47,306 nucleotides of DNA from an uncultured Alphaproteobacteria bacterium (GCA_944392815.1 CALXXY010000005.1:1-47306), one strand, 5' to 3'. Counted from the stretch's first letter, positions 1 through 47,306 are shown. Notes: a model not told the origin generated them from the sequence alone. Program-made: numbers and translations.

Positions 1-3
1 CTT

Positions 4-77
4 TGGGGTGTCGTCTAATGGTAGGACAAGAGATTTTGGTTCTCTTTATCATGGTTCGAATCCGTGCGCCCCAACCA
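4..77 (+). tRNA. tRNA-Gln (anticodon TTG)
   Basis: Acceptor stem TGGGGTG/CGCCCCA, anticodon arm AGAGA-TTTTGGT-TCTCT, GGTTCGAATCC T-arm, encoded CCA at 75-77. Confidence 0.96.
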
Positions 78-83
78 AAAATT

Positions 84-105
84 AAAACGCCCGTGTGGCG
101 TTTTT
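84..105 (+). terminator. Intrinsic terminator after tRNA-Gln
   Basis: AAAACGCC-CGTGT-GGCGTTTTT hairpin followed by T tract. Confidence 0.75.
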
Positions 106-110
106 ATTTT

Positions 111-282
111 TGGTTTGTGGCCACGGTTCGCGACCCGCAACGAACGTTGCCGGTTCGAAAACAAGTAGGCGAGATAAGCGATAGCGCAGTCGAGCCGTCA
201 CGGTTTCCCCGCAGCCGGCGCAACGCGCCGTGCGAGGGAATCCGGTGCGCCGCGCCATATCACCCAAGCCGAATCCAAACCA
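111..282. other. Structured GC-rich intergenic element with a tRNA-3'-like segment (possible ncRNA or small repeat)
   Basis: Closing pair TGGTTTG(111)/CAAACCA(276); hairpins at 137-150 and 205-240; GAATCCGGTGCGCC (238-251) resembles tRNA-Gln 58-70. Confidence 0.35.
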
Positions 283-421
283 AAGTTAGCAATCGGCACG
301 AAATCGCGCAAAAATATGCTGGATTTCTGGGAAAATAATTATTTTGTTGCGTGCCGAAAAAATGGTTGGTTTGAATTCGGTATTGTGATAAAATTACGTG
401 TGTAATCCTGGGAAATACGAG

Positions 422-1357
422 ATGAGAAAAATTTTACCAATTATCCTTTGTTTGGCCGCGTGTCCGGCGTTTGCGGACGCTGTGGCATTGGAAAACGCAT
501 TGCGTGCAACGTATATGGCATGCATTGGAATCAACGACGAATTATCTGGATTGAAAACCATGGCGGGAATTAATACCGCGGTGACCAGTGTCGGCACAGC
601 GGCTGGCGCAGGTGCAACCATTGTCGGTATCGTTAAATCGTCCAAAGATGCCAAGGCCGAACAATTGGAGGAAATACTGGAAGAAATTCGCAGAAAGCAA
701 CAAAATCTGTCGCCCATGACGGAATTGGACGTGACGGTTTTCCTGAACGAATTTAACAGCGGTTATGAAGCCATTCTGCACGGCACGGACGAAGTTGCAT
801 CTGAATTGGAAAAAACGACCAAGCAATCGAAATCATTGGGCAATTGGCGCACTGGATTATTGGCAACCAGCAGTGCGACCAACGTTGCCGGCGCGATTAT
901 TGCCGGCACCAACCGCATTCGTGGTGATTTACAATCCCAGTTGGACAGTTGTGTGGCCACAGTAGACAATCTGCGCGACGCCATTATGCAGGCGCGTCTG
1001 GACGGATATGACGTGACCGAGGCCCAGGAAATCGCCAGCGCATGCGGCGAATTTGAATACGCAGATATTTCCAGCGTTAACAATCGAGGAACTGGGGCCG
1101 CAATTTCATCGGGTGTTGGGGCGGCAACTGGTTTGGTGGGAACCATATTATCGGCCACCGCCAACAGCGATCGCACACGCAACGATAACACTGACGATGG
1201 CAAACAGCGCGAGAAAAATTTAAACACTGCGTCAAACGTTTTGGCGGGTGCGACAACGGCTGCGTCTGCGACGGCGACCGTGTTTAATGCAACACAAATT
1301 AATGCAATTCGACGGGTATCTGAAATAGCCGAAAAATGCACGGGGGTATTAAAATGA
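422..1357 (+). CDS. Exported helical protein with four Gly/Ala/Thr-rich hydrophobic helices and an internal two-fold repeat
   Basis: ATG at 422 gives a signal peptide MRKILPIILCLAACPAFA; coiled-coil and hydrophobic segments alternate; ATGA overlap with the next gene. Confidence 0.85.
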   Translation: MRKILPIILCLAACPAFADAVALENALRATYMACIGINDELSGLKTMAGINTAVTSVGTAAGAGATIVGIVKSSKDAKAEQLEEILEEIRRKQQNLSPMTELDVTVFLNEFNSGYEAILHGTDEVASELEKTTKQSKSLGNWRTGLLATSSATNVAGAIIAGTNRIRGDLQSQLDSCVATVDNLRDAIMQARLDGYDVTEAQEIASACGEFEYADISSVNNRGTGAAISSGVGAATGLVGTILSATANSDRTRNDNTDDGKQREKNLNTASNVLAGATTAASATATVFNATQINAIRRVSEIAEKCTGVLK

Positions 1358-4353
1358 AAAAACTGATTGCAATATTTGCATGTTTATTTTGTATTACGCC
1401 CGCGTTGGCTGAAACATACCTGCGGGTCGAAACGGATCAGTTATACACAATTGGCAAACAATATTTTCCAGACGCCAATAACCTGGCGTTGATGTTAAGT
1501 GAATATAGCGCACAACTGGACGCCACAGGGAACCAGGGTGTTAGCGCAACTGGCATGTGGGCGGTATGTCTGGCCGGCAATATTGATATCAAAACCAGTG
1601 CCGGCAAACAGCAATGTACCGCGTTTACCAATTCGTTAATGATGTTTGCGGATACAGAATACTATGCAGTATGCGATGGCGCCGAATACAACAAAATCCC
1701 GGCCGAGGTTAGGGAAAAATCCGTATGCGAACGCGATTTCTTTAACTGGACAAATGTGCAATTGGCGTCCGCCATCACATTGGCCCAGGAATACGCCCGT
1801 ATTAAATACAATGATTCTATTATTTGTTCGCAAAAATATAGCCAACGTGAAAATGACGATTGGGTAAAATGTAAATCGACCACCAGTGGCGCATTTTATG
1901 AATTCAAATTCGACAATGTGCGCGAATCCATTGATAACAAAATTCAAAAGGATATATCCACCGCGCTGTGCAGAATGCACACCGGGGGATCAGGTATAGA
2001 TTCTGGACAATTGGGACAATGGGCGGGCACCTATGAAAAAACCTGTGTGGTCGATAATGCCGAACAATGCGATAAAATTGCCGAAAGTGCAAAATTATTC
2101 GGCGCCACCACAGAATTTGGCGAAAATGAAGTATGCTATATTAAATTCAAGGCAGTAGAAGACGCCAGCGAACTGCGCACCGCGTGCGGCATTAACAATT
2201 TTGAATTTTGCCGCGGAATTCAGGCAAATACCAATTTATCCATGATTGACGCGCTGAAACAATATACCGGAAACAAATGCGGTGTCAGCCCCGCCATGAT
2301 TACATGCGACAATTCATTTAACACATATCGTGGTGCCGGTTGTGCTGTGACAACATTTAATCCCAAAGATGACATTATCACATGTTATTACAACGGCCAG
2401 CCAATTGATTATGTGTTCGATGACGTGAACGAGGCCTGGAAAAAATACGCCAATGCCGCCGAACAGGCAATGATGTGCATAAATGCGGACGGCACATTTG
2501 ATGGGAAACATTGTGTTGCCCTGGGCGAGGCGATGTGTGAAGAACTGAAGGCGCAAAATGAAGTATCATGTCCCATGTGCCAGGATATCATTTGGGACGA
2601 CGACAATGATCTGTGCATTTTGCCGGATTCCAGATCCGCAACACGTTTGCAAAACGGTGTAAAAATTGCCACAGTCGCGGGGACCGTTGTGGTTGCCGTG
2701 GCGGCGACTGTACTGACGGCCGGCACCGGCGCGGTTGCCATAGCCGGTTCCGTTTTGGTGGGTGTTGGTGGCGCGGGCGTTATAACGGCCGAAGCCGTCA
2801 TGACATACGGCCCATTTGACAAGTTTGTGAAAAAAGCGCAACAATGTTTTCTGGATAACGATGTCGCATGCGCCGAGGATTTACTTATGACCGAACTGAA
2901 CCGCATGCAGGGATATAAAGAGGAACTCACCGCAGCCCAGCAGCGGGGACTGGACGATATATTCGTGCGGCTGGTTGAAATGTTGCCAGATGATTCAAAA
3001 TTCTGGACCGAGTTCTTTGGCAATCCGGAATTTTTTGACTGCGATGAATCCGGCAATAATTGCGCGGTTAAATCACCCACGCAATTCTGGCAGGTTGCGC
3101 GCACTGTTGGCAACGTTATGATGATGGTGGGCGGGCTGGTAAACGTTGCCAATAATTATACGCAAATGGTACAACTGCGGGACGCTGTTCCTGCCCGTGT
3201 TAGCGACAATTTGAACAAAAGCGGATTATTGCATAATGTTAATGTGACTGGCACTCCTGGGACGGCTGTAAGTAATACATGGCTGCGATCAATAGCCGGT
3301 ATAAACGGTTGGCCCGCCAATATAACAAATTCGCAACTGGTGCAACAGTTGGGATTATCAGTTGGCGACAGAATTTGGTTTACGCCCGCTGGCAGAATGT
3401 TGACCGGGGTATCCGCCACCGCCGCACAAAATCTGGGGGCGTCCATTGTCGCAGACGTCGTTGCCGGTGGGAATTTGGTATTCCATAATCTGGAGGATTC
3501 TGATGCGCTGGTTATATCGCGCCCGGGCGGCGATAATGCGCCTGGGTTGCCGATTTTGGACGATGATATTGAAATTCCAGATGACGATATCATTGCCGAT
3601 GACCAAATCGATGTTGGTGATAATCAGCCGATTGTTTCGCCAATTCCAACGCCAGATCCAATTCCTGTGCCAACGTTGCCGGTGTTATCTGACGATATCG
3701 ATATACCTGATATGGATTTGAACTTTGATGACAAAATCGATGTCGGTGACACGCGTTTGTCTGTCGACAAACGGACATATACCGAAACGTCCGAACACAA
3801 TGTCGAACGCAAAAATAATGCTGGACTGATTGCGGCGGCGGCTGTGGTCGGCGCGGTTGGTACAGGTGCATTGATTGGCGCGTTGGTTGCTGGTGGCGAC
3901 GATGACGACGAAGCGCAACAAACGCCACAGCAAAGCGAATTTGAAATCGCGCTGGGTGCAATACTGGACAAAGCAAACGGTGTTGTCGGACGTGTGCAAT
4001 TGCAAATTGTGACGCTGGCCAAACTGTTGACCACGGGCGGTTCGTATGCCCCAATCGTGAACGTCAATGGAAATGCCGTGGTGGTGGCAATTTATCAGGG
4101 TCAATATTATCCGTACTATCTGGACGCGAATACCAATCGTTGGACCGCGTTGCACAGCATAGACCAAACCACAGGCCAGATTCAGCCGTACAGTCCATAT
4201 CCAACCGGGAATGCGGTTATTGACGGTATAGGGAACGTGCTGGATACGGAATTAACCCCGAACATTATCCGCCAGGTATTGGTGCAAAATTCGTTGGGGG
4301 TTGGATTCCCCGCACCTGCGGCCAGTGCGTATATGATTATCAACGGGCATTAA
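1354..4353 (+). CDS. Large (999 aa) exported Cys-rich multidomain protein with long hydrophobic segments
   Basis: GGGGGT RBS-like motif, ATG at 1354, signal peptide MKKLIAIFACLFCITPALA; Cys-rich N-half, hydrophobic hairpin, acidic/Pro linker, second TM-like segment; terminator follows. Confidence 0.9.
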   Translation: MKKLIAIFACLFCITPALAETYLRVETDQLYTIGKQYFPDANNLALMLSEYSAQLDATGNQGVSATGMWAVCLAGNIDIKTSAGKQQCTAFTNSLMMFADTEYYAVCDGAEYNKIPAEVREKSVCERDFFNWTNVQLASAITLAQEYARIKYNDSIICSQKYSQRENDDWVKCKSTTSGAFYEFKFDNVRESIDNKIQKDISTALCRMHTGGSGIDSGQLGQWAGTYEKTCVVDNAEQCDKIAESAKLFGATTEFGENEVCYIKFKAVEDASELRTACGINNFEFCRGIQANTNLSMIDALKQYTGNKCGVSPAMITCDNSFNTYRGAGCAVTTFNPKDDIITCYYNGQPIDYVFDDVNEAWKKYANAAEQAMMCINADGTFDGKHCVALGEAMCEELKAQNEVSCPMCQDIIWDDDNDLCILPDSRSATRLQNGVKIATVAGTVVVAVAATVLTAGTGAVAIAGSVLVGVGGAGVITAEAVMTYGPFDKFVKKAQQCFLDNDVACAEDLLMTELNRMQGYKEELTAAQQRGLDDIFVRLVEMLPDDSKFWTEFFGNPEFFDCDESGNNCAVKSPTQFWQVARTVGNVMMMVGGLVNVANNYTQMVQLRDAVPARVSDNLNKSGLLHNVNVTGTPGTAVSNTWLRSIAGINGWPANITNSQLVQQLGLSVGDRIWFTPAGRMLTGVSATAAQNLGASIVADVVAGGNLVFHNLEDSDALVISRPGGDNAPGLPILDDDIEIPDDDIIADDQIDVGDNQPIVSPIPTPDPIPVPTLPVLSDDIDIPDMDLNFDDKIDVGDTRLSVDKRTYTETSEHNVERKNNAGLIAAAAVVGAVGTGALIGALVAGGDDDDEAQQTPQQSEFEIALGAILDKANGVVGRVQLQIVTLAKLLTTGGSYAPIVNVNGNAVVVAIYQGQYYPYYLDANTNRWTALHSIDQTTGQIQPYSPYPTGNAVIDGIGNVLDTELTPNIIRQVLVQNSLGVGFPAPAASAYMIINGH
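3547..3750 (+). repeat. Intragenic duplicated 25-codon acidic unit (3547-3621 and 3676-3750)
   Basis: LPILDDDIEIPDDDIIADDQIDVGD vs LPVLSDDIDIPDMDLNFDDKIDVGD, separated by a Pro-rich linker. Confidence 0.8.
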
Positions 4354-4354
4354 T

Positions 4355-4382
4355 AAAAACCACCCATTCGGGTGGTTTTTTT
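4355..4382 (+). terminator. Intrinsic terminator
   Basis: AAAAACCACCC-ATTC-GGGTGGTTTTTTT. Confidence 0.85.
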
Positions 4383-4422
4383 ATTTGATTTGATATAAAT
4401 AATTGATAATATATTCGGGATT

Positions 4423-4497
4423 GGTCCCATCGTCTAGCGGTTAGGACATCGGATTCTCATTCCGGCAACACGGGTTCGATTCCCGTTGGGACTGCCA
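4423..4497 (+). tRNA. tRNA-Glu (anticodon CTC)
   Basis: GGTCCCA/TGGGACT acceptor stem, TCGGA-TTCTCAT-TCCGG anticodon arm, GGTTCGATTCC T-arm, CCA end. Confidence 0.96.
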
Positions 4498-4511
4498 ATT
4501 TATAACAAATG

Positions 4512-4557
4512 AACCCTAGCAAAAAATCCGCCATTTGGCGGATTTTTTGTTAGGGTT
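4512..4557. terminator. Long hairpin, likely bidirectional terminator
   Basis: AACCCTAGCAAAAAATCCGCCA-TT-TGGCGGATTTTTTGTTAGGGTT. Confidence 0.8.
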
Positions 4558-4586
4558 TTGTACACCAGTATATCAGAAATTATATC

Positions 4587-4694
4587 TGTGGACAATGCCG
4601 CATCAGACAAGAAATCATATTTCACTGCTGCGCGGATTTCCGGGCGAACCAACACTGATTCAGACGGTGTGTAATTGAACGCATATTTTGCACC
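4587..4694 (-). pseudogene. Possible remnant of an autotransporter/outer-membrane beta-barrel gene
   Basis: Translates as GAKYAFNYTPSESVLVRPEIRAAVKYDFLSDAALST, an amphipathic beta-hairpin pattern typical of autotransporter barrels; no start or C-terminus. Confidence 0.4.
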
Positions 4695-4830
4695 GCTGTT
4701 GTAGGAATTGTGACATTCCTGAATCACCACAGTCCCCCATGGGATTCATGAAAAAGGTTGGTATGCGCACATTTAAAAAGCAAGCAAAAAAACACCGCAT
4801 GCAAAATTAATTGTGAATGCAGGGCTGGGT

Positions 4831-4910
4831 TTGACACGCGGCAAATGCATATGTATACTGCGGTGAAAGAAATCAATTATGTTGACGATATACATTATTT
4901 GTACTATATT
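4831..4910 (+). promoter_or_regulatory. Tandem sigma70-like promoters
   Basis: TTGACA-17-TATACT (4831-4859) and TTGACG-17-TATATT (4882-4910). Confidence 0.7.
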
Positions 4911-4935
4911 AGCATTGATAAAAGGAAAAAGCAGT

Positions 4936-5538
4936 ATGTCTGAAAATAAATCTGAAAGCAAATTTGGTATTGCCGGCGAAAGTTTTACTGTGGCCGCTGT
5001 GCTGGTGGCGGTGCCGACGGTGGTGTTCTTTTTGCCTGTATTGAATTATAACGTGCCGCACAATGGGCGCGAATTGGAACGCGAGCAAAATAATCTGTAT
5101 CACGCAACCCAGGATTATTACGCTGCATATGACAACGCGGTGGAACACTGTCGTGATACCCTGGGCCAGGATTCGACATACATGGGGTTAATCCAGCAAC
5201 TGTACGACATGCAGGACGCCGGGTACAATCCTGAAAACAGCAAAACATACGCGTCTTTGCAGTTGCGCGCGGATTCTGTGGCCAGCAATTTGTGCAGTGA
5301 ATATATTGCAAAAAACAAAGATTTAAATTTTGCCAAACAATGGCGTGCGGCCGTGGCAAATCGTGTGGCTGAATTACAGCGCGACAGTGTTATTCGCGAT
5401 TCCATCGTGCGCCAGCCATTTAACACACGATTTACAAACAACTGGCGGCAAATGCGCACTGATTTTCACAGCACTATGGCGCGATATCACAACAACCGCA
5501 TAGCCACGCTGCAAAATAAAAAATTAAAACAAAGATAA
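4936..5538 (+). CDS. Hypothetical N-terminally anchored helical protein (paralog of next gene)
   Basis: AAAGGA RBS before ATG 4936; one TM segment; shares RDS..DS....P....NW......YH..RI..LQ motif with 5544-5945. Confidence 0.85.
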   Translation: MSENKSESKFGIAGESFTVAAVLVAVPTVVFFLPVLNYNVPHNGRELEREQNNLYHATQDYYAAYDNAVEHCRDTLGQDSTYMGLIQQLYDMQDAGYNPENSKTYASLQLRADSVASNLCSEYIAKNKDLNFAKQWRAAVANRVAELQRDSVIRDSIVRQPFNTRFTNNWRQMRTDFHSTMARYHNNRIATLQNKKLKQR

Positions 5539-5543
5539 ATGCA

Positions 5544-5945
5544 ATGTCTGAAAATACAAAATTTGATCCTGTGATGTTTATTGGTTTTGCTGTGTTGATT
5601 ATGATGTTCACCCTGACGGGATTGGCGTCATACAAAACACCGTATTACAACAAATACACTATGGACAGGGCCCGCGCGAAATACAATTCTGCGTTGCGCG
5701 ATTATCATGCGGCGATGACGGCGGGTGACAGTATTCACCTGGCCGATGCTGCGCGTGAAATGAATGCACGTCGCGATAAATTAAATCAATTGGTGCGCGA
5801 CAGTATTTGTGCTGATTCCGTTGCAAAAATCCCCCAGATGAAATTGTATCGTGCGAACTGGGACAAAATATGTCACGATTGGCGCGACGCGCGTATACGT
5901 CACCATCAAAAACGAATTGTAAAATTACAACAAAAACAAAAATAA
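5544..5945 (+). CDS. Hypothetical N-terminally anchored helical protein (paralog of previous gene)
   Basis: Begins MSEN like the previous gene; one TM segment; aligned C-terminal motif. Confidence 0.85.
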   Translation: MSENTKFDPVMFIGFAVLIMMFTLTGLASYKTPYYNKYTMDRARAKYNSALRDYHAAMTAGDSIHLADAAREMNARRDKLNQLVRDSICADSVAKIPQMKLYRANWDKICHDWRDARIRHHQKRIVKLQQKQK

Positions 5946-5969
5946 AACGCGCCGTTGGCGCGTTTTATT
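5941..5969. terminator. Bidirectional terminator
   Basis: AATAAAACGCGCC-GTT-GGCGCGTTTTATT between convergent genes. Confidence 0.8.
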
Positions 5970-6351
5970 ATGAATTTTTCAATAAATCACGCGCGCGTTC
6001 CAACAAACTGATTGCGTGCGCCAGGTGTGCGTTATCCGGCGCCGGTGCAGTCGTCGTGGTCGTGGGGCGCACGTCCGACATATCGCGCACAAATTCATCG
6101 GCAGATGTCGGAAAATTACCATCACGCAATAATTTTTTCACGCCCGCTATGGTCAATCCGTGTTTGTACAACAAATCACGAATTACAACCAATCTGTCGA
6201 CTGTTTCCGCGCGATAATAACGACGGCCGCCCGCCCCTGTTGTGGGACGAATCGCAATTGGGAACTGTTTTTCCCAATAACGCAGGGTATGTGCCGGCAC
6301 AGACAAACGTTTTGATACTTCGTTAATCGATGCAAAATATTCATTATCCAT
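5968..6351 (-). CDS. MerR-family HTH transcriptional regulator
   Basis: SINEVSKRLSVPAHTLRYWEKQF...GGRRYYR...LLYKHGLTIAGVKKLL, typical of the alphaproteobacterial MerR-like family. Confidence 0.9.
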   Translation of the reverse strand: MDNEYFASINEVSKRLSVPAHTLRYWEKQFPIAIRPTTGAGGRRYYRAETVDRLVVIRDLLYKHGLTIAGVKKLLRDGNFPTSADEFVRDMSDVRPTTTTTAPAPDNAHLAHAISLLERARDLLKNS

Positions 6352-6374
6352 GCCGGTCCCCTGGGGTTGTTATA

Positions 6375-9125
6375 TTATTGTTGTTCGGTGGGGTGTTCTG
6401 CGGCCTCGGATTCAACCTCGGCTGCTTCGCCTTCGTCACTTAAAATCGAAATAGCGGACACCACGCGTTCGTTTTCGGCCGTGCGGAACAATGTCACACC
6501 CGCAGTGCTGCGGCCCGCTATGCGAACATCGCGCACAGGCGTACGAATGATTTTTCCGCCGTCCGTCACCATGATGATGTCGTTATCATCGGCCACTGGG
6601 AACGAACCAGCCACAGCCGTATTTTTCCCACCCAATTTGATATTGGTAAATCCACCACCACCACGATGTGTCGTGCGATATTCGTATGACGATGTGCGTT
6701 TACCAAATCCGTTTTCAGACACCGTCAGGATAAACTGTTCATTCGCAGCCATCTGCGCCATTTGTTCATCGGTCAGGGTCAATGTTGTGGTTTCTTCTTC
6801 GCCGTCGGATTCTTCTTCTATACCGGTGGCGGCACGACGTGCGGCGCGTGATTGTTTGATGTACGCAGCGCGAACGGACGCGTCTGATTCACCGTGGTTC
6901 AGCATGGCCATGCCGATGATTTTATCGTCTGAACCCAATGTCATGCCACGCACGCCGGTCGAATTGCGGCCCGCGAATACGCGAATTTCAGACACAGGGA
7001 ATCGTATGCAACGCCCGCGGTATGTTGCCAGAAATACGTCCTGGTCGTCTGTGCACGGCAAAACAGAAATCAAACTGTCGCCGTCGTCCAATTTCATGGC
7101 AATTTTTCCATTGGCACGAATTGAATCGAAATCAGACGTACGATTGCGGCGGACTGTGCCGGACGCAGTTGCGAACATCAGGAAATGTTCTTTGCCGGAC
7201 GCAGCGGCGGCGGCAACGTCTTCTTCGGGGACAGGTAATATCGCTGTGATTGTTTCGCCATTTTCCAACGGCAACAGGTTCACCAGTGGGCGACCCTTGG
7301 CGGCGGCAGCGGCCTCGGGCAATTTATAGGTTTTTAATTTATAGCATATCCCGCGGGACGAGAAAAATAACAACGGCGTATGCGTGTTGGCCACGAATAC
7401 CTGGATCACATAGTCGTCGTCCTTGGTCGTCATGGCGTTTCGACCCTTGCCCCCACGTTTTTGTGCGCGATATGTATCCAGTGACACACGTTTGATGTAT
7501 CCTGTGTTGGAAACGGTGATAACCATATCCTCGCGCGCGATTAAATCTTCGACATCGATATCGATTTCGGCGTCGGAAATTTCAGTGCGGCGTGGGCTGG
7601 CCCAATTGTCGCGAACCATTGTTGTTTCGTCACGAATGATTTGAATAATGCGTGCGTGACTGCCCAAAATGTCCAGTAAATCTTTTATCTGGGCACCCAA
7701 TTCCACCAAATCAGCGTGCAATTTATCGCGTTCCAACCCAGTCAGGCGGTGCAACTGCAATTCCAGAATTGCGCGGGCCTGGTCTTCGGACATATAAAAC
7801 ATGCCGTCTTTGTATTCTGTGTTCGGATCGTCAATTAATTGAATATAGTTTTCAATATCAGACGCGCGCCAACCACGGGAAATTAATGCGGTGCGGGCCT
7901 CGTCCGGGTTGGCACTGGATTTGATTAGTTCGATAACCTCGTCCAAATTGCCGACGGCAACAGACAGCCCCAACAACGTATGCGCACGATTGCGCGCACG
8001 GTTCAAATCAAATATGGTACGACGGCGAATAACCTCGCATCGGAAATCTATGAACGCGTCCAAAACGCCGCGAATATTGAACAACATCGGGCGGCCGCGA
8101 TTTAACGCCATCATGTTAACCGGGAAATTCGTCTGCATTTCCGTGTACTGGAATAAATGATTCAGCACAACATCGGGAATCGCATCGCGCTTTAATTCAA
8201 TGACGATACGCAGGCCTTCTTTGGACGATTCATCGCGGATTTCGGAAATACCCTCGATACGTTTATCCTTGCTGAGTTCCGCGATTTTCATAATCAATTG
8301 CGATTTATTAACCTGATACGGGATTTCATCAACAACAATCGCAGGGTGATCATGGAATGTTTCCATGTGCGTTTTTGCGCGAACTATGATTGAACCGCGC
8401 CCGGTTGTGTGCGCTTTGTACGCGCCGGCACGCCCCATGATAACCGCGCCCGTCGGGAAATCGGGGCCCGGGATTATGCCGAATAATTCATCGTCTGATA
8501 AATCAGGGTTATCCAATATCGCCAAAATACCATTGCAAATTTCACCCAGGTTATATGTCGGAACATTTGTCGCCATACCAACCGCAATACCAGAACCACC
8601 GTTTACCAAAAAATTCGGGAATTTTGTCGGCAACACAACAGGTTCCTGTAATGTACCGTCAAAGTTTGGTTGCCAATCAACAGTATCTTTGTCCAAATCG
8701 TCCATCATGGACGCGCCCAGTTTTGACAGGCGCGCTTCGGTATAACGCATGGCAGCGGCCTTGTCCCCGTCGCGCGAACCGAAATTACCCTGGCCCTGGA
8801 CCAACATTTCGCCCATGGAAAAATCCTGGCCCATACGGACCATGGCCTCGTATATAGAACTGTCGCCGTGGGGGTGATATTTACCCATAACGTCACCGAC
8901 AATACGTGCAGATTTTACAGTCGGTTTGGTCGCAGGCGCAACGTCGTTCATAACGTATAAAATACGTCTGTGTACCGGTTTGCAACCATCACGAACATCA
9001 GGCAACGCACGGTCGACAATAACCGACATGGCATAGTCCAAAAAACTCGTGCGCATTTCGTGTTCCAGCGACGATTGCGGGATTTTTATTTCGTTTATTT
9101 CATTTGTATTATTTGTTTCTGACAT
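6375..9125 (-). CDS. gyrA: DNA gyrase subunit A
   Basis: [37 protein letters not shown] catalytic Tyr, GyrA-box QKRGGKG, beta-pinwheel repeats. Confidence 0.98.
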
Positions 9126-9208
9126 ACTTGGTTTTCCCCTGTTTTTTAACAAATAAAGAATAGCAAATTTTTACGGTTTGGGTCAAGAAATAAACCCCAA
9201 AAAACGCA

Positions 9209-9236
9209 TTGACAAATCGTGTTTTTGTGGTATATT
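9209..9236 (+). promoter_or_regulatory. Sigma70-like promoter (divergent from gyrA)
   Basis: TTGACA-16-TATATT with TG extension. Confidence 0.65.
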
Positions 9237-9257
9237 TAGACACATAAAGGACAAAAC

Positions 9258-9353
9258 ATGTTTTTACCATTTTGGCGACTGTTTACTGCGCTGTTTGTAT
9301 ACTATTTAATGCTCGAGGGGTTAAAAGCCGTCGGTTTGGTAAAATCTAAATAA
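9258..9353 (+). CDS. Small 31-aa hydrophobic membrane peptide (not in ORF track)
   Basis: AAGGA RBS, ATG 9258, MFLPFWRLFTALFVYYLMLEGLKAVGLVKSK*, directly downstream of a consensus promoter. Confidence 0.6.
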   Translation: MFLPFWRLFTALFVYYLMLEGLKAVGLVKSK

Positions 9354-9409
9354 AAATGTTGCGTTTTTATAAATCATATGATTAAATAGGGGCACAAAAG
9401 GATTTTATT

Positions 9410-9562
9410 ATGGCAACAAAACGTACATATCAACCATCTAAAACGCGCCGCGTGCGTACGCACGGGTTCCGCGAACGTATGGCGACCAAGGGCGGCCGCG
9501 ATGTTTTGAATCGTCGTCGCGCAGCGGGTCGTAAAAGATTGGCTGTGAATGCAGCAAATTAA
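9410..9562 (+). CDS. rpmH: 50S ribosomal protein L34 (not in ORF track)
   Basis: [50 protein letters not shown]. Confidence 0.97.
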
Positions 9563-9588
9563 AAAATCGCCAATTGGCGATTTTTTTT
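9561..9588 (+). terminator. Intrinsic terminator after rpmH
   Basis: AAAAAATCGCC-AATT-GGCGATTTTTTTT. Confidence 0.85.
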
Positions 9589-9660
9589 GTGATGTTCGTT
9601 GCCGCACCACAGCGCAACGCGCTGCGCGCATAGTGATGTTATCGCACAGCGTGACAATAA

Positions 9661-9692
9661 TAGAGTGTAGAGTGGAGAGTGTAGAGTGTAGA
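9661..9692. repeat. Heptamer tandem repeat (TAGAGTG)x4 plus partial unit
   Basis: TAGAGTG TAGAGTG GAGAGTG TAGAGTG TAGA. Confidence 0.85.
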
Positions 9693-9726
9693 TAATGTCC
9701 GCGCATATGCGCGGGACATATATTAC

Positions 9727-9860
9727 TGTCATTGCGAAGGACTACGCCAACGTTGGAAACGTTGGCGTACGACTGTGGCAATCCAGTGCAATATGTCTGC
9801 GGGCGAATGCCCGCAGTGCTTTTTTATTTACTGGATCGCCACGCTTTGCTCGCGATGACA
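9727..9860. repeat. Palindromic repeat element A (TGTCATTGCG...GTGGCAATCCAG...CTGGATCGCCAC...CGCGATGACA), RPE/REP-like
   Basis: Terminal and internal inverted repeats; internally deleted copy at 35169-35240. Confidence 0.85.
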
Positions 9861-9863
9861 AGG

Positions 9864-9897
9864 GGGAGTAAGTGCGGTTTCTTGTAATCTCTAACCA
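9864..9897 (+). repeat. 34-nt non-palindromic motif M, copy 1 of 4
   Basis: GGGAGTAAGTGCGGTTTCTTGTAATCTCTAACCA; also at 35244, 35556, 36494. Confidence 0.9.
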
Positions 9898-9902
9898 AAA
9901 TA

Positions 9903-10631
9903 TTACATTTCTGTCCAGGTACAGATGACGTCTGCGTGGACTGTATCACCAGTTTTTATTTTATGGTGGCTGGTCAGGCCGTCTATCATAACATCAACCG
10001 CAATTTCGGGGGTGTCGGGACTGATTTCTTTTTTGAAATTTAATTCCAGGCGTTTCAATTTATGTTGATTGCGGTATACATAACCAACGCTTTCAGTTGC
10101 CCATACTGCATACACCGCGTTGTTAATATGCTGATTCACGTCAATGTCGTCAAATCTGCATTTCATAGTATGCGTTTTTGTCGGCGTGAAATCAGGAAAC
10201 TTTTCAAACGGTACGTCCCACGCACGTTCAGGAATAATTTCCCAATATGGTAAGTTTTCGTCCAATTTTAACGGACGGCGACGCGCCATATCAATCAACA
10301 CCCACTGGGACGTCGCGCGCACCAACAGGCGGCCATCTGCGCCGCGAACCTCGAAATCACGGGTGGCGCGCAACATATCATGTGCAGACGGCCATGTGAT
10401 GAACGATAATTCTTCGCCTTCGCGGGGGTCTTCGATAATATCGACCAGGTAATGCGTGACGACCCATGCCATATCATGCGCCAGCAAATATGTGCGCCCA
10501 CACCCCAGGATTTCTGCGTGCGTGTCGGCGACGCCCTGTAATTCATTCATCAATATTAACGGGCGAACATATCCATAACGGTCGCACTGATATGCCTGCA
10601 GTACGCGTTTTTCAATCAATTTTTGTGCCAA
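9903..10631 (-). CDS. Acyl-ACP thioesterase (double hotdog fold)
   Basis: DIDVNQHINNAVY catalytic motif, ATSQWVLIDMARRRP; likely TTG start at 10631 just after the valS stop with AAAGGTG RBS. Confidence 0.9.
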   Translation of the reverse strand: MAQKLIEKRVLQAYQCDRYGYVRPLILMNELQGVADTHAEILGCGRTYLLAHDMAWVVTHYLVDIIEDPREGEELSFITWPSAHDMLRATRDFEVRGADGRLLVRATSQWVLIDMARRRPLKLDENLPYWEIIPERAWDVPFEKFPDFTPTKTHTMKCRFDDIDVNQHINNAVYAVWATESVGYVYRNQHKLKRLELNFKKEISPDTPEIAVDVMIDGLTSHHKIKTGDTVHADVICTWTEM

Positions 10632-10632
10632 T

Positions 10633-13044
10633 TTATTCACCTTTGGATTGTGGTGCAGCGGCAACAACGAAATCAATTGCGTCGCCCAGAATAATTTCGT
10701 TTGCACGCGCGGCAGATTTTATCACACCGTGCAATGCAGATGGTGTGTCGGCTGGAATCGTCAATGTTTCCAGTTTGGCCCCGTTGCCGATTTTCCGTTC
10801 TGTGCGCATGGTACGAACTGTTTTTAATATGTCCAGCGCAATCTGCATTTCAGACACATCTGTATCGCGCGCGGCGGCCGGCGCCGGGAACGCAGTCAGG
10901 TGCAATGTTTCGCCACATTCGAACGGTTTATAAATCTGTTGCCACAACTCCTCGGTTTGGAACGGAATGAACGGCGCATACATACCAATAATGGCACGCA
11001 ACACTTCGAACAATGTCCATTGTGCCGACAATTTTGATTCCGCACTGTATTTTTCAGGTGACCAAAATCTGTCTTTGATAAATTCCAGATATTGGTCGCA
11101 GAACACTTCATAGAAAAACGTATCCAATGCAGCGCGCGCGTTGCAATTGTCGTATTTATCCAAATGTTTGCGCACATCTGCGATGGCGGTGTTCAATTCA
11201 GACAGCACCCATCTGTCTTCGATAAATCTGTTTTCAATTGCGACGGGCGTGGCGGCGTTTGGTTCAAAATCTGTTAAATTCATCAGAACATATTTCGACG
11301 CGTTCCACAATTTTGTTAACAGTTTTGAACCGCGTTTGATTTCTTCCTCGCTGTATCTGATATCTGTGCCAATTGGGGCGGTTGCAACCCAATAACGCAA
11401 TGCATCCACACCAAATTTTTCAATAACGACCAATGGGTCTGTGCCGTTGCCCTTGGTTTTTGACATTTTTTGACCGTGGGCGTCACGAATTAATCCGTGG
11501 AAATTCACAGTTTTAAACGGAACGTCGCCCATGACATACATGCCCATCATTATCATACGCGCAACCCAGAAAAATATAATATCTGCGGCCGTGTATAACA
11601 AATCTGTCGGGTAATAGCGTTTTAATTCAGGCGTTTCGTCCGGCCAACCCAATGTGGAAAATGGCCACAGCGCAGACGAAAACCATGTATCCAACACGTC
11701 TGAATCACGTGTTAATTCGCGACCGCCTGATTGTTTTATGGCGTCTGATTCAGTTTCTGCAACGTATACGTTGCCGTCCGCATCATACCACGCAGGTATA
11801 CGATGTCCCCACCATAACTGGCGCGAAATTGGCCACTGGCGAATATTTTTCATCCAGGACATATACAGATTATATCTGTGTTCAGGCATGAATTTAATTT
11901 TACCGGATTCAACAGCGTCTATGGCGGGGGCAACCAGTTTGGTCGTATCCACGAACCATTGGTCTGTTAAATACGGTTCAACCACCACGCCACCACGTTC
12001 AGAATATGGGGTTGGGATAATTTTATCTTCTATTTTCACCAACAGGCCGGCCGCGTCAATATCCGCAACGATTTCCGCGCGTGCGGCAAATCTGTCCATG
12101 CCGCGATATTTTTCAGGCACCACCGGATTGTCATTCAATTTTGCGTCCGGGGTTAAAATATTCACCGGGGTCAGGTTGTGGCGGACGCCAACATCCCAGT
12201 CGTCAAAGTCATGGGCCGGGGTAATTTTCACGGCACCTGTACCCTTGTCCGGGTCGGCGTGTTCATCGGCAATGATTGGTATTTCGATGTTTGTTAATGG
12301 AATTATCGCACGACGCCCAATTAAATGTTTTAATTTTTCATTTTCTGGGTGCACTGCGATTGCCTGGTCGCCGAACAATGTTTCTGGACGCGTGGTTGCA
12401 ATTTCAACAGTGCCGCCCCCCACCAACGGATAATTGAAATAGTAGAATTTTCCGTGTTCTTCGCGGGTTTCAACCTCCAGATCAGAAACTGATGTTTGTT
12501 GTTTCGGGCACCAGTTCACCAAACGTTTCGCGCGGTAAATTATGCCCTCGTTATACATTTTGACGAACAGTTTTGTCACCGCGTGCGACAGCCCTTCGTC
12601 CATAGTGAAACGTTCGCGCGACCACGCCGGCGTCGCACCCAATATGTGTAATTGATTTATAATCTGGCCGCCTTTGTCCGCTTTCCATGCCCAGGCGGTT
12701 TTTAATAATTCTTCTTTGCTTAAACTGCGGGGATTTATTCCACGTTTTGATAAATCGCGTTCAACCAACAATTGGGTCGCAATTGACGCATGGTCTGTGC
12801 CCGGTTGCCATAAAACATCGTATCCACACATGCGTTTATACCGGCACATAATGTCTGTCAAAACATTATTCAGCGCATGTCCCATGTGCAGATTTCCCGT
12901 CACGTTTGGTGGTGGCATCATTACACAAAACGACGGCTTGTCCGATTTAACATCGTTGTTCCAAAAATTATTAGAATCCCAAAATTGCTGAATTTTGGTT
13001 TCCATTTCACGCGTGTTTATGTTTTTGCCCAATTCAATTTTCAT
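10633..13044 (-). CDS. valS: Valine--tRNA ligase (short, no C-terminal coiled-coil arm)
   Basis: PPPNVTGNLHMGHA (HIGH), ATTRPET, GTGAVKITPAHDFDD, ISRQLWWGHRIP, KMSKT. Confidence 0.97.
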   Translation of the reverse strand: MKIELGKNINTREMETKIQQFWDSNNFWNNDVKSDKPSFCVMMPPPNVTGNLHMGHALNNVLTDIMCRYKRMCGYDVLWQPGTDHASIATQLLVERDLSKRGINPRSLSKEELLKTAWAWKADKGGQIINQLHILGATPAWSRERFTMDEGLSHAVTKLFVKMYNEGIIYRAKRLVNWCPKQQTSVSDLEVETREEHGKFYYFNYPLVGGGTVEIATTRPETLFGDQAIAVHPENEKLKHLIGRRAIIPLTNIEIPIIADEHADPDKGTGAVKITPAHDFDDWDVGVRHNLTPVNILTPDAKLNDNPVVPEKYRGMDRFAARAEIVADIDAAGLLVKIEDKIIPTPYSERGGVVVEPYLTDQWFVDTTKLVAPAIDAVESGKIKFMPEHRYNLYMSWMKNIRQWPISRQLWWGHRIPAWYDADGNVYVAETESDAIKQSGGRELTRDSDVLDTWFSSALWPFSTLGWPDETPELKRYYPTDLLYTAADIIFFWVARMIMMGMYVMGDVPFKTVNFHGLIRDAHGQKMSKTKGNGTDPLVVIEKFGVDALRYWVATAPIGTDIRYSEEEIKRGSKLLTKLWNASKYVLMNLTDFEPNAATPVAIENRFIEDRWVLSELNTAIADVRKHLDKYDNCNARAALDTFFYEVFCDQYLEFIKDRFWSPEKYSAESKLSAQWTLFEVLRAIIGMYAPFIPFQTEELWQQIYKPFECGETLHLTAFPAPAAARDTDVSEMQIALDILKTVRTMRTERKIGNGAKLETLTIPADTPSALHGVIKSAARANEIILGDAIDFVVAAAPQSKGE

Positions 13045-13156
13045 TGTTGTACCCCGCTAAAATTATATCCCGTCAATCCTAGCAGATAAAAAATAAAATT
13101 CAAGGCATTGTTATAATATCCTTGACAAATCCGGGCTTTGTAATACGATGGTGCGT

Positions 13157-13558
13157 ATGACAGACGCAATGTTTGATTTTCTGTATCTGCAAATTCCGAA
13201 AAGTTATATTTCGGTAATCAATAATGTCATGGGAACTGTATATTCGTTCGATTACATCGATCCAAACGGCGAATTGGTTCATTTTGATTTGACATGCGCT
13301 TATTCACATGCCGGGACAAAAAATGTTTATGCCATGTATGAATTGACTGCGGATTCTGAATTAATTGCCCGTGCAATCAAACCTGTGTTCGACCGGGGCA
13401 CAAAACCAAAAACTATGCCACGGCGTCCGACATTGGCCGACAAACTGGAATCTTTGCTGTTGCTGTGTTCAATGAAAATTATTGAACAGGAATACACATG
13501 TCATTCGCGTCATATGTTAAAAACATTCATCAACGATTTTAATCAAAAAAGCAGTTAA
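13157..13558 (+). CDS. Hypothetical protein
   Basis: Open frame filling the gap between valS and comF; TTGACA(13122)-16-TACGAT promoter overlaps ATG 13148, favouring ATG 13157. Confidence 0.7.
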   Translation: MTDAMFDFLYLQIPKSYISVINNVMGTVYSFDYIDPNGELVHFDLTCAYSHAGTKNVYAMYELTADSELIARAIKPVFDRGTKPKTMPRRPTLADKLESLLLLCSMKIIEQEYTCHSRHMLKTFINDFNQKSS

Positions 13559-13560
13559 AA

Positions 13561-14319
13561 CTAAATTGCACGGGCAACGCGACAAAATGTCACGCCATAT
13601 ACGGCTGTGGCGCCTGCCCTGCGCAGAACCCGATTTAATTCCGAAAATGTTGCGCCGGTTGTCATGACGTCGTCAACCAATAAAATACGCCGGCCTGCAA
13701 TTTTGTCTGGACGCGTGATGGTAAACACACCATGAATGTTTTCAGCACGTTGCGCGGCATTTTTATGTCCCATGTCAGGTCTGTATTTACGGTGAATACT
13801 GGCTGTATCCAGGGGAACGCCATATGCGCGTGCAATCGGGCGCGCCAGCAAAGTCGCCTGGTTATAGCCCCGATGAAACATACGTCGCCACGCCAATGGA
13901 ACTGGGATAACAATGTCTGGGGACAAATCCGTATCGCGCAGCGCCCAAATCATTGCGCGTGACATGAATGCTGAATTTTTAATACGACCCGCGTGCTTGA
14001 ACGGCAATACAGCCGCACGCGACGCGTCATCGTACACGCACGCTGAACGAATTAAATCCAGCGCACAACCGCCCGCCATACAATTCGGGCATAATGGATG
14101 CGAACCCAAATCCAAGTTTGCTGGAAATGGATATCCGCATTTGTCACACATGGGACGCGATATCCAATTAAACGCTGTCCAACAATCTGCACATAATTCG
14201 CCATCAACAGACACAGCCGCGCCGCACAATGGACACGCAGATGGAAATAAAAAATTAACAGAAAAACGCGCGATGTTGGAAATCAACTGTATCGCGCGCG
14301 AGTGTTTGGAATTTACCAC
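13561..14319 (-). CDS. comF: ComF family protein (double zinc ribbon plus PRTase)
   Basis: LFPSACPLC...LCADC...CDKCG...CPNC, PVPL...RGYNQA, ILLVDDVMTTGAT. Confidence 0.93.
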   Translation of the reverse strand: MVNSKHSRAIQLISNIARFSVNFLFPSACPLCGAAVSVDGELCADCWTAFNWISRPMCDKCGYPFPANLDLGSHPLCPNCMAGGCALDLIRSACVYDDASRAAVLPFKHAGRIKNSAFMSRAMIWALRDTDLSPDIVIPVPLAWRRMFHRGYNQATLLARPIARAYGVPLDTASIHRKYRPDMGHKNAAQRAENIHGVFTITRPDKIAGRRILLVDDVMTTGATFSELNRVLRRAGATAVYGVTFCRVARAI

Positions 14320-15686
14320 GACATACTTCTGTACGTTTTTTTACTGACGGTATCACCGAATACATCACGTTGACGTTTGGTCAATGTTTCATATTGATCC
14401 AACGATATCATGCGCAGCACCAGGCCATCTTCGTCACGCGCAGACAGCACCGGCAAAATACGCTGTTCTGAAATTCCATTGTCACGCAAAACCTGTTCGA
14501 TTATCGCCAAACGACGCGCCGCCAATTTGCGCGCATCATCATCAGACGCAACACTTTGCGGGATTGATACCTGGACCGCACGAGTCGGGTTGCTTAACAC
14601 TATGCCCGCATATTCGGTCAGCAAATTATAATTATCGCGTGATAATGCAGCGTCGTCATTGCGGAAATTGATTTTAATTTCCAGTGGACGGATTCCGCCG
14701 GATTCGGACAAATCGCGGGCGGACGTAAATCCCATGGCGTTTTCAGTCATATCACTGGCCACATCGAATCTGTCGTCAATCTGAAATGTAGACAGGTGTT
14801 TGTTTTCTGATAAAAATGTTTTTCTGAATGCACGACGTAATTCACTGGGGCTCATTTTCGTCATGTCGTCACGCACGGCCGCAATGCGCGGTGATTCCGC
14901 ACGTTTAACAGCACGAACCACAACATCGTCAGACGAATTTATATCGTCCATCGGCACAACCATTTGCGACAATTTTACATCTGTATCATCAACAGTATTT
15001 TGTGCAACAACCGGCGCAGCGTTTGTAGCGACCGGACGTGCAACAACCCTGCGCGATGCGACGCGCGATGGTGTTGGCGCGGGTTCGGCCACCGTTGCGG
15101 CGGCCACGCGTACACTTTCGTCCGCACGGCGTTGCAATTCATTCAGGCGCGCAATTTGCGCATCCAATTCGGATAACGGTTCTGTCACCTGGGGTGCAGC
15201 GGCAACGCGCGTGGCGCGCGGTGACGGCGAATTTGCTGATGTGGAATTCAAACTTTCTTCTGGTAATAAATCGTCGGAACGAATAACGGAAAATTCATCT
15301 GGCGTCGGCAAACGTAATGGCGCAACCGTTGACGATGTATTATGTGCCCATAAATCCGCACTGGGGCGGCGCGGCGACAACACATCGGCCGCGGCAACAA
15401 TTTGTTCACCACTGTCAGTGGACGGCGATGGCATCACGGTTTTAACAGGCGTGGCACCGCGCGTGACGACACGTTTTTGCGTCGTTGCATCAGATGTATT
15501 TGTGTCAGATTTTTTTGCAACTGTGGTTGTGTTTTGTGTTTGTTTGGCCGGCGTCACGATTGGTTCACCAAACGCGGCACGCGCAGAAACGCCCGCCGAT
15601 GATAAATTAACAACCGGCAAACGCGCGTCCGCAAATGCCGGCAACGCAATAAACAGTGATAACACAGAAATTGCAATCTGTCGCAT
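14313..15686 (-). CDS. Exported protein with long Ala/Thr/Ser/Arg low-complexity region and degenerate C-terminal OmpA-like domain
   Basis: AGGAAAGG RBS; signal peptide MRQIAISVLSLFIALPAFA; INFRNDDAALS...RKLAARRLAIIEQVLRDNGISEQRI resembles OmpA_C. Confidence 0.8.
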   Translation of the reverse strand: MRQIAISVLSLFIALPAFADARLPVVNLSSAGVSARAAFGEPIVTPAKQTQNTTTVAKKSDTNTSDATTQKRVVTRGATPVKTVMPSPSTDSGEQIVAAADVLSPRRPSADLWAHNTSSTVAPLRLPTPDEFSVIRSDDLLPEESLNSTSANSPSPRATRVAAAPQVTEPLSELDAQIARLNELQRRADESVRVAAATVAEPAPTPSRVASRRVVARPVATNAAPVVAQNTVDDTDVKLSQMVVPMDDINSSDDVVVRAVKRAESPRIAAVRDDMTKMSPSELRRAFRKTFLSENKHLSTFQIDDRFDVASDMTENAMGFTSARDLSESGGIRPLEIKINFRNDDAALSRDNYNLLTEYAGIVLSNPTRAVQVSIPQSVASDDDARKLAARRLAIIEQVLRDNGISEQRILPVLSARDEDGLVLRMISLDQYETLTKRQRDVFGDTVSKKTYRSMSW

Positions 15687-15759
15687 TTTCCTTTCCTTCC
15701 TGATATTCATCATAGAACAAATGACGAATCGCACGCAAGTGGAAAAATGCGATTTCAGA

Positions 15760-16806
15760 TTATTTTGTTATTTCATCACAAATTATTTGAACCGCGTTAT
15801 TTGCAACCAATGATTTTTTTGCCATTTTTTCCAGGCGCATCGGGTTATCAAATAATTCAGTCAATGTCGCCGCCAACCATTTCGGTGTGAATTTTTCCTG
15901 GGGCACGGCAAACCCACCCCCCAGGCGCGCAAAACTGTTCGCGTTGGCGGCCTGGTCCGGGTTAATGTTCAACGGCACCAATATCGCGGGGCGACCAATT
16001 GTTTCCAATTCTACAACTGTGCTGGCGCCACTGCGACCAATCACCAAATCGGCATCGACAATCGCGCCGGCCATATCATGTATGAACGACAACACGTTCG
16101 CCCGAATTTTATTGTCTGCATATAATTTCTGCAGACGTGCCACGTTTTCAGGACGCGTTTGGTGTGTGACGAAAATCTTTTTATTTTTCATCTGCAAAAT
16201 CGCAGCAGGCACAACATCGTCCAAAATTTGCGCCCCCAATGACCCGCCCGTCACCAACAATTTTGACGCACCCGGCAATGGGGTGCCGGCGGCAGATAAA
16301 AATTCATGACGCACGGGCAATCCTGTATACACCACGCGCGCCGACGCATTTTGTGGAATACCGGATACAGACGAAAAACTGGTCATCAATGTTTTTACCC
16401 AGCGCAAAGAAAATTTATTTGCCCGGCCGATTGCCGCATTCTGTTCATGCAAAAATGTCGGTATATGCCACAGGTGCGCCGCAAACACAGCCGGCACAGA
16501 CGCGTATCCGCCAAACGCCACAACACGCGCCGGACGCGTAAACGCAAACCGCAATGTTAACCATGCGGCAGATACCGCGATTTTAAACAGCGCGATGATT
16601 TGATTCAGTTTGCTTTTTGCGCCAACGCCCGCCGCCCAAACGGCTGCGATTTTTGCGCCGTGTGGGGCGCCGTCCGCCACCATTTTACGCACGCGTCCAT
16701 CGCGCGAAATTATAACACTGTGACCACGTGCGATTAATTCGTCGGCCACACTTAACGCGGGATATACATGCCCGCCTGTACCACCCGTTGCAATCCAAAT
16801 TTTCAT
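15760..16806 (-). CDS. murG: Undecaprenyl-PP-MurNAc-pentapeptide GlcNAc transferase
   Basis: GGTGGHVYPA, GGYAS, HEQNA, GGSLGA, RSGASTVVE motifs. Confidence 0.96.
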   Translation of the reverse strand: MKIWIATGGTGGHVYPALSVADELIARGHSVIISRDGRVRKMVADGAPHGAKIAAVWAAGVGAKSKLNQIIALFKIAVSAAWLTLRFAFTRPARVVAFGGYASVPAVFAAHLWHIPTFLHEQNAAIGRANKFSLRWVKTLMTSFSSVSGIPQNASARVVYTGLPVRHEFLSAAGTPLPGASKLLVTGGSLGAQILDDVVPAAILQMKNKKIFVTHQTRPENVARLQKLYADNKIRANVLSFIHDMAGAIVDADLVIGRSGASTVVELETIGRPAILVPLNINPDQAANANSFARLGGGFAVPQEKFTPKWLAATLTELFDNPMRLEKMAKKSLVANNAVQIICDEITK

Positions 16807-16825
16807 GTATTTTACCCCCGTATTT

Positions 16826-17965
16826 TTATTTCCATTTATCTTCGCGGATAACTGCCAACAACATTCCAAACAACAAACAATATGACAACAGCGAACTGCC
16901 GCCATAGGATATGAATGGCAATGTCATTCCCTTTGGCGCGAATAAATTCAACGTAGACATTAAATTAATACATACCTGGGCGCCGAATAATGCCGCTGTG
17001 CCGCCCGCCGCATAGAACACAAATTTATCGCGCGCGTTCGTTGCGTCCACAACCAATCGACGTATTACCAACATTAAAAATATAATCAATCCACATGCAA
17101 CTATTGCGCCCGCATCTTCGGCAATGGCGGCAAATATAAAATCTGTATGCGCATCGGGCAAAGATTGTTTTACAAACGCACCATCGCCCTGGCCCAACAG
17201 TCCGCCATTTTGAATCGATTGAATTGATTGGGTCACCTGGTACGTGTCACCTGTGCCGGTAAAAAATGCAACTATACGATTATGCACGTGCGACATGGTT
17301 AAAAACGCCACACCAACCAATCCCAACCCCGCAACTGCGATTATAGGCAACGTCACGTATGGCAATCCCGCAATGAACAACATTGCGCCCAATACCACCA
17401 AATACAACACTGATGTTCCCAAATCAGGGTGAGTAAATATTATCAGCAACATTGCTGCAAACACCGCCAAATACGGCCACCACGACAGCCATTTAAATTG
17501 CCACGCCGATTTATTGAAAAATATGTCGTCCCCATACGTCGCGCGCATTTTTGATAAAAACCACGCTGTAATCATTATAAATCCGGGCTTCATAATATCA
17601 GCCGGCATAACATTTGCGAACCCCAGTGATACAAATCGCCGTGAACCGTTAATAACATGTGGTGCAACAACCGTCACCAGCAACAGCGCCAATCCGACCG
17701 CCACATTCAGCCATGAAATTCGCAACACCCATTTTTTATTTAACGCACTGGCCGCCAATAATGTCCCCAGCCCCAGTATGTAAAACGGGATTGCTTTGAC
17801 CAGGAAAAAATTCCACGACTGTCCAATACGTTCGGCCGCGACGGATCCAGCCGATATAACGTACAAAATACTGATTACAAACATAACCAATACATAGGCC
17901 AACAATCGCCGGTCTATTTCAAAATACCAACTGGTCAGTTTGCTTTCTTCGGTACGTTTTAACAT
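16826..17965 (-). CDS. ftsW: SEDS peptidoglycan polymerase FtsW
   Basis: Polytopic protein; PDLG, LPDAHTDFIFA, KGMTLPFISYGGSS; lies between mraY and murG. Confidence 0.93.
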   Translation of the reverse strand: MLKRTEESKLTSWYFEIDRRLLAYVLVMFVISILYVISAGSVAAERIGQSWNFFLVKAIPFYILGLGTLLAASALNKKWVLRISWLNVAVGLALLLVTVVAPHVINGSRRFVSLGFANVMPADIMKPGFIMITAWFLSKMRATYGDDIFFNKSAWQFKWLSWWPYLAVFAAMLLIIFTHPDLGTSVLYLVVLGAMLFIAGLPYVTLPIIAVAGLGLVGVAFLTMSHVHNRIVAFFTGTGDTYQVTQSIQSIQNGGLLGQGDGAFVKQSLPDAHTDFIFAAIAEDAGAIVACGLIIFLMLVIRRLVVDATNARDKFVFYAAGGTAALFGAQVCINLMSTLNLFAPKGMTLPFISYGGSSLLSYCLLFGMLLAVIREDKWK

Positions 17966-17982
17966 ATTTGTTCAATTATTTT

Positions 17983-19071
17983 TTATGCAAATTTCAATAA
18001 CACCAACGCCAGGCCTGAAAACAGTACAGACATTATGAAAAATCTGTCGACTATTTTTGTTTCGGTCCAGCCCAATTCTTCGAAATGATGGTGTAGTGGG
18101 GCACGCAAAAATACACGACGACCCGTGCCGGTGATTTTGCGCGTTGCTTTGAAATACATTGTTTGTATAAACGAAGACAGCAAAATCAGTACCATCATGC
18201 CGGCCGCTATGCCCATGATGATTTCTGATTTCAACAGCATTGCAACCGTACCCATAAATCCGCCCAATGCCAACGACCCGACGTCGCCCATAAATATGGA
18301 CGCAGGTTTCGCATTGAACCATAAAAATCCCAGCACTGCGCCGAACGCCGCGCCCAATACGGCGTACAGGCCACTAGCCGTCGGCAAAAACATAACCGTG
18401 TCCATAAATCCGATGCGTGTCGCGCCGTACAAAGCCACAACCAACACCACCAGTACCGGCATGTATAATTTAGCCAGCATACCGTCCAGCCCATCTGTGA
18501 TATTTGTGGCATTTGCACTGCCTGCGATAACAAAATACGCAAATACATAATACCATATACCCAACGGCAAAATGATTCCAAACGGCAATGCCAACGATAA
18601 TTCTGGGATATACAATGGTATCGTTTTGTTCACCAGATATGCCAACAGGATAACACAGGCGCCCTCGGCCAGCAGACGGGTTAACGGCGACAGACCGTTC
18701 GAGGCCTTTTTAGATTGGGACGCAACTTTTTTATAATCATCTATGAATCCAATTGCGCCGAATAATACCAACGACAGCAATGCTATCCAACCGGTTGGAT
18801 TATTCACAGGCATAAACAAAATACTGGAAATTATTATCGCGATAACAATCAACAGCCCCCCCATGGTTGGGGTGCCTGCTTTTTTTCTGTGTTCGGCCGG
18901 AACATTTTCACTGATTGGCTGGCCACGTTTTTGAATACGGTGCATGGCCCGAATAAATGGCCGCCCAAACAAAATCATAATCAAAAACGCCAGGCCAAAA
19001 CCCGCAGCAAACTGGGCCCAGCCACTGGCAAAAAACGTAGCACCATGCCCCAAAAACAAAGATGTCAGCAT
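17983..19071 (-). CDS. mraY: Phospho-N-acetylmuramoyl-pentapeptide transferase
   Basis: KAGTPTMGG, GFIDDY, NATNITDGLDG, FMGDVGS, APLHHHFE. Confidence 0.97.
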   Translation of the reverse strand: MLTSLFLGHGATFFASGWAQFAAGFGLAFLIMILFGRPFIRAMHRIQKRGQPISENVPAEHRKKAGTPTMGGLLIVIAIIISSILFMPVNNPTGWIALLSLVLFGAIGFIDDYKKVASQSKKASNGLSPLTRLLAEGACVILLAYLVNKTIPLYIPELSLALPFGIILPLGIWYYVFAYFVIAGSANATNITDGLDGMLAKLYMPVLVVLVVALYGATRIGFMDTVMFLPTASGLYAVLGAAFGAVLGFLWFNAKPASIFMGDVGSLALGGFMGTVAMLLKSEIIMGIAAGMMVLILLSSFIQTMYFKATRKITGTGRRVFLRAPLHHHFEELGWTETKIVDRFFIMSVLFSGLALVLLKFA

Positions 19072-19126
19072 AAAAATTCTCCTTCTTATGCTGACATTTT
19101 ACCACATAAATATAACAAAACAAAAA

Positions 19127-19420
19127 TTATTTAACACTGCATTCAATTGGCGCGCCGTCGTTCAAAAACATTGTCCAGTCAGTGCCCTGATTCCATAATG
19201 TGATGGCGGCACCGTTTAATTCACCGACATAACGCGCCCCAGATGCAGATATTGCGTGTGTCAATGTCGTTTCGCTGTCATTTATCACAGCGGTCAAAAT
19301 CTCGCCATCGTCCGATACAGACAGCGCAACATCATATTCGCCACAAATAATACGGGAATCCGCATCACCACATGCCCCCAATGTCGCACTTAACAGAATT
19401 GGTATAAAAAATTTTTTCAT
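19127..19420 (-). CDS. MliC/PliC-family lysozyme inhibitor lipoprotein
   Basis: Lipobox LGAC; signature ISASGARY...LWNQG; paired Cys; GGAGGG RBS. Confidence 0.85.
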   Translation of the reverse strand: MKKFFIPILLSATLGACGDADSRIICGEYDVALSVSDDGEILTAVINDSETTLTHAISASGARYVGELNGAAITLWNQGTDWTMFLNDGAPIECSVK

Positions 19421-19442
19421 CTTTCCCTCCATTATTTTGTAA

Positions 19443-21497
19443 TTAAAACACGCCACCAACAACCGGGCCCGATTTCGCCGCATTGCGTTTGGGCGCAGGA
19501 TTTGGTGATTGGCCTGGTTTGAATGCCTCGGTAATAATCATACCATTTGGATCATCGGACGCGGCCGCCCCAGACATACGATTTACGCGTACGAATGTCA
19601 TGCCGTCCGGGACAGAAAATGGCTGGTTGGTTTCATCGGCCAGTGCCGTTTTCATAAAATCCGCGAACACGCGTGCGGCCATATGACTGCCCGCGCCACG
19701 CCCCAGTGGTGCCGGCATATCGAACCCCAGGTACACGCCCGCTATTAAATTTTTTGAAAATCCAACGAACCATATATCTTTGACATCGTTTGTCGTACCT
19801 GTTTTTCCCGCAATCGTATGTCCGGGCACACGTGCCTGGCGGCCAGTGCCGCGTTCAACCGTGCCCTGCAGAATGGATACCATTTGATATAAACTTTGCG
19901 GGTCGGACAATGGCTGTTCGGTGGATATTTTTTCCGGCGGCAATAAATCAGATTGCCATTCAATCATTGTTGGTGTGGTACCGTCCAAACTGCGGCCATA
20001 TCTGTCCTGGATATAATCAACCAGTTTGGGTTGAATCACATATCCGCCATTGACAAATGCAGAATATCCCAACACCAAACGTTGCAATGTCGTTTCCCCC
20101 GAACCCAATGCCATGGACAAATTTACATCGGACAAATTCTGGGGATATACACCGAAACGTCGGGCAACCTCGATAGCGTTTTCAACGCCCAAACTTTGCA
20201 CCATGCGCACAGCCGGCACGTTGCGCGATGTTTCCAATGCATACCGCAAAGGAATATCCCCCAGGAATTTTTTATCATAATTTTCTGGTTTCCACAGCGT
20301 ATTATCCGCGCGCCACCCAACAATCGGCGCGTCCAGAATTAATGCCTCGGGCGAGGTGCCGCGTTCCAACGCCGCCAGGTACACAAATGGTTTTATCGTA
20401 CTGCCGATTTGGCGCATGGCCTGGGTCGCACGATTAAATGAACTTTCCGCGAACGAACGCCCCCCAGACATAGCCAAAATGCGTCCTGTGTGCGGATTCA
20501 TGGCGATGATTGCGCCCTGCAGTTTTGGTTCGTTTTCACCGCGTATGGAATTATATCTGTCCAATTCTTTGTTCAATGCGGCACTGGCGGCATGCTGCAA
20601 TTCGGGCACAATTGTCGTTTTTATGTACAGCCCCTGGTTATACAGTGTATCGCGCCCCAATGTTTCCAGTAATTGACGGCGGACATCTTCGGCAAAGTAT
20701 TGGAAATCTGCGTCCATTTGTGCGGTAAATCCGCTGTTGATATTTAATTCTTCGGCGGCGGCAATATCGGCGTCTGTTTGGGTTATGTACCCTTCTTCGA
20801 CCATGCGGCGCAAAACATAATTACGGCGCGCAATCGCGTTTTCGCGGTTGTTGGGCGCCTTGGGCAGGGCGGCCAAAAACGCGCATTCGGACAAAGTTAA
20901 TTCAGATACCGGTTTGTTAAAATACATCAGCGCAGCCGACCCAACACCGTATGCGCGCGCGCCCAGATAAATCTGGTTCATGTACAAAGTTAAAATGTGC
21001 TGTTTTGAAAATGTACGTTCCAGACGCAGGGCCAAAATGGCCTCTTTGATTTTACGGGAAATAGTGCGTTCCGATGTCAGGAAAAAGTTTTTTGCAACCT
21101 GTTGCGTGATGGTGGACGCCCCAGAAAAACGCGCGTCAAATCCCAACATATGCAGGCCGTTGTTTACCAATGCGCGGGTTATGCCCTGGACATCAATGCC
21201 GGGGTGGGTCCAGAAATTTTGATCCTCGGCCGCGACAAAGGCATTTACCAACTGGGGCGGTAAATCATCGTAATCGATGAATACACGGCGTTCTTCGGCG
21301 TATTCTATTAATAAACTGCCGTCGGACGCGTACAGGCGCGTTGCCACGGGTGGCGCATAGGTTGCCAATTTTTTATAATCTGGTAAATCGTTGCCGTAAA
21401 TAAACACCAATATCGCCAACGCTGCGATACCAAATGTAAAACCCCAAAACAATATGTTCAGAAAAATGCGTAATATTTTTTTGAATTTCATAGCCAT
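19443..21497 (-). CDS. mrcA: Class A penicillin-binding protein PBP1A
   Basis: TG motifs AAEDQNF, GASTITQQVAKN, RKIKE; TP motifs STIK, SRN, KTG; start may be ATG 21491. Confidence 0.93.
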   Translation of the reverse strand: MAMKFKKILRIFLNILFWGFTFGIAALAILVFIYGNDLPDYKKLATYAPPVATRLYASDGSLLIEYAEERRVFIDYDDLPPQLVNAFVAAEDQNFWTHPGIDVQGITRALVNNGLHMLGFDARFSGASTITQQVAKNFFLTSERTISRKIKEAILALRLERTFSKQHILTLYMNQIYLGARAYGVGSAALMYFNKPVSELTLSECAFLAALPKAPNNRENAIARRNYVLRRMVEEGYITQTDADIAAAEELNINSGFTAQMDADFQYFAEDVRRQLLETLGRDTLYNQGLYIKTTIVPELQHAASAALNKELDRYNSIRGENEPKLQGAIIAMNPHTGRILAMSGGRSFAESSFNRATQAMRQIGSTIKPFVYLAALERGTSPEALILDAPIVGWRADNTLWKPENYDKKFLGDIPLRYALETSRNVPAVRMVQSLGVENAIEVARRFGVYPQNLSDVNLSMALGSGETTLQRLVLGYSAFVNGGYVIQPKLVDYIQDRYGRSLDGTTPTMIEWQSDLLPPEKISTEQPLSDPQSLYQMVSILQGTVERGTGRQARVPGHTIAGKTGTTNDVKDIWFVGFSKNLIAGVYLGFDMPAPLGRGAGSHMAARVFADFMKTALADETNQPFSVPDGMTFVRVNRMSGAAASDDPNGMIITEAFKPGQSPNPAPKRNAAKSGPVVGGVF

Positions 21498-21569
21498 TGA
21501 ATTTTAAGATATTTATTCAATGTTTGCAAGTTTTTGGAATAAATAAAAAACCGCCATTCGGCGGTAATG

Positions 21570-22274
21570 TTATAACTCTAGGTGGCCATTCGTGGCAATT
21601 AAATCCGAATCCATGCGGATTTTTCCGCCGGCCTCGCGTACAAGTAAATCGCCGGCCGCGATTTCCGCAAAATCCAACGGTTCAGAAACAAATGCGTCAA
21701 ATTTACCGGACGCAACCCATGCCAAATCCAATGCCGGGCAACCAGTACGACGCACATCACCAATCGTTTTATATGTGCCGGGCGTATTATATGCCACCGT
21801 TAAATCGGCGGGTTCTGTTAAATTAGATACACGTACGCGGGCGGAATGATATGCCGAAAACACGTATGCGCCACGTCCCAATTCTGCGTAATACAGGCGT
21901 TCATCAATTGGTGAATACACCAATGCTATTTTCGTTTCGTCATTTGAACGCAGTGCCAAAGATATCGCGAAATGCGGATTTGCACGAACAAAATTTGCCG
22001 CGCCCGATAATGCCAGCACAAATTCATCGCGCGATGCGCCGTCATGTGTCACATTCGGGGTCAGCAATCCAGCCGCCGGCCGCACCAACAATAAATCAGA
22101 CAGAATGCTTTCTTCTATTCTGGCGGCGGCCTTTTTTACAAAATCACGGGCACCATGCAGGGATTGTTGCAGGTTTTCAACCTCGCCAAAATCGTGGCGC
22201 AGGCCAGCGGCAGTCCGCTGCAACGCCATGAACATTTTGTTTAATTCGGTTGAACCCTTGATCAGCAATTCCAT
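21570..22274 (-). CDS. SuhB/inositol monophosphatase-family protein, catalytically degenerate
   Basis: LRHDFGEVENLQQS..GARDFV, RRTGCPALDLAWVASGKFDAF, IAAGDLLVREAGG; the DPLDGT and WD motifs are absent. Confidence 0.85.
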   Translation of the reverse strand: MELLIKGSTELNKMFMALQRTAAGLRHDFGEVENLQQSLHGARDFVKKAAARIEESILSDLLLVRPAAGLLTPNVTHDGASRDEFVLALSGAANFVRANPHFAISLALRSNDETKIALVYSPIDERLYYAELGRGAYVFSAYHSARVRVSNLTEPADLTVAYNTPGTYKTIGDVRRTGCPALDLAWVASGKFDAFVSEPLDFAEIAAGDLLVREAGGKIRMDSDLIATNGHLEL

Positions 22275-22304
22275 TGCCGTGCCCCCGTGATTAAAATTTA
22301 AAAA

Positions 22305-22517
22305 TTAAAATTTGAACCCTGCAAACTTTGTCTTGAATCCGGCGGCACGCTGGCCCTTTTCGCCGGCGTTGCTGCGTTGGCCGGTCCATGCGGAATGATT
22401 CAAATTGTCTGTGGACAGAACCAAATCCTTTTTAACCGAAGAATACATTTTAACCGTTTTACCATCAGTCATTGTGACGTTGATTTCATGGTATTCTGGG
22501 TGAATTCCTTTTTTCAT
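22305..22517 (-). CDS. rpmE: 50S ribosomal protein L31 (Cys-free type)
   Basis: MKKGIHPEYHEINVTMTDG...HSAWTG...FKTKFAGF. Confidence 0.95.
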   Translation of the reverse strand: MKKGIHPEYHEINVTMTDGKTVKMYSSVKKDLVLSTDNLNHSAWTGQRSNAGEKGQRAAGFKTKFAGFKF

Positions 22518-22591
22518 TGTTTACCCTTTTGATTTCAATAAGCCCGAAAATTATACAAGTATTTTTACAGAAATCAAGCAATAATAGCATA

Positions 22592-23104
22592 TTAATACCG
22601 GCCAATACACCCCAAATATGAATTGCCGGTCGATTCCAGTACATTTATAAACTGCGTCGGGCTGCGTCCTGTGAACAGGGCCAAAATTGTCCCCGCATCG
22701 GTGGCCAACATATCCGCCACGGTCGCGATGCCTGAATTCATTTTTTTGAAAAAACCACTGGCCGGATATATTTCCGCAGCCAGTAATTGATTTTTCCCAC
22801 GGGAATGCGCGCCGCCCGCCGTCGATTCAATAACCATCAGTTGACATTCCGGGGATATTATTAATTTATCCGTGACTGTGGCGTCGGACCCCAATAATTC
22901 ACCCCACCAGCCGGTCGATTCGCAAAATACAGGATAATATACCGTGGCATTCGGATTTTTGGACAATATATCCATTAAATCCGTATCAGCCCCAACAACG
23001 TCCGGCATAACGCCAGTTGCGTTGTTTATAACCTTGCGCGCCAACTGATAATCTGTATCAGCGGTTGTTTTGCGTGGCCAGTAAAGAATCGGAAACTGCT
23101 TCAT
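22592..23104 (-). CDS. Hypothetical protein (alpha/beta)
   Basis: 170-aa ORF filling the gap, co-oriented with neighbours; no family recognised. Confidence 0.65.
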   Translation of the reverse strand: MKQFPILYWPRKTTADTDYQLARKVINNATGVMPDVVGADTDLMDILSKNPNATVYYPVFCESTGWWGELLGSDATVTDKLIISPECQLMVIESTAGGAHSRGKNQLLAAEIYPASGFFKKMNSGIATVADMLATDAGTILALFTGRSPTQFINVLESTGNSYLGCIGRY

Positions 23105-23172
23105 TGATATGAATTATATCAGATTCGGATTGCACAAAAAAGGGGGCGGGGGCAAATAAAGGACTTGATTTT

Positions 23173-24462
23173 TTATTTTTTTAGTGAGGAATACCATTTT
23201 TTCAGGTTTCCCCATGCCGTATTTAAATTTTTTCGTGTCGTTTCGTAAAAACTTTCTGGCACAGAAACCTTGGCAAACAGCGTGCGAATCAGGGCCGGAA
23301 TCATGCCCATAAACATCGCAATGAACAAACCCATTAACAGAATCGTTATTATACTGTCGTTGCGCAACATCAATCCGTCCATCAAAATTGTCGGATCGTT
23401 TTGCGATAATGCCAACGCCAAACGGTCTGCGCCGTCCCATTTGCCGAATACTGCGTTTAAAAACATGACTGAAAACGTTATAAATACGCCCGTTAATGCA
23501 ATACCTGCGGTGGATTTAATCACATCGTCCACCATTTGTTTGATATTACGGCCACCGTCTGGGAATATTTTCCACCCGCGAAACAGCCACGACAGCAGCA
23601 TAAACGGCAACATTACCAAATCCATTGATAATTGGATAAATACCTGCAGAAAATACAGCGGTATCGGCAACAGTGCAAAGAAAAATAATAAAAACACCAA
23701 TAATCCCGCAAAGAATATTGGGATATTTGGAAAAATGGGGATATTCCACATAATGTGGTGCATATATTCTGAATTAAACGACATATTCAGCATGCTCCAA
23801 CCAATCGTCATGCCCAGGCCCGTCATCTGGTGGACGTTTGCAACCTCGCACGCAAGGTTATGGCGCAGGCGTGGCGAAAATGCGCCCGCTGTGGCGGCAT
23901 CAACACTGGCGGCGGCGGGATCCGCCATGGCGGTTGCAACAACGCATGTTGCAAATTCATCGTCACCCGCGATTATTCTGTTTAACGACAGTCCCACATT
24001 AAATACTGGTTCAATTACAACGTCTGTTAACAAACGTGGCAAAGGCATGGCCAGCAATGCAATCACAAAACCCAGTTTGATAAATTTAGTTGAAAAATCA
24101 CTGACCAACGACCAGGGTTCTTCCAATTTTGCGTTGATAAATCCCGCAAACAATTTCCACGCAAACCATACAGCCATTAATCCGGACGCAAATGGAATTA
24201 TAACCGAACCAATTGCGTTATATATGCGTGGCAACAGCCCGGACATGGTTGCCATGATGTCTGAAAACATCTGGCATGACCAACAACTGGAAAAAAAGTT
24301 TAATGCGTCGGCCATGTTGACCGGTGCCGCCGTTCGATAAATTGAAAAACCAGCAATCACACCAACGCCTGCGATTGTGCCGACAAGCAATGGCGCAACC
24401 GCCCCCGCCGAAAACGGCAGGAAAGATAAAAAAACTATCCAGAATTTTTTTAGCCAGTTCAT
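23173..24462 (-). CDS. VirB6/TrbL-like polytopic membrane protein, paralog 1
   Basis: Multiple TMs; SCWSC; FIQLSMDLVMLPFMLLSWLF motif; Lys-rich C-terminus. Confidence 0.7.
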   Translation of the reverse strand: MNWLKKFWIVFLSFLPFSAGAVAPLLVGTIAGVGVIAGFSIYRTAAPVNMADALNFFSSCWSCQMFSDIMATMSGLLPRIYNAIGSVIIPFASGLMAVWFAWKLFAGFINAKLEEPWSLVSDFSTKFIKLGFVIALLAMPLPRLLTDVVIEPVFNVGLSLNRIIAGDDEFATCVVATAMADPAAASVDAATAGAFSPRLRHNLACEVANVHQMTGLGMTIGWSMLNMSFNSEYMHHIMWNIPIFPNIPIFFAGLLVFLLFFFALLPIPLYFLQVFIQLSMDLVMLPFMLLSWLFRGWKIFPDGGRNIKQMVDDVIKSTAGIALTGVFITFSVMFLNAVFGKWDGADRLALALSQNDPTILMDGLMLRNDSIITILLMGLFIAMFMGMIPALIRTLFAKVSVPESFYETTRKNLNTAWGNLKKWYSSLKK

Positions 24463-24470
24463 TGTTTTTA

Positions 24471-24504
24471 AGTATACCATATTTTGCCCTAAATGTGATA
24501 TAAT
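24471..24504. promoter_or_regulatory. Back-to-back extended -10 promoters driving the divergent VirB6-like genes
   Basis: TGGTATACT on minus (24479-24471) and TGATATAAT on plus (24496-24504) within a 68-bp gap. Confidence 0.55.
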
Positions 24505-24530
24505 TGAAAAGATAAAAAATATCCGAGAGA

Positions 24531-25808
24531 ATGAAATTACTGAAACGGGCGTTTATTGGGGCGATTGCGGCGATGGTATTATTTTCGCCGATTGGTGCGT
24601 ATGCCGCAGATAATTCAATTGTTGACGCATTGAATCTGGCGCCGTTGATTCCGACTGTTTTGGACGCGTTGTTGGCGGTGGCGACGGGCGGGTACGAATT
24701 TTTTGTCGGGAATGGTGATGGGATTATATATATTTTGGTATGGGGATTTTTGGCCGTATCAATGGGATTGTATCTGATAAAAATGTATTTCCCAAAAACA
24801 TGGGTATCGTTTTTCGGATTTTCAGGTGGCGGTGAAATGACCGGCGGCGGAATTGATGGGTTCACTATTGCCACCAATATGTTAAAACCCATGATTCGCG
24901 CAATTATTGCCGTGACCGTATTACTGCAATTAAAACCAGTATATCTGACCGAATGGTTGATTAATCCGTTTTTGCAATTTGGTGCAATTTATACCGAAAG
25001 TATTACGAGCACTATCAACGAAACAGGTGTCAACGCGCCACAAATCAACTGTCCGCCGTCTGTGATTCAACAGGGCTGGATAAGTCAGGAAAGTTGTGAA
25101 TTTTTGGTGCAACCTGTATCGGACATTTCACATGCAAATAATCAAATTATCAAACGCGGATTTGATTTTATAAATTCTGGGTTGCGGGGATTAATTACAC
25201 TGATTCCGCACGGTGGTGAAAATTTCCTGAACATAATTACAGGGATAATTTTGGTATTCACCTTTGTCGCCAGTAATTTATTTATGGCCCTGTTGATTAT
25301 CCAGGCAATATTTAATTTTGGTATGGCGTTGGTTCTGTACCCGTTCCAGGTTTTGGCGTATGTTGTTAAATCCAGCGATAAATGGTTGGACGTGTGGCCT
25401 GCGTTCGGCGGCATTACAAAAGCATTACAGAAAATCATCGTCACCATGATTGCGTGCGCGTTTATATTGTGCGTGAATATCGCAATTGTGCGCGCACTGT
25501 TTCAATGGAATTCGTCTGTATTCGTTGTGGCGGCGGGTGGCACGGCCACATCAAATGTACCAACTGTTGCAAACAGCGCGCTGGGGTTTGGCGAACATTC
25601 GATATTGTGGCTGTCTGCGATACTGACGTTCTATTTAATGTTCCGCATATTTAACATGACGCGCCAGCAATTGGATTCGTACGTTGGCAAAGGTATGGAC
25701 AAGTTATACAACCAGGTGACGGGCGACGCGAAAAAAACTGTCGATAATACGAAAAAACTGGGAAAAACGTTGGGTACTGCATTCGGGTGGATTAAAAAGA
25801 AAAAATAA
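24531..25808 (+). CDS. VirB6/TrbL-like polytopic membrane protein, paralog 2
   Basis: Signal-like N-terminus, multiple TMs; IFNFGMALVLYPFQVLAYVVK; periplasmic Cys pair. Confidence 0.7.
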   Translation: MKLLKRAFIGAIAAMVLFSPIGAYAADNSIVDALNLAPLIPTVLDALLAVATGGYEFFVGNGDGIIYILVWGFLAVSMGLYLIKMYFPKTWVSFFGFSGGGEMTGGGIDGFTIATNMLKPMIRAIIAVTVLLQLKPVYLTEWLINPFLQFGAIYTESITSTINETGVNAPQINCPPSVIQQGWISQESCEFLVQPVSDISHANNQIIKRGFDFINSGLRGLITLIPHGGENFLNIITGIILVFTFVASNLFMALLIIQAIFNFGMALVLYPFQVLAYVVKSSDKWLDVWPAFGGITKALQKIIVTMIACAFILCVNIAIVRALFQWNSSVFVVAAGGTATSNVPTVANSALGFGEHSILWLSAILTFYLMFRIFNMTRQQLDSYVGKGMDKLYNQVTGDAKKTVDNTKKLGKTLGTAFGWIKKKK

Positions 25809-27011
25809 ATGAACGATTTTTTGAATTCTTTGGTTGATTCATCTGTTCAGTGTTGGGGCTGTCCTGTGTTTGACCGCCTGTTTCAGATTGTGTCAAATGC
25901 GGCCGCCGCGGTGTATGACCAGTTTGTTGTGTTCTGTGCGATTTTGTTCTGTGTGCTGTTTGCGTTCTATGTCATTAATGCGGTGTGGAAAAATATGCGT
26001 GGCGGGATTACCGATCCGCTGTATCAAAAATCGTTAAAGCCCGTGTTAATCAATTCACTGGTGGCGTTGGCTTTGTTATCCCTGGGCGTTATGTTGCCAC
26101 GTTTTATAACAACAATCACTTTTGAACCCGTGGCGGATATCACTTTGATTTATACGCAAAGTATGTTGCGTACCGACCCGGACGCTGTGAATGAACGCGT
26201 GACGTATCAGCCGATGGAAATGGCGGACGATGGATTTTATCGCCCGCAATTACGCGATAAAATTATTATGCTGATGAAAACGACCATTACGCAATTTCAA
26301 TCCTATATGAAATTGGGGATTGCGGTTATGGATAAAGCGTTTTCATTAAATGCTTTGTTGGGAATTGGCGCACTGATAAAGCATATTATTTTATTCTTTA
26401 TCGGATTATATTTGTTTTACGGATTTTTTAAATTATTCGTGCGATTCTGTTTTTATTTCGCAGACATTATTGTGGCAATGACGTTTTTTGCGTTTTTCTT
26501 TCCTTTGTCATTAATGCTGACCGCGTTCAAGGGCGGCGATGCGCCGGGGTGGATGGCTGGATTGGGCAAAACCATGGGGACCGGACAATTTAAAAATTTA
26601 ATCAATGCGATTATTGCACTGGCGTCGGCTGTGTTGACGTATACTGTCATTATGGTGATAATTGCAAAATTTTTCGCCGAACCCGGACAAAGCGCGTCCG
26701 AAATTATGGAACTGATTACCAATGGCAATATTTTCGCAGGCGATTTGTCGGACGAAAATTTGGCCGCCATGACAATTGGTGGGTGCGTAATTTTGGTTTA
26801 TGTGTTAAACTTTATATACGATCAAATTCCCCAGGTGACGTCCATGGTGCTGGATTCGTTTGGGGTGTCGGCTGAAAATACGTTAAGTGAAAAATTGGCT
26901 GATGACGCAATGAAATTGACAACCAATGTTGTAAATGCTGCAACTGCGTTGGGTAAAAATATTTTATCTGGCGGCAAAGAAAAAGACGACAAGGGAACTG
27001 ATACCAAGTGA
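25809..27011 (+). CDS. VirB6/TrbL-like polytopic membrane protein, paralog 3
   Basis: QCWGC; IVAMTFFAFFFPLSLMLTAFK; abuts the upstream stop. Confidence 0.7.
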   Translation: MNDFLNSLVDSSVQCWGCPVFDRLFQIVSNAAAAVYDQFVVFCAILFCVLFAFYVINAVWKNMRGGITDPLYQKSLKPVLINSLVALALLSLGVMLPRFITTITFEPVADITLIYTQSMLRTDPDAVNERVTYQPMEMADDGFYRPQLRDKIIMLMKTTITQFQSYMKLGIAVMDKAFSLNALLGIGALIKHIILFFIGLYLFYGFFKLFVRFCFYFADIIVAMTFFAFFFPLSLMLTAFKGGDAPGWMAGLGKTMGTGQFKNLINAIIALASAVLTYTVIMVIIAKFFAEPGQSASEIMELITNGNIFAGDLSDENLAAMTIGGCVILVYVLNFIYDQIPQVTSMVLDSFGVSAENTLSEKLADDAMKLTTNVVNAATALGKNILSGGKEKDDKGTDTK

Positions 27012-28453
27012 AAGCAAAACTGATTATGTTTGCTGTGCAATTTATTATGGGCGCAATTGCGTTGGGTATTGGTATTTGGTATTTGTCGTCGTCCATTGGT
27101 GGGGACGCCATAACATACACCAGCATGAACGGATTTTTATCTGCAATTGGTGTGGAAAATGGTGATATAGCGTCCGCAAATGGGTGTTTCCTGTGCGGAT
27201 ATATCCAGGAATTATTCGCGGTTATTGGTAATGCAGCTGAAATGTTTTGGACCGCGATGGTTGACAATATCTGGATATTATTGGCATTGGGATTTGGATT
27301 GTTTTTATTTATCTATACAGGTCAATATATTTTTGATGCCGCAAAAAAAACAGCCACGCTGGATACAAATGAAAAAAAATTGGAATTGGCCGGGTGGTTT
27401 GACAAAGTTTGGCGCCAGGGCGCGCGTGTGTTGATTGTTGGCGCGCTGATGGGTGCATTGGGCATGGGGGGAACCGCCGCGTTGCGCACTGTGGCAAATA
27501 TTACCATTACGCCGGTATTGTTTGTTGGGGCGGAATTATCCATGGTCGCCAGTGGTGTATCTGATGCCGCGCAATGTGGCGCGATTGATGCCGCGAATAT
27601 GGACGACAATGTGTTGGCGCCGATACTGCAACCGTTTATGTGCGCGATGGGCAACATCAACAGTGTTATGTTGGCGGGGGCCGCGGGCGGATTTTCGTTG
27701 ATGAATTATGCCTGGCTGGATTTGGGTGGCGGAATATTTACATGGATTGCGGGTTTGACGTTGGTGCTGATGTTTTTAATCATTGGGTTTGATTTGGTGT
27801 TCCAGGTTTTATCCGTCATATTCAAATTGGTGTTTATTATCATATTTCTGCCACTGATATTGGCGGCCGGCGCATTTGAAAAAACGTGGAGTTTGGCCAG
27901 TGGCGTTGTTGGCAATGCTGTTAATATGCTGGTTAAATCTGCGATTCAAATCGTCGCCATTACGTTAAAAGTTATCATAATGTATGCGATTGTTGCGTAC
28001 AGTGCCGACGCGTATTTCCCGGGGCCTGTTGATGGATACAGCGCGATATTGCCCCCTATGATGGGACAAACTGTGCAAAATCCAGATGCACAAACGATGT
28101 CTGTGATAAATGTATTTTCCACATGCGAAGCCGCCGCAACCACAACCGGCGAAATGGACGCTGACGCGTTTCGCGATTGTTTCACTGCCCAGAAAAACGC
28201 AGTCGAAAATGAATACCCGGGCGCATTTGATTTTATGCGAAATGGTTGGGATTTCCTGTTGATGATGATTATGATTTTCGCATTGTATTTCTGGATAGTG
28301 CGGCCAAAAGTTGACGCCATATTCGGTTTGGACAAAGCAGGCACAGGCGAACAATTCGACTTTGGTAATTGGGCCAAAGATTTAGGCACAAAAATTTGGA
28401 ACACACCAAAACAACTGGCGGGGATTTTCACCAAAAAAATCGGTAAAAAGTAA
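27008..28453 (+). CDS. VirB6/TrbL-like polytopic membrane protein, paralog 4
   Basis: GTGA overlap; GCFLC; IFKLVFIIIFLPLILAAGAFEKT. Confidence 0.7.
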   Translation: MKAKLIMFAVQFIMGAIALGIGIWYLSSSIGGDAITYTSMNGFLSAIGVENGDIASANGCFLCGYIQELFAVIGNAAEMFWTAMVDNIWILLALGFGLFLFIYTGQYIFDAAKKTATLDTNEKKLELAGWFDKVWRQGARVLIVGALMGALGMGGTAALRTVANITITPVLFVGAELSMVASGVSDAAQCGAIDAANMDDNVLAPILQPFMCAMGNINSVMLAGAAGGFSLMNYAWLDLGGGIFTWIAGLTLVLMFLIIGFDLVFQVLSVIFKLVFIIIFLPLILAAGAFEKTWSLASGVVGNAVNMLVKSAIQIVAITLKVIIMYAIVAYSADAYFPGPVDGYSAILPPMMGQTVQNPDAQTMSVINVFSTCEAAATTTGEMDADAFRDCFTAQKNAVENEYPGAFDFMRNGWDFLLMMIMIFALYFWIVRPKVDAIFGLDKAGTGEQFDFGNWAKDLGTKIWNTPKQLAGIFTKKIGKK

Positions 28454-29766
28454 TGAGTTTATTAAAATCGATTTTTACCAAAATTATCGCCTTCGCAATT
28501 GCGACAATGGTTATCGTGCCCAATGCACTGGCGGTCACAGCCACCACCAATATGCCGGCGGCTGAAATTGGTGATTATGGGAATTGGTTGACACCGGAAA
28601 ACGTTGCGATGTTTAACGACAATATATCAGCCGACCTGTCGGAATTTCAGGCAGAATCACGCGCCGCGCAAAAGGTGCCTGATTATGTCCCGATCGAGGC
28701 CAAAGTTGGATTGGCGTTAATGAATGCGCTGTCGCGAATTTCGGATATTTTGGATTCATCGTTGGTGCGTTTTTCAATTATATTCATGATTATCGCATAT
28801 GCGTTTTGGATATTATTCGAAGCGTACAATATGATGTCCAAGGGCACGTCTGCGATGGATTTCGGGGTCGATGCAGTGAAAAAGGGTGCTGTTATCGCCA
28901 TATGGTCCATTGTGTTGGCGTTTGGTCCAGCGCAGATTTTCATGTGGGTTATGGGGCCAATTATTGGCGTGGCTGCATATTTGTCTGATTTGATATTAAA
29001 TGCCGTATCAAATGTCGCAGGATTTGAAATTCCGGACACATGTGCCGCTATACACGCATATACAGCCGCAAATATTTCAGAAAATATGATAATGGACGCC
29101 AAAACCGCGGGCGATTTATTGTGCGTGCCGACACGATTGTCCGGATTTTTTGCAACTGCGATTTCAGCGGGCTGGCAATGGTTGGTTGCAGGTATCGGCC
29201 ACAGCGCATTCACTATGTTGGTCGGCGCGATATTTATTGGCGTGTTTTTATATAACGGATTTAAATTTATGCTGATGGGGCTGGGGGTGGTTGTGGATTT
29301 ATTCCTGGGGGTGATGATGTTGCCTTTTACCGCCATCGCAGAAACATTGAAAAAAACATCGTACAGCGGTATCGCGGGCAGTATATTCAACGGATTTTTG
29401 GGGCTGTTCAATACACAATCTTTGGCCGATCAAATAAAGCGATTTGTAAATGCAGCGATTTATTTTGTATCGCTGTCCATGGTCATTGCTGTGTGCGCGG
29501 CATTGCTGTCGGGGGCTGTCACGGTTGATTTGGCGTCTGATGTTCCGACATTGGACAATGCGGGATTTGCGATAACATTGCTGACGGGGGTGTTGGTGGC
29601 GCACCTGGCCAAGCGCGCGGACGAAATTGCGAAAAAACTGGGTGGCAGCATAGACGCCAGTTTCGGCACAAAATTGGGCAGCGATATAACCAAACTGTGG
29701 AATGGCACAATTTCCAAAGGCAAACAATTAATCAAAGATATCCGCAGCAGCAAAAAAACTTCATAA
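28453..29766 (+). CDS. VirB6/TrbL-like polytopic membrane protein, paralog 5
   Basis: TAATG overlap; signal-like N-terminus; VVDLFLGVMMLPFTAIAETLKKT; AKRADEIAKKLGG. Confidence 0.7.
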   Translation: MSLLKSIFTKIIAFAIATMVIVPNALAVTATTNMPAAEIGDYGNWLTPENVAMFNDNISADLSEFQAESRAAQKVPDYVPIEAKVGLALMNALSRISDILDSSLVRFSIIFMIIAYAFWILFEAYNMMSKGTSAMDFGVDAVKKGAVIAIWSIVLAFGPAQIFMWVMGPIIGVAAYLSDLILNAVSNVAGFEIPDTCAAIHAYTAANISENMIMDAKTAGDLLCVPTRLSGFFATAISAGWQWLVAGIGHSAFTMLVGAIFIGVFLYNGFKFMLMGLGVVVDLFLGVMMLPFTAIAETLKKTSYSGIAGSIFNGFLGLFNTQSLADQIKRFVNAAIYFVSLSMVIAVCAALLSGAVTVDLASDVPTLDNAGFAITLLTGVLVAHLAKRADEIAKKLGGSIDASFGTKLGSDITKLWNGTISKGKQLIKDIRSSKKTS

Positions 29767-29767
29767 C

Positions 29768-29796
29768 AAAAAAAATCCGCCATATGGCGGATTTTT
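29768..29796. terminator. Bidirectional terminator
   Basis: AAAAAAAATCCGCC-ATAT-GGCGGATTTTT between convergent genes. Confidence 0.85.
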
Positions 29797-31924
29797 AATC
29801 AACAAATTTGATGTAATTACGTGCGACCTTTTTAATTCCGCGGGCACGAAAGGCCACGGTTAAAATATCCCCATTTTCTTCTATGACCACACCACGGCCC
29901 ATTTCATCGTGTTCCACCAATCGCCCAACAATGGATTTATTTTGTGCCGTGGCGGCGGTGGCAGTGCGACGATTTTGTGTGCGCGTATACTGCCCCCCAT
30001 GCGGACGATTATATGTATCAACATGACGCGATGCATATGATTGCGGGGCACCGCCCTGGAAATCCAGAAATTGATTATCCATTTCGGTGATAAATCGGCT
30101 GGGGGAATTATATTGGCGATTGCCAAACACCATACGCGACATAGCGTTTATTATTATCGCACGACGACGGGCGCGCGTGATTGCAACATATGCCAGGCGG
30201 CGTTCTTCCTCTAGTCCGCCGGACTGTACGGCCATGTCGTTGGGGAATATGCCCTCTTCCCAGGCGGGCAGGAACACGGTATCGAATTCCAATCCCTTGG
30301 CCGCATGAATTGTCATAATGCTGACCGCGTCTGTGGCGGGATTTGCGTCATCTGAATCATTATCATCGGTCATCATCAATGCCGCATGTTCCAAAAATTC
30401 AGGCAATGTATCATATTTACCGATAACGTTGTTTATTAATTCACGAATGTTGTCCAAACGATCCGGGGCGTCTGTATCCCTGGATTCGCGCCACATTTGA
30501 ATATATCCAGTGTTATCCAACAATTTTTGTGCCGCGTCCACAGGCGACATGGCCGCCCAATCAAAATCAAACGCATTCAAAAAAGCGTCCCCGGCAATAC
30601 GCTGTTTTGCAGACAATTGCGCGTGGCGCAACCCGTCCATTAAATTTTGACCTGCGCCCTGCAATTTGGCAATCGCAGACGGCCCAAACCCACGACGCGG
30701 CCGCCCAATCACACGCAGAAAAGATATATCATCAAACGGGTATACGAGCAAACGCAAATACGCAATCGCGTCACGAATTTCTGCGCGGTCATAGAATTTG
30801 GTTGCACCGATTAATTTATACGGTATGCCACGTGATGTAAATTCTTCTTCGAACAGGCGCGACAAAGACCCGGCGCGAATCAATACCGCGAAATTAGAAT
30901 ACGGTGCGGCGGGGGTATCGCGCAAAATAACGTCCGCAACCAGGTGCGCTTCGTCAAAATCGGACGGCACAGTCAATACATATACCGGTTCGCCGGCCGC
31001 CATATTTGGCACTGTGTGTAAATCTTTGCCCAGGCGCCCCGTGTTATGCCGAATTAATGAATTGGCCGCCCCCAATATGTTTGGTGTACTGCGATAATTT
31101 GTTTCCAGGCGAATGATTTTTGCATTCGGGAAAGTTTTTTCGAAATTCAAAATATTTTTAATTTCTGCGCCGCGCCATGAATAAATCGATTGGTCATCAT
31201 CGCCAACACAACAAATATTCGGATTTTCAATCCCACGCGTCAGCATTTGTAAAAATTGCATTTGTGCGGCGTTGGTGTCCTGGAATTCATCAACCATGAT
31301 ATATTTAAATTGCCGCTGATATCGCGCCAGAATGTCTGGGAATGCGTCAAACAATTGCAGCACGCGTAATATTATATCCCCAAAATCAACCGCCCCCATG
31401 CGTGCCAATTCCGCGTTATATGCGTTTAATATTTTCAGCGCCACAGATGATGTTTGTGCATCGCTGTGCAGACCTTTGTCCTTTATCGCGGAAATGCGTT
31501 CGACCCAATCAGCGGGATTAAAATCTTTGATATCCAATCCCATATTGCCCAGCACGTTTTTCAGGACTGTTTTTTGTTCATCTTCACCGTATATCAGAAA
31601 ATCGCGACGCAATCCGGCCGCGTCCGCATTGGCGCGCAATATACGCAAACAAATTGAATGAAATGTACCACACCATACATCAGTGGCATACCACGATGTG
31701 CCGTCTGAAAACGCTGCCAGTCGTGATTTCATTTCGTTAGCGGCCTTGTTCGTGAATGTCAGGGCCAAAACCTGCCACGGTAATGCCAGCGCATTATTCA
31801 ATATATACGCCACACGCGTGGTCAATACACGCGTTTTGCCCGTCCCCGCCCCAGACAACACCAACAGCGGGCCCGACGTAGTTTCGACAGCCAATTTTTG
31901 TTCGGGATTAAGATTTTCTAGCAT
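29795..31924 (-). CDS. uvrD: UvrD/PcrA superfamily 1 DNA helicase
   Basis: SGAGTGKT, TFTNKAA, VDEFQDTN, VGDDDQSIY, NYRST, TIHAAKGLEF, EERRLAYVAITRA. Confidence 0.95.
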   Translation of the reverse strand: MLENLNPEQKLAVETTSGPLLVLSGAGTGKTRVLTTRVAYILNNALALPWQVLALTFTNKAANEMKSRLAAFSDGTSWYATDVWCGTFHSICLRILRANADAAGLRRDFLIYGEDEQKTVLKNVLGNMGLDIKDFNPADWVERISAIKDKGLHSDAQTSSVALKILNAYNAELARMGAVDFGDIILRVLQLFDAFPDILARYQRQFKYIMVDEFQDTNAAQMQFLQMLTRGIENPNICCVGDDDQSIYSWRGAEIKNILNFEKTFPNAKIIRLETNYRSTPNILGAANSLIRHNTGRLGKDLHTVPNMAAGEPVYVLTVPSDFDEAHLVADVILRDTPAAPYSNFAVLIRAGSLSRLFEEEFTSRGIPYKLIGATKFYDRAEIRDAIAYLRLLVYPFDDISFLRVIGRPRRGFGPSAIAKLQGAGQNLMDGLRHAQLSAKQRIAGDAFLNAFDFDWAAMSPVDAAQKLLDNTGYIQMWRESRDTDAPDRLDNIRELINNVIGKYDTLPEFLEHAALMMTDDNDSDDANPATDAVSIMTIHAAKGLEFDTVFLPAWEEGIFPNDMAVQSGGLEEERRLAYVAITRARRRAIIINAMSRMVFGNRQYNSPSRFITEMDNQFLDFQGGAPQSYASRHVDTYNRPHGGQYTRTQNRRTATAATAQNKSIVGRLVEHDEMGRGVVIEENGDILTVAFRARGIKKVARNYIKFVD

Positions 31925-31996
31925 TAAATTCACCATCGCATTATAATACACAAACGAAACTTTACAAAACTATATTTTTTCAAACAGGGACGGGAA

Positions 31997-32674
31997 ATGG
32001 GGCGTGTTATTTGTTTTGATATTGAAACGACTGGACTGGAATATATGCGGGGCGACCGCTGTATTGAAATCGGCGCGGTCGAAATGATAGATGGCGTAAT
32101 TACAGATAACACTTTTCATGAATATATTAATCCAGACGGGAAAATTATTCCGCCCGATTCGTATATGGTTCATAAAATTTCAAATGCTTTTTTGGAAGAC
32201 AAACCCAAAATGGCCGTTGTTGCACCACGTTTTTTGGAATTTATTGGTGACAGTCCGATTGTCGCGCATAATGGGCTGGATTTTGACTTTCCATTTATTA
32301 ATCATGAATTGCGGTTGGTGGGACTGCCTGAAATTCCACGCAGCCAGCAATTTGATTCCATTGTGATTGCACGCAATCGTGTGTTTGGTCCCAAAAGTTA
32401 TTCACTGGACGCACTGGCCAAATGGTATGGGATATCGTTAACAGCACGTGCGGACGCACACGGCGCATTGATTGACGCGGAAATATTGGCCAAGGTTTAC
32501 AAAGAATTGGAAAACACTGCCCCTGCCCCCGATGTGTCTGAAATAATTACAAAACAGCATGCTGATTTTTTAAATCACCCAAAAATTGGTGCAAATTTTC
32601 CGCATCGCGAATTTCCGCCGCACCCGGACGAATTGAATGCACATAATGAATTTATGGAAAAAATTACCGCATAA
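31997..32674 (+). CDS. dnaQ: DNA polymerase III epsilon subunit (DEDDh exonuclease)
   Basis: FDIETTG, IEIGAVE, AHNGLDFD, HGALIDAEILAKVY. Confidence 0.93.
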   Translation: MGRVICFDIETTGLEYMRGDRCIEIGAVEMIDGVITDNTFHEYINPDGKIIPPDSYMVHKISNAFLEDKPKMAVVAPRFLEFIGDSPIVAHNGLDFDFPFINHELRLVGLPEIPRSQQFDSIVIARNRVFGPKSYSLDALAKWYGISLTARADAHGALIDAEILAKVYKELENTAPAPDVSEIITKQHADFLNHPKIGANFPHREFPPHPDELNAHNEFMEKITA

Positions 32675-32706
32675 TAAAACGCCATTTACATGGCGTTTTA
32701 TTTTTT
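32673..32706. terminator. Bidirectional terminator
   Basis: AATAAAACGCCAT-TTAC-ATGGCGTTTTATT. Confidence 0.8.
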
Positions 32707-35050
32707 AATTCGTTGTTTGTTCCACACATACACCATTGGAATCCTTGACAAAGCCCGTTTTACATGTACATGTGCCATTAATATACGACCCATTTTCGCA
32801 TTTTACATAGCAGTATGCACCAACGGGCTCGTACCCATTTATGCAGCGGCACATTTCGTTTGTGCATTCGCCATTACCGGCTTCGCAGGTGTTATCGTAC
32901 ACTGAATTATCCGGACACAGCAATGATTGATAGAACATTTCCGAAATTCCTTCTATACAGGCCTCTGGTTTATCTGGGCTGCATTCAGATGTTGTATCGC
33001 CGTCAAACACGGCATAGGCACATGTTAACGCCACATTGCGGCACGCGCCACGCATAACGTTGTAAATGCTGCCTACACTGGCGCTGGACGTCCATGAATT
33101 AACCTGGGTCACCTGTTGATTATAACATGTGGCAACGTCCAATATGCAGTTCGATGAATAATCCGATATAATCTGGCTTTGGGCGGCACGGATATTCACC
33201 ATAGCGCGCTGGACATAATTCAAAACAACGTCATTGTACGGCAAATAGTTTCCATTATCATCATATGTGTATGCCTGGCATTTATCCAGCACGGCACGGC
33301 ACAGACCTTCGTCGGTCACATCTTGCTTCGTACCGATTTTCTGCAATAAATATTTCGCGACACAACGGCCATCGTCGCCGGCATCGGCACAGTATGTTTC
33401 GTCCAATGTCGTGCTGGCGCCGTATGCGTCCTCGAGATATTTCTTGTCAATTGTGGCATTGTTATAATCCGCCATAAAATCGGTAATGTCTGTAATATCC
33501 TGGCCCAGGACAACTTCGCCATTTTCATCGATATAGCGTTTGGTTGGGTCCAGACATTTTGTATATCCCTCGCCACAGACCATTTCGTCGGTCATGCATG
33601 TATCCAACGCCGCGATACAGCCCTTGGCATCGTATTGATTTTTGTTTTGCATGACGGCCAGGCGCGCTTTCTGCAACATCAGGTTCGCACTGCGCACATT
33701 GGACACCAATGTGTCGTTCATTTTTGACAATCCCTGTTCATACGCAATGCAATCGCGATCAACGGCCAAATCATAGTTAGCCGTGATTTGATCGATGTTG
33801 GCGCCGGCGGCCTCGCACTCGTTCAAAATTGTTTTGCAGCGATTTTTGGCGGCGTTATATAAACTGGTTCCGCGCAGATTTGAAAAACTGGTTGTGCCGG
33901 TGTTCAGAAAATCCAAACTGAACATATCCGCCACATTGGACGAAAAATCCAAATTCATATCCAGCCCAAATGATGTCGACGTCGACGAATACGATGATGT
34001 TGCGGTTGATGGATCGCGGATTAATTCTTCGATTTCGTCCAACATACTGCGGGTTTCAGATGTATCGCGCGCACCGGACAGGGCTTCTTCGGCCTCGGTC
34101 TCGTTCATAATGGCACGGATTTCATCGGCCGACAGCCCGACATAGCGAATACGTTGGGCAACCTCGTTCAACTGGTTGTTGGCGCTGGTGACGGCCTCTT
34201 CTACGTCGGCATAATCAGACAGATTGGCGGAACATGAACAGCGCCCCTGATTGGAATCAATAACATTACAGAATTGATCCATGCAATCATTATATTGCTG
34301 TTGACATGACGAATTTAAATCTGTGGTTAATTGCATGCGTTCGGTGGCCTCGGCAATTGATTCGGCCGTGGGCGTGACAGTGGCCGCACGTGATTGAACG
34401 CCACGAATTTGTTCGTCTATGTTCGAACCAGTTTGAATATCGGTGCCGGCAATGGTGGCGCGACCGCCAACCTCGGCCGTGGACGGGCGCAGTGTTAATC
34501 CCGCACGGCGTACCGCCGGATTATTATTCACACTGGCGGATTGAACGCGCGCATTACGGCCAACTGTATTGACCGTTGCGGTTAAATTTTCACGCGCAGT
34601 ATTTGTATGTCCAGATTGCGTGGCACTGGCGCGGGATACGTTGCCCGTACTGGCCACAGTATTGGACGGGCCACGCGGCGTTGATGTCGGCGCGGCATCG
34701 CCCAAATTCAATACACGACCGCCCACACGCACGACATCTGAATTATTAACGCCGGTTGCGGTGGTGGCACTGCGACTGACGACATTGCGTGTTGTTGCGT
34801 CACGCGCAGTGGTGGCCACAGTGTCCGAATTGTTTGCGGAATTTGTCACAGATGTTCCGGCGGCCGGCGTCGTCACACGCGATACAGACGCACGCGACAC
34901 AGTATTCGCCGTGGCACGCGATGTGGCCGTGGTTGTGGTGTCTGAATTATTTGACGGAATAACGCGCGATATAGCAAAAGCCCCGCCGTCGGCAAAAACC
35001 AACGGTACTGCGACCGCTATCAGAAAAAAGCACAGGGGCAATCTTCTCAT
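32705..35050 (-). CDS. Large exported Cys-rich helical protein with T/S/A/R-rich N-terminal stalk and EGF-like C-terminus (paralog of 36720-38921)
   Basis: Signal peptide; CQQQYNDCMDQFC...RCSCS; C-terminal CRCINGY...CTCKTGF. Confidence 0.88.
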   Translation of the reverse strand: MRRLPLCFFLIAVAVPLVFADGGAFAISRVIPSNNSDTTTTATSRATANTVSRASVSRVTTPAAGTSVTNSANNSDTVATTARDATTRNVVSRSATTATGVNNSDVVRVGGRVLNLGDAAPTSTPRGPSNTVASTGNVSRASATQSGHTNTARENLTATVNTVGRNARVQSASVNNNPAVRRAGLTLRPSTAEVGGRATIAGTDIQTGSNIDEQIRGVQSRAATVTPTAESIAEATERMQLTTDLNSSCQQQYNDCMDQFCNVIDSNQGRCSCSANLSDYADVEEAVTSANNQLNEVAQRIRYVGLSADEIRAIMNETEAEEALSGARDTSETRSMLDEIEELIRDPSTATSSYSSTSTSFGLDMNLDFSSNVADMFSLDFLNTGTTSFSNLRGTSLYNAAKNRCKTILNECEAAGANIDQITANYDLAVDRDCIAYEQGLSKMNDTLVSNVRSANLMLQKARLAVMQNKNQYDAKGCIAALDTCMTDEMVCGEGYTKCLDPTKRYIDENGEVVLGQDITDITDFMADYNNATIDKKYLEDAYGASTTLDETYCADAGDDGRCVAKYLLQKIGTKQDVTDEGLCRAVLDKCQAYTYDDNGNYLPYNDVVLNYVQRAMVNIRAAQSQIISDYSSNCILDVATCYNQQVTQVNSWTSSASVGSIYNVMRGACRNVALTCAYAVFDGDTTSECSPDKPEACIEGISEMFYQSLLCPDNSVYDNTCEAGNGECTNEMCRCINGYEPVGAYCYVKCENGSYINGTCTCKTGFVKDSNGVCVEQTTN

Positions 35051-35168
35051 CTATTTCTTTTGATTATATCACAACTGGCTGCGCGTGAAAAGATGAAAAT
35101 GCGCGATAGCGGTCAATAATATATGCGATGGGCATTTTGGTGTGGCGCTGGTCGGGTGCTTTATTCCC

Positions 35169-35240
35169 TGTCATTGCGAAGGAGTACGGTCAACGTTGAA
35201 AACATTGGTGTGCGACTGTGACGCTTTGCCCGCGATGACA
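35169..35240. repeat. Internally deleted copy of palindromic element A
   Basis: TGTCATTGCGAAGGAGTACG...CGACTGTG|ACGCTTTGCCCGCGATGACA matches both ends of 9727-9860. Confidence 0.85.
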
Positions 35241-35243
35241 GGG

Positions 35244-35277
35244 GGGGGTAAGTGCGTATTCTTGAATTCTCTGCCCC
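35244..35277 (+). repeat. 34-nt motif M, copy 2
   Basis: GGGGGTAAGTGCGTATTCTTGAATTCTCTGCCCC. Confidence 0.85.
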
Positions 35278-35363
35278 ACCCCCCGTCGCGCAAGGCGCGC
35301 CACCCCCCGCCCCCACAGGGTGCGGTGGGCATTCGGGTGCGATGATGGGCGGGCATATTCTCC

Positions 35364-35551
35364 CCTGTCATTCCCGCGCCCGGGGTTCCCGCAAACACGA
35401 ATGTGTTTGTGGGGTGGATAAGGCGGGAATAGGGTCTATTAAATTTGTATCGCAGATTTTGTAATAATAAAAATACAACGCAGAATTATTCCCCAAATTA
35501 AATAACTAATAACAACCCAAGCCCTATTCCCGCCTGCGCGGGAATGACAGG
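35364..35551. repeat. Palindromic element A' (CCTGTCATTCCCGCG...GGCGGGAATAGGG / CCCTATTCCCGCC...CGCGGGAATGACAGG)
   Basis: Inverted arms of the ATTCCC...GGGAAT type around an AT-rich spacer. Confidence 0.85.
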
Positions 35552-35555
35552 TTAT

Positions 35556-35698
35556 GGGAGTAAGTGCGTATTCTTGTAATCTCTGACCACCCCGGCACTT
35601 CGTGCCACCCCTCCAATGGAGGGGAACTTTATTCCGCGACGGGACGAAGGCCAAGTTCCCCTCTGCGGAGGGGTGCCGGCTATGCCGGCGGGGTGGTC
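35556..35698 (+). repeat. Motif M copy 3 plus palindromic element B (ACCACCCC..CCCCTCC..GGAGGGGAACT...AGTTCCCCTC..GGGGTGGT)
   Basis: Direct-repeat partner at 36494-36670, including identical core CGCGACGGGACGAAGGCCAAGTTCCCCTCTGCGGAGGGG. Confidence 0.9.
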
Positions 35699-35737
35699 AT
35701 TGTACCGGCAGTGGGCATTATTTGCACTCTGCACGAT

Positions 35738-35770
35738 AATAAAAAACGGGGCGGGGCCCCGTTTTTTATT
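35738..35770 (-). terminator. Terminator of rplU-rpmA
   Basis: AATAAAAAACGGGGC-GGG-GCCCCGTTTTTTATT. Confidence 0.8.
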
Positions 35771-36032
35771 TTGCTTCGTCTTCTGGTATGACGGAAACTG
35801 TTTTCCGATCGCCCAGACCACGTTTGAATTTCACAACGCCCGCAATTTTCGCGAACAGTGTGTGATCCTTGCCCATGCCGACGTTCAGGCCGGGGTGCAC
35901 AGATGTGCCACGCTGACGAATGATGATGTTGCCAGGAATGACACGGCTGCCGCCGGATTTTTTAACACCCAAACGACGTCCCGCGGAATCGCGTCCGTTG
36001 GTGGTTGCCGAACCTGCTTTCTTGTGTGCCAT
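35766..36032 (-). CDS. rpmA: 50S ribosomal protein L27
   Basis: [25 protein letters not shown]...[10 protein letters not shown]...DHTLFA. Confidence 0.98.
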
Positions 36033-36057
36033 AATTAAACTCCTTCATATCCGGGGA

Positions 36058-36357
36058 TTAGCCCTTGATTTCTGTAATTTTCAACACAGTGATATACTGG
36101 CGATGGCCGCGTGTGCGACGATAGTTTTGACGGCGTTTTTTCTTGAACACCAAAACTTTGTCACCACGTTTTTGTTCCACAACCTGGGCCACGACGCGCG
36201 CGCCGTCGATGAACGGTGTGCCGATTTTGTCGTCCAGCATTAAAACCTGGTCAAATTCGACCGTGCCGTCGGCGTTCAGGCGTTCAACCTTTACAATGTC
36301 GCCCGTTTTCACGCGATATTGTTTGCCGCCGGTTTGAAAGATTGCAATATTGCTCAT
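36058..36357 (-). CDS. rplU: 50S ribosomal protein L21
   Basis: [12 protein letters not shown]...[18 protein letters not shown]. Confidence 0.98.
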
Positions 36358-36493
36358 GTGTCTTTCTCTTGTTGTTGTTCTTGTTCAGATTTGTTCAAAA
36401 GTTTCTACAAAAGTATCATTTTTTTATCAAAAGTCAAGTGTTTTGCATAAAATTTTCAACAAAACACAAAAATAACAAGGCGGGAGGACAATG

Positions 36494-36670
36494 GGGAGTA
36501 AGTGCGGTTTCTTGAATTCTCTAACCACCCCGGGCTGCGCCCACCCCTCCAATGGAGGGGAACTGGCTGCGCGACGGGACGAAGGCCAAGTTCCCCTCTG
36601 CGGAGGGGCGGCGGCGCTTCGGGCCCCGCGAAAATGCAATTTTCGTGGGTGATAAGCCGGCGGGGTGGTC
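36494..36670 (+). repeat. Motif M copy 4 plus palindromic element B copy 2 (with nested hairpin)
   Basis: Near-identical to 35556-35698 apart from an insertion at about 36615-36656. Confidence 0.9.
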
Positions 36671-36693
36671 AATAATTAATGTACGATTATTGT

Positions 36694-36721
36694 AAAAAAC
36701 GCCCCGACGGGGCGTTTTTTT
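36694..36721 (-). terminator. Terminator of 36720-38921
   Basis: AAAAAACGCCCC-GAC-GGGGCGTTTTTT. Confidence 0.85.
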
Positions 36722-38921
36722 AATCTCCTGTGCTGTCTTTTTGTTTTTCCCAATCACGGATTTCTTTAACCCAATTATTCAACAGACACTGTTCACGCAG
36801 ATTGGCTGAATTACACTTAGTCGCATCTTCGCCAATACAGAGCGGTGTATCCCCATCGGTGACCGTTGCACCATTTACGCCGTTCAAGATTTCGTTCAGT
36901 GTCACGACATTGCGGCAGGTGTTTTCCTCGTAATTCTGGCTGTTATTGCAGGACGCGTTATCCTGTTCATCAATAATAGCGCGGAATTGCGACGTAGACG
37001 GATTGCAAATCATTGTTTCATAGCAATGCGGAACATTTGCAACCTGGGCACAGTATGTTTTGATACGCGCCGATGTCCAATTCGGTTCGGCATCTGCCTG
37101 GGTTTCATAGCAATCGAATATCTCGCTTAAACATTCGTTGAAATTCGTGCCGGCGGCTGTTGCCTCGGCCAGAACGGTTTCCTGTTCTTCCTGATAGAAT
37201 TCCAGACGTTTTTGTTGCAATGCCTGTTGGGCGGCAACCTTTTGATATCCGATATTCTGGGCGGTTGTGCTTAACTGTTCACCGTATGCGTCACAGTCAG
37301 CGTTCGCGTCCAGCGCATATTGCTGCATAATGCTGCGGCGGGCGTCGGCCACCGGGCCACGCAGGTCGGCATACGGGTCGCCAGATGCAGACGTATAGCC
37401 AAAGCATGTTGCGGAATTGGACGCTGTATAACCGGTGTTGGGTTCAATGAAGTCCAATTCATATGTACCTGTGTTGGATACGGATATATAACTGTTGTAA
37501 TTGTACGGGCACTGGGAACGGCCGTTGCCGCATTTTGTACCACCAGATGGCGGGGTGCCACAGGCCTCGTATATGCCGTTAAAGCAGGAATCCAACACGC
37601 GGTTGCACACATTGTTGTGCGCATATTCAAACAATTCGTACCCCCATGTTTCGGCCAGGGAATCCTTTAAATTTTCTGAATTTGCCAACGAACCATCTAT
37701 GCCGGCCAAACTGCCCACAACGTTGGTCAATTCGTCAAATGCAGATGTCAAACTGTCTGTATCGTCGGTCAGAATGGTCAATGTGTTTTCCTTGGCTTTG
37801 GCCCAGGATTGCAGGGACGCCAAAATATCACTGCTGCTGCCGTCGATATTTGCAATATCAAACCCGAAATTATTACCAGTTTCTGTACAATATAACGGTT
37901 GTGAGCACGATGACAACGCGGAACCATTTGTGCCGTAAATACCATGGTTGTTGCACCATTCGATGGCCTCGTCCGAAGATTGGCCGTATTGATCGGTGAC
38001 CTCTTTCCATGATACACAGTTCATAACCTTTTCAGCGTCGGTTAATTGAAACGCCTGGCTGACATCTTGGCCCTTGGTGGCAATCAACAACGCCAATTCA
38101 CCGGAAACTTTGATTAATTCCTCGTTCGCTTGTTCCAGGGCGGCTTCGGCCTCGGCAAATGCTTTGACACGACCGGCACATGCGCAACGGCGCTGGGCCG
38201 CATTACGTGCCGTGCAGATTTCGTCCATACAGGCATAATATGATTCTTTGCAGTTATTATATGCCTCGGCAGAAATCAGACCGGTTGATGAATCAATTAT
38301 GTTTGAATAATTGCCCGTATACAATGCACTGGACAGATATGTGTATGTATTTGTGGCGGCTTTGTTCCCGCGGATTGCACTGCCCGTCAGGGACACACGC
38401 GACGGCGTTGTGGTTGTACGTGCAATTACTGCGCGCGATGGCGATGCGGTTGTGCGCGACACAACATTACGTGACGTATTGCCACGTGACGTTGTCGCCC
38501 GTGACGAAGCCGTTGTTGCGGCCGTGCCACGCGACGCGGTTGCAGTCGGACGGGCGGCCGCGGTTGTACGCGATGCGGTCGCCGTTGTTGTGCGTGACGC
38601 GGTTGGGGTCACCGCCCCGCGTGATACAGTCGCGCGTGATGTGACGGCGCGTGAATTTGTTGTGGTGCCGGTTGTTGTGCCACGCGATACGATATTCGCA
38701 GATGTACTGCGCGATGATGCAGGACGTGCAGACGCGCGGACGTTCGCGCCATTGCGGGGCGATTGCACGTTTGCCGCGGGCGACACAGTCACCGGCGCGA
38801 TTGGATCCGCAAACACGGCGCGCATTGACACCAATGTAGAGCAAACAAAGAATGCGCCCGCCAGTAAAAATACTGTGCCCATCGCATTTTTGATATGTTC
38901 TGCGAAATTACGGTTTTTCAT
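36720..38921 (-). CDS. Large exported Cys-rich helical protein with T/S/A/R-rich stalk (paralog of 32705-35050)
   Basis: GGGGGAG RBS; signal-like N-terminus; CKESYYACMDEIC...RCACA. Confidence 0.88.
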   Translation of the reverse strand: MKNRNFAEHIKNAMGTVFLLAGAFFVCSTLVSMRAVFADPIAPVTVSPAANVQSPRNGANVRASARPASSRSTSANIVSRGTTTGTTTNSRAVTSRATVSRGAVTPTASRTTTATASRTTAAARPTATASRGTAATTASSRATTSRGNTSRNVVSRTTASPSRAVIARTTTTPSRVSLTGSAIRGNKAATNTYTYLSSALYTGNYSNIIDSSTGLISAEAYNNCKESYYACMDEICTARNAAQRRCACAGRVKAFAEAEAALEQANEELIKVSGELALLIATKGQDVSQAFQLTDAEKVMNCVSWKEVTDQYGQSSDEAIEWCNNHGIYGTNGSALSSCSQPLYCTETGNNFGFDIANIDGSSSDILASLQSWAKAKENTLTILTDDTDSLTSAFDELTNVVGSLAGIDGSLANSENLKDSLAETWGYELFEYAHNNVCNRVLDSCFNGIYEACGTPPSGGTKCGNGRSQCPYNYNSYISVSNTGTYELDFIEPNTGYTASNSATCFGYTSASGDPYADLRGPVADARRSIMQQYALDANADCDAYGEQLSTTAQNIGYQKVAAQQALQQKRLEFYQEEQETVLAEATAAGTNFNECLSEIFDCYETQADAEPNWTSARIKTYCAQVANVPHCYETMICNPSTSQFRAIIDEQDNASCNNSQNYEENTCRNVVTLNEILNGVNGATVTDGDTPLCIGEDATKCNSANLREQCLLNNWVKEIRDWEKQKDSTGD

Positions 38922-39112
38922 TGAAAACTCCCCCTGTAATCCGGAAACGCCCGGAAAACCCGACGTTCAGCGATTTGATTGCAAGCAAATCAATCACCTG
39001 TTTTTATAATTATAGCATTTTTGGCGCGGTCTGTAAATAAGAAAACCAGGCACGCACGCGGGAATTTTTATCATTTGTCCGATGGGGTATTTTGGTGTAT
39101 AATTCGTTCATC

Positions 39113-39673
39113 ATGAAAAAATTCGTTGCTGTAATTTTATCTGTTTTGACTTTGCCCGCGATGGCCGACGATGATGTAAATCCGTTATTCGGCGCGGGCA
39201 ATGAAAACAATATCGCAATTTACGCCGCCCAGGGAACAGGACCAGGAACAATGTTTAAACTGGTTGACCCGTTTTTGTGGGAATTTGAATCAATGACCGG
39301 CGTCATGATTCAATACAGCCAGCCACTGAATATTTTCCGGTTGCCGTCACGTATGAATTTAAATTTTGTACAAAATTTCGCCTATGGCGACGATCACGGA
39401 TTGTCATTTATGGCCATTGGGGTCAGTTGGGACGTGGCATTAATCAATTGGCGCGGGTTTTATCTGGGCGTTGGCATTGGTCCATATATGCGCGATTCCA
39501 ACGACAGATATGTTGAAAGCAAATTGGTGTTTGGCGAACGCGTGTTCATTGGGAAAAATATTGGCAATGATTGGCGCATTGAATTATTTACCCAACATTT
39601 TTCAAATGGCGATTTTACAGAAATCAATCGTGGATTTAATTTTACAGGACTGGGGGTCAGTTATAGTTTTTAA
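39113..39673 (+). CDS. PagL-like lipid A 3-O-deacylase / acyloxyacyl hydrolase outer-membrane beta-barrel
   Basis: Signal peptide; amphipathic strands; QHFSNG...NRGFN catalytic motif; C-terminal YSF. Confidence 0.8.
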   Translation: MKKFVAVILSVLTLPAMADDDVNPLFGAGNENNIAIYAAQGTGPGTMFKLVDPFLWEFESMTGVMIQYSQPLNIFRLPSRMNLNFVQNFAYGDDHGLSFMAIGVSWDVALINWRGFYLGVGIGPYMRDSNDRYVESKLVFGERVFIGKNIGNDWRIELFTQHFSNGDFTEINRGFNFTGLGVSYSF

Positions 39674-39690
39674 TTCGCAAAACATACAAT

Positions 39691-39719
39691 AAAAAAACGG
39701 GGCGTTTGCCCCGTTTTTT
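39691..39719. terminator. Bidirectional terminator
   Basis: AAAAAAACGGGGC-GTTT-GCCCCGTTTTTT. Confidence 0.85.
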
Positions 39720-42378
39720 ATTTTTTGCGTGGGAATTTGACCGCCGCCTGGGCCGCCGCAAGGCGTGCAATTGGCACGCGGAACGGACTGCAGGAAACAG
39801 AATCAAATCCGACACGGTGGAAATATTCAACAGATGCTGGATCGCCACCATGTTCGCCACAAACACCCAGGTGAATTTCTGCACCCTTGGTTTTGCGGGC
39901 TTTGGCGACAGCGTCTTCGATCAAGATGCCAACACCCTGTTGATCAACCGACGCGAATGGATCCGCGACATAGATTCCACGGGCGCGATATTCGTCCAGG
40001 ATTTTGCCTGTGTCATCGCGCGACATGCCCAATGTTGTTTGGGTCAAATCGTTTGTGCCGAATTCAAAGAATTCGCAACTTTCCGCGATTTGATCAGCCA
40101 ATACAGCGGCACGCGGCAATTCAATCATGGAACCAACCTTGTAATCAACACTGTCACCCGTTTCAGCAAACAATGCGTCGGCAGTTGCGTCAATTACAGA
40201 TTTGACGATATCCACTTCTTTTTTGGAACCAACCAATGGAACCTCGATTTCAGGGAATACGTGTATGCCGGCGTTTTTGCATTCCAGTGCAGCGGACAAA
40301 ATCGCGCGCGTCTGCATTTCGCAGATTTCTGGATATGTAATCGCCAAACGGCAACCACGATGACCCAACATCGGATTCGTTTCACGCAGGGCTTCGGAAC
40401 GTGCCTTGACAAATTCAACTGATTTGCCGATATGGTTGGCCAATTCCTGAATTTCTTCCTCGGTATGAGGCAGGAATTCGTGCAACGGTGGGTCAATCAA
40501 ACGAATTGTGACCGGCAGACCGTCCATGATTTTGAACAATTCAACAAAGTCGGCCTTTTGATACGGCAACAATTTCGCCAGCGCAGCACGACGACCATCT
40601 TCGTCATCAGCCAAAATCATTTCGCGCATGTCCTGGATACGTGACGAGTCAAAGAACATGTGTTCCGTACGTGCCAGACCGATACCTTCGGCACCGAAAT
40701 CACGTGCCTGTTTGGCATCTTTTGGTGTTTCGGCGTTGGCTTTGACCTTTAACGATTTGATTTCGTCAACCCATTTCATTAATGTGCCGAAATTACCGGT
40801 TAATTCAACAGACACTGTTGGAACACGACCGGCGATAATCTGGCCACGGGCACCATCAATGGACACCCAGTCGCCTTCGTTAATTACGACGCCAGACGTT
40901 GTTTTCATCGTTTTGGTTTCGTAATCAATTTTGATATCAGGCGAACCAGACACGCATGGCGTACCCATACCACGGGCAACCACTGCCGCGTGTGATGTCA
41001 TACCACCACGGGCGGTGATAACACCCTGGGCCGCGTTCATGCCGGCGATATCTTCGGGTGATGTTTCGACACGGATTAACATGACCTGTTTGCCTTCCTT
41101 GGCCCATTTTTCGGCATCGTCCGCGTTAAAGACGACCTGGCCAACGGCGGCACCTGGGGACGCAGGCAATCCAGTCGCGATGACGTTCTTTTCCGCTTTG
41201 GGGTCCAGCATCGGGTGCAACAGGTGATCCAATTGATCCGCACCAACGCGCAGGATTGCTTCTTCTTTGGTCAACAGCCCTTCGTCCACCATTTCAACGG
41301 CCATGCGAACAGCGGCGGCGGCGGTACGTTTACCATTACGGCACTGCAACATCCACAATTTGCCATGTTCGATGGTGAATTCCATATCCTGCATGTCTTT
41401 GTAATGTTTTTCCAATTTTTCACGAACATCGCACAGTTCTTTATAGACATCGGGCATGGCCTCTTCCAAAGACAGGCGGCCTGAATCGTCCTTGGTCATT
41501 GGCTGGGGCGTGCGAATACCGGCAACGACGTCCTCGCCCTGGGCATTAATCAGATATTCGCCATAGTATTTGTTTTCGCCAGTGGCAGGATCGCGGCTGA
41601 AGCACACGCCAGTTGCGGAATCATCGCCGGAATTACCAAACACCATTGCCTGGACATTGACGGCTGTGCCCCAATCGCCCGGGATATTGTTCAGTTTGCG
41701 GTATGTGATGGCTTTCTTGCTCATCCAGCTGCCGAATACGGCACCAATACCCAATTTCAGTTGTTCCCATGGATCCTGGGGGAATACTTTGCCGATGTTG
41801 TTGCCGATTTCTTTGAATTTTTCGACCAATTCTTTTAAATCATCGGCGGTTAATTCTGTATCGACTTTATAACCTTTGTCTTCCTTCATACGTTCCAGGG
41901 TATGTTCAAACAAATCGATGTCTGCGCCCAGCACAACGTCCGAAAACATCATGATAAAACGACGATATGAATCATATGCGAAACGTTCGTCGCCAGAATG
42001 ACGTGCCAACGCTTTGACCGTTTCGTCGTTCAGACCCAAATTCAAAACTGTATCCATCATGCCCGGCATGGAAACGCGCGCACCAGAACGCACAGATACC
42101 AACAACGGATTTTCCATGTCTGCAAATTTTTTGCCCATAATGCTTTCAATATGCGCAATACCATCATGCACCTGGTCCATCAAATCAGACGGATATGTGT
42201 GATCGTGTTCATAATAGTATGTGCAGACCTCGGTCGTGACGGTAAAGCCCGCCGGCACAGGCAATCCGACCAAATTCATTTCGGCCAAATTGGCACCTTT
42301 GCCGCCCAACAGGTTGCGCATGTCTGCGCGGCCTTCGGCTGCACCATTACCGAATTTGTATACCCATTTATTACTCAT
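39718..42378 (-). CDS. ppdK: Pyruvate, phosphate dikinase
   Basis: LLGGKGANLAEM, SVRSGARVSMPGMMDT, GGMTSHAAVVAR (phospho-His), GVCGEHGGDP. Confidence 0.98.
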   Translation of the reverse strand: MSNKWVYKFGNGAAEGRADMRNLLGGKGANLAEMNLVGLPVPAGFTVTTEVCTYYYEHDHTYPSDLMDQVHDGIAHIESIMGKKFADMENPLLVSVRSGARVSMPGMMDTVLNLGLNDETVKALARHSGDERFAYDSYRRFIMMFSDVVLGADIDLFEHTLERMKEDKGYKVDTELTADDLKELVEKFKEIGNNIGKVFPQDPWEQLKLGIGAVFGSWMSKKAITYRKLNNIPGDWGTAVNVQAMVFGNSGDDSATGVCFSRDPATGENKYYGEYLINAQGEDVVAGIRTPQPMTKDDSGRLSLEEAMPDVYKELCDVREKLEKHYKDMQDMEFTIEHGKLWMLQCRNGKRTAAAAVRMAVEMVDEGLLTKEEAILRVGADQLDHLLHPMLDPKAEKNVIATGLPASPGAAVGQVVFNADDAEKWAKEGKQVMLIRVETSPEDIAGMNAAQGVITARGGMTSHAAVVARGMGTPCVSGSPDIKIDYETKTMKTTSGVVINEGDWVSIDGARGQIIAGRVPTVSVELTGNFGTLMKWVDEIKSLKVKANAETPKDAKQARDFGAEGIGLARTEHMFFDSSRIQDMREMILADDEDGRRAALAKLLPYQKADFVELFKIMDGLPVTIRLIDPPLHEFLPHTEEEIQELANHIGKSVEFVKARSEALRETNPMLGHRGCRLAITYPEICEMQTRAILSAALECKNAGIHVFPEIEVPLVGSKKEVDIVKSVIDATADALFAETGDSVDYKVGSMIELPRAAVLADQIAESCEFFEFGTNDLTQTTLGMSRDDTGKILDEYRARGIYVADPFASVDQQGVGILIEDAVAKARKTKGAEIHLGVCGEHGGDPASVEYFHRVGFDSVSCSPFRVPIARLAAAQAAVKFPRKK

Positions 42379-42509
42379 ATGGTTTTCTCCTTGGTTTTTT
42401 AAACGCCCTGCATTGTGTGAGATATGTCACAGAAATGCAAGGAAAAAAGCGCAATTTTTATAAAACTTTTACCTTTACAACGCGGTTTTTAGGGTCTATT
42501 TTTGTGGAT

Positions 42510-43079
42510 ATGACAAATTTGCACGATGCGGTATTTGTGGCCGAATTAAATAATCATTTAAAATCTGGTGGCGTGATTGCGTTCCCAACAGACACTGTTT
42601 GGGGACTGGGGGCGTTGCCGACACGCGCAGGGGCAGATGCACTGTTTGAAATCAAACGGCGTCCCGCAAACAAACATCTGATTATCATGTCTGATAATCT
42701 GGCGCATATTCGCCCGTATATGGAAAATTATCCAGCGCGCGCGTTTGATTTGGCAAATAAATACTGGCCGGGGGCATTGACAATTGGCGTGCCTGTGGCG
42801 GGTACTGATTCCATGGTGTTTGGTGGCGTGCGCGTGCCGAATTACAGGCCGTTTATGGAATTATGTGGTGTGATTGACGGACATTGTTTGGCGACGACGT
42901 CCGCAAATATATCTGGGCAACCGACATTGCAATCGGCGGACGAAATACGCAAAACATTTCCAGATATTATTGTAATTGATAACGCATTCGACCCGATGGG
43001 TGGCGCCCCCAGTACTGTTGTCGTACTGGACGGGGACAGCACAAATATTGTGCGCACCGGCGCAGTAGTGATTGAATAA
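42510..43079 (+). CDS. tsaC: L-threonylcarbamoyladenylate synthase (TsaC/YrdC/Sua5)
   Basis: GGVIAFPTDTVWGLG, IKRRP, YWPGALT, TTSANISG, PSTVV. Confidence 0.93.
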   Translation: MTNLHDAVFVAELNNHLKSGGVIAFPTDTVWGLGALPTRAGADALFEIKRRPANKHLIIMSDNLAHIRPYMENYPARAFDLANKYWPGALTIGVPVAGTDSMVFGGVRVPNYRPFMELCGVIDGHCLATTSANISGQPTLQSADEIRKTFPDIIVIDNAFDPMGGAPSTVVVLDGDSTNIVRTGAVVIE

Positions 43080-43106
43080 AAAATCCCGCCAATTGCGGGA
43101 CTTTTT
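43078..43106. terminator. Bidirectional terminator
   Basis: AAAAAATCCCGC-CAATT-GCGGGACTTTTT. Confidence 0.7.
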
Positions 43107-43413
43107 ATTGTTTCGCAGCGATGGGAACCACCGCCAACCGAACACCAAACGCATTCAATATATTACTGACAACCTGCATGCTGGGGTTGCCATTATCAGA
43201 CAGCGCATTATACAGTCCCTGGCGTGAAACGCCGGCCTGTTTTGCAACGTCTGTCATTCCACGCGCGCGTGCAATTTTATCAATCGCGCGTTTGATTAAT
43301 TCTGAATCATTTTGTTCAAATACTGCGTCCAGATATTCTGAAATATCGCGTTGAGTTTTTAAATATAAACTGCTGTCCCAATCACTGATAGTTATCTTTT
43401 TTTTATCAGTCAT
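43105..43413 (-). CDS. Addiction-module antitoxin, HI1420-type HTH
   Basis: WDSSLYL...YLDAVFE...IARARGMTDVAKQAGVSRQGLYNALSDNGNPS. Confidence 0.92.
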   Translation of the reverse strand: MTDKKKITISDWDSSLYLKTQRDISEYLDAVFEQNDSELIKRAIDKIARARGMTDVAKQAGVSRQGLYNALSDNGNPSMQVVSNILNAFGVRLAVVPIAAKQ

Positions 43414-43431
43414 GGCATATCCTTTTGTTAA

Positions 43432-43737
43432 TTATTCAAATAATTCCCGCATTATTTCACGAGCATATTTTATATCTGCGCTTTGCGATGATTTGTCCCC
43501 ACCGCATAATAACAACACTATAATATTTTCGCGCATGGTATAATATATGCGATAACCGGGGCCAAAGTAAAACCGCATTTCCATGACGCCACCACCAACA
43601 GATTTTACATCGCCCAAATTACCCAATTCAACCCGGTCCAAACGTGCCATTATCCTTTTTTGGTCCCTGGAATCTTTTAATGATTCAAACCATTCAGAAA
43701 AAATGTTTGTCTGTTGTATTTTGTACACGTCCGCCAC
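43432..43737 (-). CDS. RelE/HigB-superfamily toxin, HI1419-type
   Basis: FSEWFESLKD...ARLDRVELGNLGDVKSVGGGVMEMRFYFGPGYRIYY...LLLCGGDKSSQSADI. Confidence 0.93.
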   Translation of the reverse strand: MADVYKIQQTNIFSEWFESLKDSRDQKRIMARLDRVELGNLGDVKSVGGGVMEMRFYFGPGYRIYYTMRENIIVLLLCGGDKSSQSADIKYAREIMRELFE

Positions 43738-43753
43738 CCCGTGGATTATGTGC

Positions 43754-43787
43754 AGTCATTGTAAACTATAATTGACATATTGTCAAG
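43754..43787 (-). promoter_or_regulatory. TA promoter with overlapping palindromic operator
   Basis: Minus strand TTGACA-17-TACAAT; inverted repeats TTGACA-TAT-TGTCAA and TGTAAAC-TATA-ATTGACA. Confidence 0.7.
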
Positions 43788-43895
43788 TAAAAAAGACAAC
43801 AAAAAAACTAAATTAGTTTGCTGGGGGGGCGCGGCAAAATCATTGTGAATACTTGCCTGGATAAATAAACGACGAATAATGATAAAATATCCCGC

Positions 43896-44387
43896 ATGAT
43901 GCGCAAAAATAATTTTAATTCGGCCGGCGCAATTGTCCTGGGCATGCATGACGCGTTGGTATCACTGACGGGATTAATCGCGGGGCTGGCGGTCGCCATG
44001 GCCGACAGATATGCAATTATTCTGACGGCGATTATCGCATCTATTACCGCCAGTTTATCTATGGCCGCGTCCAATTATCTGGCTGTGCGTGCAAACGGCA
44101 ATGCGCGCGCAATTGTCGCGGCACTGTATACAGGCGGCGCATATATGGTGACGTGTGCGGCGTTGATATTGCCTTTCTTTGTTTTTACAAATCGCACGAT
44201 TGAAATGGCTGTGATGTTTGCAATTGCTGTGGCGGAAATATTTCTGTTTAACTGGTGGTTGGGACGATCGCGTCACCGACCATATATGCGAAATTTTTTC
44301 GAAATGTTGGCGGTGTGTGCAGGCGTGTCCATTGTTGCGTTTTTAATCGGCTGGTGCGCACATATATGTTTGGGCATAGACGCATAA
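43896..44387 (+). CDS. VIT1/CCC1-family membrane protein (TM domain only)
   Basis: IVLGMHDALVSLTGLIAGL...ASLSMAASNYL...ALYTGGAY...LILPF. Confidence 0.85.
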   Translation: MMRKNNFNSAGAIVLGMHDALVSLTGLIAGLAVAMADRYAIILTAIIASITASLSMAASNYLAVRANGNARAIVAALYTGGAYMVTCAALILPFFVFTNRTIEMAVMFAIAVAEIFLFNWWLGRSRHRPYMRNFFEMLAVCAGVSIVAFLIGWCAHICLGIDA

Positions 44388-44414
44388 AAAAACGCCGCAG
44401 GTGCGGCGATTTTT
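44386..44414. terminator. Bidirectional terminator
   Basis: AAAAAAACGCCGCA-GG-TGCGGCGATTTTT. Confidence 0.75.
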
Positions 44415-44928
44415 ATTTCTGATTTTGCAACAGTACTTTTTGTATACAATCGATAACTTTTTTATCATTGTATATTTGATACACGGTATCGACGGCGATG
44501 CCTTCGGCGGCCTCTTTTAAATTCCGATACAAACGGTTGCAAATCCAGCCGGTTTCACCATTTGCAAATTTTACATTGTACCACGCCACACGATTAGATT
44601 CGTGATTTGGCACGCTGCGGGGCGTGGTGCGACGCTGGGCCGGGGAATTATATGGTATCGCGCTGTTCGCGGCCGTTTGCACAACGATTTCACGCAATTC
44701 CAATGGCGTGCCGTTTAATGTTTGATTGCGCCAAAAATCCTGGGCATGAGTAAAATACACATGTGTCATTTCTATGCGCGATTGTGGCCGCCCGCGATAA
44801 AAGCGATTGCCGCGCGCGTCCGACGTTTTCACACCGTCTGAATTAATTACGATATATTCTTCGGCGGCGGTGGCGGGCAATATGCGGTATGTCACCTGGG
44901 CCGAGCCGTTTGTTTTAATTGGTTGCAT
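44413..44928 (-). CDS. Hypothetical protein
   Basis: 171-aa ORF; GGGGT RBS; own promoter TTGACT-16-TACAAT (44997-44970). Confidence 0.75.
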   Translation of the reverse strand: MQPIKTNGSAQVTYRILPATAAEEYIVINSDGVKTSDARGNRFYRGRPQSRIEMTHVYFTHAQDFWRNQTLNGTPLELREIVVQTAANSAIPYNSPAQRRTTPRSVPNHESNRVAWYNVKFANGETGWICNRLYRNLKEAAEGIAVDTVYQIYNDKKVIDCIQKVLLQNQK

Positions 44929-45002
44929 GTATTATACCCCCGATATGCTGATAAATTAATTTCGCCGACATTGTATGATATAATTTATACAAGTCAATAT
45001 AT

Positions 45003-45626
45003 TTAGCGCGTTTTGTCTGTATTTTTACCTGACTCGCGTTTCATGTTTGGGTAAATCCGTTCTGAATATATGGTGAAAAACACAGACGCTGCGCGTGCAT
45101 ATAAATATCGATTTGAACGCACAGGGTGAATTTCCACAAATCTGTCGTCTATTATCATCAGGAAATGCCGTTCTGCGGCCGATTCCCGCGGCAAATGCGA
45201 CAATGTTATATTCCCCAGTTTGATATTATACATATAACCAACCCGGGTGATTTTGACAGTGTCCATATTTTTGGCGATTTTATCCAGCGCAAACCATGCG
45301 GATATATCCAGGTCACTCATTTCGTCCAGTTTGTAATTCTGGGTAATTTTATCGGACAAACGTTGAATAAAACTGCGCATACGTATACGGTTATAACGAA
45401 TGCGATATGCGCGCCGCAGCACAGATAATGCCCGCGCATGACGTTGGGCGTCCGCCGATAAATCAACAGGCATACCGCGATACGTCATGGAAACTGTGCG
45501 ATACGATGTGCCGTGCGACATGGTCACGTCGCCAAAAAATACATTGTCGCCCTTTATCACAGCATGACGCACATTGCTGCGCGCAGTATTTAACATGTAA
45601 TCAATTTGTCGATTTGTAAATTTCAT
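45003..45626 (-). CDS. Hypothetical basic protein
   Basis: AGGA RBS before ATG 45626; own promoter TTGACA-16-TATACT (45677-45650). Confidence 0.75.
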   Translation of the reverse strand: MKFTNRQIDYMLNTARSNVRHAVIKGDNVFFGDVTMSHGTSYRTVSMTYRGMPVDLSADAQRHARALSVLRRAYRIRYNRIRMRSFIQRLSDKITQNYKLDEMSDLDISAWFALDKIAKNMDTVKITRVGYMYNIKLGNITLSHLPRESAAERHFLMIIDDRFVEIHPVRSNRYLYARAASVFFTIYSERIYPNMKRESGKNTDKTR

Positions 45627-45692
45627 AATAAATTCCTGTGTCGACAAACAGTATATACTAAATCTGATTTTTGTCAATAATAAACATACAGA

Positions 45693-46274
45693 TTATTTAT
45701 CTGTGAACGACCGGCACAAATCCCAAATTTCTGGGAATTCGCGCATATTTCCGGAAAAATGACTGCGGTCAGTAAACCTGTGCACGCGCATTGCGGGGTA
45801 TATTTCCTGTAATTTTTTGCAACCGGACAAAATCATATCGCCAAAATGATCGTCGTCGGAATAAAACAAATCCATTGTGCCGACGCGGTTGATTAAATCG
45901 GGGTCCGGTTCAAAATTATTGAAATACTGCGGGAACACGTGCGCAGCATCTATCCACGGGGCAACCAATATTAAATGCCCGATTTTTATGTGCGGATTTT
46001 CAGACAGGTATTTAACCAGCAATCCCCCACCACACGAATGCCCAATCAAAATAGTTTCGTCATCAATGTGCTGGCGCGATAAAATATCAACGTCCAACGC
46101 ATAACTGCGCGCAGGCAACCATGAATTGGTAAAAGACGGAACCTGGGTCGGGACGCCCGATAAAATCAATTTCTGTTGCAGCCACGGGAACCAATACGAT
46201 GCACAGAATGGGATTTCCATTTTATCAAAATCTTCTTTGAATTTAACACCGTGACATATTACCGCGTTGGCCAT
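45693..46274 (-). CDS. RBBP9/YdeN-family alpha/beta hydrolase
   Basis: AVICHG, YWFPWLQQKL, LIGHSCGG nucleophile elbow, LVAPW, SDDD, C-terminal HF. Confidence 0.9.
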   Translation of the reverse strand: MANAVICHGVKFKEDFDKMEIPFCASYWFPWLQQKLILSGVPTQVPSFTNSWLPARSYALDVDILSRQHIDDETILIGHSCGGGLLVKYLSENPHIKIGHLILVAPWIDAAHVFPQYFNNFEPDPDLINRVGTMDLFYSDDDHFGDMILSGCKKLQEIYPAMRVHRFTDRSHFSGNMREFPEIWDLCRSFTDK

Positions 46275-46285
46275 AAATAATCCTT

Positions 46286-46639
46286 TTATTTCACCCTGTT
46301 CAGACAAGACGCACGGAACAATTGCCAAAATGCCGCGCCACCAAATTCCTGGGGGCAATTTTTCGGGCTGCATGCACAGCGACGCGATGGATTTGCCGCG
46401 CACATATTGGCAAGCGTGCGATTGCGTAATTGTTTCAGGCACGCACGGTATTCTGTGGCGGCCTGGTCGATGTCATAAACCGTTTTTGACCAATACTGCC
46501 CGTCATTTTCCTGCATTGAAATGACAAAGGCGTCCATTTTTTTAAATGATTTTTCTTGGTTGGAATAAACAGTATCTGTGGCGGTCAAACGCACCCAGCC
46601 CCGTTCATTGGAATATTTTGCCAAAATTTGTGACGTCAT
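46286..46639 (-). CDS. Hypothetical Cys-containing protein (tandem paralog a)
   Basis: AGGGGG RBS; TVYDIDQAATEYRAC...CAANP...NCP...GGAAFWQLFRASCL. Confidence 0.85.
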   Translation of the reverse strand: MTSQILAKYSNERGWVRLTATDTVYSNQEKSFKKMDAFVISMQENDGQYWSKTVYDIDQAATEYRACLKQLRNRTLANMCAANPSRRCACSPKNCPQEFGGAAFWQLFRASCLNRVK

Positions 46640-46656
46640 AATTGTGCCCCCTGGGG

Positions 46657-47022
46657 TTATTTTGTTCTGTACAAACAAGATTCGCGGAATATTTGCCAAA
46701 ATGCCGCGCCACCCAAAGATTTTGGACAATTTGCCGCGCTGCATTTACGGTGACCGTTCGGATTGACCGCACACGTACGCGCAGGCGTGCGGCCATGCAA
46801 TTTATCTATGCAGGCGCGATATTCATCGACGGCCTCTTCTAAATCATATACGGTATGTTGCAAAATATGACTGTTGCCCGATGGGGAAATTTTTTCCATC
46901 GCCACAGTAAAAGTATTTTCATCAGTCGGCTTGAACGTATTGGTGGCGGGATCATATATCTCGTTCGGTCGAAACATATATACTTCGCCATTTTCATCAT
47001 AATATTTTGCAAAAATTTTCAT
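46657..47022 (-). CDS. Hypothetical Cys-containing protein (tandem paralog b)
   Basis: AGGGGG RBS; TVYDLEEAVDEYRAC...CAVNP...NCP...GGAAFWQIFRESCL. Confidence 0.85.
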   Translation of the reverse strand: MKIFAKYYDENGEVYMFRPNEIYDPATNTFKPTDENTFTVAMEKISPSGNSHILQHTVYDLEEAVDEYRACIDKLHGRTPARTCAVNPNGHRKCSAANCPKSLGGAAFWQIFRESCLYRTK

Positions 47023-47057
47023 ATTACGCACCCCCTTTGCAATGAACAGGATAGCAA

Positions 47058-47306
47058 TTACCGCAAATATAGCAATAAAAAACCGCCACATGGGCGGGGA
47101 TTAAATTTCATACGTTCCTTTATTTCGTACTGGGTGTAACGGTGGGGGGGCATTTCGTTTTTTACATCCTTGGATGCCAATTTTAATGAATATGCCTTTA
47201 TATATTTATCATACTTCGCCCTTTCACTCGCTGGAATTTTTGGTGCAATTCGTTCCAAAAACTTTTTGCCAAAATTTGATATATTTATACTGACATTGGA
47301 TAAAAA
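47058..47306 (-). CDS. 3' end of a gene running off the window (hypothetical)
   Basis: Frame is open from the window edge (FLSNVSINISNFGKKFLERIAP...) to the stop at 47058; overlaps a hairpin at about 47076-47103. Confidence 0.55.
   Translation of the reverse strand, partial: FLSNVSINISNFGKKFLERIAPKIPASERAKYDKYIKAYSLKLASKDVKNEMPPHRYTQYEIKERMKFNPRPCGGFLLLYLR

Follow-up and report, generated by a model that had tools for sequence, protein, structure and literature searches.

An anciently diverged five-gene array of VirB6/TrbL paralogues that probably serves a scattered T4SS in the alphaproteobacterial order Rs-D84

Introduction

The closest known system to the locus described here is the rvh T4SS of Rickettsiales. 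RvhB6 is described there as multicopy, with five copies in Rickettsia and four virB6 genes in Anaplasma and Ehrlichia (PMC7648143, PMC8035066, PMC11077975). VirB6/TrbL is a polytopic subunit of type IV secretion systems (T4SSs) that contributes to their inner-membrane and stalk parts. In R388, the stalk base is reported to be a homopentamer of VirB6 (TrwI) (PMC9259494). We analyzed an array of five VirB6/TrbL-like genes, A to E, in a stretch of 47,306 nucleotides (the window), which is the entire contig C5, one of 18 in the 927-kb genome of a Candidatus Enterousia-like gut bacterium of the order Rs-D84. The best overall explanation, to which we assign a probability of roughly 0.7, is that A–E are ancient VirB6/TrbL paralogues serving a scattered T4SS, several or all of them co-assembling in its platform.

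Results

Organization of the array

A first-pass annotation had described five polytopic proteins at 23173–29766; the five ORFs are intact, and the junctions claimed for them were recovered. The features of the region are:

22592–23104, minus strand: X170, a conserved soluble protein of 170 aa, encoded directly downstream of A and on the same strand
23173–24480, minus strand: A, VirB6/TrbL paralogue, array position 1; 435 aa, or 429 aa from Met7
24481–24530, no strand: A/B divergent intergenic region, A+T-rich, presumed promoters (from the sequence as read)
24531–25808, plus strand: B, VirB6/TrbL paralogue, position 2; 425 aa, signal-peptide-like N-terminus, most diverged of the five
25809–27011, plus strand: C, VirB6/TrbL paralogue, position 3; 400 aa
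27008–28453, plus strand: D, VirB6/TrbL paralogue, position 4; GTG start, 481 aa, nearest to canonical TrbL
28453–29766, plus strand: E, VirB6/TrbL paralogue, position 5; 437 aa, signal-peptide-like N-terminus, fastest-evolving
29771–29796, no strand: hairpin, a perfect palindrome; its stem has 11 pairs, 5 of them G-C, and its loop 4 nt

The B/C, C/D and D/E junctions read TAAATG, GTGA and TAATG, respectively. In 74 complete loci of relatives, the commonest junctions were −4 for B/C (44 loci), −4 (38) or −1 (21) for C/D, and −1 (33) for D/E. If A begins at its first ATG, A and B are 50 bp apart; a start at Met7, which is invariant in 31 orthologues, gives 68 bp and accounts for the 68-bp gap given earlier.

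B–E would form a single operon with translational coupling, while A would be expressed from a divergent promoter. A consensus scan found promoter-like hexamers on both strands of the A/B intergenic region. Because such hexamers were no commoner over the whole region than in shuffles (25 found versus 20.2 ± 5.5), we only infer that this gap holds promoters for both directions. The hairpin sits between the convergent E and uvrD genes with A/T runs on both sides, and looks like a bidirectional intrinsic terminator closing the B–E operon. Expression data consisted of short contigs of one metatranscriptome only and are no proof of transcription.

The flanking genes encode PBP1A, inositol monophosphatase, L31, UvrD, DnaQ, MurG, FtsW, MraY and GyrA. 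No further T4SS gene besides the array was found in the 47-kb window, and no integrase among the 28 window ORFs scanned. The G+C content of the region is 0.43–0.45, compared with ~0.47 in the flanks. X170 had no Pfam or NCBIfam match and no relation to A–E by hhalign. Its gene neighbours A at 73 of the 80 related loci and in all three other genera of the family (3/3), with a median dN/dS of 0.052; none of the 13 loci from the remaining five families gave a hit. This protein may or may not be part of the system.

Motifs and paralogy of A–E

The five Pro-containing motifs listed by the first-pass annotation are all present in the translations of A–E. Only 9 columns of the five-way alignment are invariant, and the motif Pro occupies one of them. 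Kyte-Doolittle hydropathy, a crude measure and not a topology predictor, gave 8–12 windows of ≥1.6 per protein, and on hydropathy each of A–E has the ≥5 hydrophobic helices expected of a polytopic TrbL/VirB6 protein. Lys-rich C-termini, also recorded earlier, occur in four of the five, the tail of C being mixed Lys/Asp. Downstream of the Pro helix, A (W298, W303), B (W285, W289), C (W248) and D (W294) carry invariant or nearly invariant Trp residues, and E carries none there. TrbL/VirB6 proteins are described as having a conserved Trp in the loop that follows their central helices (PMC7648143); the residues listed are candidates for the equivalent of this Trp in the Agrobacterium protein.

Pairwise BLASTP identities among A–E are 20–26%, with a best E-value of 4.7e-7. 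Comparison by hhalign of paralogue profiles built from 70–80 orthologues each gave 97.1% for A–C, 94.9% for B–E, 82.7% for A–D, 81.2% for D–E and 79.5% for A–E (the first with the fifth gene), and the D-family profile matched A at E 2.6e-21 and C at E 1.5e-16. As judged from these comparisons, the paralogy of the five proteins is real but weak in sequence. The old duplication proposed at first agrees with what was found, namely anciently diverged paralogues.

Profile relationship to VirB6/TrbL

No Pfam or NCBIfam model reached its cut-off for any of A–E. Against PF04610, D scored 11.3 bits (E 0.086; cut-off 25.9), and A, B, C and E gave no match at E ≤ 1. Distant D homologues exceed this cut-off (P0162, 27.6 bits; P0172, 35.7 bits), and four more of the 24 scanned had sub-threshold TrbL matches in the same profile region. 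Across the positional orthologues of sister family f3 and the distant D homologues, passing scores were 26.1–40.1 bits; PF04610 was over cut-off in 11 of the 61 genomes of the order, nearly all of them from f3, and at E ≤ 0.01 in 17 of 19 f3 genomes.

The reference for profile-profile comparison was a set of 19 aligned bona fide TrbL proteins, and matches are given as hhalign probabilities. Before order-wide orthologues were added, D (97.4%, E 1.6e-11, 237 columns) and A (93.5%, E 2.2e-7, 260 columns) matched this reference, C gave 81% over 104 columns, and the genus-level profiles of B (1.9%) and E (23%) failed. The link of B and E to TrbL came from adding positional orthologues from other families: order-wide orthologue profiles gave 97.2% for A, 92.6% for B (E 4.7e-7, 258 columns), 97.3% for C (E 1.7e-11, 263 columns), 97.5% for D and 95.3% for E (E 2.3e-8, 264 columns). 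All five order-wide matches are collinear across 229–266 columns, and a reversed TrbL decoy gave 0.3–2.4%. When 1.84 billion representatives were searched with a profile, just 82 proteins were retrieved, with no transporter family among them. Among PDB sequences, profile searches detected no VirB6 chain, and at the sequence level A–E match none of the PDB chains. On this profile evidence A–E are VirB6/TrbL homologues; the identity suggested at first was borne out by profile methods only (92.6–97.5% versus 0.3–2.4% for the decoy).

Conservation across the order

All of A–E are intact, in the same order and orientation, in 74 of 80 Enterousia loci, the other six being cut by contig ends, and synteny with the housekeeping flanks is kept in the 80 loci. 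Each of the six families of the order has the same five array positions. Outside the Enterousia family, 11 of the 13 loci, from families f2–f6, show five co-directional genes; of the remaining two, one is truncated where its contig begins and the other, from a 72%-complete genome, is without position 1. Inversion of A relative to B–E is seen only in the Enterousia family. Each Enterousia paralogue best matches the same position elsewhere (hhalign, 98.9–100%, E 3.7e-17 to 1.9e-41): A 99.7% (E 3.4e-26), B 98.9% (E 3.7e-17), C 99.7%, D 100% (E 1.9e-41) and E 99.2%. Matches to the D profile occur in 57 of the order's 61 genomes; among high-quality genomes alone the count is 50 of 51. By these positional matches, the five orthologue groups are shown to have been fixed before the order diversified, and the clade-wide retention and the chromosomal, vertically inherited character of the array were both upheld.

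Median dN/dS values of A–E are 0.053–0.073 (11–12 close pairs), which shows strong purifying selection on each of the five groups. Identity among relatives is 44–68% for E versus 53–85% for A–D. Sister-family paralogues are ~400–980 aa long, including forms of 500–980 aa, and one of them bears a Peptidase_M23 domain.

VirB6-like arrays in other lineages

Detached arrays of 3, 4 or 5 VirB6-like genes occur in other small-genome Alphaproteobacteria, and virB3/virB4 were absent from the flanks retrieved for 12 arrays of other families of the class. The D-family profile matches 37 of 401 class genomes, nearly all of 0.9–2.5 Mb; most genomes with a strong single-copy TrbL (e.g. G129, G134, G116) are outside these 37. 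In a poorly resolved FastTree phylogeny, the Rs-D84 paralogues cluster together and do not pair one-to-one with the 36 sampled external array members, and 16 of 18 canonical TrbL proteins lie beyond a starred branch.

Other T4SS genes in the genome

The same genome holds a full set of T4SS core genes, located as follows:

contig C6: virB3-virB4
contig C1: virB8-virB9-virB10 and a second virB8-like gene
contig C1: virB11
contigs C10/C7: virD4

The housekeeping context free of other T4SS genes, as originally observed, stands within the 47 kb; the other parts are on other contigs. VirB4 is present exactly once per genome in 61/61 genomes of the order, in a search that could miss a very diverged second copy. 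In this genome there is a single match each to PF03135 and PF03524, and phmmer with the genome's own VirB4 and VirB9 finds only the queries themselves. The second VirB8-like ORF (C1:82533-83234) scored 23.0 bits against a cut-off of 23.2, covers only profile positions 20–104 and has no NCBIfam match. VirB2 pilin was not found by Pfam. For VirB5, within the sensitivity of Pfam, the sole PF07996 match (18 bits, cut-off 24.7) was in a 616-aa ORF. Relaxases (PF03432, PF08751) were not found. No other VirB6 candidate was found in the genome, where gene D gives the only PF04610 signal. Where the array and virB3-virB4 are on one contig, they are ~59 kb (G001, between the D and VirB4 matches) to ~285 kb (G021) apart.

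Discussion

Role of the array

A–E are very probably the VirB6 part of the genome's single VirB/VirD4-type T4SS, whose other genes lie at no fewer than five (≥5) other loci. Several or all of the five would co-assemble into the VirB6 platform on which the periplasmic stalk stands. The machine would translocate proteins into a partner cell rather than conjugate DNA, because the genome has a VirD4 and searches for a relaxase were negative. Absence of VirB2 by Pfam and a VirB5 match only below cut-off count against this explanation.

By analogy with the solved ring, it is possible, at slightly under even odds, that a single ring combines different paralogues, and a ring of strictly one of each, the hetero-pentamer suggested in the first-pass annotation, is doubtful. 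Anaplasma is described as having four VirB6 paralogues (PMC7648143), and therefore a general one-of-each rule cannot hold. Strict one-of-each composition is also disfavored by the arrays of 3, 4 or 5 genes in other alphaproteobacterial lineages, by the faster evolution of E relative to A–D and by the separate transcription of A in the Enterousia family.

An unlikely alternative, though one to be taken seriously, is that A–E are T4SS VirB6 paralogues which do not share a ring, either each forming its own homopentamer in variants of the machine that differ by substrate, partner or condition, or dividing into one stalk base and accessory, regulatory or surface-exposed proteins. Mixed versus homogeneous use of the Rickettsia rvhB6 paralogues is posed as an open question (PMC8035066), and duplicated rvh components have been hypothesized to autoregulate secretion (PMC11077975). 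The copy number of 3–5 in other lineages and the divergence of E fit this alternative, and the length spread of the sister-family proteins, together with the Peptidase_M23 domain, suggests distinct roles. However, no member was lost in 74/74 complete Enterousia loci and 11/13 loci of other families also have all five; translational coupling of B–E is as expected for fixed stoichiometry, and alternative machines would hardly fit into a 0.9-Mb genome with single VirB4, VirB9, VirB10 and VirD4.

Very improbable is the proposal of the first-pass annotation that the array forms the centre of an undescribed secretion or contact system of its own, one that does without classical T4SS parts. It drew on the position of the array amid housekeeping genes, with no further T4SS gene in 47 kb, and the missing virB3/virB4 in the retrieved flanks of the 12 other-family arrays would fit it. 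But the assembly comprises 18 contigs, of which the window is just one, and the genome has virB3, B4, B8, B9, B10, B11 and D4 and no other VirB6 candidate. VirB4 and the array also co-occur in the order (61/61 and 57/61 genomes). With T4SS core genes on other contigs and VirB4 in every genome of the order that was searched, the stand-alone reading was not sustained.

That A–E are an unrelated polytopic transporter family or the remnant of an integrated conjugative element, as the missing direct Pfam or NCBIfam assignment and the slightly lower regional G+C might hint, is scarcely credible against collinear TrbL matches over 229–266 columns with a clean decoy control, 82 proteins without a transporter family from the 1.84-billion search, flank synteny in 80 loci, no relaxase found and no integrase in the 28 window ORFs scanned, and strong purifying selection.

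Comparison with known systems

If A–E are the VirB6 paralogues of a scattered T4SS, this system resembles rvh as described in PMC7648143, PMC8035066 and PMC11077975 in being a chromosomal, vertically inherited P-type T4SS of a reduced-genome alphaproteobacterium, with genes scattered in islands. It also shares with rvh several highly diverged VirB6 paralogues in tandem, five here (multicopy RvhB6 is given as a hallmark in PMC11077975), a candidate second VirB8-like gene (here at 23.0 bits, below the cut-off of 23.2), the lack of a detected VirB5 and the presence of VirD4 and VirB11. Unlike rvh, for which two of each are reported (PMC11077975), VirB4 and VirB9 are each single here. The Anaplasma virB6 paralogues are described as directly downstream of virB3-virB4 (PMC7648143), whereas the present array lies apart from these genes. 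In addition, the Enterousia proteins are compact (400–481 aa) without large hydrophilic extensions, and the organism is outside Rickettsiales, being placed in Alphaproteobacteria incertae sedis by NCBI and in the order Rs-D84 by an mSphere paper. Plain rvhB6 orthologs in a standard rvh system, the outcome that the first-pass annotation had set against its own reading, thus describe the locus only in part: it resembles rvh, but VirB4 and VirB9 are not duplicated and the array is detached.

By profile comparison, A–E belong to the same family as R388 TrwI/VirB6 and the pentameric DotA of Dot/Icm. The five paralogues equal the subunit count of the VirB6 ring in the structures reported (PMC9259494, PMC12857230), a correspondence that here concerns genes alone. 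In R388 the ring is five copies of one gene product, whereas five different genes are present here; a VirB5 pentamer and VirB2 pilus sit on VirB6 there, whereas VirB5 and VirB2 were undetected by Pfam in this genome. With conjugative TrbL/VirB6 (PF04610), A–E share a polytopic core with a conserved Pro-containing helix, followed in D and E by an F-x-x-T element. Canonical TrbL proteins score 43–201 bits against PF04610, in contrast to 11.3 bits for D and no match for A, B, C and E.

Five divergent VirB6/TrbL-like genes

All five long ORFs that the first-pass annotation had placed at 23173-29766 (A-E, array positions 1-5) are there in the ORF listing of the window. They and two adjoining features are as follows.

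23173-24480, minus strand: A, 435 aa
24531-25808, plus strand: B, 425 aa
25809-27011, plus strand: C, 400 aa
27008-28453, plus strand: D, 481 aa, GTG start
28453-29766, plus strand: E, 437 aa
22592-23104, minus strand: X170, a 170-aa protein gene downstream of A
29771-29796: perfect hairpin between E and the convergent uvrD

The junctions described earlier are present in the sequence (TAAATG at B/C, GTGA at C/D and TAATG at D/E), and the 68-bp gap between A and B holds if counted from Met7 of A, which is invariant in 31 orthologs; from the first ATG, the gap is 50 bp. Hydropathy analysis gave 8-12 strongly hydrophobic windows in each protein. The Pro motifs that had drawn attention to these genes were found in all five; an alignment of A-E has nine invariant columns, this Pro among them. 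An N-terminal CxxC directly ahead of the first core helix is common to A, C and D, and a further invariant Cys pair in the central loop is retained by each of A, B, D and E; these Cys motifs suggest disulfide-bonded periplasmic parts. The surroundings are indeed housekeeping genes (GyrA, class I tRNA ligase, MurG, FtsW, MraY, PBP1A, L31, UvrD, DnaQ and PPDK). Four large ORFs of the window, at 1336-4353, 14313-15734, 32705-35050 and 36720-38921 (1005, 473, 781 and 733 aa), had no Pfam match at E <= 1e-5; the 781-aa ORF is conserved and adjoins dnaQ in many relatives.

Direct scans of A-E against Pfam and NCBIfam gave nothing useful. No VirB6 chain was found among PDB sequences with profiles of the families of D, A and E, the sole matches being chance ones to hydrogenases (E about 1), and a D profile built from 22 orthologs matched just 82 proteins among 1.84 billion representatives. 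Bridging homologs were found within the D family: 2 of 24 full-length D homologs scanned exceeded the cut-off of the TrbL/VirB6 model PF04610 (27.6 and 35.7 bits against 25.9), and 4 more had sub-threshold TrbL matches in the same profile region. Matches over the cut-off occurred in 11 of 61 genomes of the order Rs-D84, nearly all belonging to the sister family f3, in which 17 of 19 genomes match PF04610 at E <= 0.01; the PF04610 matches of Rs-D84 sit in tandem arrays. We also compared A-E by hhalign with a TrbL reference of 19 bona fide proteins from other Alphaproteobacteria (43-201 bits against PF04610).

Table. hhalign values against the TrbL reference, with the first profile and then with order-wide positional orthologs; the TrbL link of B and E depends on the wider profiles.
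A: genus-level profile 93.5%; order-wide 97.2%
B: genus-level profile 1.9%; order-wide 92.6%
C: genus-level profile 81%; order-wide 97.3%
D: profile A7, which includes distant homologs beside genus-level ones, 97.4%; order-wide 97.5%
E: genus-level profile 23%; order-wide 95.3%

The order-wide profiles shared 229-266 collinear columns with TrbL, and a reversed TrbL decoy gave 0.3-2.4%. Bridging homologs, PF04610 matches within the order and profile-profile comparison all agree on the predicted VirB6/TrbL homology.

In BLASTP, pairs of A-E had 20-26% identity with weak E-values. Profiles of 73-80 orthologs apiece linked A-C (97.1%), B-E (94.9%), A-D (82.7%), D-E (81.2%) and A-E (79.5%) by hhalign; judged from their sequences, A-E are one distantly related network. 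A search for longer homologs of B (868-2475 aa) gave none, which is weak evidence. X170 was ruled out as a sixth paralog, its hhalign values against A-E being only 0.1-0.2%. It lies beside A in 73 of 80 loci and in three of three other genera, all within the Enterousia family (f1), and has a dN/dS of ~0.05; it had no known family in Pfam or NCBIfam and no usable match in a protein atlas.

Age and conservation of the array

Retention of the five genes across the clade was confirmed. All five, in the same order and orientation, were found in 74 of 80 Enterousia loci, which represent different species-level genomes of the genus; the other six were cut by contig ends, and 18 loci scored as differing in order merely have overlapping 5' ends with an over-long start choice. 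The D profile is present in 57/61 Rs-D84 genomes, including 50 of 51 high-quality ones. In the other five families of the order (f2-f6), 11 of 13 fetched loci had five co-directional genes; one of the remaining two was cut by the contig start, and the other, from a 72%-complete genome, was without a recognizable first gene. The best match of each Enterousia protein family was the one at the same array position elsewhere (98.9-100%, E 3.7e-17 to 1.9e-41). From these same-position matches across families, we infer that the five paralogs and the order A-B-C-D-E predate the radiation of Rs-D84, so the duplication is old, as had been proposed. The inversion of A, together with X170, occurs in family f1 only.

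Median dN/dS per gene was 0.053-0.073 for A-E (11-12 close pairs). In the array, neighboring genes generally have abutting or overlapping stop and start codons: the B/C junction is -4 in 44 of 74 loci, the C/D junction -4 or -1 in 59/74, and the D/E junction -1 in 33/74.

In one MAG (L011 and L012; genome G020), two or three copies of the array lay on different contigs, with 79-83% identity to the D of the window, which looks like two or three co-binned strains rather than duplication. In family f3, a position-5 VirB6-like protein of 904 aa (L109:10499-13213, genome G035) contained a Peptidase_M23 domain at 391-483 (E 5.9e-33); judging by this domain, a VirB6 paralog with a fused peptidoglycan hydrolase might be a stand-in for VirB1. 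In families f2, f3, f5 and f6, a small ORF lies directly before the first VirB6 paralog; its product has 78-94 aa, with a pair of hydrophobic helices and a tail rich in Lys.

L108:13678-13944, small two-helix ORF
L110:15308-15574, small two-helix ORF
L111:15552-15815, small two-helix ORF
L107:8519-8785, small two-helix ORF
L131:16415-16699, small two-helix ORF
L132:15413-15661, small two-helix ORF
L136:431-667, small two-helix ORF
L141:15481-15717, small two-helix ORF

This ORF has no counterpart in the source genome and may encode an accessory subunit resembling pilin or VirB3; as a VirB3 homolog it was rejected, having no match to the VirB3 of that genome.

The remaining T4SS components of the genome

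The window spans all of contig C5; the assembly has 18 contigs with 927,230 bases in total and is 96.8% complete. The view of the array as stand-alone was not borne out, as the other parts of a VirB/VirD4-type T4SS are encoded on further contigs of this genome.

C6:3562-6279, VirB3 and VirB4
C1:254980-259765, VirB8, VirB9 and VirB10
C1:82533-83234, second VirB8-like ORF, 23.0 bits against a cut-off of 23.2
C1:117622-118617, VirB11 (TIGR02788, 152.6 bits)
C10:3-1514, N-terminal piece of VirD4, cut by the start of C10
C7:26684-26836, C-terminal piece of VirD4, cut by the end of C7

Because the two virD4 pieces lie at their ends, C10 and C7 probably join at this gene. The scores of all parts fall well short of the NCBIfam equivalog cut-offs, which indicates that the whole T4SS is very diverged. 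Gene D is the sole PF04610 signal of the genome, which leaves A-E as the sole candidates for VirB6 in this T4SS. No VirB2 was found in the genome with Pfam, VirB5 gave only an 18-bit match under the cut-off, and neither relaxase PF03432 nor PF08751 was found. Each of the 61 Rs-D84 genomes has exactly one VirB4, at roughly 59-285 kb from the array where one contig has both.

VirB9 (534 aa) and VirB10 (827 aa; both within C1:255668-259765) are far longer than their Pfam domains, and that of VirB10 starts only at residue 401. VirB10 also matched three other ORFs in phmmer (C3:68804-71200, C2:164454-165370); repetitive or low-complexity segments are the probable cause. About 3 kb downstream of virB4, contig C6 opens with a resolvase gene (C6:2-493; PF00239, E 6e-39).

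Similar arrays outside Rs-D84

Of 401 genomes sampled from the whole class, 37 matched the D-family profile, the source genome counted (36 of 400 others). Nearly all of the positive genomes are 0.9-2.5 Mb, usually with several tandem matches. Among 12 fetched regions (L145-L156), two had five tandem VirB6-like genes, three had four and the rest, some of them cut by contig ends, one to three; these arrays are detached, as no VirB3/VirB4 relatives were found in the fetched flanks. Multicopy VirB6 may occur far beyond Rickettsiales.

A FastTree phylogeny of 99 core domains, in which 41 of 96 inner branches were unresolved and several long-branch warnings arose, gives a hint only: it set 16 of the 18 canonical TrbL sequences apart from every array member (support 96) and placed Rs-D84 positions 2-5 and 6 of 9 position-1 proteins in one clade (support 99), together with a single external array protein and a single canonical TrbL. 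Paralogs of external arrays tended to cluster by lineage, a hint that arrays expanded repeatedly within lineages or evolved in concert.

Organism and significance

A search of public genomes found 269 relatives; those of gene D are all from gut or fecal MAGs (Candidatus Enterousia, uncultured Alphaproteobacteria and 'uncultured Rickettsiales'). NCBI lists Candidatus Enterousia as Alphaproteobacteria incertae sedis; a 2025 mSphere paper places it in the order Rs-D84, with genomes of about 0.75-1.0 Mb that lack the TCA cycle, respiratory chains and standard transporters (PMC12306168). The stretch was detected in chicken-gut runs (20 rows, 8 studies), and its source may be among these studies. 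The guts of birds and mammals are common habitats of Candidatus Enterousia and its order, whose genomes measure about 0.9 Mb, and the T4SS there seems to have been overlooked: the word 'secretion' is absent from that paper (PMC12306168), and 'Rs-D84' was nowhere paired with 'type IV secretion' in the literature searched. That 61/61 genomes retain the T4SS suggests that these bacteria depend on touching another cell, and a contact-dependent lifestyle would fit the missing respiration and transporters of Enterousia. With VirD4 present and no relaxase found, the T4SS more likely serves to deliver proteins to a partner cell.

Possible arrangement of the five paralogs

A-E would most likely supply the stalk-base platform of the cell's single T4SS. 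In the R388 system, the stalk base is an inner-membrane-anchored VirB6 pentamer with a VirB5 pentamer atop it, and pilin is added on this platform (PMC9259494); the Dot/Icm protein DotA is also described as pentameric (PMC12857230). Five compact paralogs set against this known pentameric ring offer a clean test case for what VirB6 paralogs do. At about even odds, at least some of A-E sit in one common ring, as all five are kept everywhere, similarly constrained and mostly translationally coupled. The stricter reading, an obligate one-of-each heteropentameric VirB6 stalk base, that is, a permanently asymmetric T4SS core with one gene per ring position, fixed before Rs-D84 diversified, is attractive but unlikely (probability about 0.3). 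Some lineages have three or four paralogs, which argues against one-of-each as a general rule; four are described in Anaplasma (PMC7648143). Were the one-of-each reading true, these abundant gut bacteria with 0.7-1.1-Mb genomes could not do without their T4SS, an organ for feeding on or manipulating a partner cell, and the same logic would explain the five rvhB6 genes of Rickettsia. VirB6 was nowhere linked with 'heteropentamer' in the literature searched. The four VirB6 paralogs of Ehrlichia reportedly interact (Bao et al. 2009). The assembly of rickettsial VirB6 paralogs is stated as an open question in the accessible part of one source (PMC8035066).

A metatranscriptome (X20) yielded short contigs (198-526 nt, depth 3-5) located on genes A, B, D and E and on the B/C and C/D junctions, with parts of A and E uncovered; DNA is possible in such libraries, so these contigs are no proof of transcription or of an operon. 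Two further runs (X15 and X16) are probably DNA.

Comparison with known systems

Among known systems, the Rickettsiales vir homolog (rvh) T4SS comes closest. Its hallmarks are duplication of RvhB4, RvhB8 and RvhB9, multicopy RvhB6 and the absence of VirB5 (PMC11077975). The source genome shares multicopy VirB6 and has no detectable VirB5; its second VirB8-like ORF is borderline, and no second copy of VirB4 or VirB9 was found. The alternative of a standard rvh system with its rvhB6 genes, raised in the first-pass annotation, thus stands in part: the system is rvh-like, but two of the five hallmarks, VirB4 and VirB9 duplication, fail. The virB6 genes of Anaplasma adjoin virB3-virB4 in the accessible description (PMC7648143), whereas the Rs-D84 array does not. 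The Enterousia proteins are also without the large extensions of 'extended VirB6'. For VirB4, VirB11 and VirD4, the NCBIfam models PRK13897-13900, presumably built from rickettsial proteins, outscore the Agrobacterium-type models PRK13850-13853. The Rs-D84 T4SS, as predicted from its genes, works like an rvh-type system, and multicopy VirB6, which has been treated as a rickettsial hallmark, is here a fixed feature of another order.
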